A stretch of DNA of 64,000 nt, from assembly GCF_000150275.1 (NCBI RefSeq), contig NW_002060961.1, positions 1,010,600 to 1,074,599 on the forward strand. The letters are read 5' to 3'. This DNA is from Trichoplax adhaerens (taxonomy: Eukaryota; Animalia; Placozoa). This document shows, one piece after another, positions 1-64,000 of this stretch. The notes beneath the pieces are model-generated. The model did no database searches and was not told the origin of the DNA. It saw only the letters and a list, made by a program, of their open reading frames with translations. The position numbers and the translations under genes were made by a program. Positions within the stretch are counted from its first letter, which is position 1, and the number at the start of each line of letters is the position of its first letter.

Positions 1-3000
1 TTCATATATTTTAGCTTCATTTTGAGATCCTAAAAATTCTCGTCTAGCATCTTGCGTAAGGAAGCTAGCTGGATTATCAATTTGTATACTATAATGTTCC
101 AATATATTTTGAAGTTCTTTTTTATCGTTGGCGATAATTCGACCTAATTGAGGAAGAAAGGATGGAAATTTGGAAATGTCACCAAATCATTATAATAAGA
201 TACGATCTAATTCATTCATGAAGGTCAGAAGCAATCGTGATCTAACCGTTTGCAGACTTTAGCTTGCACGTGGAATGGCCATCTCTCCGAATCTGCCTTT
301 CAAGGAAAATTTTGGGACCAAAATCTTTCCTGCGATATGCATCGGGGCCGTTGTTTGCTAAAGTTATTATAATCCGAGCGTATCTACGACAAAGAATTCA
401 AATAATATCGATGCATTTCAACTGTTGAGCAATTTCTTTACTATGTAAAAATATATTTCAAATGAGAATATCCGTATTTTAGACCGATATGCGGTAGTAT
501 GCAATGGATAAAAAGTACAATATTAGATATTGTAAGTATTCCTTTGCGAAATTATCCCTTTATGCATAGTTCCAGTATGATTAACTATAATGACGACAAC
601 AAATAATGTAAGTATTCTTTCGCGAAACTTTCCCTTTTTGCATCATTTTGCATGACTGATTTATGTATCACCAGTAATTTAAAGCGATATCCAGTTGTAT
701 ATCAGTGGATAAAAAGTACTATCAATACCACTGTTCTTGTCAACAACAGATAATGTGAGTATTCCTCGGCGAAACCTCCCTTTATGCATAATCCTTGTAT
801 GATTGATTTATGCATCGTTGGTAATTTTACAGCGATATGTAATTGTACGAAATGGATGAAAGTACTGTCTATCCAAGGTTGTTATTGACAACAACAGATT
901 ATGTAAGTATTCCGTTTGTGAAAGTTTCCCCTTCATGCGTGATTGATTTACGCTTTACGTCGTTATCACTGGTAATTTTAGATCGATATCCAGTTGTATG
1001 CAATGGATGGAAATTCTACATCTCCAATTGATATTGACAACAACAGGTCGTTAGTATTCCTTGGTGAAACTTTCCCTTTATACTGTACATAATCTTGCAT
1101 GAGTGATTAAGGTATTCCAAACGCGTAGTTATCCCTGGTAATTTTAGGCTGATATCCAGTTGTATGTAATGGATAGAAACTGTTCATCCGAGATTGACAT
1201 TGACAACAACAGATTATGTAAGTATTCCTTTGTCAAACTTTTCCTTTTATATGCGATAGTTTTGTATGATTGATTATATATGACTGTTAATTTAAGACCG
1301 ATATCCAATTGTACGCTATGGATGAAAAGCACTCTGTATCTGCTAGGCCTATTAATTAACACTTTAATTCGATAATGAGCTTCAAGCGTTGGAATATAAC
1401 ATTTCGCATGGTACTCACGTTTCAGCGGAAAGTCAATATTAATAATGGAATTCTTTTGCCAAACTCTCTTCATCATGCAATATCCTTGCATGATGGATTG
1501 GTAGATTACATCATTATTACTTGCCTATTAGCCATATCGATATTTTTTAATTTACACCTAACTTGAAGCGCTATCATATCACATTTGTCATGGCACTACA
1601 GTGTTGATGGAAAGTCAAATAACATGACAGTTTACTATCCATTGCAAGAACTGCAAGAACTGTATCCTGGTAGTAATTGAATATGGCATGTTATAAGCTA
1701 TTCAAGTTAATAAGATTGCAATGGGGATTCTTCTGAAACACCTTGACATTCGCCATTCTCAATACGATCTTGATCATTTTTTTATTTAATACGTCTTTCT
1801 CTCCTTCACGATATCGAATAACCATTTTCTATTTGGATATACTCGGTCAATGTTGTAAGGATTTGAAGACGTTGAGTACAATAGGAAATAAGGACTTTTA
1901 AAAGGTGCCTGGTAGGCAACAAGCGTAGTTTAACGGGTAGAGCAACTTAATTATTTCTTGTTCTATTTTGCGAGCAAGACTGGCATGGATGGGAAAACAG
2001 TTTCAGTAGCTATTATTCGGTGATGGGATAGTGGTCGATTTACTGAACTACGATGTAGGTAAGACTGGATTAAAACCAATGCACTCAGATCAAATAATGT
2101 GCTATTCAAAATGACACTATTGGCAACATCGATTACAATCATCGGACATGTTGTCCATTACGATAGCGCATTGGTGGCAAAATAGTTATCAAAGAATGTT
2201 GACTAATAACGTAGCAATGCAACCTACATACGCTAGCCAGAAGATATTAATGCGAATTCCTATGCTAAGACAATACTACTGTATCTTTTCCAGCTGTGGA
2301 TACACTAGGGTGCCCATTCAATGGATTATTTTGGAGATCATTTTACGCTTGTTGATGAAAATCGTTACTCGAATCTAGCTTAGCAACAGCATGGAACTAT
2401 TTTTACTAGCAAGATGATACATGTTGAGTCAATGGGCTTATTTTGGTTAGGTTGATGAAACTAATTTTGTTTAACGGCAGAGTGTAAACCTTCTGATCAC
2501 TGTATGAATAAAATGATGGAAAGAAGAACTGCTGCCAATGCAAAAGGGTTTTACAATTTGAGAGTCAAGATGGCTGACATTGGATTTGCCTAAGCGTATC
2601 ACTATAGGCCATTGAAATGCCAAGAAGATGGCACGAACTTGCCAGCAAATAGTAAAATACTTACTTGGCGTCTTTTTTAATGAATTCCTTCAAGGAAGAA
2701 GCTCGATTGGTAATGCTAGGACGTCCACTTAAGCAAATGATGATACCAGTCATGATTGCACTTTTACCACCTAGATTGAAGATTAAACTATTTTATTGAC
2801 ATGACAGCCATGATAAAATTGAATTGAATGTTATCGTAGTTCAATTGTTGCTAAGGTTAGGCTAAGAAAGGATCAAGCTTAGCAATAATCTATATCTGCT
2901 ATAGTAGATACTTACTTCCATTTCTGCCAATGATGATATTGACATTTCCTCCTAATGTCATCGACAGATTGGAATGGCACATAAAATTAATCAATTGGAT

Positions 3001-3842
3001 CTGTAGGATTATACCGCTTTTCGTTTGATCGTCTATTTGTGAATCATTGCTTTCTTCTATCTGCAATTGGCAAGACCATGTAAGAAAAAAAATGTATTAG
3101 TTCATTATAGAGTCGTTTGCTGTCAGTCGGCAATTTTCAAGACAAGGTAGTACGTTAAAGGTAGAAAAATGGAAGTTAGACTGATTGTGATGGAGTGCGG
3201 AGCGATGTAGGTGGAGAAGACGACTGGCACATTGGACAGTGTTGATGATGAAGAAATGTGGCGTCATAATTGTTTGTAGGAGGTTGGTAGCCTAAATAAA
3301 GGATGGTCATCGAAAGACGTTCAACTTTGAGGTCTAAAGTAGTCAACCTATGAGCCAAAGTGTTACTGATCTACTGTAGTTGCAATAATTCAAGCCAAGT
3401 GGATTCAAAATACTACATTAGAGCAGAAGGATGAAGCTGCATTGTGCAGTGTTGATGTTCAAGAACCGCCATGATTGAATGTGTTTATCATGTATCCTAT
3501 AGTCTAATACTAAGAAATGCAGCTATCGCTTCCTCGATCCTTGCACCCTAATGTCTGATTGAATGTGATCATTACCAGATCGTCGTCCAAGGCTTGTTCA
3601 TCATGATAATCATGATCGGCCTTTTGTTGGCTGTCTTGTGATTCTTCAACACGACGTTTTTGAGGAAGTGTATTACTACTGACAATGATACAATCATCTT
3701 CATCATCGATCCATCGTTTATGATCGGCATTTTGTTGGCTGTCTTGTGATTCTTCAACACGACGTTTTTTAGGTAGTGTATTACTACTGACAATGATACA
3801 ATCATCTTCATCATCGATCCATCGTTTATGTCTGTCAGCCAT
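1..3842 (-). CDS. SMC6: Structural maintenance of chromosomes protein 6, 5' part (continues off the left end)
   Basis: Phase-consistent GT-AG exons 3842-3576, 3060-2916, 2770-2665, 383-247 and 143-<1. They translate to ...SGIILQIQLINFMCHSNL...NVNIIIGRNGSGKSAIMTGIIICLSGRPSITNRASSLKEFIK...ARIIITLANNGPDAYR...KKELQNILEHYSIQIDNPASFLTQDARREFL. This has Walker A GRNGSGKS and the Q-loop region typical of the SMC6 head. Confidence 0.93.
470..1340. repeat. Degenerate tandem repeat, ~150 bp unit, ~6 copies, inside an SMC6 intron
   Basis: Blocks such as gatatccagttgtatgcaatggat, gacaacaacagattatgtaagtattcctt and gaaactttccct recur; the gtaagtatt-type anchor is seen near 532, 608, 754, 903, 1050 and 1217. 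Confidence 0.8.
3613..3830 (-). repeat. Coding tandem duplication (108 bp / 36 aa x2) in SMC6 exon 1
   Basis: tgatcggc at 3613 and 3721; peptide HKRWIDDEDDCIIVSSNTLP(K/Q)KRRVEESQDSQQ(N/K)AD occurs twice, nearly identical. Confidence 0.95.
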
Positions 3843-4853
3843 GTTGAATCTTCATCAATTGCATAAGGAAAAGTAGGCTAGCCCACCATCAGGCAAGATG
3901 GGAGTTTTCGATTTGAGGCGAAAGTAGCGTGCCCAACTGCGCATGTACCCTGTATTGATGGGCGTAAACCACCTGTATCTTCCCTGCCCGGTTAGGATGA
4001 CAGAGGGCCTTTGGTAACCCCTTGCGGTATACAGTACATACAGTGTACGTATACTGTCATCGACCGTGTCCCATTTTGATGCAGGGATTACTATAGAAAA
4101 AATTCGACCCCCCCCCCACCCAGGGTGTACGTTATCTGATCCATGTTGATAGGCCTCCCATAAACGGTCGGTCGTTTGAAGTTGGCGGTCTAGTCGTTTA
4201 CCAGACTGATATTTCATCGATAGTGTGGACTAGTCCGAAAGGTCTGGTATCCGATACGATACTGTATCACCTACAGTACTTAGAGTAGGTATCCAGTACA
4301 GTACTTTAGAGTCGATATACTGTACACTGTACAGTACTGCAGACTCTACTGCGCAAATTTACTGCGCACAGTGCAAGAGGCGATAGAAGGAAAGACGGAC
4401 TGCCAACGGCTGGTCAACTACCTAACAACGGTATGGCTGACTGTTTTACTGGTCATTTCAACTCAATGGTATCTCTGAAATGATACACTGTACTGTCCGT
4501 GATTGCTATCCAAACGAGCTACGAGCTTGCTGACGAAAGGGTAGTATAGTAGACGGTTTCAGTCATAGCGTCTAGCAGAATGACCAGAAAAATGGTCAAC
4601 CTTGCGGGTATTTTGCTGGCCAAGGTTTGTTGCCGATCTCTATTTCCCTTTAGCACTTCCTCAGGCTGAGATTGCTGCTGGAATTGAGCTGCTGGCTAAA
4701 ATTGCTTTAGCCCTACCAATCGAGTGGGTTGAATTGGAGCTTGGCTGAAGTGATTTCCATTTTGGATGTTTGCAATCCCTACTGGCCATTTCGGTCATCC
4801 TTCGGCACTGTAGTAGCAACAACATACTGGTCCTGCAATCTAGCAACATCACC

Positions 4854-7800
4854 ATGTCAACGACGACCACAACGTCCATTCAGGTGGTCGACGGCAATCT
4901 CTTGGATATCGAGCAATTTCGATCTCGTTATTTACATCAATGCCAGCCTGTTATCATTCAAAATCATGTCACCTCTTGGCCAGCTTACAATGCATGGGAT
5001 TTCCAGTCTTTAAAGTCAAGAGTCGGTGATAACATGGTACACATTCGAAGAAATACTGATCAACAAGACTACAAGGTAGTGTTCGGTAGACAGGTTGCAA
5101 AGCCAATCCAGTAGCATGCAAACACCTCTTCAGTGCAAGCAATTAGTTATACGTTGTACCATAGTCTACTAAATTACAGGTGCATCGAGTAGTCCATGAT
5201 TGTATATATTGCAAGAAACACTGATCAGCAAGACTACAAGGCAGTGTACAGTAGACGGGCTGCAAAGCCAATCTAGTAGCATGCAAACATCTCTTCACTG
5301 CAATAATTAGTTATAGATATAACGTTGTAGCTTGGACTACTAAATTACGAGTGCATCGAGTAATTTATGGTTGTACATATTGCAAGAAACACTATTCAAC
5401 ACGACTGCAAGGTAGTGTACAGTAAACGGACTGCAAAGCCAATCCAGTAGCATGGACTAATAAATTACAGGTGTATCGAACAGTCTATGCTTGTACATAT
5501 TGCAAGAAACACCAATCAACAAGAGTACAAAGTAGTGTACAGTAGACGGGCTGCAAGGCCAATCCAGTAGCATGCAAACGTCTTTTCAGTGCAATAATTA
5601 GTTACAGATATAACGTTGTAGCATGGACTACTAAATTACAGGTGCATCGAGTAGTCTATGGTTGTATGTATTGCAAGAAACACCAATCAACAAAACTACA
5701 AAATAGTGTACAGCAGACGGGCTGTAAAGCCAATCCAGTAGCATAAAAACACGTCTTCAGTTCAATAATTAGATATAAAGAAACACTGATCAGCAAAACT
5801 CTAAGGTAGAATGTAGTAAACCGGCTGGAAAGACAATTATTATTATGTTGTACACATTCGAAGAAACACCGATTAGCAAGACTACATAGTAGTGTACAAT
5901 AGTCTGGCTACATAGCGCATCGCTTCAATAACAAGACGATATCCTTGTTCAGCAGTTGTATGTCTGTCGTGTATTGACATTGTGCTTATATAAAATATTA
6001 GCCTAGACCACAATAACATCCAAAGATATAGTCCAAATATAGATTGGGATAACGTAGGATCAATATTTCTCCGTCTGCAATCTGATCCCCTTCAAACCGA
6101 TATCGTTCGAGTGCTGCACAACTGTATTTTATTCTTCTTTTGCTTATGGCGGGCAGTCAAGCTAAGAGAGACAAATATTGATTAGTAGTGTATGCTGATT
6201 GCAATTCTAATCATAGTCATGTAATCGTCATACTTTTGCTAGTAGTACAGGACCGCATTATACGCCAGGACTTGCAGTTGCAGCAGCGTACTTGGTCCCA
6301 GTCAAATTGCGACCATTCGAATGTATGGTAGTACAGTATAGTCGAGTGCAAGATGGTTTGCATGGGCATAACAGTACTTTCATCTCTCATTGTGGGCAAT
6401 CTAGCCATTTTATGATAATGTCGAGTAATACTCATCAGTGATGAGTGATCACCAATCTGATGACTGCAAGCGATGCCAGCAGTAAATAATGATATACTGT
6501 CGGTTTGAAATTTTAAAATACATTGCGTAATAGCCGCCTAATTCATCTATTTGGATACTACAGGTCGGTAAAAGCTATAATATCGAACAAACTACCTTAG
6601 CAACCTACTTGAACAATGTTGAGATGCAATCACCCAAGGCGAAAGGTTCTTATTTAGCCGTTCAAAATATCAAGCAAACTTTTCCTCAGTTAGAGGTGAG
6701 ATAGATCTGCTGTAGAATGACGGTACTTCCTTTCATATTGTCTACTTGACGCTTGAATAGCCTGTATTGATTTTGATGAAACTACTATATCTACACGTGA
6801 TGTTAATCTTTGAATCAATGACCTGCAAATAAATGTGCTAGTCTTGCTCTATATCATGCATCTATACAGTAAAACGTTTGTTGAATACAATTTCTGTAAT
6901 TAGGATACGGCATCAGCCAATCCTATTCATAAACTAATCGTCTTTCAGCTTTTACTGAATGAGAACCATGCAACTTTCTTTTGCAGGATGATGTTATTAT
7001 TCCTAAATACGTTGGCAAAATGCACGGTGGGCCTTTTATGTGGATTGCTTATCAAGGCCACTATGGTAAGTACAGTACAGTGGTATAGAAATGTAATGTC
7101 AAATGATGTCGTAATACTCATACGATCGTGATTGTCTTATGCTATATATTAATCCACTAGTTAACATAACAATTTTTAGCGATGTTATCAATATAAATGA
7201 ATGTGTCGTCGTATCGGCAAAAGAAGTTGGAACCTATACAAACAACCATACCTTATACTATATTTTAAGATATATTTTTTACACTGCAGCATGCTAACAT
7301 GCGTAAACTTATTGATTTAACGACGTCGATTCGTCATATGCAATGGAGTCGAAATAGCTTCCATTGTTATGTGTAGCATCAAGGTTAGGTCAATCTTGTA
7401 TCGTAGTTATACATCCATTGAAAATAATATGTTCATGGAGCGTTATAAAGTTAACATTTAATCTCTAGCAGCCAAAGCCTATAGTTAAACCGCAGTAACT
7501 CATAACTTTGTTTAAAATGGTAGTCGCTCAAGAATACACATTATACGTATTCCTAAATTTTAGAAATCTGATCCGTACTTTGATTGTCATAGAGTTTTGC
7601 CATTTAGATCCTGATGACAATTTCCTTGCTATGATCAGAGGACGTAAACGTGTTCGACTATACGGCTGTCAGACCCAGCCTTTGTATCCTAATCCACTTG
7701 GATCCAAAGGACGTACTATACAGTCACAAGTAGATTGCGATAACCCTGACTATCAAAAATTTCCCCTGTTCCACAACTCACAGTGTCAAGAATATGTTTT

Positions 7801-8644
7801 GGAATCTGGTGAAATGTATGCTTACTAAATTATGATGATTGCGAATATGAGTAATTCTTACTGCCTCAGTAATAAATTCCATAACGCAATTGCCTTGCAA
7901 ACGTTCATTTCATTACATTATTACTGTGCTAAATGTTTAACCATTTCTTTTATATTCGCCATTACATATGGTATTAGGCTTTTTATACCTGCATTTTGCT
8001 GGCATCAAGTGACCTCGTTGGATACTTCCATCTCTATTAACATGTTCTTTGGAGATCATGGGGATTGCAATTATTTATCAAAGATTATGGTAATAAGTAC
8101 AATTCTTTACGAGGATGATTCTGTAGATTCTGCTATAGCTTGCTACGTTACTCGACGCCCACATCCATCACTCAAATTAGCCAAACAGTATATAGTTATG
8201 TACATAGCCTTGACACCAGCAATACTTTTGTTCCTCATGAATTAAATATTAATTCATTATAGAAAGAACCATACTGGGACGCATTTTCATACTGGTTTTT
8301 AAATATTATTGAACAAAATCGACCTTTAGAATCATTCCGCCGTATATTAGCAAACCTACCGCAATCGATTGACAATTTTTTCCTAAAGCAGTATCATGAA
8401 ATAAACATTACTTCGGAAATACGTGAAAAATTAATCCGACTGGTCCTTGATTACTGTCAATTAAAAGAACTTCCACAGGCGGAGGAGTATGACTTCACCT
8501 GTTGCATATTAAACGATTGCTTAATTGTATGCCAAAACTTCGCAGCCTTTGTACATAATACTGCTCCTGTTCTTTTTTTTGTTTAGGAGAAATGGTAAAC
8601 ATCCACCGGCATTAAAAATTAGAGGTTTACTATGGAGAAAGTAA
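4854..8644 (+). CDS. JmjC (cupin-8 type) 2-oxoglutarate/Fe(II) dioxygenase, KDM8/FIH/TYW5-like fold, ~349 aa
   Basis: Exons 4854-5075, 6564-6695, 6987-7065, 7593-7815, 7978-8089, 8263-8486 and 8587-8644, all GT-AG and in phase. Motifs: QPVIIQNHVTSWPAYNAWD, H-L-D (EFCHLDPDDNFL), GRKRVRLY, GEMLFIPAFCWHQVTS. The HxD...H iron triad is intact. Confidence 0.9.
5030..5910 (+). repeat. Tandem repeat (~120-170 bp unit, ~6-7 copies) starting inside JmjC exon 1 and filling intron 1
   Basis: gtaca(c/t)att(c/g)(g/c)aagaaacactgatcaacaagactacaaggtagtgtacagtagacgggctgcaaagccaatccagtagcatg recurs near 5035, 5200, 5370, 5490, 5660, 5780 and 5850. Confidence 0.88.
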
Positions 8645-10265
8645 AATTTTAGCCTGGTACAATTGTAAATTGTCGTATTTCGGAAATTATAGTACATATA
8701 TCAAAGATAGACGTGCTTATAGCGAAGACTTACAAGAAACGTGGTTTCTGACTTCAAAAATGTGCATTTTTTAATTGTAGCTCTAGTCAGAGAGTAGAAG
8801 CTGTTGTATTAATCTCGAATGTAATATTAAGATACAACGATAATATCAAATTTTTATTATTAATTGGAATACTTTAAATAAATCAGTAAGTACGAACATC
8901 AATGCATGTATAGTGGCTAATCATACATCACAAAAATGTGTGTTTTTAATTTATTATTGCTATAGTCAGAAAGCAGTTAAAAGCTCTTGTATGAACCATA
9001 CAGTAAATATGATACAAAGATACTACGATTATATCAATTTTTATTATACTGTAATTCAGGATAATTGAAATAAATAAATCGGTAATTAATAAAATCAAAT
9101 CCAGGTATAGTAGTTAATCATATACGATCTTCCTATTTTGCAAGATATTATTAGTATACGCAGTAATAAGGTATGATACGATTTCAATCGACGAGCATCA
9201 CAGTAAATGATATGCATTATTACTTTATTTTTACTTTAATTTGTGTTCGTTTATAAAGTATAAAGATGTGATACTTATTTGCTCACAGTAAATAAATACT
9301 CGTATATATAATGTTATATCGTGCTTATGCTACTCTCTCGCTAATATTTGATCCATGAAAGATAAACGTGCACTCTTGCACATCATCAGTCTACAAGCAA
9401 AACGAAAATAATTGGCAGTCTTTCATTTTTTAATAATTGATTTTGTTCGATTATACGACTGTATATACAGTAAATGTTTATATGTATAGTATAAGATGAT
9501 ACACTTGTTACAGCATGAACACTTATACCGTGCTTGTGCTATTCTCTCGCTAATGTTTGATTTCATGAAGATGATTTACATACAGTCTTTCCATTTTATG
9601 CAGCCCTGTTCAAATAACATTTCTTGATAATACGAGTAAGTTCTGGATTGGTACCTACGATAAACTACAGCTGCAATTTGATCTGCAAATGGATTGGATA
9701 GTTATACAGTACTTATAGAAGTAAAACAATCTATAGTCAAAAGCAAGTGAAGTGCAACAGGCACAAATCGACCTCAGTGGTAATGATTTATTATTAAAAA
9801 TAGACATCGATTTGTTTTCAAAAGAGAAAATGTCATTAGTACTTATAATCGTATGCAATAATTGTAATCTACTCGGTTATTTATACAGAACAGTTTCATC
9901 AAATAAAGCAAAATTTATCATCGAGTCAATTTGGGCTAACAGTTTTGTAAATATTAAAGAAACTGTCAAATGCCATTTCCAGTTAAGCAATGATTTACAT
10001 ATAACCTTACTGCACTTTCAAAATATTGATTTAATGCCAAATATTTTCAAATATTGTATTAACATAAAACGATACGAATATATGGAAGAATGTAGTACTT
10101 TATAGAGCGTTTTATTAAGAATTCTGCATTTTTGTAAATATTACATGTATCAATCAATATTTAGGACTGCATTGATTTTTGAACTGTTATAATGTATTTC
10201 TGTAATGATAAATGTAAACTATTTATCTGCAATAAATCCAGTGAAATTAAATTTAGGCGTATCGA

Positions 10266-13200
10266 TCAGATCGCGTTATTGTCAGTTGTTGAGTCTCCGG
10301 TATCCAGTTCCGTTATTAATGGCAATTTTCCGTCAGATGCACCAGGCATAATGATGCTATTTTCTGTATTATTGTCTTGCTCCTCCCTAAATTTAATGAC
10401 AGTTTCCTTGGCTTCGATCAAATTACAGTTCTCTCCATTTTGTATAATACAAATCGAATCTTGTAATATATCATTGCAAGACTCCTCAGCTTCCGATTCA
10501 CTATCGCTTTGCAATTTTCGCTTTTTGGACTCTCTACCTTTGTCTTCCGAGCTATCAGATTCATCTTCATCGTCTTCTGTCGTGGATGAATCGGTATCCG
10601 AGCTATCCGATGTACTAGAGTCATTGTCTGAGCTGTCAAAATTCACTAATTTGGGAGTCTTTGAATCCGTATTTTCTCTACAAACACCATCATCCTTTGA
10701 TGTATCATCGTCTGAACTATCGCTTGATTCCGAAGTGCTCTCTGTGCTATCACTTGCTTCTTCATCTTCTAGAAGTGTAAAAATTAGGTACTAGTAAGAT
10801 ATTCAGGTCTACAATACGATACCAAAGTCGAAATGCATCGTATATTTTGCAGTAATTAACAATGCCAGATCCAAACCTGAACTTTGATCGGCGTTTTTCT
10901 TGTCTAAAAAATCACATAATGCATTATGCAGGACCACAACCAGAGTAGGAAATTCAACGATAGTTTTTCCAATTAAATTATCTCGTAAACTTTTATCTTT
11001 GTCTAATATAAAATAGCTGCAATCATTGCAAATGGTGTTATACGAGTATGTTACTGTCTCAGATACAGAGACGGAGATTGCTTTATCAATGGAAAGAATT
11101 CTACTACATGATCGGTAGAGTAATAAAATGTCCATACCTTGATACATGTGTTTCCTTACAATCATTCTTTAATAAAACGTAAATATCTTGGTGGCTGACT
11201 TTACAGTAGCGTTTGAGTCTTTAAACATCAAAGGCACAATTTGCAAAATAAATAGAAGCAAAAGAGGTGCAAACAATAAATTATTTAATACACCTATTGA
11301 TTGCAATACCTGTGTAAAAGCATGGGATCTCCTTCCGAGGGATGAATGAACCTATTCAATAAGGATGACACCAGAAGGGTATCCTTAACCCTAAAAAATG
11401 CAAGAGACGTAAGTATATTTTTAGTTGCAAAGAGTGTTCAGATTACTTCATGACTTAAAACACTGTCATTCACTGTGAGGCTTACCTATCATCGACAAAA
11501 TCTACTTGCTCTTGTGGAAAGATCCATTTTATACGCCAAAGAATGCATTTATCCCTATAAAGAATAGCAGACATATTGCTTTAATGGTAAGTTCGCTCTA
11601 TCTATGTAATGTAGTCAATGTACTATTTGCAGTTATATTATCTATACTTTGCAAAAGTAAATATATTTGGGTAGTGCTACCTAATGTGCCAATATGTTGT
11701 ATTTTCCGATCGCTTCGTAAATTTTTCCGGCATAATCTTTACATTTATACCTAAATTGCGTGATTCATTCCTAAAGATATTAAGCTGCATCCAAGACAAT
11801 CAAATTAGCTAGGGAATACGATGCAATTTTGTACAATTACAAGTAGCACATTTTATGCATGCGAGACAGCAGTAATACGTTACGGAGATTGTAATTGCTT
11901 AGGTCGTAAGCGATTTTTATTAGCGACAGTGATTCAATATCCTAATACTTTCATCCTATTTCTAGCAATGTATGTAATGAACATACACGTAATTTATACG
12001 ACCACAGGAGTAATAGAATATTAACTAAACATTTAAACAACCTCCTCCTAGGTAAAAATACCAACTCATATAGGATGCATTAGCATATCTAATTTAAATT
12101 GAATTTTACTATTGTTAAAATCAATAAAATAGTCTACTGTAATTGATAATTGTTCATACCATCTTGCGTCTACTTCTTTTGGGGCCTTGAATAATTGAAT
12201 CTCTTTTGCTGTTATCTGCTACTCTAGCAACGTCTTCCAGAAAATGATAATCTTTATAAAAACAAAACAGCGCTTTCAGAATCGCTACTGACATAATAAT
12301 TTACAGACCTTACAAATGGCACATCGGCAGGCAACAAGTACTTATTAAAATTGTACAGTACAAGTATCATATAATATAATCTAATGCCATGGTATTAATC
12401 GCAAAACATCAAGATGTAGTAGTTACCGTTCAATAAATGTCGATCCGCAAATTCGCCTAGAGGTACGTAAGCCACTCTATTTCGTTGTCCGCTACAGGAA
12501 TGATTAGTCTTGTGCTGTTTAACGCAGCTTACACTAATAAAAGTGCAAGAAATGGTGCTGTTATTAAACTGAAACACATACTAATTTCTCATCGAAGAGG
12601 TCATATACAATACCTAGTACTTCAATTTTAGACAGGACTTACCAGCAAGATTTTCTTAAGCATGATGGGCATGTATATTTCGCTTCGTTCTTCTTGCAGG
12701 TGGAGCACTGATTTCTAAAAATATAAATAAGATTTATTTAGGTAACCCTGCAACTTACATTTCTTGTTCTTCACGTATTCTCATATTATTAACAGAATAT
12801 ATATTTTGGTACTTTATTCTGTCCATCTTAAAATAAGTAAGAGTTAATTTAAAGATTAATTTAACACATAAGCTCTACTTTAAATCAATCTTAGCCTCCA
12901 TGCAAACCAATCCATTTCTTCTGCTAATGAATACCCTAAGTAAGCTATAATCTAATCATTTTGTTGACTATATCTATATACTAGCTGTAACAGAATTTTG
13001 GCCTATAAGTACTATCGTACGCATATTGTGACACTGATGATTGATTGTTTCATCAGCGCAATGGCAAACGACTAATAAATTTATTTTTCACTTTCATTGA
13101 ATTTTCAACTATTGCAGTATTAGAGGATTTCAATCAGCTAATAGATGAATTTGGCAATTTCTTCCAGTGAATTAATATCATCCATCTTCATCCATTTTGG

Positions 13201-14010
13201 GGTGGACATCACTACTAACGAATAGATACTAGTAGCCTTTCATACATATTGCAGTAGCGAGAGCCTGTTTCGTGTTAAACAATCATACGAGTACAAGACG
13301 TAGAGTATTAATCATCAATCTTTCGATCGTCATTATTGAATGGATTAATATCATCAACTAACAAGTACACTTTGCAAAAGTATTCCAGTACAGTAGCATC
13401 TATTCAGGCATCATTGCTACGGTGAGTTATCGCTTGGCGCTAAGACCATCGTACAATATGCATTATCGATTTTTTGATCATCAATACCAACAAGGACTGC
13501 ATTAAAGCACTACCATACCAACCATAACAACTCAACTAAAATACAGTAGCTCAATATCTTGAATAATTTCGTATGCAAATTGCAAAGAATTCACAATATA
13601 CATTCATGCATGGTAGTGAAGTCTTGCTCCATATTTCAGTCAAGGTACAACAACACACGTTGGCAAATTTTCCATCATCATTACAGTAAAGCAAGGAACC
13701 AAAACTTAACTACCTTATAAAATTGGACTAATATCGTAATGTACAAATCTGCAATTTGCAAAGAAATGATATCCAAAACGATTGACCAACCTGAAGAGTT
13801 TACCTTCAAGTACAGTCATCCATTTCACTACAAGTATCAATCATACGGTAGTAATATAATTCTTAGTCTCTATTCTACAGTGTATATCCACTCTACAGTA
13901 TAATTATATCAGTTAAAGCTCGTTCCATCCATTTCGATTTACCTCAGGTCAGTTTGGCTGAGCAACTTTGCAATTGCACCATTCGATTTATTCATATCAG
14001 CAGTCTCCAT
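10266..14010 (-). CDS. ZNHIT6: Box C/D snoRNA protein 1 (zinc finger HIT domain protein 6, BCD1)
   Basis: First exon 14010-13943 (METADMNKSNG...). Then HIT finger CSTCKKNEAKYTCPSCLRKSC..SCVKQHKTNHSCSGQRNRVAYVPLGEF...DYHFLEDVAR, LGINVKIMPEKFTKRSENTTYW, ILWRIKWIFPQ, and SLRDNLIGKTIVEFPTLVVVL. An acidic Ser-rich last exon ends at stop 10266. Confidence 0.9.
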
Positions 14011-15773
14011 GGTGAATTCTTCTTATTAAGCGTAAGCATGGAAATTGGAGATGCTGCCCAACAGTCACTTGCCAATTTCCTGGTCTTAGTATCGGCAATG
14101 CTAAGTTAAAGCTGGATTGCAATTATCCGTTGGAGAACTCCAAGTAAAGAAGCTAAATAAGACAGCGATCATTGATTTCCTCCAGCTGCAGCCATTCTGC
14201 AGAGATCCGAGGTAAGATTGAGATGTTGATCAATTTATTATAGTATAGGACAGCCAGTTTTTACAGGTACAGACTGGGTGTAAACGAATGGTTTGCGATA
14301 GTATACTCTCTTTTAACTGCGCTAAGCCGAACACGTGGATTGTATAGTTTAGACTATACACTGTATAAAACAAGAGATTTCAGTATAGGGAATATACTAC
14401 CTGCTGCTAGGCGAATTATCGACAGTAATGTCTGTCTGTAATTGAAAAAAAGCCAATGTCGGTACGCCCGTATGTCCGTACATCTAGATGTCTTTAGTGC
14501 CTTAGCAAAGGGCTTCGTCCTCGAGCTCATCGCAGAATAAGCTAGAAGCATAGTCTCGCTCCAGTTATCTGAGAGTTAGAACCATTTGTACGCTATGATT
14601 CTAACATGGACAAGCTACTGGTTTTATAGTTTAGTGCACAGAGCTATAGAGAAAAGAAATACTTGCTCAAATACCCAGGAATCGAATATAATTTAGCTCG
14701 CAAACGTCTTTGCAACTATAGTATCAAACAATTATAAAATTATACGACTAGGTCAGCCAAGCTATGGTAAAAGTCCATTTTGTTCGTATTATAAATACCA
14801 GTTAGAATATCACAAATTTAACTAGATAATTTGCGGTTGCCCACAATATTAAAAGGAATATAGCTTTCTACTGTATGCAGCAAAGCAACATTGCATAATG
14901 ACTATCCGAGTATATACGCATACTCTCTCGTGTACTTGTAACTTAGCTTAAAAGAAAAGAAAGGAGCAGTGTCCTTAAAAACTTGATGATAGAATAATTC
15001 ATCAACTAGTACTAGTACTAGTACTAGTACATTCAAGATACTGATCTACCTCGATAGCAGATTGGTAACATCGGCTAACCTGATAAACTACGAGTATTAT
15101 AGTTTTAGTACAAAAAGGCTCTATGACAGAGCTATAAAATACAGAATAGAGAGAGAAAAATTCCTAAATTATGCCCTATGGTTGAGCATAATTAATTTAC
15201 AACGCAAATATTAGTACAATTAATCACCAAGGGGCTCTTAAGAAGTCCCTGAATCAGCCAAGCCGAAAGTCTATTTTGAATGTATTTATTAAAACGATTC
15301 ATCGCCAGCTATAATACCATGCATTTGTACAGATAATTTACGGTGGGTTGCAATGCTAAAACAATTAAACCTTTCTACTACAGGTAGTAATGGTGATACT
15401 GAGTCATGTTTACCACTAGATTAAATTACATCATTCCAGACACGGATAAGATATAGAATAGGTAAAAGACAGTTTTAACATTGCTACATGAAATTTATGG
15501 AGATGAATCATAAAGTTAATGATATAAAATTGGTCGACTTTTATCAATTTACATATGGAGGGCTTATGAAATGAATCAAACAAGAAAATGATAATTGGTA
15601 ATAAAACATCCACTCCAAACATAAGGTTAAACATTTCCTGCATTAGCAAATTTGTACAGAAAAGTAATGCCAGACAATATCTACTGTACGTAGTATTTAT
15701 ACACCATGTCGTTTGAGATGGGCAATCTTAGTATGTAGAGAACTAGAACAGAATCATGGAAATAGTTGCAGTC

Positions 15774-17465
15774 TCATTTTTCTGAAACAATCAATTCATT
15801 GCAACTCCAGTCTTCATAGCTCCCATCCGGTAAGAAACGACGTACAATCATTGGGATTTTATTAGCTCTATTGATGAAAATTTTAAATTTGGGAAGAGTT
15901 AAATGAAAACTCTAACAAGACAATCTGAATAAGCTGGATAGTGAAATTGCTTCCTATAGATACTCACTTTAACTCTTTTAATGCAATTTGTAACGGATCT
16001 GTTTCCCCTTCTAATTCAACCATAACAGGAGCGTTCATACTATAATGAATTGATATCATAACAAGTCCGTAAACATTTTACGAGAGGACTATCGTCAATT
16101 TCAAAAGTCATTTTCAATTAAATCAACCTGATTTGTAGAGCTCTCGTTCCCAAGATTCTTGCTCTTTCATATTTCGTCATGTAAGGTTGTGTTGTCCTTT
16201 TACTTGGATCCTGCCGTTGATCTATTTCCAGTATAAGTAATAGAAATCAAGCTTTGCTATCTTGCATACCTTGATACATTTGTTTAAATCATGAATTATC
16301 AACGCTAACCTCTATTGACTAAGTAAAAAGTATTTGATCGCCATGGCGTACAAATACTATTTAACATACTTAAAGTATGCAACTCTATGATTTTTTACGA
16401 TGGGCTAATCATAACAAGCTAAGTTTCCAGGATATAGTTTCATATTCGATTCGATATTCGTATATTATGATGAATTTATTTAACTATCATCAACACTACT
16501 CTATCGATTGAATGAAAAGTACTTGATCTATATAGCATATTTATGGTGTCAACTATTGCATGCTTAAAAGTATTTAACTGCATGATTATTTATGATTTGC
16601 TAATCGTGATAAACAGAAGTTCTAGAATACATCATTAATATTTCATTCATACACACTATGATGAAATCATTTAAACTATCATCAACACTATATTCCTACA
16701 TATCATAATGCACGAATTTAATCTATCATTAGCGTTATCCTCTAATTAAATAAATAAAGTACTTGATCGATCTTGCGTATAACTACCACTTGCCTCCCTA
16801 AGCTGGCAACTGCGAAGAGTATTTGTGACGCATTACTCGTAAAGTACTTATGTGCTGTATTTCCACTACGAACTTAAACGATTATCATCATCATGGTATC
16901 GATTAAATATCCAAAGCAATAATCCTTAGTTCAGACGTATTATGATGATATACCGTAGACTAAATTCGATATCGATTATGAGAGTTATGTAAGGAAAATT
17001 AGATTAAAACAGTAACCCAGTTTAACTTGCTATGCAAAACAGAACAAGCTTTGCCAATCTCTCATCTTGTCATATCTAACCTGCTTGGGCAGCCTGCACG
17101 GCCGCAAATTCATCACCATCTAAAGCATTTTGCTATAAGATAAAAGATAAATGATGGCATCATTCCATTCGGTTCAAACTAGTACCTCAAGGTGATAACA
17201 TAATCACATAACAGGGATATAAAAAGATTTGAAAGATGATTTTATCAATCATGATCAAACCATCCATGGATTTCGATTGTAAGACACTTACATCTTGATA
17301 ATTATCGATAGGTTCTTCATCAAGATCATCAACATCGTCATCAAATCTACAAAAGGCAGATACTATTAGTTCTACCGTCCAATATATCCATCAAAGCTCA
17401 ATTCTACTACAAAATCAATTCATTCTATCGCCAATTTACCCGTCGTAATCGCCATCATCCGCCAT
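15774..17465 (-). CDS. POLR2F: RNA polymerase I/II/III shared subunit RPABC2 (RPB6)
   Basis: Spliced translation [21 protein letters not shown]...[48 protein letters not shown]...[28 protein letters not shown], the classic RPB6 signature. Confidence 0.96.
16270..16800. repeat. Degenerate tandem duplication (~190-240 bp, ~2.5 copies) in a POLR2F intron
   Basis: Repeated ctctat...aaagta(c/t)ttgatc and tatgatgaa...aactatcatcaacacta blocks. Confidence 0.65.
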
Positions 17466-18282
17466 GCTGAATTTGGATTTTGAAAAGGAACAAGTGGCTT
17501 ATGCGCATGACGACTTACATTGTCTTTCAGTCTGACTTTCCGTACATTCTTCACCTACTGTATGTCGTGCTATTGGAGTTCCTATAGCAAAACTATATTC
17601 TAAAGTCATGTTCGATACAGTATACTATAAGCATCACTGAAATTCAAACAAAGCGTGACAAAGTGACGTCAACTGTCCTACAGTACTAATCTGCGATTGG
17701 ATGACATTACTTTTATTTTAATAGTACAGTACATCATGCATACTATATTGAATAGCATTGGTGTATTTCTATGCAACAATGGATCATAATTTGGGTACAA
17801 GTCTATTTTACTATCAACTTTAGCAACATATATAATGTCACCCATGTTACAGTATCAAGCATACCGGGTGACATTAGTTTTGATCTGCTGTCTTGATATA
17901 GCTATACAATACACTAAGATATTAGCTGCCATAACTATAGTACATTGTCTCAATCCTACAGTAAAAGTACTCTAGTACTAGTCGCGATGTTGCTAGGCAA
18001 CTCTACTTGCATACTTTCCATATGGAGGGATAGCTCAGAGCTGGCATCTGCATTCACATTAGTCATCAGCTCTAAAATTAATTAGCATGCAATTGTAATA
18101 GTCAGCTATTAAATGCTACCTTTCAAGCAGTCATAAAGACATTAAATATTGATTGCCTTTTCATATCAAATTGTATTTCAATGTTTAATTAATGTGATTA
18201 TCAAGGATATAAATAAGGAGTAGAAATGCGCGTAAAATCGGAAAGATTGTTCGCTATTTCAGTTGATTTCGATCCATAAGCG

Positions 18283-21200
18283 ATGGGAATTAGCCTTGGT
18301 TGTCAAAGTTCCAATCAACCTGTTCAACGTGATACTTTTAATATACCAGTCATTCGGATCGATCGACCTTCGAAAGAGGCACAAGCCGAAACAGAATCGG
18401 TGAAGAGTAGCATCGATGATAGTATCAATGACCTTTCAAATGGGAATAAGCAAAGTCAATATGCTAGAACAAAGTCATCATTGGATGACAACAAGGATGA
18501 AACGGTAATGCAAAACGACGATGAGAATGGCAACATTGTAGCAAATAGTCGCCAATTAACGAATACTACCTCTAACGAAGAGGACATTACTCCAATGGAG
18601 AATTGTTATAACGATAAGCTAAATTTTTCGAATGATATCAATGATGTCGACAAATCGATAATGGATAACGCTGTCAAAGCAGTACAAGATGGTAGTAATG
18701 AATGTAACGTTACTAAGGACAAACATCAGAACGGATCCATGATAAATAAGACTATGAATTTGAAAGAAAATCATTCAAATCTTGATGAGATTAGTAATAG
18801 CTGTAGTAATGTTTTGCATCAAGCAGAGGATCCTGTTGAAAAACCTCTAGATGAAGTACAAAATAAAATTATCAATGATATTGCCTCAAGTAAAGTCGAT
18901 TTTAACCGCCATAATCTTCAGACAGGAAGCACTGCTAGCAATGGTGTCGGAGATACTTTACTTGCGGCTACTGCTAATCAAGAAATTGTAAGTAAAGATG
19001 ACCAAGGAAATCATAATAGTGATAGAAGCGATAGCAATCATGTTCAAGATAACATTATCCATTCTTCATCTTCTGCCGTGGATGAAATGATAATCAATAG
19101 CCAATGTAAAGAGATCGGAAGCGAAAACAGACCTATAGATAAATTACAAAATAATATCAACAATTTAACTAGTGAAGAAGAAAATCGTCATAATATTAAC
19201 CAAACCATGACGTCGTCGCTAGTAGTAGATGCTACGCCTAAAAATAGTAAAGAAATAGACTTTTCTACCCAATCCGATCCTCAAAATTTGCAAGATGTTG
19301 TAGATCGTTGTTGGAAGGAAATCAATCAAAGTCGAAATTCTTCAGATAACCCTCAAAATTCGAATATCAAGAATAGAACAGGATGGCAGTGCATTCGAAT
19401 ATTTGTCTCATCGACGTTTTCAGATTATCATTCGGAACGTGAAGTGCTTGTTAAAAAGGTAAATATATAAGAGTAACTATTCATACATCATTGATTGTCT
19501 TTGATATTTGTACACTCGTAGAGCTTTATAATTTGAAACAATGTTTCAAATTCAGATTAATATATCATTGATTACCTCCAGCAATCTACATTTTTAAAGC
19601 GTTACAATTTGAAGCAATGTTTCAATTTCATTTTAATATATCATTGATTGCCTCCGGTAATTTACATTCTTAGAGTGCTACAATTTGAAGAAACGCTTTC
19701 AATTTCCATGAATTTTAAATTGCTTTATTGTACTAAAGTTTTGCGGTCAGAGTTTTTATATATATCAAGTCCTTGAGACACAATTGAGATGTCGTAGTGT
19801 CTGTAAATGATGGCACCAATTTTTTGATTTGTCTGCGTGCTACAAGGATTAAAATTTCAAATGAACTAAATGACTTGTCTTATAACACACAGGTCTTCCC
19901 AGAACTTCGTGAGTGGTGTGAAGAAAAGTGTCTCTATTTGATTGATTGCGATCTTCGTTGGGGGGTACCGAAAGATTCAACTACGGAGGAAGTTTTACTG
20001 ACCTGCTTAGAGGAAATTGACCGATGTCATGAAGAAACTGATGGGCATCCATTTTTTATTAATATGTTAGGAGACAGGTAAGAGTTTTAGCAACGTATAG
20101 CTTGATAGTTATCAATTTTTTGCTTTTGCTAAAGCATTACGAGATTTTTTCAAACTAATTTCAACAGTCTAGAATAACAAACTAACGCATGAACGATTCT
20201 CTGTTTTGTTTCATAAGGCTTTTTATTTCTTAATTACTGCTAAGTAACAGATAATAAACTAGTGTTTATGCTGACTTATTAAATAAATAGAATATTATAA
20301 CTTCCTCATTATAAACACAGACTCATTATTGGCTCATCATTGCTCTAGTTATATGCTGACATTACTTAATTTTAAAAACTTTTAAATTGGAACTGGCAAC
20401 CTATCATTTGCTTTAAATAATAAATTTGGGTCATTATCCAATTAATTTTATGCTATTTAGGTATGGATGGACGCCGTCATCAGATCAAGTTGCCGATAGT
20501 ATTGCACAAAAGTATAATTGGATCTTTCCTTTATCTATAACTCATATGGAAATTTTACATGGGGCCTATCGAAATTGTAATCCGAATGCGGCTTTCTTTA
20601 TTCGAGATTCAAGTATTCTTAACGACATACCAAAAGAATATCATTATCAATTTAGTGATAATAGCTTATTGTCCAAGCTACAGTTACAGGTTTTGTTTCT
20701 TTTCTACAAAAGAGTTACAAAAATATTAGATACTACGCTATTTTCATCTTATATGTAATAATTACATCTCGATATACAAAATACAGACATTAAAAGAACA
20801 CCTGCAACAAACGATGTCTAGTCAAGTATTTCATTATTCGTGCCAATATGACGGGATAATATCGCCACTTGGTGAACAAGAAAAGGTACTTAAGTTGATC
20901 TCTATAGCTAAGCTTTTTTTCTTCGCTTAGTAAAATATTTTACGCTGGTTATTTCGAAAACTTCCAGATTAGCCTTATTGGGTTAGACGATTTTGCTGAG
21001 AAAGTACTAAAATTTTTCAAGACTGCTATCGAACGGCAATATCCTACTATCAAAACGGAAATATCTCCCTACGAAATAGGTTAGTAAAGTGTTATTTCAA
21101 AATTTATAATTCTATTTAATATCAAGCCCTTTCGTTATTCTTGACTGCAATAACTTGAATGAAGATTACGTGCAGCTATTTGTAGATATCCACTCTCCTA

Positions 21201-24200
21201 TGTTTGATAGCTTTTGCTTTCGTACCATATCCGAACATCATTTCCTATTTTAATGTATTTTCGACAGCACTGTTTGAACATTATGCATCAGTGATTTTTT
21301 CGATTTATGTCAAATCAGCTAAGCCTAATAAATACAGTAGGCCTGCTACGGTACTATGTTTCCTAAATTATGGAATTAAAGAAAGTGTTGTTTCTCACAG
21401 CATTTCAATGTTATATGTTTTGTCGATTATAGTACAGTGTGTCTACTGATTACGAGACTTTTAGAAAAGTAGTTGTTAAGCGTTACAGTAGATATAGTAC
21501 TAAATCTTTCGATAAATTGGACTAGTAATCTGTAGAAGCAACTCAAAGTAAGTACTTTACGTTGACTAGACTAGTAGACTTGTCAGGAAGTAGTCTGTGA
21601 CAAGGCCATATATCAAGCGCTAGCTATTGCATAAAAAGCCATACTACTTTATAAAATTTTGCTTTGTATAATATCCGCATAGGCGTTGATTTTAATTGAA
21701 CACCGACGAAGATTTTCATCATTCATCATAAATTTTACAAATATCATATTTTTATTTTATTATCTTACTGCATATAACTATTCCTCTCGTATTTTGGCAC
21801 CTTGAATTTTATCCATAACCATACTGTAGTAAATTAACGGGCATAGATTCTCGCCATTCCTTAATCAATTTGCAATGATGATTAATATGAGCAAGAGGTT
21901 ATGCAATTTTTTTTCAATTTTTTTCTAATTTATGGATCTCATTTTGTTCATTTTAAAGAATTTGCAAGTCATGAAATATTCATGCAAAGCCGTGGCAGGC
22001 AGGTTCTCGGTAGAAAAAGTGAGATCCAATCTGTTGTTCATTATGTTACTACTGCAAGCAATCAAGCCTCGGAAGATGATAATAATGATCAGTTAAAGAC
22101 TTATTCTGATGATACGGTTTCACCGTTAGTTATTACTGGTGCATCTGGTATGGGTAAATCGGCATTAATGTCAGCTTGTGTATTGACTTTGCAAAAGGTA
22201 AATGAATTCGTAGGCGTTAAGCTTTACAAAATATTTTTATTAACATGATCGCTTTTTCCATTTGGCTACATTAATTTTTTATTACCTTTACTCAATAGAT
22301 GAATTTCGACGTCTTTTATCACTTTATTGGAGCTTCTCCTAGCTCAACGAGTGTTCATGAGATGATTTTGAGAGCTTGCTTTTATATGAAGGATCGTTAT
22401 CGCGGTAAATAAAATATGAATTTCGCATTTCCTATTTCGACTTTCTAATTTTATCATTCATAAAAGACATTAAGCGGTACGGTCCTGGTATTTTGATAGA
22501 TGATTTCAAAGATTGATAAAATTCTGGATCTAAGTCGATTAATATTAATTCAGATAATTAATTGAATATTTGAAATGTTTTACCGCGAAAATTTCTAACA
22601 TAGCCTACCTGGAAATGGCAATGTTTTTATTCGATTATGTTATGAAGTTAATCAAGCGCCGTGTACTAATTGTTCTCACATTTTATACTATATCAAATTT
22701 TTAGAAAAGTTAAAAGCAAGTGATGAAGATATAGACAGTTTGAGCCGTATTTCAACATCAGAACTATTTCACTATTTTCGTCAATGGACGGAAGATATTG
22801 CGACCGCCATCACTTCACCATTTGTGCTTATTTTTGATGCCCTAAATCAGGTAGAATACCAAACCTAGTGAATTTATTTGTATCACTGATATTATTAGCT
22901 TGTTAATAGTATACAGTGATCATTCAATTAATATATAGTTAGGAAACTGTGATCTAAGTTGGTTACCCAAGAATTTACATGGAAAAGTAAGAATTTTATT
23001 TAGCGCTATCGATGGAAGTGCTGAACTGAGCAAACTGATGGAGCATCCACTGCAACTGCAGCAACTTCAGCTAACGCAATTGGATACTAATGCAAGGAAA
23101 GAAATTGTCGTCCACATATTAGCTCAATATCGAAAAGTAATTCAAGATCGATTACCTATTTGATGGACTGATTTATATAGTTATAAAATCAGCAGATATA
23201 AATCTTTATTGATATTCCTAATATTTTCTCACAATTTCGATAGTCTCTAGATCAGATTCAGCTTGATTTGTTGACATCATACCCTGCCGCATGCAATCCA
23301 TTATGGCTTGCATTAGCATGCGAAGAGCTGCGAGTTTTTGGAATATTTGAACAAGTTACCGATAAGATTAAAAGATTTTCAGGTGCTTGAGATTAAGTTT
23401 AACTTTTGATAAGTATATTCTTAATCAGTCATTCTTATACTGTATTCTATTGCTGTAACTGGTTTGTTATCCAGTATTAATATTAATTTGTGTATGTGCT
23501 AAATATCGTTTGAGAGTATAAAATTTTTCACGATCAGAAATCAGCTAATCTCGAAATATTAATGGATATTTCTACCACAATTGCATTAAGGAGTTAGTTT
23601 TTGTTTGCTGCGTACTTGAATATTTACTAATTGACTAATGGGCTTTTATGTGTGTTGAATAATGTTTTACAGAAACCTTAGAAGGTTTACTAAAAGATAT
23701 TTTGGAACGTATTATTAGTGAAGATAACTATGGCATAGCCAAAAAGGTGAATGGCAATCAAATGTAACAATGCTTCGTTAGTCGATCCATTATTTTAACT
23801 AATTATATTGAAATCATCAAACATGAGAGTAATGATATTTATTAGAAGCCAAGATTGTTTGCTTATGTATAAGATATCATGCATATTAGAGATTTATTAT
23901 ATTGTTTCATAATTAATAGGTCATTTTACTAGTTACCCTAAAAGTGTCTAGCGTAATAGCCTATTTCGCTTCTTGGTTAGAAATTACGTACTTTTGTTAA
24001 AAGCTCTAAACCTAGGTTGTTTGCTTTCGTACTAGATATTATGTCTAATAGAGACTTCTAGGCATGGACTATATGAAATCGAATTAAAGCAAGTATTAAG
24101 TCAATTAGAAACCTTACCTATGCTTGCTTGGGCGCAAGCTTATCGAGCGTTAAAGCCTTTCTTAAGGAATTACCAAAGCAATCAAGGAGTCGCCGTCCTA

Positions 24201-25566
24201 GATTTTTTTCATCGCTCAATTAGCAAGGTATCGGATATTTAAATATAGCATAATTGAGGTAATATCGTCTTAAACTATTATGAATGAAACTAGGAATGTT
24301 TTACTACGTGATAATTCTTACAGAATAAGCAAATTGCAACCATCTCATTACTTATTAAATATTATTTCATCAATCCTAGTTGTAGCACATAATTCAGTGC
24401 AATTATGAAAAGCTCTTATTGCACATTAAATAAGAAATATCCAACTTCTAACTAATACGTTATCACATTTTATTATTCGTGAATAGTTATGCAGATGAAT
24501 GTATACATATACATTAAATTAATCATTATTGCATTGCCAATTCTCCTTTCTTTCAATTTTAGACTGTTCGAAATGACTTCCTACAAAACGATAGAGCAAC
24601 TGTTAATAGCTATCGGAAAATGTTAATTGAGTACTTTGAAAATAGTTGTTCCGATCTTGAACGTATATGTCTAGAATTGCCTTATCAATTATTTGAAATT
24701 GGCGAGAAAAAAAAATTAATTGAGTTTATACGCGGTAAAAGGTCTGTTCATATGCCACAGCATCAAAAGCAATCGTATTTAAGGGTGAGACTTACTCGAT
24801 AGCTTAAAATATTTGATGATAATTACGTATAGTTTCATATTTAAAATGGTGTAACTGAGAATAATTAGTTAATTGATAAAAATTAATTAAAGACTTTGGT
24901 AGTTAAGAGAATTACTTATCTACTGATCCAGCAATTAAATGCACCAGCTTAGCTTGGCTAAGTAGTAATACAATACATAATTTAGTAGCAAAAGGCAAAG
25001 ATAAATGCTATAGTTTCGCGCTTAATTACCCGAGATGCAAATGCTAGATACATCTCTTATATCGAAATAGAGATTGCCATATTAATGTTAAGATATACTA
25101 TGATCATGATTAATTTTAATGCCATTTTCCATAATATTAAATATAGAATTGTATAATACAATGTAGAAAATGTAAATTATTATCGTCAATAGTTTGAGGA
25201 TGGCACTTTCTACTGGATAATGTCTTTTCACTTTTATTTTCTTAGCGACTCCGATGTCAAAATTTTTGCTTCAAGAAAGAAAAGCAAGCAGTAATTTGTC
25301 ATATGTGCCAGTATAAAACCAATGGCCTTGGTCAAGGTCCATTTTTAAATCGTGATGCTTGTATAATCTGCGGTGGATTTGTATCATCTCAAAAATCACC
25401 AGTTTACTATTGCATGAGACATAATCCCCATCCGTTACCTCATTGGAATAAATGTGCTATTTGCTCAAAGCAAGTTCAAACAAATACGCCTGGTATGAAA
25501 CCAGTCGATGCTAAAGTTTGTATGATGTGCTATGGAAATGGTTCAATGTGTGCAACCATAGGCTAA
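18283..25566 (+). CDS. DUF4062 + NACHT-type STAND NTPase (TEP1/NWD-like core) with a long disordered N-terminus and a C-terminal Cys-rich, PHF5-like domain
   Basis: About 14 GT-AG exons (18283-19458, 19893-20077, 20461-20689, 20787-20885, 20968-21079, 21959-22197 ... 24563-24784, 25246-25566). DUF4062 motif IRIFVSSTFSDYHSEREVLVKKVFPEL...DLRWGV...CLEEIDRC...PFFINMLGDRYGW. Walker A GASGMGKS, Walker B FVLIFDALNQL, and NPLWLALACEELRVFG. Confidence 0.9.
19525..19710. repeat. Tandem repeat ~75 bp x2.5 in intron 1 of the NACHT gene
   Basis: tta(t/c)aatttgaa(a/g)caatgtttcaa...aatatatcattgatt(a/g)cctcc repeated. Confidence 0.75.
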
Positions 25567-26914
25567 CAAAGTTAGAGATTGTCCGCCAGACAATGGCTTA
25601 ACACTGCTATAGTTTAAATTTAGCTGTGCATGTATATAGATATACTTATATATATATATATGGTATGCCTAGAGCAGGTACTATCGTAAATTCATAAGTA
25701 CGCTATTTAAAATATGTTAACGATAAATAATAATTATACTATCTTATAAAAAGCTAGAAATTTCATAGCTTACTGTCATAGAATTGATAATAGCAAACAT
25801 ACACAACTAAAATTTTTCTTGTTAATCAGCTGCGTATAAAATTTTTATGGATATGAAATAATCAATTCTTAGTAGGCATAAGTTTGTAAATAGCTCACCT
25901 GCTCGAAGTACTTCGTGATTACTGTTAATAATCAACTTTCTCGCTTTTCTTATTGAATTATTTTATCGAAAAGAGACAGATATGTCCGAAACAATGGAGT
26001 GTCAGGGTTAAGTATATTAGCTTAGGCATGATACTGTAGTGAACGTAAACGTTTACTGCTAGGTATCATGATCGATTATTGCCAAGAATTTCTAAATAAG
26101 TTATTTAAATAAAACATTATTCGCGTTGTTTGAAGAATCTGTATTAACGGGTTATGTTTGTATAGCTAAGGAAAAGTTAGAGCTTTTTTCATGCTACAGA
26201 AAATATCGTCTCAATTTGCGAAATGAAATAAAAACGACTTTACCAAGGTTATTTATCGAAGCAGTTTTACATGCCAAATTTAAATGTTTGATGTTTCTAT
26301 GCGTAACTGTGGTCAATCACTATTGCTAGAATAATACAACGGCACCTATGCACATTGTGTGCAGTAATATGGATAAACTACAATGTAGCAATTGTATTCG
26401 AAGCTAATTCGTATAGTTAGCCGAAATGCAGACAGCGCAACATATGCCAAAAATTTAGGACATTTTTTCTTATTCAACTCGTATACTCGTATACGAAGAC
26501 GTATAATTTAACAAAAATAAGAATGTGAGCAGCTAGTAGAAATTTTTGCAAATTTATTAATCATCGTTTAATTTTTGATACACTAGTAACTAAAATGCAA
26601 ATTTTAGGAACCAGTAAAATCTGAAAATAATATTTATATTCAACATAGCTAATATAAGGAAAGTAAGCGAAAATATTCGATTTCTCGAGAAATGATAAAC
26701 CGATTCGAATCAGGAGTAACATGATCATAAGACCGGAACATATTACCCCAGTTTTTATAATACTTACACATACATACAAGTAAATTTCACAATTAACGTA
26801 TGCAACTTTTACATTTAAATCGAAACAAGATAATGAAAAAATTGTAGCAGATATAGAATGAAAGGTTAAACTTCTCCGATACAATTTTTAAATCTATATA
26901 ACAGAAATACTTTG

Positions 26915-29900
26915 TCATGACTGATTAGACGTAGCATCCACAACCGAAATAGTATAGCAAAGAGGATCTGCTACACTGGATGGCAAAACACGGATTTGGC
27001 AAGCTCTGCTACAATTACACACTTCTCCGGGCTTAAAAGATCTTACTATGGTATTATTAGCTAACTCCGGAATATTACTTGAAGCTTGACGTTGTAAATG
27101 CTGCTTTTGTCTTTCTACATAATTTAAACCACTATAACTGATAGAACTTTTCAACTTTGAAGAAGCTTCCGGTTCAATGCTTTCTCTTGATGAAACTGAA
27201 TCGACTAAGACTGTTCTGTGATCAGATAATGGATAAAATTCGAATTCTTCACTAGAACTCAGATTGATCTCATTCAAAGAGTTGTGTGCTGTAAGTTTAT
27301 TTCTAGGATTACTGCTTTCGGCTATACGTGCATCATTATTCTCTGAACCGCTAGCTTCTATCATTTCTTGAATTGACAAAAAGGATGAGTTTGGAGTTAA
27401 GCTGGAAGATAATTTTGGATCCGGCTGTACTGCATTGACGGTTTCAGTTGTAGTTAGGCCTTGATTGCTAACAGATTTTTCTAACGATTCTGAATGAGTG
27501 CTTTTCTGACGTAAATACTGTATATAGTTTGGATTATATTTGCACAATTTAACAAATGGCATCGGAAGATTACCACTAACTAAGGGAACAACCATTACAG
27601 ATACAGAAACAGTGGCACCAGGAACTTGTGGTATCGTGACTATTCCACAATTTCGCCCGCACACTATCCAAGATGAAGTATTTACTTGGATTGAATATAA
27701 CAGGTGATAATGATCTATTGGGGATTCAGAATTTATCGTACTATTATCATTAGCATGTTTCTTTCTCGTATCTTTGATTTCAATCTGTAAATTGCACGGC
27801 AAACCAACAACAATGGAATCACAATTTGTATCCGGATGGATAAAACTGTTAATGGTATATAACATCTACCACCAAAATAAATCGGATATTAGAACAATAG
27901 ACATTCATACAATAATAATACAAGATTCTTTCTATTACCTGCACGTTGGCTAAACTTAACCTATATATAAATTGAAATGGTTCGACGTTCCTATTAGCTT
28001 CACTCTGTATGAAAATTGCATAATAATTAGTAGAGCCCTATGTAATATCAATTCTAACGTGAAGTAGGATGGTCACCTTTTCATCTACCATACTATAGTC
28101 AACAAGTAGCGTACATATCTGCTGCAGTTTCTCATTCGATAGCTCTAATGACTCTGTGTCTTTTAAGAGAAACAATAGAGTTTGCCAACATTAAATTTAT
28201 TGTGCGTTAACGACTTAAAATTAAACAGAACAGGAATATATTCTTAGATACTATATTACCATTATTGTTATACGTAACTTGCCAAAGCAGCGAAAGGGTT
28301 TGATTTGGATGCAATTTCTATACATCATAAACAATATAAAGGTTAAAAACCCTACAAGACAAAGAATCGAATTTGCTCTGACTTTCCAGTTACTCACAAT
28401 ATTGCCTGATTTCTTAACCGGAATTAAGTTGATTAATGTTGCATTATCGCCTCCGCTCGCTATTGAATTTGCTTTTAAACTAGCTTCTTCTATATTTATA
28501 ATTGTCGGCAATACTGCTTGTAATATGATATGAACAAAATTTCTAAATAGATGGGAAGGCAAAGAGACCGTTAAAGCATAGACTGTAATGACGGTAAACC
28601 TGAAATAGAATGGGGAATATCTATACAAACCTGATGCCTGTCAGTTGCAGCTTTTGTTTCAAAATGAACGGTTCATAAAATATTAAGGTAATGATACAAC
28701 TATACGTTGGTGGTAACCAAAGGCAACGAAGGAACAACTACAAATATTTGGAACAGTATAAAAAAATTTAACTTGGTTCATTTTAGATTATGCAAGTCAA
28801 GACCTACTACCTGGTGTGAGTACTTTACCAGCGGATCATTATCAGCTGGTTTTCGATCAGTTTGAGTTCGACAAGATACTATAGACAAAGCTTGATGAGC
28901 TAAAAACTCCAAATCGAAGCTAATTTCTGCATAACTTTCGCAAGCAGGCAACGTTACTAATATTTCAAAGCTATCTTGCATTTCTTTGCTATTGATATCT
29001 AAATCTACGACCACGCTCTCATCTGTAATTGTAAATACAGGAATAATTTCGTATGCATAACTATTAGCCTTCAAACATTTTAGAAATGATGTATTCATAA
29101 TTTACAAATGGTCGCATCAATTGTTACTGAACACTACACTAATTACCAATTGGTTGATCGTGAAGACGTTTCTTAGCACTATATGAAGGCTTCGGAATGA
29201 ATTTTAAACCTGTGCTAGAACATAATTTCAGTTGTGAACCAGACGAAATTGCAGTAGAACCATTAATTAATTTCACGTTAGCGTTTTGCTTTGCACCGGC
29301 AATGAATAGTTCTACGAAAAATAAAATATAAATATTTCTAAATATTCATATACTAGTAATTCACTTTTCATTCAGGTATTTATACATAAGCATGATTTTA
29401 ACCTGATAATTGGCCGTGGCTGGATATATCGATCCTCGGAGGTATAAAGATAACGTTAAAACTGAATTTATCATCTTCAACTCGTGGATGGACTAAGGTC
29501 ATCTTTTTATTTATATTGAGACTAAAGGAACGAACTTGATATTCCCCATCTTTACCGATCTAAAGAGCAATGAACGCATTTGGAATTATATCTCGGTATC
29601 GGCTTACTTATGGGAATACTGTCTCGTGATAGGTTCAGAAATGAGCCGTGCATAGAAGCAATGAAAGACGTATACAAAAAACATTCAACACAATATATAC
29701 CTCTCCAGTTACAATAACTGAGTTGAGTCCTGGTCTTAAAATTGCCTGGTCGCATACCAGATGCTTAAAGTCACTATCATACGGCTTAATAATGCTGTTA
29801 CTGTTGTGCTCCGTATCTAGCATTTGAATTATTTGTCTAGTTTTCTTTGCATCTTGGTCGCTTGCGGTGGTATCCAAACTAGACGATTCCGAGTTGTTAA

Positions 29901-32900
29901 GGTTTTCGTCGCTAACTCGCAGAAAATTAAACATATCAACCGAAAAATCTGATCCTGATGAATGAAGCGAAACTTTATAGTGTAGCGCTGATAAACTACT
30001 GGTAGGAACAGATCGATGTAACTCTTCAGAATCATTGTTTTGTCGTTTTATAGCTAGACTAAGGGCATTGCATTTAATTTCCTATTTCAAACATATCGAA
30101 TATTGCAATTAAAAGTAAGAACAACGATATATCCACGAATAACATAGTCCTACACTATTACCTTGGAAGAATGATTAAAAACGTCAACACATACACGGAT
30201 ACTACCGAGTGATATTTTATCAGCGTGATCACTCATTAGTTTAATAGTTTTTACTTCCAATAAAGGCATCATCGGGAAGCACATTTCTTCATCTATAAGT
30301 AAATATATCGATTAATCGCTAAACGAATACAAAGGTAATGTAGTGTATTAACTTTATATTATTCAAGATAGTCACTAACCAATACCGTCTATGGAATGTT
30401 CCAAATGCGAAGAATATTCCAGTCGCTTTTGCTCACTAACATTACAATTCGAACTCAATATGATGCATGACAAAATAAATGTACATGGAAGTTAAGGCAT
30501 GAATAACGCATCAAAAATTTTCATAATAAAGCTTTAACTAAAGATAATCTTTACAATCAATGAGCTAAACGCGAATCTATCACAAAAATCTGACTAAATT
30601 TTCACTGAAAGAAAGTTATTTCGTCAAGCAATAGTTTTACTACGTTATACACTTGGTAAAGATATTGTTTTTCTTCCTGCAAGTACTTTTCACATTCAGC
30701 CAGGATCAATAAAACATCCTCTGCAAGCTTTTTCCAACCCTCTATAACGTAAGTATCAAATGCTTCACGTAGTAAGACTTCAGCGCGGTCATACATTTCG
30801 CATTGTCTATGAAATATCGTAAGCAAACATTAATACTGTTATTGCCATAGTTGTGTACGTGCATATAGAATCTAAACGTACATATAGAAATTAGCTAGCT
30901 CTTTCCCAATTTGTCTCGCTCTTCGTAGTCTACCGACGTGTTTAAAATTTTCTAACGTTTTACAACATAATTCCTAAAAATATATATATATATAAATACG
31001 AAGCCTAATTCTGTAATCATTACGGCATCTTTGAATATTGACAGAATATCACATTCTTACTATATAGTATTTTTGAAATTCCGACTTAGAGTTTAAAGCA
31101 TTGCGCAATTTGGAGTAGGGACTGTTCGGTTCTGTTATATACGTAAAAAATTTCTATATATTTATCTATAGAGATGCAGCAGACAAACATGAATATCGCA
31201 AGCAAACCGTTGCTCTCTACGGTTATTCCAGACAGCAATTCACAAGCACATTGGAGATGCTCCGACTGTTGTGTCATTTTCGGTATTAATCCGCACAGTT
31301 CACCTAGTACCAACAGCTGATATCGAATATACAGTTATAGGAATGTCAACTTGCCAAAATCATGCCATTGTGTAGCTCACTAGTATTGTACTTACTTTAC
31401 TTCGACTACAGGCCCACAAATTGCAGGTATGGACTAAAATGGAGCCATTGATCATAAATTTTGACTCAATTTTATGAAGTAAAGTCATGCTGGACAAAAA
31501 GACCCAGCAAGCGTGAGCGCCAGGTGAAAGTGTTGTCTAAAAATATATTTAATTTATCACTATTGAGTGTGGCCACTAAGAATGTAATTATTTAAAGTTT
31601 CATTACATAGCTGAAAATTATTACTCAATAGAATAAAAAAATTAACTAGGATATAGTAAGTATTGCATGATTGCAGGCTCTGCTTGCATACCTTAAGTAC
31701 CTCCAATTCGTAAGAGCAAGTGGACATAAAATTGAGTAAACTTTCTGCAGCTGTTGCTGGCTGATTAAGTCTGATAAGCAAATTACTTTGTCTGGAGAAT
31801 ATATAATTACGAAAGTCTAAAAATGTAACATTTCTTGAAGATATTAACTGAGCCTTGAAATCCTTGTCGTAATGCCATAGTACACCATTCCATGATTTAT
31901 ACTGATTTTCCAAATTATTAAACCATTTTATCGAATCTAAATGGAAGTATGACATTTAATATTAGATATAATTTTACAATTTCGAATTTAAAATATTCAA
32001 ACAAACGAGTTGTATCTTTATACCTTTATTTATTGCATCACTGATAAATTCACTTAGCAAGGCATCTAATTCGCGGTACTGAATTAAACATTCATCATCC
32101 AATCCCATCAATTCATATACAATGGCTAACTCTTCCTAGATAGGATTATAAATTACAAAATGTTTCAATCGTTAAATTACAGCTCCGCTAATGTGCGTTA
32201 GTATGTTGGCATACTTGTAATCTAAAGTAGGTACAATAGTTCCAATTTGCATCATTTCTTTTATTGCGTATCAATCGTAATTTTTCTTCAAACTGTATGA
32301 GATGAGTACTAAATGATATTAATAATAATCTCCTAAGTCTGTTCGTTAGGTAAGTCCAAGATTCTAATGAACGAGGCATTTTGCTCGTAGGATCTACCAA
32401 TTGGAAGCATCTATAGGATGCCAATTAATAAGGAATAGCTAAATTTAGCAGGCATAGAACATTTTAATTTAAATTAATTATAAGAGTATAAATAAAAAAA
32501 TGTAACCTATCCTGCTGCTTCGTGATGTTGAAATCATTTCTAATCTTATCGTACACAGATGATTTCGTCAGATTTAATTTTGACTTCATTCTCGAGCCAT
32601 CAGCACTAGTAATAAGGATAATGCACCAATCATTTACATCGTAGTTTTTCAGAGTTCTTAACCATTCACTTATTTGCAGTTTGTGCTTAGTTTTATAGGT
32701 ATCCAAATCCTGTAATATATAATTCGCTGCTTACAATCCTATCTTTTAGTTGAAGGCAGAAACATGCAGTACCACCTCATAAAATATAGACTATTAACAT
32801 GTAAAATAGTCTACACATATATTTAAAGTAGAGGTGAAAAATTTTATCACAGCGAATAACTCCAGATTACGAAGAGCTCTCAGATTTAAAGATATAGTTA

Positions 32901-34788
32901 AATGCTATAACTCGAATTAGTTTTCAATACTTGACGTAAAATAAGACAGAAGTTAGGATACTATCAACAGTATCTTACCGCACAGTCGGTAACGTAGATG
33001 TGGAAGAAAGGCACTTTATAGAGGCTGTATTTGGATTCGTCTTCAATCTTGAGTAAATTTTCATCAAAGACAGCAAAATCAACATTTATGGTGACATATT
33101 TCGGTGGAAAGTTGAGGGATCTGAAAAGATAATAATATGTGCGTTGTATCAGGATTATTAATGGTAGGGTAATTATATGGATCTAAATAAACTATACTGC
33201 GGTAATGTTTTAATGTAAGTAAGATACATCATATAAAAGTTATTAATATACATGCATAATGCAGTTGATGCTGCGAATAAACACAGATTAATGCCAGGGG
33301 CATTTACATTAAGTAGAAATATACATTTAACAGTAAAGGATATTTCCAATTTTTAGACTCAGTCTTAATGATTTGTATTAAAATTTGCATCTTTCTAAGC
33401 TGAGGTATACAGACATACAAAACATTTGAATATAAAAATATCGCAATATTAACTCGTCATAACAGTACCTTTGAAATTCAATTTCTTCATTTGGCAATCG
33501 AGAACAGAGATGACGATATAACAAGGTATATAGCTCTCGATCTCCAAGACCTAAAATAGTATATCGGTAAAAAAAACACATGTAATGATGGTAATATTCA
33601 TAGTATTTAAAACTCGTTTTAATAAATTTAATTCTATGTTGTAAGATTATTGAATGTCTACTATAACCTTGAAATGTTGATGATCCAATAATGTTGTAAC
33701 ACGTATAATACATGCTACTTCTGCATTATAAAAGCTCATATATCAAAACTACACTACATTAGTAAACAGGTATCGTTTGCCACGTAGCTCCATCCATATG
33801 CACTATACGAATATGTTGTGTTAAACTAGGTAGGGGCATTTTACATTAACTAACCTGAAAACATTAGAGTAATTGGCAAGGGTTTGAAGCGTAATCAAAA
33901 AGCCGAAATATCTTATTCTACTTTGAGTTTGTAACTACAAGGTCAAAATGATTAACTAATAACTCCACGAAATGAATGTGTAATGCAATGCAAGATAATG
34001 ATTTGACTGTGTTCAATTTCTACTTGTATACCATGCCGGGTTGGTTTTCTTGCTTATGATATCGCTAAGCGTGCTGAACTATGATGTATACTAGGCCAAG
34101 TGACTAGTCTACGATATTTTTTTGTCTGGTATAACCGACAGATTACCACAAGAAATCTAATGGAAAAGCATTCTACTGATATTCTTCTCCATAGTGTATA
34201 ACAGGGATAACCTAATTAGAATGATGGTGTTAAACGAATAATGCAACTTCCTTCGATGTTCTGCAAGACGTATTATTCTCTTAACTACACGACCAGTTAT
34301 GCAATATCATTTACCTTTTTGGCCTATATTGGATTTAATACTGTCCCATTATACTGTATTGAACTGCAACATGGATAGAATGCACAATGTGTTCTGAAAT
34401 ACTTGATTTCTTGCTTCATGATGTATACTTTAGCGTGAACTATGACGACGTCCAGTACAATTGATTACTTTAGAAAATTAAGTAATAAGCTAGTCGATTG
34501 CTTGTATAGCTGTAACACGTATAATGCATTTACTTCTCTATTATGCAAGATTTATTACGATTCTAAACTACACCAGCCAGCAATGTTTTCATGCTAGATA
34601 TATGATATAATCATTCTCCCTTGTCTATTTTGCTCATTCTTATCGCATTGTACATTTTCTACGGCATCGTCATCTTGTCTATCTTATAACACTTTCTCGA
34701 GCTACCTTAACTTACAAAATTAAAGTGATTAACAAACAAGTGTAAAATACTTAGGCGTACATGATACAATAGGCTTGCTTTCTGCCAT
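26915..34788 (-). CDS. TRAPPC10: Trafficking protein particle complex subunit 10 (Trs130)
   Basis: First coding exon 34788-34761 (MAESKPIVS) splices to CLGDRELY (33550-33469). Then PFFHIYVTDC-DLDTYK, SVYDKIRNDF, FEEKLRLIRNKRNDANWNYCTYFRLQEELAIVYELMGL, TFLDFRNYIFSRQ, and C-terminal VMVVPLVSGNLPMP. These match recalled TRAPPC10 motifs. Confidence 0.93.
30481..30665 (-). other. U12-type (minor spliceosome) AT-AC intron in TRAPPC10
   Basis: Minus strand 5' end ATATCTTT at 30665. Branch site CCTTAAC lies about 11 nt before the terminal AC at 30482-30481. Removing it joins EEKQ to FILSCIILSS in frame. Confidence 0.85.
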
Positions 34789-37700
34789 TCTTCAAGTGGT
34801 CCAGGAATTTGAATCTCGTTGTGGTGAAAAGGTTATCCTGGTAGGTGATAATTCGACCTTGAATCACAGTTGTAAAATTTACAATGGAATGAAACGTTTC
34901 TTTGCTCAAAGCCACCAATAGTATAATAAGTAGAAGACAGTGTTACTATTTTCTTGGTCGATTACCAGCTTTCAAGGACTAGAGAAGGAATAATCCTAAT
35001 TTTTTCAATAGCATGGATTGAACTTGTTTACCTAATGGCTGCAATGCTCGAGCTGACTGATCCGGTAGTTATGACAACAGCAGGAACACGACTGCACAGT
35101 TTAAGCAATGGAGAATGACAACGCCATGACTTGACAAGCAGCCAAGAATGATGATTAAGACAGCTACTTCTAATGATTTCAAGGATTAAAGGGAAGGAAT
35201 GACTATGCCATCTGGGAGAAATGGAATTAGTTATAGCTAAAAAGCTTTGGAAAGAATTTGCCAAGGATGCTATGCTGTACTGTAGCTCTTCGAAAGGTAG
35301 TAGTGGAGTAAAGAAAGCAATTGCAATTTCCTCATACTCTACGTCTACGACGTAGGTCATGTTTAGGCATAACTCCTACTAAAAATGGGCAGGGCAGCAG
35401 GCAGCCACCCGTGCGTTACATACAGTACATGGCACTGTATATGTACAATATATTGTACTGTAAAAAGGTTCCACTGTACTGTACACTGTACTGTACTGTA
35501 CAAGACGACTGTCTTCTTCTGGGTCACCTCCCATATTCCGTGTCCAATCGTCCTCTCCTGTCCACAGACAGTTGCTGTTGCTATGGCTATAGGTGGGCGT
35601 GGATACGGCATGCCTATGTTATGCTGTTGTGCTGAATTGCTAAAATAGAGAGTGTAGTGGTGATATTTTAAAAGTTGCCTATGGATCTCATACAGTACGT
35701 AAAAACAGCAAAGAATAGGTATAGTAAAAGAAGTTAATGATCTGATAAGAAAAATCCAAACTCATGTAGTTCCATAAGCCATATCGATACTATAGGATGC
35801 AAACTATGATTGGATGTCAATTTATACTTTTTATCCTACATTGAACGAGTTCTAGCTTTTAACCATGGAAAGTTAAGAAAAGGAAATAATCGTTATACAC
35901 ATTAAATCCAATCAAGACATTATGCAAATAAAATATTTCATAAACGATAGATTAAACCTATACATTGTCACTGTAAGTCAAATCTTAAAGGATTTAAATT
36001 ATGTCAAATTTGTGCAAATAACTGCACTAATCATTATTAAACGGGTACAGTTTCATTAGCAAGATTTAAAATTACAGATAATAATCAATTATTAATCGTA
36101 GACTTTTAAGATTCCCGATAATTACATTATGAAGAAATTATCTATAAAGCAAATAGTTAATCAGAAATTGATCATAATTGAACAATCAGTAATATTGAAT
36201 TTCTATTAGATGCATATTGTTATTGGCACAATCCACAACTAAAGTTTTCAGATAACTCTTTATCGTAAGAATTCGATGTTTACAGTTTCTAGCTTCAAGT
36301 ATGATGCATGATTGCATTTTATGGTATCAAGTACAATTATTGCGGTGGAGAGCTCGATAATTTAGTAAAGTTGAATTCGTAGGCTTCAAAGTTATAATTA
36401 ATACGATACACTGTTATTAAGAAAATAAGTTTATTATATTAATTTACGCTGTAAATGGCATATGGTACATAAAGTAAATAGGCAGCTATAACAATCATAA
36501 TTATAAAACCAACAAAGATATGAAACAAAAATGAACAATATTTCTACCCTTGGGGTAGAGCACGCATAGGAGAAAGACTGCAGAACTATAAATATCGTAT
36601 AGTATACCATAATTAGGCACAATTGCATGGTGTGATGGAGATTTATTTCATAGAAGTTCAATCTAGTTAAAACGTTAACTACTTTTGAACTGAACTAATA
36701 TAACAAGCAATCAGCAATCGGACTGCAAAAAAAGAACGTACCATATGCTATGATTGTGTATGCAATCAATCTTGTTAAAGCGCACTTGTTAAGTTATGCT
36801 GTTGCAAAAATATCACTGCACAACAATAATGCTGCAATATCGTGTTGTACCGTAAGCATGAGTATATGCTTATAAGCATAGATCTGTAATTTACCTTAGG
36901 TAGCAACATATCAAACAACATATTTAGCAGTATACTGGTACCTATAGTAACAAAAACGTAGGTAATATGTCATGCCATATCTAATGGTGCAATTTTTACT
37001 TTTACTACGTCGAAATATATCACTAGATAATTATAAATTTGATCTTGTTAAAACTCACTATATCTTGCTTGAATCGCATGAAAATAGCTATTAAGTCGTA
37101 GTAAGAAACTACCATCTCCAATGACCTAATAAATGCTTAAGTAATAAGTCACACTATATGTGGCATTTTTACTAGATCTGTTACCGTAAAATATATCAGT
37201 AGTTTATAAAAAGCTGGACTTTATTAAAACGCACTGTTTTGCTTGAGTTATATAAAAATGGCTTTCAGGTTGTAGTTATAAAACTAGTGTCTCAAACAAC
37301 GTTGATTAATATATTCAATTCTATCCTATTACTCTCAGTATAGCGATGCGTAAAATTTGGCGTTCGACTAATGTTTTTAATAATATTTCATAACGTTGTA
37401 ATAAAGTGTCTTCTCCATAGTACAACAAGAACTGCTGTTTCTTATAAACTTCACTTTATTAAATAAGATTAGGTTTGTCTTATAACTACCAAGGATTATC
37501 TAGCTGCAATACGGCTATCTCTAGACTTTCTTAATTAATACGGCAATTTTCACGATTTATATACAATTAGTTACGTAATGATTTTCCTTCAATGCAATCA
37601 TATCTTAACAAATATGTCATAAGGTCATATCTAAATTTGCTATCGTGTTATCAATGCATAATTTACGCTCTTAATTAAAGCGATACAATACAAATCTCAA

Positions 37701-38102
37701 AGTACTAACTTACTTAGCGCAGTCTGTTATCATATCAGAACTAGTAGACCCCTCACTCGTAACACGCAATATATTGTACATGCACAATTTCCTGACTGAG
37801 CATTATACTGTATATACACAAAATGGTTCACCTGCAATTTACAACTTCATAAATTAATTAAACCAAATTAAATTTTCAATGTTGCTTTCTGTAGTCTTAA
37901 CTTAACAGATAAAGTACTATAAATTCTCGATTAAATAATATAATTTTATGATTTTCGTACGGTATATAACGATACTATAGCAACGTGATGACCTGTAAGA
38001 AACGCGTAGTGCGTACTTTTCTCTCCTTTTGGGGGGGGGGGGGGGGAAAGTGGAAAGGGGAAAGGGGGAAAAATGGTAATATAAGGATCTCAAAAAAATT
38101 GC

Positions 38103-38152
38103 NNNNNNNNNNNNNNNNNNNNNNNNNNNNNNNNNNNNNNNNNNNNNNNNNN
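38103..38152. other. Assembly gap (50 N)
   Basis: Run of n, preceded by low-quality-looking poly-G. Confidence 1.
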
Positions 38153-39270
38153 GTATATGTGATACACGACTATAGCACAGATATTAACCGCACTACAGTC
38201 AGTCCACCAATAACTTCCACTAAGATTCAATTTTAATTAACTTAGCGATGCGTAAAGACTGGCATCCAATCGATACTTTTAACAATGATTTATAACATAT
38301 ACGTGATTCACGATTACAGTATAGCGCAGACATTAATTGTATGACATTCAATAGGCCTATAGATTCCATTTAGAATAATTCTAATTAACTAGCGATGAGT
38401 CAAAATTGCATCCAACTGAGACTTTTAACTATGATTTATAAAGGGTATGTATGATTGTTACATGACAATCAGTGTTGCTTCTCCTGGGCTTTAATCCGAT
38501 AATTGATACACAAAAATGTCAATCATTTACATCATTATAATAGTAATGGTGTAAATGATAATTTCTTAGGCCACAGATGTAAAATAGTCAATGGTAAAGG
38601 GTTTGATAATGTGGTCAATGACAATAATATAATTACCCTTTCCTGGAAACTGAAATTAAAAAGCTTATTGAATTACATTACGATATCCTATACAATCCTT
38701 CTATAAATTTAGATACAGAGGAAATCAGTATGATACTTCCACCTATTCAATCATTCGAATAGGGTGGTGAACATTGTTAATAATGATAAGAATAAAGTTG
38801 GAGGTAGACAAGAGAAAAATAATTTGCTTCTGACAAAACGAAAAGCGCTGAAAAAGCCTCGTTTTTTTCAAGCTACTTTCAATTTAATCTCATAATCGAA
38901 ACGTAACGATTCCAATTCGATACACAATCTCCAGTTAGATATAAAGATATCTTTCTTAAATACAGAAATATCAGGTAATCAACAATTTAAATTAGAATTT
39001 TGATTTCATGAAGAGATACAATTTACTGAATTACGTGTGAAGGTGCTTTTATAATGATTAGCGACAGATTGATTACAGTTATAAATCAGCCCAACCTTTC
39101 TTTACCGATACTTCTTTGGCGATAATTATCTTTTTTTAGCATAAAGGTGCTTGAAATAACCTTAAAGGATACATTTATACAATACAAAAACATCAAGTAA
39201 TTGTCAATTCACTAATATGTGATATTTTTGGACATTTTAGAGAGCATAGCAACGCAAAAGTTAGTCAATC

Positions 39271-42200
39271 ATGAGACACCAAACCAGACCCAATCCTAAC
39301 GATTATTTGAAACCATTGGTAGACATTGGATTTAATCACTTCAATAAAGGTGAATTTGATCAAGCTCGAATTTGTTTTGAAAAAGCACTACAAAAAATTC
39401 AAGAAATTGGACATACCAGTATATCGCATGATCGATTGAAATTTGATCTTTACTTACAAATTTCACAAACTTATTATAAGCAATTAAAGTACAACGATGC
39501 CATCGAATTCTGCCAAAAAGCAGAAAATATGGCAAGAACTTTTAAACACCGCCTACATATCGCTCAAGCTCTAGAAAGTCGAGGCAAGATTAAAGTAAAA
39601 CAACAACTATTTCATGCAGCTCTTGATGATTATAATGAAGCTCTACAGTTAAAAATAGCCGTGCACGGCAGTAAACATATTGATGTTGCCGACAGTTACC
39701 ATGCTATCGCAGAGATCCATGTCCTACAGCATCAGTATAATCATGCGCTAACACTACAAGAAAATGGTCTCAAAATAAGGCTCAACAAAATGGGAAGAGA
39801 TCATTTTCTAGTAGCTCAATCCTATTACAGTATTGGGTATACTTACTATCATTTACAACAATATGATAAAGCACTGAAAAATTATAAAAATTGCCTGAAT
39901 ATTCGGTTAAAAAAATCAGATAATGATTACTTAGGCCTTGCCGAAACTTATAATGGCTTAGGTGAAACTTATTTTAAATTGCATGATGATGAAAGTGCTA
40001 TCTCTATGTATCAAAAAAGTCTAAATCTCAAGGTATCTGTCTTTGGAGATTACCAAATTGAAAATAGTAATTTATACTATCGTCTTAGTGTAGTATACCT
40101 ACGCCAAAAGCAGTTTGAAGAAGCTTTTTTCGCTATCCAAAAATGTTTAAAAATTAAATTAGAATACGACGGAAATAATCATATTGATGTTGCAAAATGC
40201 TACAACACCATAGCTTGTATTTATACTGGCCAAGGACTATATCATGATTCGGCCATGATGTTTCGAAAAAGTTTACAAATTAAACTAAATATAGCAGGAT
40301 ATGACCAATTTGATATTGCCGATAGCTATCATAATTGTGGTAATGCCTACTTGAAAATTGAAGAATATCAGCAAGCATTATTAATGTACCAAAAAAGTCT
40401 CTTTATTCTCTTACAAATCGCTAAAAATGACTCCCATCGCAAACATATCGCGGATTTATATCGCGTTATTGCCAAAGTTTATTCGTACCAATGCAAAGAT
40501 GCAGAAGCTATCGTTATGCTCGAAAAATATTGTAATATTATTTTAAGTCAACATGGAGAATGCCAAAAAGTGGCTGCTATCTACAAGGAAATAGCAAGTA
40601 AATACGAAAAACTGCACCAGCAAAATGAAGCTTCCCGTATGCATCAAGAAGCTTTGCGTATTATAAAGAATTTTTCGGATGAAAATGATAGCCCAAAATC
40701 GATAGCATTAGCACAACATGGTAATAAATATTCGACAGGGATTATCGTATACTAGAGTACTTGAAAAATGTATACTTTTAATTAAATTGTAATTGTTTAT
40801 TCCATTCGATATGACTCGATTTTATTACATCTTTAGTTGCAATATTTCGAAAAACTCATTGCATAATATCATTTTTACTGATGCTGAAATAGCTTTCTTA
40901 CCTCTCATTAAGCATTTTTGTAAGTTTTCTAATTTTACCTGTATTTCTACATCTTAATTATTTATTTAGCCATCGGGGATCCGAACTATTACAAAGCTTT
41001 CATGAAAGTCCTGAAAGATGAAAAATGTCGCAGTGATTGTACACCAATCGTATTTGTTGGCCCTGAAAATTCTGGTAAAACATCAATTATGAAATTATTC
41101 TCACGACAAGAACTGATTCCAAATCTAATGCCAACACAAATTATCGATAATCCTGGTATCATGATCGATTTAAATAGTTACAAAATTTTTGACAGTGATA
41201 CTTGTGACATTGGTAGGATACTGGATAGAAAAGTTGTTGCAGCTATAGAATCAACTAAATGGGGTATGATTTATCAAGAAGATATGAAAGATTCTAATCA
41301 TTCAAAATCATCCATAGCTAAAACTGCTGATGATTCTCGATTAAATAATGAAAAAATTCAGGCCTCTTTAATCACACCCAATCAATTGCATGAAGAAAGC
41401 ATTGGTAACTTAAAACCTTACGGTGATCATGACTACTTATCCAATGCTTATACTAAACCGGTAAATTTGAAACATTATTTGGATATCTTTAATAATTATT
41501 ACGAACACAGCTTAGTTATAGAAAGTGATGTCAAAACTCACGGCTACAATTGTGGTAAATTATGGGATTTTGGCGGAAACCCCATGCACTGGATTGCTCA
41601 TCAACCTTTCATGTCAGGGAATAGTATTTATATTCTCACTTATAACATTGCTCAAGATATTAATCAAATAGTGCAAACAACAGACATTGATCCTAATAAA
41701 ATGACTTATTTACAAACTATTGAAGAATGTATAACCAATATTGTTGGCAGGCATAGCAATCAGAATAGAATTGAGCCTTGCGATGATGATAATAGTGATT
41801 ATGATAATGATGGTATAAGTAATGAATATTCCTTACCTGTAATTATTTTGGTTGCATCTCATGGCGACTGCGTTCAAAATATCGAAGAACAACGCAGGTT
41901 ATTTGAAGGATTCGAGCAAGCTCTACTTGCCTCTTTACCACAATATGAGAAGCATATTTGCTCTTCAAGTATTATATTTAATTGTGATCCGCATGATACT
42001 AGCCCAGCTACAATCAGTCAACGCAAACAAAGCTGCCATCATTTGCAACAAATTATACAACGTTTCTATAATTCCTTACCTTTACTTAAAAATTTTATTC
42101 CTATTCGTTGGCAAATTATGTCCAATTTAATATTAAAATCGTCGAATAGATCATATCATCAAGTCAATTCTATATTAGTCGATAAAATTAATAAAATCAT

Positions 42201-43717
42201 GTTTGTTAACGAAATAAAACAATTATCAATAGATTGTGGTTTGTATCAAGGCGATCAAGATTTACATGATATGTTGAAATCTTTGCACAATCTCGGAGAT
42301 ATATTATATTTTCAAGACAATCAAGGTGAAGGAATCATTATAACTCAAATTGAATGGCTATCCGATATATTCCGAAGATTATTCACTATGGGTAAAAATG
42401 CAAGAAAAGTAATTGGAAGAAGATTCCTAATTAATTATGCAGCTCGATTTAAAGGTAAAATACCGCAATCATATCTAGATAACATATTAAAGAAGATCTC
42501 TATTACAGATAAACATAAACAAATTATATATCATTTAATGGAAAAATTCGATATGATTTATCCTATGGAAAAAGATGAAAATGATAATTCGGATGATTTG
42601 TATTACTTTGCACCGTTTACAGTAGAACCCCGTATAAGTTTAGGCCATATTAACTTAGCAAGATATCATGTATCAGATTGGCTATATATTGGTTATGATC
42701 AAAATGAGTTATCATTTATTCCTACTAGCGTATTCATTAGCCTTCTCGTGGCTTGTTTCAAGCAGTGGAAGAATTCAAAAGTTGAATTATACTATAATTG
42801 CGTTAAATATTACGTTAAAGCCAATCAATATTCGTATTATTTGATTGTTAAAAAAGCGAAGCGCCATATAGGCTTACGATATTACTGCGAAAAGGAGAGC
42901 AATGCCACGAAAGATAATATTACGAAAGTGATTGATGAAACTCGCCCTCAAGATTTTGTTTATAGTCAATTAATTGCAATTTTGAAGGAAAAGTTACCCA
43001 CTATTAATTGCAATAACTGCCAATTTAGCATACAGTGCCATTGCAATGAAATGGTTACTCTAAATGGATTAGATCAACGTGATTATGAAGCAATTGAGTG
43101 TCATTATTGTCATCAAATTGTTAGGACTCACTATTTGAAAGACTGGACGATTTATACAAGAAACTCAGAAGGTAATGTCTATTGTAATTTTGTGTTAACA
43201 ATGATTAGTAGAGCGGTAAATGTGAGATGATTAGCATTAGTTCAGATACCGGTATACAATCAAATTCTATTGGTACCATTTACATATGAATTTAATCGAT
43301 AAAGCATCTATTTTTCTTTTTTTAGTCTAACCTAGAGACTAGAAAACTTTGCATACTTATGCATCAATAGCTAGTCTCAATCACTGCTCGACACCAAACT
43401 CTATTATCGGCATACTAACTGATTTCTACATTAATTCTTTTATTGTAGTGCCTCAATGTTATTTTTTCAAGATTTCTAAGCACATTGGGATAGATTGGAC
43501 TAAATTAGCAGCAAAGCTGGATGCTAACATTGATGTAGATACAATCAAAGTTGAAAATCAAACAGTTTTTGATCGTGCATTAAAGTTATTAAATGAGTGG
43601 TTTAATAGAAATTGTAGCAGTAATGCAACTCAAAATTTGATTACTGCTTTGAGAGATATTGATCGATATGATATTCTACTAAAGTTAGGAATCTCTGGCA
43701 ATAAACTTGACATGTAG
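39271..43717 (+). CDS. Roco protein 1: TPR array - Roc GTPase - COR - Cys cluster - Death domain (~1306 aa)
   Basis: Exons 39271-40720, 40970-43171 and 43449-43717 join three separate ORFs through phase-1 GT-AG introns. 42-aa TPRs (IADSYHNCGNAY...), P-loop GPENSGKTS, G3 LWDFGG, G4-like LVASHGD, COR signatures IPIRW and LKSLHNLGDILYF, Death domain IGIDWTKLAAKL...LLNEWF...LITALRDIDRYDI. Confidence 0.88.
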
Positions 43718-44166
43718 ACCCTTATGAGCATTTTGACCCAATATTTACTTGATTACTGTATTAATGTAGGTAATATTGGATGTGATTGATCGATTTATGA
43801 TGGATTTTACATGAAGTTAATCCGATTTACCCTTCTAAATATGCTTATATTTTGGATATTAGCCAAAAGTTAAATATCATAGGCTCTAAAATTGTAAGAG
43901 AGCTATTCTAACATGGTATAGTTGAGTACTACAGAAACTAATAATGCTAAACTTCACCGAATATTAAATATTTTTGTCTTTAATCCTATGAGTTATGAAA
44001 AGAATCAATTTCATCTTCTATCGTATTGTATAAAACAATTTTGGCTGTGTATTACCTAAATGATGTTCTTTGTTTTCTGTTAAAATATTTTTGACCGTAA
44101 ATATTGTAATTATCACTTACCTATGATATTACTCCGATTAATTCAAGCGAAAAGTGAGCCAGTTTG

Positions 44167-44795
44167 TAATAAAGATATCATAATTCATCGGACATTATTT
44201 TTGATCTTTATTCATCAAAATAGAAGAATTTGTTGAACAAAATGCGAAATATTTACTGCGCCTGAATATAATACCACAAATAGAGGCTGCTGACAAAAAG
44301 AATATTTTATACAATAAATATAAAGCGTGATCGAAAATACTATTTTAATATCCTACAAGCTTGTTTCATATTTGGAAGCAAAGTGCAAGGAACTGAGCAA
44401 TTTGATAATAAAGCTATTTGTGGAGTACCCCGATGTTCTTCGTGATTCAAACTTTTAACTCTTCTAGTTCATTAACTAATGCTAATAAAGATATCGTAGT
44501 TCTTTGGACCTTGCTTTTAATCTTTACTCATCAAAATAAAAGAATTTCATAAAGGGAATGCGAAATACTTGCGCCTTAGCCTAATATTACCGATAGTTGT
44601 TCCTGATAGAAAAACTGTATTTACATAATTAATATAAAGTGCCATCGAAAATACTATTAAAGATCCAATAAGCTCGTCTTATATTTGGGCTGAGCTAGTA
44701 GCGAACTGAACAATTTGATGATATAGCCATCTATGAAGCGCGCTGCCGTTTTTGTGATTCAAATTTTAGTTTCTCCAGGTTAATTAACCATCGTT
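44167..44795. repeat. Diverged direct tandem duplication, 316 bp x2
   Basis: taataaagatatc starts at 44167 and 44483; colinear blocks tcatcaaaata, atgcgaaata, atcgaaaatactatt, caatttgat and gtgattcaaa. Confidence 0.8.
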
Positions 44796-47700
44796 ATGTT
44801 GGTAATTAGATTTAATTACGTAATTTCATTTGTTTCTATATATTGATCATGAACAAAAACAACGCAATATAATGCTCAACTAAACACTATTACTATTCAC
44901 AGTGTCTACAGCCTCTTTGAGGGCCCACAACAGGTTCTGTTCTTGCCAGATAGAGGAATTTCAGTACATTGCAAATTTATAGCAACGAGCTAACAATTGG
45001 AATACTGCACTATAAAGTTCACAATTTTAATATCGAACTTTGAACATCAGACAAGGATTATAGAAACATTAGAAGTTCAACAATCTCTCTACCTAAAGTA
45101 ATGCATGGAATTTATAAGAAAAGCATAGGAATTAATGAATGGTCCCGATTATCCTCATCCATTGAAATTATAATTAGTACCGTAGGCGATGGAGCAATAT
45201 GAATGACAATGGCATTGAGTAGAAAGTAATGTCTGGCAGGTTTATTAGCTCTAACGGGTGACGGAGAAAGAGATTCTAAATAATATCGTTACCTACGGTA
45301 CTTCTAACTCATAACAAGGTACTCTACTCGAAGAAAAATCCCTTATTTTCTCTATTTTCTTAGCAAATTCTATACCAGTCAGGTTTCTAAGTTCGAAAGA
45401 CTCAACTTGGACCGAATCATCTCACAAGCTAGTAGACTAATTTCAAAGACTCTGTTGCATTATATAATTATGGCAAGTTTTACTGTACTAGCGCTTCTAA
45501 TACTATTGAAAATACCCTTGCTCTGTTTTTAGTTACTGAATTCTTTGCCTGTGGGAAAGATCTTTTAAGGTTGCATAGTAAATAGCGATGGTGATAGTAA
45601 GTTCTTATTAATCATACTCGTATATTGTTATTGTACTCTATATTGGTCAATATGATTCTTTTGTTGACAAAAGAATCTCTACCATCAGATAAAAAATCAA
45701 TCATCATCACTCATTATAATTACTTAACCCAAGTCTGTTAATATAAAAAGAAAAAAGTGGCAGGAGTATTCTTAACTGCATTAAAAGCGATAATATCACT
45801 TTCCTGCTATGAGTATCGTTAGATGTACAAGTATTTAGTTCCTTTACAAGCTCTAATCGTATGATATCAAGGATTGAAAGTACAGCGATTATTGAATAAG
45901 TTATTATTGAACTTTTCATCGAACAGTAGCGTTGGTGGGAACGATCAGCATTCAAAGTCTAAATTTGACGACAATGCTGTTAACTTTGTTATGTACTAGT
46001 AATACTATCAGCATAGTGAGCAAATATAGAGATACTGCATAGTCTAGTAAAAAGACGGCAATTACTTGCTGGTTTTAGAATACCTTGAATAGACCATGTT
46101 ATATGACGTAATAGTTTGTAGAACTTTACACTAGTATGCTATGTTTTATTTATGCGAAAGCAACCGAAAATGATGTAGATTATGCGTGCAAACCACGTTG
46201 AGCGTCTACTTTGTCTAGCGCGATTGACCTATAATAATTATAATTAATGGATAATATGAAGAAAGACAACCATTGTGTAAGAGAGCGAAAGAGTATTTCA
46301 TAATTATGTGATTTAGTATGACAATTTTAATTATTGGTGGTGTTCGTAGGATAAAAAAGGAAATGTTCACTGTTATGTCTGTTAGTTGATATATGAGTCT
46401 ATTTCAATGTTGCTACGACCCACTGTCGATTGATTGATTGGTAGTTTTACATCATTGTTGATAAACAAAGCACGATATTAAATGGCTGTCACGGCATGAA
46501 TCACCCGGAAGAGTCAATGACTAAATTTAGTGATTAACATTTCTATATGAAGATAGCTAATAATGACTTACAATAAGAGCTAGGGTAGGAGAAAATTAAT
46601 GATATGCCACTAGACAGTATTTTGCGGTATTTAATGATATGCCATCGTAATTTATCGAAATTTAATAATATGGATCAATTTAAAATTAGCTACCGTATAA
46701 CAACTCTTACAACAGTACAGTATAATTTACTATATAACAAAATGAATTGATTATAGTGTTATGTCTTGTAACGCTTGTGATGAATATCCTGAAGATATTC
46801 AATTTTAGAGGATACTATAAATAATTCTGTGTATAGACATACCGTAATCTAATTATCTAGAATCGTTCAGTATATCTCTAAGATTATGAATAATTTCTGT
46901 ATTAATTTAGCTATTCCAATAAGAACTAAATTGCATGATCTGTTATGACTCATACATGATAGCTGGCGCCGGAGGGTAATTAAGCTCGGCAGATAATTGA
47001 ATAAAAGAAAAGTGCTATAGTTCTTTACCGCAGAAGCAAAGGCGTCTAAATTCTTGTGAGGTAGTTAAGGATAATAAATCCCGGAAGCTATAGTAATTTA
47101 GAGGTTTGTTTTACGTTGTCTTTACCGCGGTTTTTTTGTTTTATTGTTTCTTTAGTATAAAATAATAAATTATCTGGATTATAATTAATTGATTACAATC
47201 ACATGCCTACACCTAATAGTATTAACAAAGCCGACTAGTGTAAAAAAATTACAAGAGCATCCTGAACAGTGCAAGTAGCAAAAAAACATTTTCTTTCTTG
47301 AGGATCAGTAGACATATGCAGTTCTGTAGCAAAATCTTCTGGCTTGGGATAGTATTAATAAAAGATATGCAAAAAAGTCAAATTAACATACTTATATTCT
47401 AACTTTTATCAATCTTAATCCACGTCTTTAAAACGCAAAATCGATATCACCGTTAATTAATGTTATAAATCAAATTTTCTTCTTTCAGTTAATCTTTTAA
47501 TTTTTCGCATTTCTAAATCTTAACCTATACCATTAACGAACAATTGACATCATTATTCATTAACGAACCAATTTTCTTTGTAAGCTTAATCTTTCATGTC
47601 TACAGACATGTAAAAATAGATGGTATGGTGATTTTATCACATTAATGTATTTCAAAACTGTAACAATAAAATGATTATATTACAAGGTATTCGCTAGTTA

Positions 47701-48072
47701 TTTACATATTTAATTACACCCCTTAGCTATTAATCGAAACTAGAACTATTGTTCCATTTTTAAATTCACCGAGAATATGATAGTAATAATTTGAGGCATT
47801 CGTAATTTAGAAAAGAATTCGTAACAATGACATATGCCTATTAAACTGCCGGATTAGCTACTATACGTATCATTGAATAACTTGATATAGCAATAAAAAG
47901 GAAATATACGATCTGTTTTTATTCTTGCTGCATTCTAGTCAGAAGTAAGTGTTTGCCGTTCCGTTCGTCCACAGCTATCTATCGCATTAAAACTGCACCC
48001 TTTCACAGTTTAAAACGCTGCTCACTAATACCCACAAGCCTACAGCTAAAACTGATTTCCTTTCGACAACCA

Positions 48073-51000
48073 ATGGAAATAAAACTTCAACGTAAAGAAG
48101 CTAATAAGCTTTTTAAACAAGGATCCTATGAAGAAGCTCGATCTCTTTATAGGCAAGTGTTGGATCGAATTGGAGGGTCTAATGTATTGCCTCGATTCGA
48201 GATCACACTCCAGATTGTTAAAACCTCTATTTATCTCCAAGATTACGAGATTGCAAAAAGTGACTGTGAGAGTGCTAAACTACTAGCAAGAAGATTAAGT
48301 GACAAGAAACTTCTCCAATGCGAGAAATATTTAGGTGAGATTTGCCATCAACAAGGTAATCATGAAGACGCATTACAATATTACAATTTAGCTTACCGAC
48401 TATCAGTACAAATTAACGGAAGCAAACATCTTACAACTGCTGATATATCGCACCAGATTGGAGATGTATACGTAGCAATGCAACATTACAGCGATGCTTT
48501 AACGTCCTATAAGCAAGCACTGAAGGTAAGACAAAAAAGACTTGCGAAATTCAGCAAATTGATCGCTAACTCATACTTTGCTATTGGAAATGTTTACTCT
48601 TGTGAAAGAGAGTATAAACTAGCCATCACAAACTTTCAAGAGAGTTTAGCTATTCGACACAAACTGTTTGAAAATAATCATTTGCTTATTGCTGACTGCT
48701 ACGAAAGATTAGCGCAGATATGTAACGATCAATGTAAATTTCATGAAGCTGCATCATTGTTTGAAAAATGTCTTAAAATTTACCTAGTAGTTGGTGGTAA
48801 AACAAATTTCGATGTTGCACAACTTTACCGTAACATTGGATTGGCCAAATTTGATAATGGTGATCATGGAGAGGCCCTTTCTAGTCATCAGAAATGCTTA
48901 GAAATCTGCATCAACATATATGGAGAAGAGCATCCTAACGTAGCTATGTCGTATAGCAGTTTGGCTTCTATATACTATCAGCAAGAGGAATACCAGCAAG
49001 CTTATGATATGTTTCGAAAGTCTCTGGATATTAATTTGAAAGTATTAGGTAGTAATCACTGGATAATTGCTGATACTTATCATAATATCGGTAATATTCA
49101 TTATAATCAAGAAAAATGCAGCGATGCTTTAAAGATGTACCAGGTAGCTATGTTCATGCGACTGAAACAAACAAGAAATGATCATATTCGACATCGTATT
49201 GCTGATTCGTATTTCGTAGTTGCTAATGTATATGCAAAGCAGTCAAAGTACCATGATGCTCTGGAAATGTTTCTAAAGTCTGTCAGTATTTTCCAAAATT
49301 TATATGGAGAAAGTAATATTGTAGCCATAATTTATCAAAAAATTGCGGAGTTATACGATAGGGATGGCAGAGCTGACGACGCAAATGATATGCGATCGAG
49401 AGCTTCGGAAATATTCGATAGATTAGAGCATGGACAAATTCCAACACCGATACAAACTACATCACCAGGTACAGTATTACAAGTCAAACTGTATAATAGA
49501 GCAGAAATTTCCAACTGAAATATTTTTATCAAAGTAATTAGCCAAAGTTGCGACTTGATGGTAGCTAATTTCTTACCAACAACTACTAGTTTTACGCGTA
49601 TACAAAATGCCTTTCATAAGATACCATAAGGTAGAGACGCTGAAATCTATTCCTAACGGAAGCATAACTTAGTTTATATCTTTCATTTTATAAGACATTG
49701 TATTGTATGCTTTACTTTACATATAAGATATATTAAATATTCATTTTCAGCCCTAAAATCATTCATTTTACAAGCTAATTCTAAATTTTGTTGTTGGACG
49801 TTTCAAAGTGTTACTTGCATTTATTTATTACGCGCTTAATTTAACTAGACGTTATTGTTGTTGTAGTTATCGTCGAAAATGATTACTTCAAGGCTTACAT
49901 GATTGCTACAATATATGAAGAATGCCATAGCGATTGCACACGCCTCACATTTATTGGTCCTAGCGATTCTGGTAAAAATTTTATCGTCAAGTTGTTAACG
50001 AAGCAAAATCTTACATCGCCATATGTCGCTGAAAATACTGAAGCAATGCTGGATCTTTCCACTGGTAATATCTTTAAACAGAAGACAGATGACTATCGTA
50101 AAATAGTCGGTAAAAAGATTGCTGCAACAATGCTGTCGATAACGCAACAGATGGAGAGTCAGTATAAAATGGAAGAGAGTTCTTTATCTGAGCTAATACT
50201 TTCGAAAATTGAAACAGTCCCGGAGGCGAACCCTACTATCATTTCTTCTTTCACTTCTGAATATGATGAAAACAGACTTGAAGAAAGAATTTCAAATACC
50301 GATACGAATCTAAACGCTAGTCCAAGCACTCAATATGCTAGTGTAGATACTAGACGATATTTAGATACATTCAATGATTTCATGCAGCAGTCTCTTCAAC
50401 TATGTGATGCAGACAATTCTCAAAGATCTTATTACAGCAATGTTTGGGAATTCGGAAGTAAGATATCGTGGAATCTACGCCAACTTTTTACGCTTCGTAA
50501 CAGCATCTATATTTTGACATTGGACATTACTGAAGCTACAAACCAAACATCTGCAACGAACGAGGAGCGTACAACATTGAATACCTTTCTAGATAGTATC
50601 AAAGAATGTTTAGTCTCTGTTCTTGACGGTCACTGCGATGATGCCATTTCAGATCCAATTCAAGTTGACGATGCTGACTTGGATGTCGGTATATATGAAG
50701 AATTTGCATTACCTGTCGTTATCTTTGTTGGATTTCATAATGATTGCGTAACCTCAGATACTGTAAGAATTTTCAATAATTTAACAGAAACAATTTTTTC
50801 AACCTTTCCACAGTACAGTCGACATATTATACCGTCCGATGTTGTGTTTAATTGCAATCCGAAAGATACTAGCTCTTATGCAATTGAACAGCGTGAGACA
50901 TCTTGTCAGGCATTACGCAAATTAATTCAGCATTTTACTAAATTAATGCCTGTATTGCAAGACTGTGTTCCAATACGATGGCATATCTTGCTATCTATAC

Positions 51001-52631
51001 TGCATAAATCCGTAATTAACGATGGATGCGCGTGCAGTTCAAACAGCAGTAACTTCCCGCGTAGAGTGATGTCCGTGCACGAGGTAGAGGAACTTCTTCA
51101 AGATTGTGGATTATTTCGAAGCGATCAAGATACGTGCAAGATGTTACAACATTTGCATGATCTAGGAGAAATATTGTATGTTAAGCCGGATTATGGCAAA
51201 GAATACATTATTACTCAAGTCGAATGGTTAGCGAAGATTTTCCAAGTTCTCTTTGCATCCGCTTTCGGCCAAAAAGCAGACGCTACGAGAAGATTCTCTT
51301 TCACCAGGATTACTAAAATTAAGACAGACGGTATAATGAAAGAAAGTCATATAACGAACGTATTAAGAGAGTTTAGTTTAGACGACAAAGAGAAAGAAGC
51401 AATATTACAGCTATTAGAAAATTACAATATCATATGTCCAAGAAATAATGCGAATGCCAATAACGAAAGTGTTGCAGCGGCTGGACGTGAGTACTTCGTA
51501 CCGATTATCATTACTCCAAATTTCAAATCGAAAATTGATATTGGCAGTCTAAATGATGCTGGATATCATGTATCAGAAAGCTTATATATCCAATTCGAGG
51601 ATAATTCGTATATTCCTGATGTGATATTCTATCCTTTCCTTATTTCTTGCTTGAGAAAGTGGAATAATCTGGAAGCAGAATTATTTTATAGAGGTGCTAA
51701 ACTATTTTTGGAGAATGATTTATACTACCTGCTTATTGTCAAGGAGAGATCCAAAATTAGTTTGCGGTATTTCTATAAGAAAAGTACTAATCTGTCTGAC
51801 GAACTGATTAAGAAATTAGTTTGGAAAAGTCGTCCACAAGAGCTTATTCAAGGCAGATTTTTCGATACTGCCAAGAAGTATATGCCAAAGTCCATGAATA
51901 GTAGTTTAGCAAATTATGTTAAATGTAGCGAATGTGGCCAATTCTTAAATTTGTTCAGTTTCACAGAAGATAGTCGTTGTAAAAAGTGTATTTATTGCGG
52001 TAAAACTGCAAAATCCATGGGTGATTGGATAAACCTGGGTAAGTTTGGGATAGACGAAGTGTAGTAAAATTACCATATACTTTATACTATGATAGTAATT
52101 TGCTCATAATTGTTGTCGGTACCATTTCTAGTTTAGGTTCAACTGAACAGGCTATACCTTTTAGCAACTACTATGATAGATTTATGCTTATTTGTGTCAT
52201 ATATTTATTCGTAGAAGCCTATAGAATAGAATTAAATAAAGTTATTGCTTTTACATCAAGTAAGATAATAATTTACGCTGTAATTATTGTTACTTACAGG
52301 GTCTACAGCTGATACAAGGCGCCATTTTTTCACCGTAGCTAAAGAAATTGGTATCGATTGGGAGAAGCTAGCGGGTGCACTAGGCATACATTGTAACGAG
52401 ACCTCAGTTATCGACGCCGAGAACAAAAATTATTATAATAAAGCAAATCAACTCTTGGAGAAATGGTATACGCAAAATTACTGCCTCAAAGCTACTTACA
52501 CTCTAGCATGTGCTCTAGATCATATTGAAAGACGCGATATTCTTGCAAAGCTCAAGTTCAATTCGTTGGAACTGTCTGATCTTAAAACTGCCGGAAGAAC
52601 CGATATTCTTGAGCGGCTAAATTGGCATTAG
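48073..52631 (+). CDS. Roco protein 2: TPR array - degenerate Roc - COR - Cys cluster - Death domain (~1299 aa)
   Basis: Exons 48073-49468, 49867-52038 and 52300-52631, with the same phase-1 intron layout as paralogue 1. P-loop GPSDSGKNF, G3 VWEFGS, G4-like VGFHND, COR VPIRW and LQHLHDLGEILY, Death EIGIDWEKLAGAL...LLEKWY. Start ATG 48073 assumed; the ORF track starts at a TTG. Confidence 0.86.
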
Positions 52632-53384
52632 CGTAGGCTACTTTGTGGTGAACCCTTCAACTAATTCATTAACGGCTTGTGTATTTATACATGAGTGTAT
52701 GCTAAATTTTAATAGATTAATTAAAATTTTTGTACTGAATATTTTGACACTGCATCATCTCCCAAAGTTCAGAAATCTAGGCAGTTTCTGAAATTTCGGT
52801 AAAAGTGATATCCCTTGGCCATAGATAGTATATATGCATCATTTGTGAACATCGATTGATAGGCAATCGTGTAACTTAGCATTTGGATTTTAACGATCGT
52901 ATTAAGATAATTGATTACATTATTAGCTCAGGAGATTGATGCACTTCTTTTCGATTAAATTTTGTTTCCGTTAGATCGTAGTGTGCAAATGTTTCTAAAA
53001 TCATGTACCTTTTGACGAAAAATGAAGAGTATTTGCTCTCTGGGCATTCTATTCTCTAGGCTATACATCGGTTGATCAACTTACGGATACAGTAGCTTGT
53101 TTCTTGTTATCTCATGATGATAGCTCTATGTCTTTTCAATTTATCTATTTATGCCAACTTACTATCTACCTGGTTTTTATTGAAACGATGACAATAAAAT
53201 AGATGATTTCCGGTAACCTATTCGCCATGGCGATATTGTACTTACTAATTATGAAACACTTAATGCTGATGTAGCTCGAACGCGATAAATATATTCTGTT
53301 ATACGCGTCTTTCAAGCCTGCTTGGGTCTACTTACGCGTATGTTGATCATCTACAGTACACTTGATTTTAGAGTCATTTATAGA

Positions 53385-53750
53385 TTAATTATTGACCAGA
53401 AATTTTCATCGATTAAAGGGACCGTAGAAAAAGAACATGGGAGACTCATAGACTATGCGAATGATGTGCGAGTAGATTCTAGATACATTGTTGTATATTG
53501 TGAGCATATTTTTAATTATTGACCTGAAATTTTCCTAGATTAAAGGGACTGTGGATAAAGAATTCGTAGGCTATGCGAATTACTGTATGTGCGAGTAGAT
53601 TCGAGATACATTGTTGTATAATGTGGGCATATTTTTAATTATTGACCAGGAATTTTCTTAGATTAAAGGGATTGTAGAAAAAGAATAGGTTATGCGAATT
53701 CTGTGCGAGTAGATTCTAGATCCATTGCTGTATACTGTAAACATATTAGC
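53385..53750. repeat. Tandem repeat ~125 bp x3
   Basis: ttaattattgacc...gattaaaggga...tatgcgaat...gtgcgagtagatt...attg recurs near 53385, 53512 and 53635. Confidence 0.85.
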
Positions 53751-55156
53751 TTACTCTTGTGAATTAATTAGAATGAAAGTATACGTATGTCCCTAAACAT
53801 GGCATGAAATCGTGCATAGAACACCAAGAGTTAATTTTATTAACTCTGCAATGTCAATCTAGCAATCGGTATTGACCTTGCGATGCCGGTGAGTCATGTC
53901 TCATGGGCATCCGTTTTTTTATTGATGTCGGCTACACAAAGATTCGTAACTATTTGAATACCCTGTTAACCGAAGGCAGGATTGCTTCCGTTCTCTTTCG
54001 TTGATCTTACCAATGGAACTGATTTTATCCTATTGGTTTCGACCACAAAGATAATCTACATTGCGTGTATTAAGAATAATATCAAGCCAAAGTAAGCAAT
54101 CTTGTATGAAGTTTATCTGACCGCCGCAGTAGTCTACAAACTTCAGCCCCCCAATAGTGGTTTGATCAGCAAACGATATAGAATTTTGATCCTTGTCTTA
54201 TGAATTAGTCATTGACGATAACTTCTAATCCTCTATTTCAGATTGATCGATGATATTGTCGAGAAGAAAGGGCGAAATCTTCAATCGTAGCCATAAGAGA
54301 AAAATAATTCTTTTTATCTCCATGTCTTCAATCCACTTACTGTATGTCTAGTATCAGTCTGTTACTACCGTAATGCAAATCGATGACTAAATAACGCCAC
54401 CCCGTGCTGTGCAAAGCACAATATTACAAGTAGAAAAAGCCAATAGTCATTTTATCGTTCTTCCGGCCGTTCGACCAAAATCATCTTAACCCGTCGTCCT
54501 CGTCTTACGCTATACCATCAACGCAAAGGCTGTCTATGACTGTCTATAGCATAGAGATATAAGAAACAACTTTCTATCTCGATGGTCTGTCGTTTAGAGT
54601 CCTTAATAGGGTGAAAATATAACCCGAACCTAATAAATCCAGATCCGATTGTTGATTTTCGAAGTTGCAATCGCTAGACACTGGATGGCCATGGAAATTT
54701 TCAACCCGAATCCCTCCCTCGAGTCGGGTTCAAGTCGCGTTTCGGCTTGATATTTATATAGACTGTACCGTAATAGGGATACTGCTCTAGTTTGTCGCTG
54801 GATTTTGACTGGGGAATGCTGTCATGCAGTAGCATTTGGAGATTGTCCGTCCGGTGCAATGTCCACTAACGTCTAGCCACCGTACACCATAAAGTACTGG
54901 ATCATGACTGTATAATGTACTGTACAGTATCGAGAAGTGTCAAGCCAAGCCATAGAGATCCCTTTTCCCTTCTGGTCCAAATGGTCCCAAATTATTTGGG
55001 TGGCTACTACAGTGTACAGTGTACAGTGTAAACTGCACAGTACTGTAAAATATCGGTGACAAAGGAGCGATTGTGTGGCTAGTCGTGGTTGTGCTAGCGC
55101 CGGTTGTCCATCGTCGTCGGGTCGAGGGAGTTGGCGGCTTCTAATTGGGAAATAAC

Positions 55157-56509
55157 ATGCAAGTGATTATATTTCGTAATCGATTCTACGCGTTTATTGC
55201 CATCATTTTCATTCTGGTTATAGCCTTTCTTTCGTTATCTAACTATACCAAACCTCGCAGCCAATATAGTAATGTTATTAAACTAAGTAAGGATACAGCT
55301 ATGAAAGGATCGATTATGAAGAAGTCAAGAGGTGAAATGGAAGGCAATCTCAAGAGCAACGATGACAACCATGCAGACAGTGGGAATAGTAATAAACTAG
55401 TGGCAGCCAATCGAACGATTCATAATCCTGCTGTCTCTTATGATGTCCATATCTTTTACTATGCTTGGTATGGAAATCCTGAAAATGATGCAAAGTATAT
55501 CCATTGGAATCATCAGTATCTTAAGCATTGGGAGTCTGCTGTAGCTGAGCGATACAAGAAATATTCAGGCCGTCATGCTCCACCAGATGATATTGGAGCT
55601 AATTTTTATCCTTTTTTAGGTCCGTATAGCTCTTGGAATAAAACCATCATTCAAGATCATATGAAACAGATCCAACTTGCAGGAGCAGGAGTCGTCGTTC
55701 TTTCATGGTATCCTCCTGGAAAATCCGATCCGGAAGGAAAACCAAGCGATTCCGCTGTTTTACCCCTTTTGTTAGCTGCTGACGAGCACAATCTGAAGAT
55801 TACTTTTCATATCGAGCCCTACAAGGATCGGACACCTGATTCTGTACGAAACGATATCAAGTACATTATTGATACATACGGCCATTACCCATCCTTCTAT
55901 AAGCGTAAATGGAAAGGACAACAACTACCACTAATCTATGTATACGATTCTTATCATATCAAGCCAAAAGCCTGGAAAGAAGTTCTGACCCGCGAAGGCA
56001 CCAATACCATTCGTGGAACTAAATATGACGCGATTGTAATCGCCTTGTTAGTAGATGAACATCATAAATCATTTATAACGACTGGAGGCTTTGACGGCTT
56101 TTATACTTACTTTGCCGCAGATGGTTTTACATATGGATCAAGAAAGGAAAACTGGAAAAATCTCAAGCAATTTTCTCTAGAATCATCATCCATTTTTATT
56201 CCTAGTGTTGGACCGGGTTATATTGATACTCGAGTCCGACCATGGAATAGTCAAAATACACGTAACCGTTTAAATGGGGATTACTATGATAAAGGAATGA
56301 ACCATGCACTTGAAATTAACCCAAGTATAATATCAATAACTTCATTTAATGAATGGCATGAAGGAACACAAATAGAAAAGGCTGTCCACAAAGAATATTT
56401 AGATTTTAAATATCTCGATTATAGCCCTCAGGAGCCTGATTTTTACTTAAAGTTAACGCGAAAATGGGTACATAAATTTATGAGAAGGAAAAGAGTACAA
56501 TCATTGTAG
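55157..56509 (+). CDS. MANEA: Glycoprotein endo-alpha-1,2-mannosidase (GH99), type II membrane protein, single coding exon
   Basis: N-terminal TM segment (FYAFIAIIFILVIAFLSL), then HIFYYAWYGNP, PPDDIGANFYP, FHIEPY, FDGFYTYFA, SVGPGYIDTRVRPWN and the catalytic ISITSFNEWHEGTQIE. First ATG at 55157. Confidence 0.95.
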   Translation: MQVIIFRNRFYAFIAIIFILVIAFLSLSNYTKPRSQYSNVIKLSKDTAMKGSIMKKSRGEMEGNLKSNDDNHADSGNSNKLVAANRTIHNPAVSYDVHIFYYAWYGNPENDAKYIHWNHQYLKHWESAVAERYKKYSGRHAPPDDIGANFYPFLGPYSSWNKTIIQDHMKQIQLAGAGVVVLSWYPPGKSDPEGKPSDSAVLPLLLAADEHNLKITFHIEPYKDRTPDSVRNDIKYIIDTYGHYPSFYKRKWKGQQLPLIYVYDSYHIKPKAWKEVLTREGTNTIRGTKYDAIVIALLVDEHHKSFITTGGFDGFYTYFAADGFTYGSRKENWKNLKQFSLESSSIFIPSVGPGYIDTRVRPWNSQNTRNRLNGDYYDKGMNHALEINPSIISITSFNEWHEGTQIEKAVHKEYLDFKYLDYSPQEPDFYLKLTRKWVHKFMRRKRVQSL

Positions 56510-58595
56510 GTTGCATCTATAGTGAATAAGAAGTAGATGCAGGTTATTGTACCTGTCATAGAAATGCGATCTTGACGACCTTTTGGATATGGTTGACTGT
56601 AAAATACGTACAGGATTGCAGATTAATAATTATGAATGTGTCATCTGCGATGTGTATAACAGTAAGATGGGTATGTCTGTACTCATATACAGCAATCATT
56701 GATATGCTCGTCTTGAGAAATACAGTATCTTAAGCATTTCTTTTTGAAATGCAGTTTACACTCTGTACAATATCAATGTAGATTGTAGATTCTGTGGTGT
56801 ATGCGACGATGGGGATATTTAGTAATATACTCGTAGCTATTTTATTGGTAAGAAGAGCAATAATCGACTTTTGCGTGTTTCTCATATAATAGAATTACAA
56901 TCTTTCAAGACATCCCTCAGCAGTTTCTACATTAAAATAAAAATCTAGATTGTAGATTATGCACTAAAAGTAACTATTATTAAAATGTTGGAATAGGCGA
57001 ACGTTTTTGTAAGTTAGTGAAGCAGTCGTCGCGGAACATATTTCGAAATTAGTGGTATTTCTTGAAATTGTACAATATACTCGTGCTTCCAGACGAGCTA
57101 CACTTTTATTTTATACTTTGACAATTTCTATTTTAGAAATAAATTGCTATAACAATTTCAAAATTTGTACACAACGGTGTCTACTTGAGTGCCTAACAAT
57201 TCAGTTTTTATAAACATGGTACGAGCAATCGCCAATTCCTTATTGGTACTTCATCTACAACCATTCAATTATGTTACTGCATCAACATTTGGTATCTTTG
57301 CGATGATTTCATATCTAATAACACGATATGTTACGGGCAATGTTTTCAATCGCGCGATGTATTACAAAACTTGGCCATCACAGGCATTAACAGCATATTT
57401 CACGATCAATATGATTCATTTAATCATGATCACAAGGTAAAGTGACCAGGGCAGATTTAGAATTCTTCATTAGGATAAGTAAGCGATCATCAATCACACG
57501 CTAACTAGTACAAATATCAGAGCTCAAATAGCGGTTATTGCTTTCAAAATTTAAAGCTTGTTTTTGAGTGTCACCTTTCCTATCCTCTTTCCTGGGTCAT
57601 TAACCGCTGTTAAATAAATAGCTTCGCACCTACTTCACTTTATCTAAACTTTAATGTAACTTGACAGCTTTCGATAAGATAGATTTACTGTATGTAGTTT
57701 TTAAATTTGACCATAAATGATATGAACTAACGCTTATACCTTCTAGCTAAAGCTATAGTTTTCTGTTACAGACCATCTTTTAATAAGTGATTATTCTTAA
57801 ATCCCTACTCAATCCTTAACTATACAATTCTCGAATTACAAGATTGATTTCAAAGGCGTCGTGATCGTTGATGTACGATTCAGGATAATGAAGCGATTCA
57901 AAATTATCTTAGTCGCAAAAGCGTGACCAACTTTTCTTCCTAAGCATCAAGGCTCCAAAAACAAGTAAAAATAATTACGATTTTTATATTGTATAATCGG
58001 TTAATTTCAGTGATTTTATCCAATGTGAAGAGGATCACAAATTGTTATACGACCCAAAGCAACGAATCGAGATACATTGCGTAAAAGTATCTAGACTATC
58101 AAAAGATGAATAAATTTCATAAGACTGAAAACTGTTCGATATAGGTTACAAAGTGTTCCTATCCTGCACTGGTAATAATCGTCCAAATACTATTGTTAAG
58201 TTCAAAGCTAAGGAATAAGCGAATAGCATATCGAAATTGTAATTTATCTACGCTACTAGACTATCCTTTCAACTGTACCGACATTAGCTACAAGATTCTT
58301 TCATATTTATAGCAGGCGAAATTACAGCGTTTCAGGACAATACTATACAATCCTTCATTAAAGTTGTAATAGACTGTAGTACCAATAACATTACCTCCCG
58401 CGCAATTAACGGGACCAGCTTAATATATGATTATCGTGACACTAATATAGAACAAATACTTAAAAACTATTTTTAAGTTAATTAAATAGCAATAATATCA
58501 TAATCGGTATTTGAAATTCAATACGGCATTAATCCATTCTCCATTCCAATTTTAAGGCTAAACCTTATCTTCCATATTCAAAGCGGTAGCAATTT

Positions 58596-60887
58596 TTATA
58601 TCTAGATAGTATCCAATTAGTAACGTCAAGAAAATGAGTCGCAGGTAGTGATGAGCACATGTAGTCATACACCAGCACATCCAGTAAAGAAGTGCTTTCC
58701 AAAACTGACCATCATAGTCAATTTCATATTAGAAATACTGCTCAATCAACATTGCTACGCGTATGGTAAATATCGACAACTTACATCATCAATTTCATCA
58801 TCTTCTTGATCAATATCGAAAGTGATATCGTCTTCTTCTTCGTTTTCCATTGTTCCTGTATCAGCAATTTTAGCTGCAAACGATTGAATACATTGGTTGT
58901 CAATTCAAGCGCAATGATACATCATAATGAAAAGATTGATGAATGTACCATTTTCAGGCAATTCTCCATACGCTTTTAGATTTCTTGCTTCATCGGCCGT
59001 ATATTTCAGAATAACATCAGCTTTAGCATCCTAATTGGATAATTGGATCAATCTGTTCAGTCATCATTGTGAACAACGATAATAATAATACAGAATGTTT
59101 ACAGTAGCGTTAGCTAATAAATCATGCCAGTCATGTGTGATCACTTAAGAGCACATTTTCAAAACAGGAATCCACTTACAAATCATTTCAATGACACTAA
59201 ATGCATCATTGACTTTATCTCAAAGCGTTAAGATAGATGAAAATAAAGCAGCTGGGAATAATTATGAATTCAATCGATTGAGATATGTAGGTAGTACGCA
59301 CCTGGTAGTCTCTTAACCCAAGAAGTATAATATCACCTTGATTAATCCATACCTGCAATTTGAAATGAGAGTTTTAAGAGTTAGCATTTACTGGCATTTA
59401 GGCCAAAACTATTTCATGTCTTCAACTGATTATTCTCCAATTGAGGTAGGTCAAACTATTTTATGTCTTGTATGAGCTATTCTCAAATTGACGTCGGTCA
59501 AACTATTTCATGTCTTGTACTGGTTCTCTCCCAATTGACGTAGGTCAAACTATTTCATTTCATTTGTACTGGCTATTCTTAAATTGACGTAGGTCAAGCT
59601 ATTTCATGTTTTGTACTGGTTATTTTCCAATTGAGGTAGGTTAAACTATTTTATGTCTTGTACTGGCTATTCTCAAATTGACTTCGGTCAAACTATTTCA
59701 TTTCTTGTACTGGCTATTCTCCAATTGAGGTAGGTCAAACTATTTCATTTCATTTGTACTGGCTATTCTCAAATTGATGTAGGTAAAGCTATTATATGTC
59801 TTGTACTGGTTCTTTTCCAATTGACGTAGGTCAAACTATTTCATTTCATTTGTACTGGCTATTCTCAAATTGACGTCGAACAGTTGTTGTCGAATTGATT
59901 TTAGCTACAGAAATGATCAGTAAGCAAAGCTTGAATTGAGGCACTACTGTAACATAAGAAGATTGACAATCTTTCAAGTCATACACTGATCAACTAGTAT
60001 TTTGATGCCAATTTGGATAGACAAGAGCATTGTCTTGTATCAGCACACCTTGAATGATGTATTTTGCAGTGGAAGATTCGTTATGGACATTTGTTACGGT
60101 GTGTGGTATTGGAGGTTATCATCAAAGTAATTTTCAACTCAAATATACTGTGGGTAAAATGAGGGTCAATTACCGAGGACAAAGATGACATGGAAGAAGT
60201 GGCACTGCATGTTTACAAACTATTCCATAAAGGTAGGAAAACGAACATGGCCGTGATGTGGGAATGATTGCTTTGGTGCATTCTACTTGTATGTGAACAA
60301 ACAGAATCACTTAGATAGCCTACTGATTGCTATTGCGGCGAACAATTGATGACACTGTATGGGAAGAATATGAAAATGAATTTCCAGCACGTATGTGTGT
60401 ATTTTCAATTGTATTTGTAGCCAGTAAACGATACCTTTTTACGTAACTTTCCACGTATATGGCATAACCGTTTGGTTCCATCAAAGCAAAACGCTTCCAA
60501 TCTGCCATTGCCTAACATCTTAATGACTTGAGCGTATTCTGAAAGTGGTTTATCTCATTAGTATGGCATGAAGTCAAGAGGAATGTGTAGAACAAGGAAA
60601 GGCATATCATACTATCATCATGCTTCTGTACAAATAAGAGCTAAAATGGATATAAAAACCTTGTCCATCTTCTTTAAAAATCAGTTCACGCTTCTCGGAT
60701 TCATTTTCATTCTTACCACGGCGGCGATTTTTACCTCCCTTACCTAGACACGAGTATTGGCAATTTTAGACGCTATCGTCATTCTCTCCATGCTATCCTC
60801 TACAATCAAGTAGTCAATCATGATCGTTGCACACTTGTCTCTTGTGCATCGCTAAAAACGCTAATAAATACCTTTATTTTTGGGCAT
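58596..60887 (-). CDS. EIF1A: Eukaryotic translation initiation factor 1A (143 aa)
   Basis: Exons 60887-60872, 60743-60660, 60538-60435, 59352-59302, 59030-58949, 58873-58785 and 58601-58596. Translation [112 protein letters not shown]...IDDI*. Confidence 0.97.
59401..59877. repeat. Minisatellite, 47/49 bp unit x10, in eIF1A intron 3
   Basis: ggtcaaactatttcatgtcttgtactggctattctcaaattgacgta; units start at 59401, 59449, 59496, 59543, 59592, 59639, 59686, 59733, 59782 and 59829. Confidence 0.95.
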
Positions 60888-61699
60888 GTTGGTCTTGACA
60901 GTAATCGATTACTGAATAATAAGGAAATGAAAGAATCAAAGAGTCGCAAGATACAAGGCCAATGGAATAGAGATCAACGATGGACTAATGTTGAAGTGAT
61001 TTCTGATGGCTAATTACCGTCTTGACTCGCTTGGCTGAGTGTTGATGAACACGAGACAGTGGTGTAGAGTACGGCAGTAATCTTTTCTGGCTACAGTCCA
61101 TTGTACTGTAGTTTACAGTACAGTACAGTACTGGACAATACTGTAGTGTACTGTACTGCTCATACACACTGTACTCTGTCATACTGTACTGTGCTGTACT
61201 GTACAGGAAAGGACGACCAATACTGTCCCACTGTGTACTGTAGTTCATGAGCTTCATTCAATAAATTGATGGATTATGCTGTACAGTGTGCAGTACTGTA
61301 CAATTCCATTCTACTAGGTAAAATAAGCAATTCTTGACACAGTCATTTCTCCATGACTGTAAGTTGAAGTAAAAAGATCTCAATCGTTGAATACTAACTC
61401 TATACAGTAGACTCCACTGACAAAGTGAGTCACAATACTCGCCATGACGGCGTAGTATACGCATGGTCTGGGAGCCAAGACTGCGCGTGCTCAATCCAGG
61501 GACGATAGTACCGTCCAGTTCTTGCTCCACTTTGGATACTATAACTTAGCACTGTACAGACACAGTACTGTACACTGTACAGTACAGTAGTGGATTTCTC
61601 TTACTACAGTAGAACTTTTGACAGTTTACAGTACATGTACCGTATCTCATTCATTGAATTAGCATTGTACTCTACAGTACAGTACCGTCACTACATACA

Positions 61700-62900
61700 G
61701 TACAGTACAGTACAGTACTTTACTGTACTACATTACTATACACTGTAGAGGATGATGCAGCAAGCTGTATCATGACCAAGTCTAGCTACTATACTGTACG
61801 GTGTAGGCATACTTAGAACAGTTACGGTACCCTAGCGTACAGTACCGTATATACTATACAGTACTGTACACTGTACAGTAGGATACCAACATGACACTAC
61901 CGTGGATTACTGTAGTGTACAGTGTACAGTGTACAGTGTACAGTGCGTAGTAGTACTGTACTCAAAGCTATTTTTAGTACAGTACGCCCTGTCGTACAGT
62001 ACACTGTACTGTACCGTAGCCTACGAAACTTCATACTGTACACTGTACAGGACAGTACCATAGAGGATGATGCAGCAAGCTGTATCATGACCAAGTCTAG
62101 CTATTATACTGTACTGTACAGTACTGTACGGTGTAGACATACAGTACTTAGAACAGTCACGGTACCCTAGCGTACAGTGTACAGTGTGTAGTAGTACTGT
62201 AATCAAAGCTATTTTTAGTACAGTGTACTGTACTGTACAACTGTACTGTACTGTACCGTAGCCTACGAAACTTCATACTGTACACTGTACAGGACAGTAC
62301 CATACAGGATGATGCAGCAAGCTGTATCATGACCAAGTCTAGCTATTATACTGTACTGTACAGTACTGTACGGTGTAGACATACAGTACTTAGAACAGTC
62401 ACGGTACCCTAGCGTACAGTGTACAGTGCGTAGTAGTACTGTAATCAAAGCTATTTTTAGTACAGTGTACTGTACTGTACTGTACTGTACTGTACTGTAT
62501 GTACTGTACCGTAGCCTACGAAACTTCATACTGTACACTGTACAGGACAGTACCATACAGGATGATGCAGCAAGCTGTATCATGACCAAGTCTAGCTATT
62601 ATACTGTACTGTACAGTACTGTACGGTGTAGACATACAGTACTTAGAACAGTCATGGTACCCTAGCGTACAGTACTGTACAGTATTGTACTGTACAGTAC
62701 TGTACAGTGTACAGTACAGTGTACAGTGCGTAGTAGTACTGTAATCAAAGCTATTTTTAGTACAGTGTACAGTACTGTACTGTACTGTACCGTAGCCTAC
62801 GAAACTTCATACTGTACACTGTACAGGACAGTACCATACAGGATGATGCAGCAAGCTGTATCATGACCAAGTCTAGCTGCTATACTGTACGGTGTAGGCG
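61700..62900. repeat. Composite tandem repeat (~240-315 bp, ~5 copies) with embedded (TACAG/TACTG)n and (CAGTGTA)n microsatellites
   Basis: Core gatgatgcagcaagctgtatcatgaccaagtctagct near 61751, 62066, 62308, 62561 and 62843. Unit length varies largely with microsatellite copy number. Confidence 0.92.
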
Positions 62901-63035
62901 TTCAACACCCCACCGTACGGTAGTCAGAATTGTGTTGATGTCGCTGAAAGTGTTTCGTCATCATGTAGCTTCAATCACAACAAATCGAATCCTGGCAACC
63001 GGCCGCGATAGGCTACAGCAGCAGCTTGAATGGTG

Positions 63036-63772
63036 ATGGAGTTCCCTCAATTAGGCCAAAATTGCTCCAATCCTCAATGCTCAAGATTAGGTAGATGGCC
63101 ACCATTGACATCAGTGATAGTACAAGTAGAGTAGAGAGTACTGATACCTATTTTTCAAATGCAGTTGCTACTTGCTTGCTACAATCTTACTGTCAGGGAT
63201 GATGTTGATGACATTGTTTTGCGGATAGGATAGGGATGGCATGATCAATGAATAGGCTCAATTTGCTTTGCAGTTGCTAATCGATCTTATTAGAGAGGGG
63301 AAAGATGTGGGAAATGCCACAATTTGTACTAGACTCATTCTATTAGTAAATAAAAGCTGGAGTCAGCATGCTGTAGTTGAAGAATATCCCATCTCATAAA
63401 TCGCCATGACGCCAGTTGATCGTCTTGCCCTAGTACGACTTACCTTCCATTCGATGTGCTGTAAAATGGTGTGTAGAAAGTGCTACTGACGTAGCCTATC
63501 TTCCAGTCTACTATCATGTATCCATCTTGATGTAAAATATCCTGCATTTTCATCAACATTATTGACATTGCATAAGCAATTGCAACTGGTATACTCTATA
63601 CAAGCTTTTGATCAACGCATCTTAACTGCTAGTTCATACGCCAAATGGTAATCATGCTTCATTGATTTATTGCTTAGACTTTCTACCGGTAAAGTGTAAT
63701 GCCTGTCATAAGATATTTTGCAACGACCATTACCTTTATACGTCGCATAATTGCCCATTAGCCTATACCAAG
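63036..63772 (+). CDS. ZFAND2B: AN1-type zinc finger protein 2 (AIRAP/AIRAPL family), 5' part; continues beyond the window
   Basis: Exon 63036-63090 (MEFPQLGQNCSNPQCSRL) splices to 63678-63772 (DFLPVKCNACHKIFCNDHYLYTSHNCPLAYTK), the ZFAND2A/B N-terminal AN1 finger. A versus B cannot be resolved. Confidence 0.9.
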
Positions 63773-64000
63773 GTAATACTTCATCATCAACTGATTATTA
63801 TGTTAAAATGGATAATTTGATGCAGTAATTGATAATATCATTCTCCTTCTGTAACCTGCTTATATCCCTCAAAGCCATCTTTACTTGCTTGCATGCATAC
63901 AAGTCGTTTCTTGATAGCAGGCCAATCTAGATCGATTACCAATTTCTAAATCTAGTGACAAGAATGGATACTTATCGGAAATAATTGATAGTCCAACATT

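Follow-up and report, generated by a model that had tools for sequence, protein, structure and literature searches.

The TRIADDRAFT_61017 gene and the domains of its product

The window analyzed here, a 64,000-nucleotide stretch of the Trichoplax adhaerens genome, carries the gene TRIADDRAFT_61017 on its plus strand (all coordinates given below are those of the window, and all of the features of the gene lie on that strand). Using RNA contigs, exon phases, and the public protein, we placed the whole coding region at positions 18283 to 25566, in 14 exons that are all open in phase and sum to 1145 codons followed by a stop. The public protein (accession no. XP_002116951.1/B3S9T1) has the same length of 1145 amino acids (aa) and is 100% identical to the first and last exons of the window gene; it served as the full-length reference for the domain searches. 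The region from 19800 to 25799 was compared with transcript contigs from four runs belonging to four studies, of which one is recorded as RNA and the other three are presumed to be RNA, and twelve GT..AG joints were recovered, with all four runs represented. The joint between exons 1 and 2 was deduced from contig letters that run on into the end of exon 1. The last of the joints (24784/25246), which had been proposed in an initial annotation made from the letters of the window, is carried by contigs of all four runs. It skips an intron of 461 bases in phase 0 (24785 to 25245), with the upstream exon ending at 24784 and continuing into GTGAGA (donor GT at 24785 to 24786) and the acceptor AG at 25244 to 25245 following a polypyrimidine tract. 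Single transcript contigs of 4260 and 4415 nucleotides run from exon 2 through the terminal exon into the 3' untranslated region (3'UTR); thus, the terminal exon is part of the NACHT transcript and does not belong to a separate one.

The terminal exon (25246 to 25566) is read in phase 0 and comprises 106 codons and the stop; its translation, aa 1040 to 1145 of the protein (here called the tail), is identical to the cysteine-rich sequence quoted in the initial annotation and is predicted to be a three-zinc, PHF5-like domain. The 3'UTR begins at 25567 and extends to at least 25799, the end of the examined stretch, up to which transcript contigs reach, and the first AATAAA/ATTAAA signals past the stop are found at 26108 and 26227. 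The window as a whole is AT-rich and intron-bearing. One run shows a variant at 25299 that is synonymous and lies in the codon of Cys18 of the tail. The model of this gene and its expression are direct observations, as are the conservation and ligand pattern of the tail described below.

From its N terminus, the 1145-aa protein consists of an MG start, a low-complexity stretch, a DUF4062/NIR domain, a NACHT domain, a winged-helix/helical part, and the Cys-rich tail. Exon 1 (18283 to 19458) opens with MGISLGC and encodes about 370 aa of low-complexity sequence ahead of the onset of DUF4062/NIR at aa 372 (19396). An MG start that resembles a myristoylation signal, often with a Cys nearby, was found in 31 of the 60 full-length members, among them the Trichoplax protein (MGISLGC) and that of a choanoflagellate (MGSGCSC). 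NPHP3 also has an MG start. The motif with its nearby Cys suggests a membrane tether, and the Trichoplax protein is presumably lipid anchored.

The DUF4062/NIR domain, which is TIR-like, spans 19396 to 20876 (aa 372 to about 560; exons 1 to 4) and was recovered by Pfam at residues 372 to 467 (39.1 bits against a cutoff of 24.7). Three 2026 preprints describe DUF4062, renamed NIR, as a TIR-like NADase effector in bacterial defense systems and in human TEP1, with the eukaryotic copies located mostly at the N termini of NLR-like proteins. The putative catalytic glutamate of the Trichoplax domain (E484, in the SITHME motif; 20549 to 20551) is invariant in an alignment of 45 ortholog sequences and lies about 111 residues past the domain start, compared with E1008 and a domain start at 896 in TEP1 and with E97 to E108 in the bacterial proteins. 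Judging by this like distance to the domain start, E484 may be the equivalent of TEP1 E1008, and we infer NADase activity for the Trichoplax protein. Residues 650 to 826 match NPHP3_N (32.1 bits; cutoff, 24.8) and NACHT (28.6 bits; cutoff, 26.7). Both of the Walker motifs are intact: Walker A is GASGMGKS (aa 661 to 668; 22138 to 22161), in which G664, G666, and K667 are conserved columns, and Walker B is LIFD, whose aspartate (D760, in LIFDALNQ; 22836 to 22838) occupies a nearly invariant column of the 45-sequence alignment. The winged-helix and helical part that follows (23125 to 24784; aa 827 to 1039; exons 9 to 13) yielded weak matches to HTH_NWD1 and NPHP3_hel at residues 870 to 973. Pfam (2025 copy) gave no match to the public protein over residues 1040 to 1145 and recognized no repeat family (WD40 or TPR) either on it or on the related proteins P0004, P0008, and P0010. 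The same order of DUF4062/NIR, NACHT, and winged-helix/helical part, with Walker A and B intact in the Trichoplax protein, is seen in NWD1, NWD2, TEP1, NPHP3, and TTC41; however, those proteins end in WD40 or TPR repeats, whereas the Trichoplax protein ends in the 106-aa predicted zinc module. The initial annotation had correctly placed a single-exon tail at the position where related DUF4062-NACHT proteins have such repeats.

Conservation of the tail as a terminal domain

An exhaustive HMMER search with the 106 residues against 1.84 billion cluster representatives recovered 13 matches. Full-length DUF4062-NACHT proteins account for four of these (one from a jellyfish, two from acorn worms, and one from an amphioxus), and every one of the four has the same domain at its C terminus; the remaining nine are fragments, at least three of which are exon-sized open reading frames that reach up to a splice acceptor. 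When the best 120 relatives from a full-length search with an acorn-worm protein were scanned, a hidden Markov model of the tail matched the extreme C terminus of at least 53 full-length proteins. The tail occurs in Placozoa, Cnidaria, Echinodermata, Hemichordata, Cephalochordata, Mollusca, Brachiopoda, Annelida, Nemertea, and Rotifera, as well as in two urodele amphibians and the choanoflagellate Codosiga hollandica; no mammalian member was present among the matches examined. In the Trichoplax genome (105.6 Mb, 1414 contigs) the domain is single copy. A feature search of the ESM Atlas with the tail gave no relatives, and a protein homolog search with the tail region of P0008 returned only P0008 itself.

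The tail has twelve predicted zinc ligands (11 Cys and one His), namely, C4, C18, C21, C39, C42, C56, H59, C70, C73, C92, C95, and C102, whose codons start at 25255, 25297, 25306, 25360, 25369, 25411, 25420 (His), 25453, 25462, 25519, 25528, and 25549, respectively. The initial count of one Cys, five CxxC/H pairs, and a last Cys is correct, four of the pairs being CxxC and one CxxH. Eight of these positions (C18, C21, C39, C42, C56, H59, C70, and C73) do not vary in any of the 78 tails compared, and C92, C95, and C102 are present in 77 of the 78, the one exception being a leech model whose end is aberrant; 72 of the tails have C4, and the others are gapped there. The ligands are also invariant in curated alignments of 51 rows and 45 sequences, and an extra Cys at tail residue 8 is not conserved. 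As the twelve positions are near-invariant across 78 tails, the pattern is not due to chance. Across the orthologs, the median identity is 53% in NIR, 36% in the helical part, 28% in NACHT, and 27% in the tail, where it drops to 17% once the ligands are left out. These values suggest a zinc scaffold that is fixed and a tail surface that is free to vary, with no conserved binding surface evident. The tails have a strongly basic composition (median net charge, +10; pI 9.1), and beyond R3, position 24, and position 36, no conserved basic patch was identified.

In a tree computed from the DUF4062-NACHT part alone, all of the tail-bearing proteins fall into one clade (SH-aLRT, 98), which also includes a small number of truncated models, along with three long-branch rows, of which two come from protists. 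It adjoins a fully supported clade of paralogs bearing TPR-type C termini, in which Pfam detects PF13424 and PF24885. Hence, the combination of DUF4062, NACHT, and tail, which the initial annotation had proposed to seek across animals and protists, is found in at least 53 full-length orthologs from many phyla and a choanoflagellate, all within one clade. The phase 0 intron that lies three codons upstream of the first Cys ligand in the window recurs, with the same position and phase, on two unrelated contigs (L005 and L006), which marks the module as a terminal exon of ancient standing. The origin of the fusion by exon shuffling that had been proposed fits this conserved intron, but the intron does not prove shuffling, and the fusion is an ancient one.

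Relationship of the tail to PHF5A and Rds3

The tail shares its twelve-ligand layout, a Cys, five pairs, and a last Cys, with the spliceosomal protein PHF5A/Rds3 (PF03660; PDB codes 5SYB, 5ZYA, 5GM6, and 2K0A), as had been noticed initially; one ligand is a His here. PHF5A/Rds3 is folded into a trefoil knot of left-handed type that binds three zinc ions. In PHF5A, pairs 1 and 4 and pairs 2 and 5 hold one zinc each, and pair 3 holds the third together with the first and last lone Cys, at a site that resembles a classical beta-beta-alpha finger (PMC5458519). Since this third site is beta-beta-alpha-like, the His in the third pair of the tail (CxxH, versus CxxC in PHF5A) fits a finger-like site. 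The two differ in several other respects. PHF5A is a free subunit of SF3b of about 110 aa, whereas the tail is residues 1040 to 1145 of a 1145-aa protein (850 to 1250 aa in the family). The spacer between pairs 1 and 2 has 17 residues in the tail versus 3 in PHF5A, that between pairs 4 and 5 has 18 versus 10, and the tail is devoid of the basic C-terminal extension of PHF5A. Finally, PHF5A is nearly invariant, with homologs that are 88 to 98% identical to the Trichoplax PHF5A exon and an identity of 90 to 98% among animals, whereas the surface of the tail is variable.

Sequence searches did not place the tail in the PHF5 family. PF03660 (cutoff, 26.7 bits) matched neither the tail nor seven homologs, even at an E value of 10, and a genome-wide search with it recovered nothing but the genuine PHF5A gene, which lies on another contig and has three exons, the central one being 98% identical to human PHF5A. 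Identity between the tail and PHF5A is about 20 to 27%, mostly at the ligands. By sequence, the tail is not a PHF5 family member, and in this respect the initial description of the module as PHF5 type did not stand, whereas its predicted fold (see below) and the register of pairs 2 to 5 speak for it. Among the other candidates, the sole Pfam match on the tail was C1_1 at an E value of 0.45, and across eight homologs scattered matches to zinc ribbons (the double zinc ribbon among them), C1, FYVE, and RING stayed at noise level. A phmmer search of PDB sequences with the tail gave chance matches to antibodies, and a profile search of the same sequences returned nothing below an E value of 0.6.

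Profile-profile comparison was more informative. With hhalign, tail alignments aligned to the PHF5 alignment gave probabilities of 13 to 16%, and 54 nonredundant tails gave a score of 27.2 and a probability of 40% against the PHF5 profile; in every run, pairs 2, 3, 4, and 5 of the tail came to lie opposite pairs 2, 3, 4, and 5 of PHF5A. The reversed PHF5 profile, in which the CxxC spacing is kept, scored 14.0, and 120 column shuffles gave a mean of 10.9 and a maximum of 20.2, none of the 120 reaching 27.2. Non-ligand motifs are also in register, namely, CV/IIC..[FY]V at pair 2 and A[YK].C..C at pair 5. The local resemblance of CIICGG...YYC to CVICGG...YYC that the initial annotation had used is out of register, and the in-register matches are those at pairs 2 and 5. 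Profile comparison therefore weakly favors a PHF5-like identity. A possible, though less favored, reading is that an unrelated Cys-rich segment converged on a PHF5-like fold and shares no ancestry with PHF5: the failure to match PF03660, hhalign probabilities that do not exceed 40%, identity mostly limited to ligands, and the much longer spacers of pairs 1-2 and 4-5 would all be expected from it. Against convergence stand the profile score, twice as high in the forward as in the reversed direction, and the in-register residues that are not ligands; a knotted three-zinc fold would, moreover, be an improbable convergent target.

The fold was predicted with AlphaFold2. With the 51-row family alignment, the model reached a mean pLDDT of 88.2 and a pTM of 0.79, and the same tail as a single sequence, used as a control, reached a pLDDT of 38.4, so that the confidence of the model stems from the family alignment, the Cys pattern by itself being insufficient for it. 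In a Foldseek search of the PDB with this model, the sole global matches were Rds3/PHF5A chains (TM score, 0.41 to 0.56 over about 105 columns), with weak E values of 0.2 to 2.5; as PHF5A and Rds3 were part of the AlphaFold2 training data, a weakly similar profile may draw the model toward that fold. Of 166 chains compared with VIA-align, eight reached a Z score of at least 2, every one of them PHF5A or Rds3, and these superpose over the whole knot core (model residues 1 to 106 against chain residues 8 to 90) with 77 to 79 residues at a root mean square deviation (rmsd) of 2.7 to 3.2 Å and Z scores of 6.2 to 7.3, values of 6 to 7 being middling on the aligner's own scale. A search independent of Foldseek, over 48,161 PDB representatives, found a Z score of at least 2 only for PHF5A (5ZYA_D; 6.7) and Rds3 (5GM6_J; 6.4). 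The 2017 structure paper on PHF5A had named Rds3 alone as sharing its fold (PMC5458519), and our PDB-wide search agrees in that the fold has been solved solely in these two proteins. FYVE, LIM, PHD, RING, and ZZ domains, of which the initial annotation had named some as the matches that would speak against its proposal, gave TM scores of 0.13 to 0.2, rmsd values above 9 Å, and VIA-align Z scores below 2 and were discarded as folds for the tail.

Locally, the model has a helical turn at pair 1, a strand followed by a knuckle at pairs 2 and 4, and a helix with pair 5, and at all five motifs these elements correspond to those described for PHF5A (PMC5458519); short N- and C-terminal strands could form a "stem." At the level of prediction, the claim that the tail adopts the PHF5A/Rds3 fold holds, and the model would imply three zinc ions per tail and a trefoil knot. 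We regard it as unlikely that the three zincs are instead arranged in another topology, such as consecutive zinc ribbons or treble clefs, with the PHF5-like model being an AlphaFold artifact of a C + 5xCxxC + C pattern. Such an artifact would be in keeping with the weak Foldseek E values, the middling Z scores, the noise-level matches to double zinc ribbon and C1 domains, and the poor single-sequence predictions, which include an ESM Atlas model of the homolog P0012 with a pTM of only 0.25, too low for its structural neighbors to carry meaning. Nevertheless, the AlphaFold2 model is confident solely with the alignment, no other PDB fold attained a Z score of 2 among the 48,161 chains, the structural alignment covers the whole domain at about 3 Å, and the sequence profiles align in register with scores above those of the controls.

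Proposed role at the sensor end of a STAND NTPase

Taken together, the tail is the last domain of a STAND NTPase that is conserved and single copy, and we consider it probable that it is a distant relative of PHF5 and serves as the sensor or regulatory end of the protein. It would be a compact module with twelve ligands, in which three zinc ions are expected, one at pairs 1 and 4, one at pairs 2 and 5, and one at pair 3 (CxxH) with the two lone Cys, the first and the last. Most likely, a remote relative of PHF5 was joined to a NACHT gene as a terminal exon before the split of animals and choanoflagellates, where it would have taken the place of the TPR or WD40 repeats found in the sister families. 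We read the tail as a sensor end because both the sister clade and the bacterial NIR proteins have a repeat sensor as their C-terminal module; by this analogy with STAND proteins, the rigid, basic tail is presumably regulatory. It may keep the NACHT module inactive, or it may bind a protein or RNA partner, and binding or release of that partner would then lead to oligomerization through NACHT and bring the N-terminal NADase domains together (proximity activation). The bacterial NIR/DUF4062 defense proteins (Avs2-NIR, Swarozyc, Vulcan, and Vesta; 2026 preprints) follow the same effector-STAND-sensor logic with a NIR NADase as the effector, but they bind phage proteins through sensors made of TPR, HEAT, or other helical domains, and none is reported to have a zinc knot; nor do the three 2026 NIR preprints mention a zinc-binding or cysteine-rich C terminus.

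A stronger form of this interpretation is that the tail is a true ancient PHF5 paralog and thus the first case of a trefoil zinc knot employed beyond the spliceosome. It would sense ligands for a lipid-anchored NADase-STAND switch that predates animals and was kept from choanoflagellates to salamanders, with no mammal among the matches examined. We advance it only tentatively. If it is true, the family would offer a simple, single-copy model of a nonrepeat sensor controlling a TIR-like NADase.

Other functions for the tail were weighed against that of a sensor. It might be a localization or membrane-binding module, in which a basic zinc domain and the N-terminal lipid anchor together direct the protein to acidic lipids or nucleic acid. 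The strongly basic character of the tails and the MG start with S, T, G, or C in half of the full-length orthologs are what such a module would display. We deem this improbable, given that the predicted structure has no FYVE- or C1-like match (TM score, 0.13 to 0.2; Z score below 2) and that no conserved basic patch was identified beyond the three positions listed above. Less credible still is an integrated decoy, a role envisaged in the initial annotation. The tail would here mimic spliceosomal PHF5A and bait pathogen factors that target SF3b, and the NLR-like protein would be triggered as a result: although the predicted fold is the same as that of a central spliceosome subunit, the tail has diverged far from the almost unchanging PHF5A, its surface outside the ligands is poorly conserved, and it is a single-copy domain inherited vertically across phyla, unlike lineage-specific decoy fusions. 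Integrated decoys are established in plant NLRs. Those with integrated domains resemble the Trichoplax-type protein in having a nonrepeat domain appended to a STAND NTPase, but the fusion considered here is ancient, single copy, and far diverged from its putative donor, which is unlike decoy behavior.

Returning to the reading that we favor, a sensor or regulatory end derived from a distant PHF5 relative, what appears to be new is a STAND NTPase family with a predicted PHF5-like zinc module in the sensor position; neither a description of the tail nor a link between PHF5 and STAND proteins was found in the literature searched or in Pfam (2025 copy). Were a second widespread family to have the PHF5A fold, carried on a STAND NTPase, the knot would prove to be a module that can be reused, and, if the fold is true, the tails would supply a divergent comparison set for studies of fold evolution. 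For innate immunity and cell death, the analysis defines a conserved animal NLR-like family whose type of effector domain was shown to be an NADase only in 2026 (in bacteria and TEP1). With 106 residues in place of a large repeat array, the putative sensor would be far more tractable for structure determination and for ligand hunting. The orthologs are already present in public databases under automatic names such as "telomerase protein component 1-like" and "TPR repeat-containing," which are misleading for proteins of the tail family.

A separate PHF5A gene in the same genome

Besides the PHF5A/Rds3-like tail predicted for the terminal exon of TRIADDRAFT_61017 (window 25246-25566, + strand), Trichoplax possesses a genuine PHF5A gene, which lies at about 233.4 to 235.3 kb of genome contig C1399 and was recovered in three pieces of that contig, namely, L002 (positions 1495-1674, - strand), L003, and L004. 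This gene is composed of three exons, and its introns interrupt the knot; the central exon shares 98% identity with human PHF5A. Accordingly, the tail is not a recent copy of this gene.

Conservation and the N-terminal region

The NIR/DUF4062 domain covers aa 372 to about 560 (window 19396-20876, + strand). It is by far the best conserved part of the family, with a median pairwise identity of 53%, versus 28% for the NACHT domain and 27% for the tail, and its invariant positions include E484 and a DLRWG.P motif. It is preceded by a low-complexity stretch rich in Asn, Ser, and Asp (aa 1 to 371; window 18283-19395, + strand), which is unusually long in Trichoplax (~370 aa, against ~40 to 280 aa in other animals); the choanoflagellate member of the family has ~460 aa ahead of DUF4062.

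The translated protein starts with MGISLGC (codons 1 to 7; window 18283-18303, + strand). In 31 of the 60 full-length family members, an MG start is combined with a position 6 residue that is small or bears a hydroxyl group, often with Cys or Lys close by (e.g., MGCCQSK and MGSGCSC). By its sequence, this start looks like an N-myristoylation motif, with or without palmitoylation, which would imply that these STAND proteins are membrane tethered.

Retention across animals

Among the best 120 matches of the full-length family search, none came from teleosts, amniotes, arthropods, or nematodes. Judged from these matches, retention of the family appears patchy across animals. The members from the urodele amphibians Pleurodeles and Lissotriton (P0058 and P0096) keep all twelve ligands.

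Last intron and neighboring open frames

The spliced form of the last intron (24785-25245) is present in all runs at a depth much higher than that of the unspliced form, for which low-depth contigs from three runs cover window 24755-25292; these probably represent pre-mRNA or DNA carry-over. Directly downstream of the gene, on the opposite strand, lies a Ser-rich open frame of 316 aa (window 26915-27865, - strand), probably an exon of a convergent neighbor gene. Farther along (window 39271-52631), TPR-rich open frames start at 39271.

What the first reader, a model, noticed from the sequence alone, without database searches (positions are those of the whole stretch)
39271..52631. Tandem pair of TPR-Roc-COR-Zn-Death Roco genes: a candidate NLR-like sensor/signalling module
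Seen: six separate ORFs splice cleanly into two ~1300-aa paralogues. Both have three coding exons, one per module (TPR / Roc-COR / Death), all phase-1 introns, and the exon-2 acceptor exactly 32 nt before the same Met. Established: TPR arrays are ligand-binding scaffolds, Roc-COR is a dimerising GTPase switch, and Death domains recruit signalling adaptors. Inference: this is a kinase-less sensor-switch-effector receptor built like an NLR, but with a Roco GTPase in place of the STAND ATPase. The two copies are strongly diverged and sit among conserved housekeeping genes, as expected of an innate-immune or cell-death receptor family. Roco expansions in placozoans have been reported in general terms, so the novelty would be this pair and its function.
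Basis: partly seen in the sequence, partly recalled or inferred. Interest (0 to 1): 0.85.

Follow-up and report, generated by a model that had tools for sequence, protein, structure and literature searches.

The report
Two adjacent placozoan TPR-Roco-Death genes
These are two real, already annotated Trichoplax adhaerens genes from a large published family of TPR-Roc-COR-Death GTPase proteins. The gene models hold up, the immune-receptor role is untested, and the new details are that one copy looks GTPase-dead and the other is missing at this locus in the one sister-lineage assembly available.

Summary
Both junctions of gene 1 appear in RNA-like contigs. Gene 2's exact junctions differ between the public models and remain unresolved.

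Each protein has KLC/NPHP3-type TPRs, a Roc-COR module, a conserved four-cysteine element and a Death domain. The Roc-COR module is supported by a profile match to C. tepidum Roco (E 3.8e-11), and both AlphaFold models match only LRRK1, LRRK2 and prokaryotic Roco at the top.

The pair is not special in kind. The genome holds at least 54 loci of this Roc-COR type, 24 of them with a Death exon just downstream. The expansion was published (Civiero 2014), as was the idea that this GTPase replaces the STAND NTPase (Kaur 2021). This scan has met the family before on other DNA of this genome.

New here:
- The two genes are sisters on long branches.
- Gene 2 alone deviates at G1, G2, G3 and G4, yet stays intact, with pN/pS about 0.26 against its H2 orthologue.
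- An 8.2-kb segment holding all of gene 1 is absent from the collinear Trichoplax sp. H2 contig.

An immune or cell-death sensor role is plausible but unshown. Interest is low to moderate.

The parts
39271..40720 (+). Gene 1 (TRIADDRAFT_61019) exon 1: start codon and KLC/NPHP3-type TPR array
   Evidence: Pfam TPR_12 6e-54, 7 stretches. PDB kinesin light chain TPR E about 1e-16. Equals residues 1-483 of P0001. RNA contig begins at 39239.
40721..40969 (+). Gene 1 intron 1 (GT..AG, phase 1)
   Evidence: Sequence read directly. Joint in run X6, shorter side 27 nt.
40970..43171 (+). Gene 1 exon 2: Roc, 143-aa interswitch insert, COR-A, COR-B and Cys4 element
   Evidence: COR-A 2.9e-14. Family profile against CtRoco 3DPU E 3.8e-11. 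AF2 model pTM 0.78, top 33 Foldseek hits all LRRK1/LRRK2/CtRoco/MbRoco.
41059..41082 (+). Gene 1 P-loop GPENSGKT (canonical G1)
41563..41577 (+). Gene 1 G3 WDFGG (DxxG)
   Evidence: Aligned to DFGGQ of CtRoco.
41854..41868 (+). Gene 1 G4-like ASHGD ([ST]HxD, the family's form of NKxD)
   Evidence: 27 of 29 family sequences carry [ST]HxD.
43036..43113 (+). Gene 1 Cys4 (zinc-ribbon-like) element after COR-B
   Evidence: Invariant C679/C681 plus a second CxxC. Two beta-hairpins in the model.
43172..43448 (+). Gene 1 intron 2 (GT..AG, phase 1)
   Evidence: Sequence read directly. Joint in run X5, 255 nt on the shorter side. Zero depth in the intron.
43449..43717 (+). Gene 1 exon 3: Death domain and stop codon
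   Evidence: Pfam Death 1.1e-13. PDB ankyrin-1 death domain 1.7e-10, MyD88 4.5e-3.
43718..44191 (+). Probable gene 1 3' UTR
   Evidence: RNA-like contigs at 43778-44191 in three runs. AATAAA at 44168. Contigs cannot show transcript ends, so the limit is approximate.
48073..49468 (+). Gene 2 (TRIADDRAFT_61020) exon 1: first ATG and TPR array
   Evidence: Pfam TPR_12 4.4e-70. Both public models start at this ATG.
49867..52038 (+). Gene 2 exon 2: degenerate Roc, insert, COR and Cys4 element. The acceptor may instead be 49849.
   Evidence: COR-A 3.1e-9. AF2 pTM 0.75, top 33 Foldseek hits all Roco proteins. The H2 model uses the acceptor at 49849.
49956..49979 (+). Gene 2 degenerate P-loop GPSDSGKN (Ser/Thr after Lys lost)
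   Evidence: The only one of 22 family sequences without GxxxxGK[ST].
50445..50459 (+). Gene 2 degenerate G3 WEFGS (family: WDFGG)
50730..50744 (+). Gene 2 degenerate G4 GFHND (family: [ST]HxD)
51924..51998 (+). Gene 2 Cys4 element
52300..52631 (+). Gene 2 exon 3: Death domain and stop codon
   Evidence: Pfam Death 3.2e-10. Junction 52038/52300 is used by the H2 model.
36301..44522 (.). 8.2-kb segment present here but absent from the collinear Trichoplax sp. H2 contig. It holds all of gene 1 with 3 kb upstream and 0.8 kb downstream.
   Evidence: L031 aligns at 98.8-99.4% on both sides and skips this stretch, with about 35 bp of filler in its place. Gene 1 and gene 2 lie in one gap-free contig; the only N run is 38103-38152.

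Best explanation
Two neighbouring, intact genes of Trichoplax adhaerens (TRIADDRAFT_61019 and TRIADDRAFT_61020) belong to a large placozoan family of kinase-less Roco proteins. Each protein has these parts, from N- to C-terminus:
- an N-terminal kinesin-light-chain/NPHP3-type TPR solenoid;
- a Roc GTPase domain carrying a 120-160-aa helix-loop-helix insert between strands beta2 and beta3;
- COR-A and COR-B;
- a small Cys4 zinc-ribbon-like element;
- a C-terminal Death domain.

The two genes are old tandem duplicates: sisters in the tree and about a third identical.

Shown here: the gene structure, transcription and splicing of gene 1, the domain identities and the Roc-COR fold.

Inferred: they are cytosolic signalling scaffolds. 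The TPR array binds a protein or ligand, the Roc-COR unit converts that into a nucleotide-dependent conformational or dimerisation change, and the Death domain then recruits other death-domain proteins. The genome has at least 118 Death exons. This is the same logic as DAPK1 and as NLRs, so a cell-death or innate-immune role is the likeliest function.

Gene 1 keeps all the nucleotide-binding motifs. Gene 2 has lost the key residues of G1, G2, G3 and G4, and is best read as a conserved pseudo-GTPase that can still scaffold but not switch in the canonical way.
For: - Gene models: public proteins match exon by exon.
- Splicing: both gene 1 splice joints appear in RNA-like contigs of two studies, and the introns are empty.
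- Domains: Pfam TPR_12, COR-A and Death are above their cut-offs in both genes.
- Roco membership: the family profile hits CtRoco at 3.8e-11, MbRoco at 3.3e-9 and LRRK2 Roc at about 6e-6. Both AF2 models (pTM 0.78 and 0.75) have only Roco proteins among their top 33 PDB matches, with TM up to 0.72 on COR. COR-A is found in 29 of 29 family exons and Roc in 26 of 29.
- Family size: 54 Roc-COR loci, 24 of them with a Death exon within 2 kb downstream.
- Sister relation: support 100/99 in the ML tree, and gene 2's best non-self hit for every exon is gene 1.
- Motif survey.
- Constraint on gene 2: the frame is intact in both H1 and H2, with 5 synonymous against 5 non-synonymous changes, pN/pS 0.26, binomial P 0.036.
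- Relatives elsewhere carry Roc-COR with Death, DED, NACHT or kinase-ZU5 domains.
Against: - No functional data of any kind exist. GTP binding, dimerisation, ligand and partners are all untested.
- The sister grouping joins the two longest branches of the tree, so long-branch attraction is possible.
- The constraint test on gene 2 rests on only 10 substitutions.
- Expression of gene 2 was not checked with reads here.
- Divergence between the two genes is not concentrated in the TPR 'sensor'.
- dN/dS in young paralogue pairs is only modestly higher in TPR (0.61-1.0) than in Roc-COR (0.46-0.57). This gives no clear sign of diversifying selection.
Confidence: 0.75

Rival explanations
1. The same proteins have a housekeeping-type role and are not immune receptors. 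They would regulate the cytoskeleton, vesicle traffic or cilia, as LRRK1/2, kinesin light chain and nephrocystin-3 do, with the Death domain serving only as an oligomerisation module.
For: The TPRs are closest to kinesin light chain and NPHP3. The best structural matches are LRRK1 and LRRK2. The Death domain is closest to the ankyrin death domain, a cytoskeletal adaptor. The flanking genes are housekeeping. There is no clear sign of positive selection.
Against: A family of at least 54 loci with tandem arrays, pseudogenes and presence/absence variation is the birth-and-death pattern of conflict-related genes, not of core trafficking factors. Relatives combine Roc-COR with DED, CARD, NACHT, Macro and TIR domains (PMC9334734).
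Confidence: 0.25
2. Gene 1 and gene 2 work together as a heteromeric pair, an active Roco with a pseudo-GTPase Roco joined through COR. This would resemble paired sensor/helper NLRs, in which one partner has a degenerate P-loop.
For: The two genes are adjacent, on the same strand and sisters. One is motif-intact and the other degenerate at four motifs. The degenerate copy is conserved. COR is the dimerisation device in C. tepidum Roco (established knowledge; structures 3DPU and 6HLU matched).
Against: The H2 contig keeps gene 2 but lacks gene 1, so gene 2 cannot strictly depend on gene 1 there. Any of about 50 paralogues could be the partner.
Confidence: 0.1
3. Gene 2 is a gene on its way to decay: a dead GTPase that has not yet acquired a stop codon.
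For: It has the longest branch in the family tree (1.86 against a median of 0.22). It has lost G1-G4. It gives no Pfam Roc hit. Its expression was not verified here.
Against: All three exons are open across about 3.9 kb in both H1 and H2. pN/pS is 0.26. The Roc-COR fold is still predicted with confidence. The evidence-based H2 annotation calls it as a gene (PMC6057997).
Confidence: 0.1
4. The TPR, GTPase and Death ORFs are separate genes.
For: None found.
Against: Contigs splice exon 1 to exon 2 and exon 2 to exon 3 in gene 1. All junctions are phase-compatible GT..AG. Three independent annotations give single proteins. The same exon order recurs at many loci.
Confidence: 0.02

Closest known systems
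Placozoan ROCO expansion (Civiero et al. 2014, Chem Biol, PMC4104024; cited in Teng et al. 2024, PMC11378527)
   Same: Same organism and same family: Roc-COR proteins surrounded by TPR repeats and by death or CARD domains, explained as lineage-specific duplication.
   Different: That survey counted 'at least 17' genes by blastp. Six-frame search here finds at least 54 loci of this subtype alone. No searchable paper names genes 61019 or 61020. The pseudo-GTPase state of 61020 and the absence of 61019 from the H2 contig were not mentioned in the passages of the papers read here.
DAPK1 (human death-associated protein kinase 1)
   Same: It is the one well-studied Roco with the order repeats, then Roc-COR, then a C-terminal Death domain, and with a role in cell death.
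   Different: DAPK1 has an N-terminal Ca/calmodulin-regulated kinase and ankyrin repeats. These genes have no kinase and carry TPRs instead. They also carry a 120-160-aa insert inside Roc and a Cys4 element, neither of which I know of in DAPK1 (own knowledge, not tested here).
Prokaryotic Roco (C. tepidum Roco, M. barkeri Roco2) and LRRK1/LRRK2
   Same: The Roc-COR tandem matches by profile (E 3.8e-11) and by fold (Foldseek E 1e-14 to 1e-7), with DFGG as G3.
   Different: Those proteins have LRR or ankyrin repeats in front and a kinase-WD40 part or nothing behind. They lack the insert between beta2 and beta3. Sequence identity is only 12-14%.
NLR / STAND receptors, including the placozoan NB-ARC-TPR proteins (Kamm et al. 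2019, PMC6321704), and the 'AP-GTPase replaces STAND' systems of Kaur et al. 2021 (PMC8195603)
   Same: A three-part logic of repeat sensor, NTP switch and death-fold adaptor. The TPRs are of the same broad type. Both are expanded gene families.
   Different: The switch is a Ras-like GTPase with COR, not a STAND ATPase, so no toroidal oligomer is expected. The domain order is reversed, with repeats N-terminal and the death fold C-terminal.
Roc-COR-Death proteins of other marine invertebrates (crinoid DED-Macro-Roc-COR-Death, amphioxus Ank-Roc-COR-Death, mollusc TPR-Roc clusters)
   Same: The same Roc-COR subtype (profile E 1e-48 to 1e-40). Roc is split in the same way, with the G1 region and the G3 region about 100-140 aa apart. 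Death tails are frequent.
   Different: The N-terminal modules differ. The TPR plus Cys4 plus Death combination at this scale was seen here only in Placozoa. Taxon sampling was small.

Membership tests
Roco proteins (Roc-COR tandem) | Ras-like Roc GTPase domain directly followed by COR | tested here: met
   The family profile matches both the Roc and the COR parts of CtRoco 3DPU (E 3.8e-11). The AF2 models of both genes align over 550-760 columns to LRRK1, LRRK2, CtRoco and MbRoco, and these fill the top 33 hits.
Roco proteins (Roc-COR tandem) | COR-A domain above Pfam's gathering score | tested here: met
   53.6 and 37.3 bits against a cut-off of 35.3. Found in 29 of 29 family exons.
Roco proteins (Roc-COR tandem) | Roc domain above Pfam's gathering score | tested here: inconclusive
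   Gene 1 scores 25.7 bits against a cut-off of 27, and gene 2 gives no hit. 26 of 29 family members match at E 0.01 or better, the best at 1.2e-12. The 120-160-aa insert splits the domain.
Roco proteins (Roc-COR tandem) | COR-B domain | tested here: inconclusive
   No Pfam COR-B hit. The models do align to the isolated COR structure 3DPT with TM 0.69-0.72.
Roco proteins (Roc-COR tandem) | Intact nucleotide-binding motifs G1 (GxxxxGK[ST]), G3 (DxxG) and G4 | tested here: met
   Gene 1 has GPENSGKT, DFGG and SHGD. Gene 2 does NOT meet this feature: it has GPSDSGKN, EFGS and FHND, and it lacks the conserved switch-I Thr.
Roco proteins (Roc-COR tandem) | GTP binding and hydrolysis, and nucleotide-dependent dimerisation through COR | not testable with these tools
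   Needs biochemistry.
DAPK1 orthologues | N-terminal Ca/CaM-regulated kinase domain and ankyrin repeats | tested here: not met
   No Pkinase or Ank hit in any exon; TPRs are found instead.
DAPK1 orthologues | C-terminal Death domain after Roc-COR | tested here: met
   Death scores 51.5 and 40.4 bits against a cut-off of 22.6.
NLR / STAND NTPases | NACHT or NB-ARC STAND ATPase as the central module | tested here: not met
   No NACHT or NB-ARC hit. The central module has a Ras-like Roc fold.
Death domain superfamily | Six-helix Death domain (Pfam PF00531) | tested here: met
   The PDB sequence search finds ankyrin-1 DD at 1.7e-10, MyD88 DD at 4.5e-3, and PIDD and FADD weakly. The fold of the exon-3 product was not modelled.

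The most novel reading that the evidence does not exclude
The locus encodes a paired receptor: an active Roco (gene 1) and a conserved pseudo-GTPase Roco (gene 2) that heterodimerise through COR. The active partner would be a presence/absence polymorphism between Trichoplax lineages or haplotypes. That would make it a GTPase-based counterpart of the sensor/helper NLR pairs of plants.
Probability: 0.08. Interest if true: 0.7.

Novelty: new member of a known kind. Interest (0 to 1): 0.3.

Why it matters
If these proteins do sense invaders or damage, placozoans would run a large cytosolic receptor repertoire on a Ras-like GTPase switch rather than a STAND ATPase. Placozoans lack LRR-type NLRs, RIG-I-like receptors and cGAS-STING (PMC6321704). 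That would bear on how death-fold signalling was wired in early animals, and on what the Roc-COR unit of LRRK2 and DAPK1 originally did.

This particular pair offers a natural contrast for biochemistry, since one copy is motif-intact and the other motif-dead. It also offers a natural knockout: gene 1 is absent at this locus in the H2 assembly, and no H2 orthologue of it is annotated.

On present evidence, however, it is one more instance of an already published family, and the function is still conjecture.

Tried and rejected
- Every search used single exons by reference or the public records P0001, P0152 and P0023.
- Read laying: its single call went to gene 1, so gene 2's junctions were not tested with reads.
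- Complex prediction (COR halves of gene 1 and gene 2): busy five times, then declared unavailable. Nothing was folded.
- The look-up of encoding contigs for P0001: no record.
- The search for homologous proteins with gene 2 exon 2: no hit at E 1e-20 within the allowed length range. The full-length models are just over that range, so this says little.
- Literature search for the two locus tags and accessions: no paper found.
- Gene 1 as a recent insertion copied from elsewhere: rejected, because the best paralogue in this genome is only 37% identical. The 3 kb upstream of gene 1 is also unique apart from one 345-bp dispersed repeat.
- Repeats or target-site duplications at the edges of the 8.2-kb segment: none found. 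There is only a 316-bp tandem duplication at the right edge.
- Positive selection on the TPRs: not shown.
- ORFs inside the H1-specific left part (36.3-39.3 kb): all under 85 aa; not pursued.

Full report
WHAT IS THERE

The window is Trichoplax adhaerens. The exon-2 ORF of the first gene is 100% identical to TRIADDRAFT_61019, a 1306-aa protein that UniProt calls 'Death domain-containing protein'.

- TPR_12/TPR_10 arrays: 6e-54 and 4e-70.
- COR-A: 2.9e-14 and 3.1e-9, both above the gathering score.
- Death: 1.1e-13 and 3.2e-10.
- Roc: just under the cut-off in gene 1 (25.7 bits against 27) and not detected in gene 2.

GENE MODELS

Read directly from the sequence, all four proposed introns are GT..AG and phase 1. 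Each exon-2 acceptor lies 32 nt before the Met that opens the long ORF. That Met is simply an internal residue of a conserved 'YYNAY.KAL' stretch that begins exon 2 in the whole family. The '32 nt' therefore reflects a homologous intron position and nothing more.

Instead I checked each exon translation against public proteins. The three exon pieces of gene 1 occupy residues 1-483, 485-1217 and 1219-1306 of TRIADDRAFT_61019, with one split codon at each junction.

Contigs of public runs laid on 38801-44300 show no depth inside either intron. They contain both joints:
- 43171/43449 in run X5, with 255 nt on the shorter side.
- 40720/40970 in run X6, with only 27 nt on the shorter side, which is weak.

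The two runs come from different studies. Contigs continue to about 44191, 20 nt past an AATAAA at 44168, which suggests a 3' UTR of about 470 nt.

Gene 2 is TRIADDRAFT_61020 (1314 aa). Its Trichoplax sp. H2 orthologue is RDD37412.1 (1305 aa, named 'Nephrocystin-3'). Both start at the ATG at 48073.

The H2 model comes from an evidence-based annotation (PMC6057997). The JGI model inserts a mini-exon near 52202-52258.

THE CENTRAL MODULE IS ROC-COR

A single-sequence search of the PDB gave only weak hits, but they were all Roco proteins.

I built an alignment of both window exons with 21 paralogous exons taken by reference from this genome and six ORFs from other assemblies (A1). Its profile hits:
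- C. tepidum Roco (3DPU) at E 3.8e-11, matching the P-loop region, the DFGG switch II region and COR-A.
- M. barkeri Roco2 at 3.3e-9.
- LRRK2 Roc at about 6e-6.

COR-A is found in 29 of 29 aligned exons and Roc in 26 of 29.

AlphaFold models gave pTM 0.78 for gene 1 and 0.75 for gene 2. Both have LRRK1, LRRK2, CtRoco and MbRoco as all of their top 33 Foldseek matches in the PDB. E-values run from 1e-14 to 1e-5, and TM is up to 0.72 when normalised on the isolated COR structure.

Membership in the Roco family is therefore supported for both genes.

FAMILY HALLMARKS

Two features mark this family.

The first is an insert of 119-163 residues between strand beta2 and the DxxG strand. In both models it forms a long helix, a low-confidence and polar loop, and a second helix. 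Non-placozoan relatives show the same split in their Pfam matches, with the G1 part and the G3 part about 100-140 residues apart.

The second is a CxxC...CxxC motif after COR-B, with two invariant cysteines. It is modelled as two beta-hairpins, like a zinc ribbon, in the gene 1 model. In the gene 2 model only the first hairpin is clear.

FAMILY CONTEXT

A six-frame search of the whole genome with gene 1's exon 2 gives 71 matches. These merge into 54 loci, 32 of them covering nearly the whole exon. This is a lower bound.

The Death profile finds 118 exons in the genome. 24 of the Roc-COR loci have a Death exon within 2 kb downstream on the same strand, and 8 have one upstream. The pair is therefore two members of a big family, not a special module.

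Civiero et al. 2014 already reported 'at least 17' ROCO genes in T. adhaerens with TPR, LRR, CARD and death domains (PMC4104024). Teng et al. 2024 repeat this (PMC11378527).

The idea that the 'AP-GTPase' with COR displaces STAND NTPases in conflict systems is set out by Kaur et al. 2021 (PMC8195603). In their description it sits behind fast-evolving repeats and in front of variable effector domains.

Kamm et al. 2019 list the placozoan NB-ARC/NACHT proteins with TPR or WD40 repeats; none of the passages I searched in that paper mention ROCO proteins or GTPases (PMC6321704).

Other notes of this scan describe the same family on other pieces of this genome and reached the same verdict.

Outside Placozoa, the nearest relatives by profile (E 1e-48 to 1e-40) are the following:
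- crinoid: DED-Macro-Roc-COR-Death;
- amphioxus: Ank-Roc-COR-Death;
- coral: NACHT-Roc;
- brittle star: Roc-COR-kinase-ZU5.

The ESM Atlas lists mollusc clusters with TPR_10/TPR_12 plus Roc and with Roc-COR-Death, and sponge clusters with CARD (leads only).

WHAT IS PARTICULAR TO THIS PAIR

1. Relationship. The two genes are 32-40% identical by domain: TPR 32.5%, Roc 35%, COR 35%, Death 39.5%. Gene 1's best paralogue by identity lies on another contig (37%). Even so, gene 2's best non-self match for each of its three exons is gene 1. An ML tree of 23 Roc-COR exons joins the two with 100/99 support, on the two longest terminal branches (0.97 and 1.86, against a median of 0.22). An old tandem duplication followed by fast divergence, fastest in gene 2, fits. 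Long-branch attraction cannot be excluded.

2. A pseudo-GTPase. In the alignment, the motifs compare as follows:

| Motif | Family | Gene 2 |
|---|---|---|
| G1 | GxxxxGK[ST] in 21 of 22 sequences | GPSDSGKN |
| Switch I | conserved Thr in 21 of 22 sequences | lacks the Thr |
| G3 | WDFGG | WEFGS |
| G4 | [ST]HxD in 27 of 29 sequences | FHND |

Gene 1 keeps all four motifs.

Gene 2 is nevertheless open through about 3.9 kb in both lineages. It differs from its H2 orthologue at 5 synonymous and 5 non-synonymous sites, giving pN/pS 0.26. Under neutrality about 8 of 10 changes would be non-synonymous; the one-sided binomial P is 0.036. The numbers are small. Even so, they favour a conserved pseudo-GTPase over a decaying gene. 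Another first-stage note on this window made the same motif observation.

3. Presence/absence. The H2 contig NOWV01000244.1 is collinear with the window at 98.8-99.4% identity, from TRAPPC10 through gene 2, GH99 and eIF-1A. It lacks window 36301-44522 and has about 35 bp of unrelated filler there instead.

The missing 8.2 kb holds the whole gene 1 transcription unit. In this assembly gene 1 and gene 2 lie in one gap-free contig; the only N run is 38103-38152. A scaffolding error here is therefore unlikely.

No near-identical donor copy exists, so gene 1 is old. The difference is best read as a deletion in the H2 haplotype that was assembled. No H2 protein in the length range searched is close to gene 1; the best are 33% identical.

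Both lineages are about 1% heterozygous and share alleles (PMC6057997). One RNA run labelled as a second organism carries gene 1's 5' end at 99% identity. The indel may therefore be a segregating or hemizygous allele rather than a fixed difference. I could not search the rest of the H2 assembly.

HOW IT LIKELY WORKS

Shown here: single transcripts encode TPR, Roc-COR-Cys4 and Death in that order.

From established knowledge of the parts:
- KLC-type TPR solenoids bind peptides or proteins.
- Roc-COR is a nucleotide-dependent conformational and dimerisation switch in C. tepidum Roco and the LRRKs.
- Death domains form homotypic oligomers.

Inference: these are cytosolic scaffolds that couple TPR-bound input to death-domain assembly. 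Gene 1 acts as a switchable member, and gene 2 as a constitutive or regulatory pseudo-GTPase.

A cell-death or immune role is the most likely one. The family's size, its tandem arrays, its pseudogenes, the presence/absence variation and the company its relatives keep (DED, CARD, NACHT, Macro, TIR) all point that way. Nothing here tests it.

The signals expected of a fast-evolving sensor are weak. Divergence between the two genes is even across domains. In young paralogue pairs elsewhere in the genome, dN/dS is 0.61-1.0 for TPR against 0.46-0.57 for Roc-COR.

The domain order is that of Roco proteins and DAPK1, not of NLRs. DAPK1 is the closest characterised protein in architecture, but these genes lack its kinase and ankyrin repeats.

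VERDICT

These are undescribed members of a known, published family. Three modest new details emerge: the sister relationship with asymmetric divergence, a conserved pseudo-GTPase copy, and the absence of the intact copy from the collinear H2 contig.

The complex prediction that might have tested a gene 1-gene 2 heterodimer was not available.

Noticed in passing
window 37397-37741: A dispersed repeat of about 345 bp with more than 40 copies across the genome at 72-81% identity (SINE- or MITE-like). It lies inside the H1-specific segment upstream of gene 1.
   Followed up: no
window 44167-44798: A tandem duplication of a unit of about 316 bp (81-85% identical), straddling the right edge of the segment missing in H2. 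H2 has one copy. Each unit begins with TAATAAAG, and gene 1's transcript contigs end about 20 nt after the first one.
   Followed up: partly
window 38103-38152: A run of 50 N (scaffold gap) 1.1 kb upstream of gene 1's start codon.
   Followed up: no
window 53448-53747; 59406-59876; 61931-62673: Three tandem-repeat arrays downstream of gene 2: 123 bp x 2.6, 47/96 bp x about 10, and 242 bp x 3. Copy structure differs between H1 and H2.
   Followed up: no
window 39239-39643 and 43778-43974: A metatranscriptomic RNA run labelled as a second organism (X11) holds gene 1's 5' end with 4 mismatches in 405 nt, and part of the 3' UTR with 1 mismatch. This may be a second allele or strain that carries gene 1.
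   Followed up: no
G000 C1389:264222-281082, C1404:1753451-1757547, C1413:141756-147047 and others: Eight Roc-COR loci have a Death exon upstream as well as, or instead of, downstream of the GTPase exon. Many paralogues lack a TPR exon within 1.5 kb. The family therefore has several architectures.
   Followed up: partly
L022 vs L025 (G000 C1372:118672-120648 and 95026-96957); L014 vs L016: In these young paralogue pairs the Roc-COR exon itself has dN/dS of 1.37 and 0.91. This means relaxed or diversifying evolution, or decay, in parts of the family.
   Followed up: no
P0057, P0073, P0054 (crinoid, coral, brittle star): Relatives with unusual fusions: DED-Macro-Roc-COR-Death, NACHT-Roc (a STAND and a Roco switch in one protein) and Roc-COR-kinase-ZU5.
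   Followed up: no
models mde1e5f209adb and mc67068c740c5: Below the Roco hits, both Roc-COR models draw weak Foldseek matches to heterotrimeric G-alpha subunits, which also carry a helical insertion in the GTPase core. These matches are more numerous for gene 2. TM is only 0.13-0.18, so this is probably not meaningful.
   Followed up: no

What the first reader, a model, noticed from the sequence alone, without database searches (positions are those of the whole stretch)
49956..50750. Roco 2 looks like a pseudo-GTPase next to a motif-intact paralogue
Seen: paralogue 1 has GPENSGKTS / LWDFGG / LVASHGD, while paralogue 2 has GPSDSGKNF / VWEFGS / VGFHND. The Mg-binding S/T after the P-loop Lys becomes Asn, and DxxG becomes ExxS. 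Established: S/T-to-N at this position (Ras S17N, LRRK2 T1348N) disrupts GTP binding and often acts as a dominant negative. The 721-codon ORF is uninterrupted, so it is not a decaying pseudogene. Inference: the two could form a heterodimeric active/inactive pair (helper/sensor or enzyme/inhibitor), like paired plant NLRs.
Basis: partly seen in the sequence, partly recalled or inferred. Interest (0 to 1): 0.82.

Follow-up and report, generated by a model that had tools for sequence, protein, structure and literature searches.

The report
Placozoan Roco paralogue with dead GTPase motifs
One of two neighbouring Trichoplax TPR-Roc-COR-Death genes has lost all four key GTP-binding motifs yet is kept intact by selection, so it is probably a nucleotide-independent "pseudo-GTPase" scaffold; the idea that it works as an obligate pair with its neighbour is weakened, because the sister strain keeps it but lacks the neighbour.

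Summary
The window is Trichoplax adhaerens. Paralogue 2 is TRIADDRAFT_61020 and paralogue 1 is TRIADDRAFT_61019. Both are three-exon TPR / Roc-COR-zinc ribbon / Death genes.

- **Motifs:** paralogue 2 has GKN, ExxS and FHND. Of 38 G-domain copies in this genome, only it has GKN. Across 75 relatives, GK[S/T] fails only here and in one copy with no P-loop.
- **Not an error or a decaying pseudogene:** the independent Trichoplax sp. H2 assembly has the same motifs. H1-versus-H2 dN/dS is 0.26.
- **Acceleration is G-domain-specific:** 40 versus 9 changes in Roc, against 31 versus 26 in COR.
- **Fold:** the AlphaFold model matches LRRK1, CtRoco and LRRK2 Roc-COR.

The pairing idea is poorly supported. 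Tandem arrays are the rule in this family, and the two genes lie head to tail. At least six other lineages also lost G motifs. The H2 contig has a clean 8.2 kb deletion that removes paralogue 1 but keeps paralogue 2.

The family expansion is already published, and this scan noted similar clusters elsewhere in the genome. The pseudo-GTPase member appears to be undescribed.

The parts
48073..49468 (+). Paralogue 2 (TRIADDRAFT_61020), exon with the TPR array; ends in phase 1
   Evidence: Pfam TPR_12 4e-70. The start Met matches public models P0001 and P0122. The donor G|GTACAG was read.
49469..49866 (+). Intron 1 of paralogue 2 (GT..AG, phase 1). The H2 model uses an acceptor 18 nt upstream.
49867..52038 (+). 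Paralogue 2 Roc-COR-zinc ribbon exon (symmetrical 1-1 exon)
   Evidence: AF2 model pTM 0.78. Foldseek hits to LRRK1, CtRoco and LRRK2 at 1e-14 to 1e-9.
49899..50933 (+). Degenerate Roc (G) domain, residues 1-345 of the ORF. It has the canonical beta1-alpha1...beta6-alpha5 order, with an insert of about 100 aa between beta2 and beta3.
49956..49982 (+). G1 P-loop GPSDSGKNF. Lys26 is kept. Asn27 (AAT, 49977-79) replaces the Mg-binding Ser/Thr.
50019..50021 (+). Pro41 at the position of the family's switch-I (G2) Thr, next to a 4-residue deletion
50445..50459 (+). G3 W-E-F-G-S in place of W-D-F-G/A-G (Asp to Glu, Gly to Ser)
50733..50744 (+). G4 F-H-N-D in place of [S/T]-H-x-D. The Asp is kept. 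In H2 it reads F-H-D-D.
51051..51833 (+). COR-A (about residues 385-528) and COR-B (about 530-645). Conservation equals that of paralogue 1.
   Evidence: Pfam COR-A 3e-9
51924..51998 (+). CxxC...CxxC zinc-ribbon-like motif (C676, C679, C697, C700), invariant in 39 family sequences
52039..52299 (+). Intron 2 of paralogue 2 (G|GTAAGT ... CAG|, phase 1)
52300..52631 (+). Death-domain exon of paralogue 2, including the stop codon
   Evidence: Pfam Death 2.8e-10
39271..43717 (+). Paralogue 1 (TRIADDRAFT_61019), motif-intact. Exons 39271-40720, 40970-43171 and 43449-43717, with the same phase-1 introns.
36302..44514 (.). 8.2 kb present in T. adhaerens but absent from the collinear Trichoplax sp. H2 contig. 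It contains the whole of paralogue 1.

Best explanation
Paralogue 2 is a selectively maintained pseudo-GTPase member of the placozoan TPR-Roc-COR-zinc ribbon-Death (kinase-less Roco) family.

**Shown:**
- It arose with paralogue 1 by an old whole-gene tandem duplication.
- Its Roc domain then lost both Mg2+ ligands: P-loop Ser/Thr to Asn, and switch-I Thr to Pro.
- It also lost the DxxG Asp and the gamma-phosphate-sensing Gly, and the first G4 residue.
- COR, the zinc ribbon, TPR and Death stayed as conserved as in its sister.

**Inferred:**
- It can no longer run a canonical Mg-GTP switch cycle.
- P-loop Lys26 and G4 Asp282 survive, so weak or Mg-independent nucleotide binding is not excluded.
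- In the Roco model, GTP drives monomerisation and the GDP or empty state is a COR-B dimer (PMC6337361). On that model, paralogue 2 would be locked in the dimer-prone, nucleotide-insensitive state.
- It would then act as a scaffold or adaptor linking a TPR-bound ligand to Death-domain partners. It could do this as a homodimer, or by heterodimerising through COR with GTP-competent paralogues. Paralogue 1 need not be the partner.
For: - **Motif census:**
- **Same motifs in H2:**
- **Intact gene structure and domains:**
- **Purifying selection:** 5 nonsynonymous and 5 synonymous H1/H2 differences; dN/dS 0.26, p=0.036. Nonsynonymous 5/3096 versus non-coding 31/5603, p=0.005.
- **Sister relationship:** paralogues 1 and 2 are sisters (SH-aLRT 99), with end branches 1.38 versus 0.73.
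- **Roc-specific asymmetry:** at family-conserved columns, paralogue 2 alone changed 40 times versus 9 for paralogue 1 in Roc (p=9e-6). In COR the counts are 31 versus 26 (p=0.6). Heterogeneity p=0.006.
- **Partitioned ML branches:** Roc 1.36 versus 0.40; COR 1.19 versus 0.86.
- **Retention of conserved residues:** Roc 0.47 versus 0.73; COR 0.58 versus 0.60.
- **Fold retained:** AF2 pTM 0.78 with canonical G-domain topology. Foldseek top hits are LRRK1, CtRoco and LRRK2 Roc-COR at 1e-14. The Atlas features hit Roc/Ras clusters at 0.95.
- **Family homology:** the family profile hits CtRoco 3DPU at 1e-13, aligning G1 and G3.
- **Biochemical precedent:** LRRK2 T1348N is GTP-binding deficient (PMC3155532).
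Against: - There is no biochemistry. Lys26 and Asp282 remain, so GDP or GTP binding without Mg2+ is possible.
- No orthologue outside the near-identical H1/H2 pair could be found, so long-term conservation of GKN/ExxS itself is untested.
- The H1/H2 selection test rests on only 10 substitutions.
- No expression data were found.
- The AF2 model is driven by the family alignment, so it cannot by itself show that this copy folds.
- The dimer-locked mechanism is extrapolated from bacterial CtRoco.
Confidence: 0.6

Rival explanations
1. One reading: paralogues 1 and 2 form a dedicated heterodimeric active/inactive pair (sensor/helper or enzyme/inhibitor), like paired plant NLRs.
For: They are adjacent, on the same strand and sister genes. 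The COR dimerisation region of paralogue 2 is as conserved as that of paralogue 1. Families of G proteins activated by dimerisation do evolve pseudo-GTPase partners, as septins have (PMC10731463).
Against: The H2 contig keeps paralogue 2 but has a clean 8.2 kb deletion of paralogue 1, and H2 has no other close copy among its proteins. Tandem arrays are the family norm, for example four genes in 31 kb on C1404 and arrays on C1389, C1392, C1375 and C1391. The two genes lie head to tail, about 4.3 kb apart, not head to head. Other degenerate members have no intact copy within tens of kb. The two have diverged to 32% identity with no sign of co-variation tested.
Confidence: 0.12
2. Paralogue 2 is still a nucleotide-binding protein with non-canonical chemistry. 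It would bind GDP or GTP (or another nucleotide) without Mg2+ and stay permanently in one state, making it a hydrolysis-dead, nucleotide-bound type of pseudo-GTPase.
For: GxxxxGK with Lys26 and the guanine-specifying Asp282 of G4 are retained in both H1 and H2. The G-domain core is still predicted to fold. Ras S17N keeps GDP binding (established knowledge).
Against: Four motifs changed at once, including both Mg2+ ligands. Switch I is shortened by 4 residues. The Roc core lost its extra constraint relative to COR.
Confidence: 0.2
3. Paralogue 2 is a non-functional or recently silenced gene drifting toward pseudogene status. The open frames are a remnant.
For: It is the most divergent of the 25 full-length copies first aligned against the family HMM, with 763 bits. 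It has a long end branch. No expression evidence was found. Two of the five H1/H2 amino-acid changes lie in the Roc-COR exon, one of them inside G4.
Against: About 1300 codons over three exons remain open in a 33% GC genome, with consensus splice sites. COR, zinc ribbon, Death and TPR are conserved like the sister's. dN/dS is 0.26, and the nonsynonymous rate is 0.29 times the non-coding rate, p=0.005.
Confidence: 0.07
4. The odd motifs are sequencing or assembly errors.
For: None found.
Against: The independently sequenced H2 genome gives identical G1, G2 and G3 residues and a related G4. Four separate codons are involved.
Confidence: 0.01

Closest known systems
Published ROCO expansion of Trichoplax adhaerens (Civiero et al. 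2014, PMC4104024: at least 17 ROCO genes with TPR, LRR, CARD, Death)
   Same: Paralogues 1 and 2 are members: TPR, then Roc-COR, then Death. The annotated proteins are TRIADDRAFT_61019 and TRIADDRAFT_61020.
   Different: That survey does not report loss of G motifs. The genome search here found at least 38 G-domain-bearing copies, and at least six lineages with degenerate motifs.
LRRK2 T1348N / K1347A and Ras S17N (engineered nucleotide-binding mutants)
   Same: The same P-loop position carries Asn. T1348N is GTP-binding deficient (PMC3155532).
   Different: Here the Asn is natural and fixed in two strains. It is accompanied by loss of the G2 Thr, the G3 Asp and Gly, and the first G4 residue. 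There is no kinase output. A dominant-negative effect through GEF sequestration is not expected, because Roco proteins do not need GEFs (PMC6337361).
Chlorobium tepidum Roco (3DPU, 6HLU) and LRRK1/LRRK2 Roc-COR
   Same: Roc-COR fold: Foldseek 1e-14 and profile 1e-13, with the switch II motif WDFGGQ..H..HQ.F shared by the family. COR-B is the likely dimerisation element.
   Different: An insert of about 100 residues (helix plus a disordered stretch) between beta2 and beta3. TPR instead of LRR. A zinc ribbon and a Death tail. G motifs lost in paralogue 2.
DAPK1 (Roc-COR followed by a Death domain)
   Same: Roc-COR with a C-terminal Death domain.
   Different: No kinase, calmodulin or ankyrin part. 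TPR lies at the N-terminus. Not orthologous, because this is a placozoan-specific expansion.
Septin pseudoGTPases (PMC10731463) and other pseudoGTPases (p190RhoGAP, AAGAB)
   Same: Degeneration of G motifs recurs inside a family whose G domains work by dimerisation, while the assembly interfaces are kept.
   Different: A different G-protein family. No structural or biochemical data exist for the placozoan protein. No searchable paper contains both 'pseudoGTPase' and 'Roco'.
Paired plant NLRs (RGA4/RGA5, RRS1/RPS4)
   Same: A repeat-sensor / NTPase / death-fold-like architecture by analogy, and one copy with degenerate nucleotide-binding motifs.
   Different: A Roc-COR GTPase rather than a STAND ATPase. 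Head to tail rather than head to head. The partner is dispensable in H2.

Membership tests
Roco (Roc-COR) proteins | Ras-like Roc G-domain fold directly N-terminal to COR | tested here: met
   The AF2 model has the beta1-alpha1-beta2-beta3-...-alpha5 order. Foldseek hits LRRK1 8E05, CtRoco 6HLU/3DPU and LRRK2 at 1e-14 to 1e-9 over about 720 columns. Atlas features hit Roc/Ras clusters at 0.95. Pfam Roc itself is not detected in paralogue 2 and is sub-threshold in paralogue 1.
Roco (Roc-COR) proteins | COR domain (COR-A plus COR-B) | tested here: met
   Pfam COR-A 3.1e-9, above the cutoff. The profile hits CtRoco COR. Structural match to 3DPT COR, TM 0.72 on the target.
Roco (Roc-COR) proteins | Canonical G1-G4 motifs for Mg-GTP binding and hydrolysis | tested here: not met
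   Paralogue 2 has GKN, Pro for the G2 Thr, ExxS and FHND. Paralogue 1 and most of the 38 copies in the genome keep these motifs.
PseudoGTPase (pseudoenzyme) | G-domain fold retained with catalytic or binding motifs lost | tested here: met
PseudoGTPase (pseudoenzyme) | Gene maintained by selection, not a pseudogene | tested here: met
   dN/dS 0.26 (p=0.036). Nonsynonymous versus non-coding p=0.005. Intact exons and splice sites. Power is limited to 10 substitutions.
PseudoGTPase (pseudoenzyme) | Demonstrated lack of GTP hydrolysis and/or nucleotide binding | not testable with these tools
   Needs recombinant protein assays.
Paired sensor/helper receptor genes (plant paired-NLR type) | Both partners co-retained and genetically linked, typically head to head | tested here: not met
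   Head to tail on the + strand. The H2 contig lacks paralogue 1 but keeps paralogue 2.
Paired sensor/helper receptor genes (plant paired-NLR type) | Physical heterocomplex of the two products | not testable with these tools
   Complex prediction was unreachable and then withdrawn.

The most novel reading that the evidence does not exclude
The placozoan Roco expansion works as a receptor network. In it, recurrently evolved pseudo-GTPase members (this gene, plus the L025, L028, L033, L038/39/46 and L040/41/44 lineages) dimerise through COR-B with GTP-competent members. This would set or gate Death/CARD signalling. It would be a GTPase-based analogue of plant NLR sensor/helper networks and of septin pseudoGTPase subunits.
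Probability: 0.12. Interest if true: 0.75.

Novelty: new variant of a known kind. Interest (0 to 1): 0.45.

Why it matters
Roco proteins such as LRRK2, LRRK1 and DAPK1 are studied largely through engineered nucleotide-binding mutants. This gene is a natural Roco fixed under selection. It carries the T1348N-like change and has lost the other G motifs, while COR and the signalling tail stay conserved. That suggests the Roc-COR scaffold has a function that does not need the GTP cycle.

It offers a ready-made comparison pair (paralogue 1 versus paralogue 2) and a natural knock-out of the partner (strain H2). It also shows that loss of G motifs recurs in the placozoan family, which bears on whether these genes form an NLR-like receptor repertoire.

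The claim is computational. The family itself is already published.

Tried and rejected
- **First word-based protein search:** blank. The annotated proteins are about 1305 aa, outside the tool's length window. This was solved with the exhaustive search and region searches.
- **Orthologue outside Trichoplax H1/H2:** none found. The exhaustive search gave nothing between 34% and 100% identity. Both metagenome scans were blank. The ENA metagenome ORFs (P0005, P0008 and others) belong to other subfamilies.
- **Expression or literature by accession:** none.
- **Complex prediction (COR of paralogue 2 with COR of paralogue 1):** never ran. It was unreachable and then withdrawn, so there is no verdict on binding.
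- **Atlas on the window sequence:** busy.
- **phmmer of paralogue 2 against PDB:** it hit designer PPR proteins at residues 548-595 with zero significant stretches. I treat this as a composition or repeat artefact.
- **dS between paralogues 1 and 2:** saturated at 32% identity, so no dN/dS was attempted there.
- **Spliced protein:** Exons were searched by reference, and the public models P0001, P0122 and P0002 were used instead.
- **Rejected explanations:** assembly error. Scaffold mis-join as the cause of the H1/H2 difference is also rejected, because the N gap at about 38.1 kb does not coincide with either breakpoint, and paralogues 1 and 2 lie in one gap-free stretch.
Full report
**Identity of the locus.** The window is G000:C1396:1010600-1074599 of a 105.6 Mb, 1414-contig, roughly 33% GC genome. 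The ORF 49899-52064 is letter for letter part of XP_002116953.1 / TRIADDRAFT_61020 (B3S9T4) of Trichoplax adhaerens. The neighbouring ORF 41002-43230 is part of TRIADDRAFT_61019 (B3S9T3). I call them paralogue 2 and paralogue 1.

**Gene structure.** Each ORF is the middle exon of a three-exon gene.
- In paralogue 2, the TPR exon ends at 49468 (donor G|GTACAG).
- Intron 1 is 49469-49866.
- The Roc-COR-zinc ribbon exon is 49867-52038 (donor G|GTAAGT).
- Intron 2 is 52039-52299.
- The Death exon runs to the stop at 52631.
- Paralogue 1 has introns at the homologous positions, 40721-40969 and 43172-43448. All four introns are phase 1.

Pfam finds strong TPR arrays, COR-A above threshold in both genes, and Death in both tail exons. 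Roc is found only sub-threshold, and only in paralogue 1. The two genes are collinear over their whole length: TPR 33%, Roc-COR 32% and Death 42% identity. They are therefore an old whole-gene tandem duplicate. Exons were used by reference, and the public models P0001, P0122 and P0002 served for full-length queries.

A fourth loss was missed. The family has a near-invariant Thr exactly 18 residues after GK[S/T], the canonical switch-I (G2) spacing. Paralogue 2 has Pro41 there, next to a 4-residue deletion. So both Mg2+ ligands are gone, together with the DxxG Asp and the gamma-phosphate Gly. P-loop Lys26 and G4 Asp282 remain.

**Family context.** A six-frame search of the genome gave 65 matches. 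I extracted 38 open frames that cover the G domain.
- GK[S/T] is present in 33. Only paralogue 2 has GKN.
- Across 75 relatives, including other animals such as a brittle star, GK[S/T] fails only in paralogue 2 (H1 and H2) and in one copy with no P-loop at all.
- Paralogue 2 is not the only degenerate member. L025 (EFCG, SYID), L028 (HFGW), L033 (all lost), L038/39/46 (GKA in one, DFGD), L040/41/44 (EDKS, NFNN, TNSD), L029 and L024 also deviate. That is at least six changes on the tree.
- Several of these degenerate copies are conserved in both H1 and H2.
- The family profile matches CtRoco 3DPU at 1e-13, aligning G1, switch II and COR-A. It also matches MbRoco2 and LRRK2 Roc.
- The expansion itself is published: at least 17 ROCO genes with TPR, CARD and Death (PMC4104024).
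- No searchable paper combines 'pseudoGTPase' with 'Roco'.

**Is it real and maintained?** The independently assembled Trichoplax sp. H2 genome encodes RDD37412.1 with the same G1, G2 and G3, and with FHDD at G4. Sequencing error is therefore excluded.

Between H1 and H2, the coding sequence has 5 nonsynonymous and 5 synonymous differences. dN/dS is 0.26, computed exon by exon (one-sided binomial p=0.036). Nonsynonymous divergence is 5/3096, against 31/5603 in flanking and intronic DNA (Fisher p=0.005). Power is low, but neutrality is disfavoured. So is the survival of about 1300 open codons and four consensus splice sites in an AT-rich genome.

**Where the divergence lies.** Paralogues 1 and 2 are sisters (SH-aLRT 99), with end branches of 1.38 and 0.73. 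The table below compares the two by domain.

| Measure | Roc domain | COR |
|---|---|---|
| Family-conserved columns changed in paralogue 2 alone vs paralogue 1 alone | 40 vs 9 (p=9e-6) | 31 vs 26 (p=0.6) |
| Partitioned ML end branches, paralogue 2 vs 1 | 1.36 vs 0.40 | 1.19 vs 0.86 |
| Retention of conserved residues, paralogue 2 vs 1 | 0.47 vs 0.73 | 0.58 vs 0.60 |

Heterogeneity between the two domains in the first row has p=0.006. L025, L033 and L040 show the same deficit of Roc relative to COR. Constraint was therefore relaxed or redirected specifically in the G domain. The COR region, the invariant CxxC...CxxC zinc ribbon and the Death domain were kept.

**Fold.** An AlphaFold2 model built with a 39-sequence family alignment has mean pLDDT 74 and pTM 0.78.
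- It shows canonical G-domain topology.
- Switch I (residues 39-51) is low-confidence.
- An insert between beta2 and beta3, shared by the family, consists of a long helix (66-103), a disordered stretch (about 99-151) and a second helix (155-167).
- COR-A and COR-B follow.

Foldseek places it with LRRK1, CtRoco and LRRK2 Roc-COR at 1e-14 to 1e-9. Language-model features of the Roc part hit Roc/Ras clusters at 0.95. The model leans on the alignment, so it shows compatibility with the fold rather than proof of folding.

**The pairing hypothesis.** Three observations weigh against a dedicated pair.
1. Tandem same-strand arrays are the normal arrangement of the family: C1404 has four genes in 31 kb, and C1389, C1392, C1375, C1368 and C1391 also carry arrays. 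Earlier notes of this scan describe similar clusters elsewhere in the genome.
2. Other degenerate members lack a nearby intact copy.
3. The H2 contig NOWV01000244.1 is collinear with the window from TRAPPC10 to beyond eIF-1A, but it jumps from 36301 to 44515.
   - The junction holds about 30 nt of filler that duplicates a nearby sequence, and it has no Ns.
   - The missing 8.2 kb contains all of paralogue 1.
   - The H1 scaffold gap at about 38.1 kb does not coincide with either breakpoint, and paralogues 1 and 2 lie on one gap-free stretch.
   - No H2 protein is more than 36% identical to paralogue 1.
   - The two paralogues are anciently diverged, while H1 and H2 differ by about 0.5%. This is therefore a recent loss, or a presence/absence polymorphism, of the intact partner on a haplotype that keeps the pseudo-GTPase.

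Heterodimerisation with paralogue 1 in H1, or with other paralogues, remains possible. It could not be tested because complex prediction never ran.

**Mechanism proposed.**
- *Established:* Asn at the P-loop Ser/Thr position abolishes GTP binding in LRRK2 (PMC3155532). Roco proteins dimerise mainly through COR-B. In the CtRoco model they are dimeric when empty or GDP-bound and monomerise with GTP (PMC6337361).
- *Inferred:* paralogue 2 cannot perform the Mg-GTP-driven step. It therefore behaves as a nucleotide-insensitive, dimer-prone scaffold that couples TPR-mediated recognition to Death-domain partners. Alternatively, it modulates GTP-competent relatives by COR heterodimerisation, much as septin pseudoGTPases do (PMC10731463).
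- *Alternative:* Mg-independent nucleotide binding is the main rival, because Lys26 and Asp282 survive.

**Verdict.** The pseudo-GTPase reading is well supported at the level of sequence, evolution and fold. The obligate-pair reading is not supported. This is a new variant within a published family, of moderate interest.

Noticed in passing
G000 loci L025, L028, L029, L033, L038/L039/L046, L040/L041/L044, L024: At least six further lineages of the same TPR-Roc-COR family have degenerate G motifs. Examples are EFCG with SYID; HFGW; P-loop lost; DFGD with GKA; and EDKS with NFNN and TNSD. Several are conserved in both H1 and H2. Three of them (L025, L033, L040) also retain fewer conserved residues in Roc than in COR.
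   Followed up: partly
window 50070-50432 (residues ~58-178 of the ORF); whole family: All family members carry an insert of about 100 residues between beta2 and beta3 of the Roc domain that CtRoco and LRRK2 lack. It is predicted as a long helix, a disordered acidic/polar stretch and a second helix.
   Followed up: partly
window 51924-51998 and homologous positions in 39 sequences: An invariant CxxC...CxxC zinc-ribbon-like motif lies between COR-B and the Death exon. Pfam does not annotate it.
   Followed up: no
window 49469-49866, 52039-52299, 40721-40969, 43172-43448: The Roc-COR exon is a symmetrical phase 1-1 exon in both genes. TPR and Death lie on separate exons. This layout suits exon shuffling of heads and tails.
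   Followed up: partly
window 44515-45826 vs L031:6247-7566: The 1.3 kb just right of the H2 deletion is only 94% identical between H1 and H2, against 99.4% for the next 16.6 kb. Window 45640-45826 aligns twice, which points to a local duplication difference.
   Followed up: no
window ~38100-38150: A run of N (scaffold gap) lies upstream of paralogue 1 in the T. adhaerens assembly.
   Followed up: partly
L047 (ENA ERZ23499115, sample SAMN08714533, 5.6 kb contig) and P0008, P0009, P0010, P0013, P0015, P0028: Metagenome assemblies hold single-exon Roc-COR ORFs that are 37-53% identical to Trichoplax family members. They are presumably from other placozoans in environmental samples. None is an orthologue of paralogue 2.
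   Followed up: partly
L036 (G000:C1404:1780000-1789999): One family member sits at the C-terminal end of a giant uninterrupted open frame. The frame is 2750 aa, and at least 2233 aa lie within the fetched locus. Its Roc-COR is at about residues 1620-2212.
   Followed up: no
window 49847-49866: The H1 and H2 gene models use different intron-1 acceptors 18 nt apart. The H2 model adds six residues. Which one is used is unknown.
   Followed up: no
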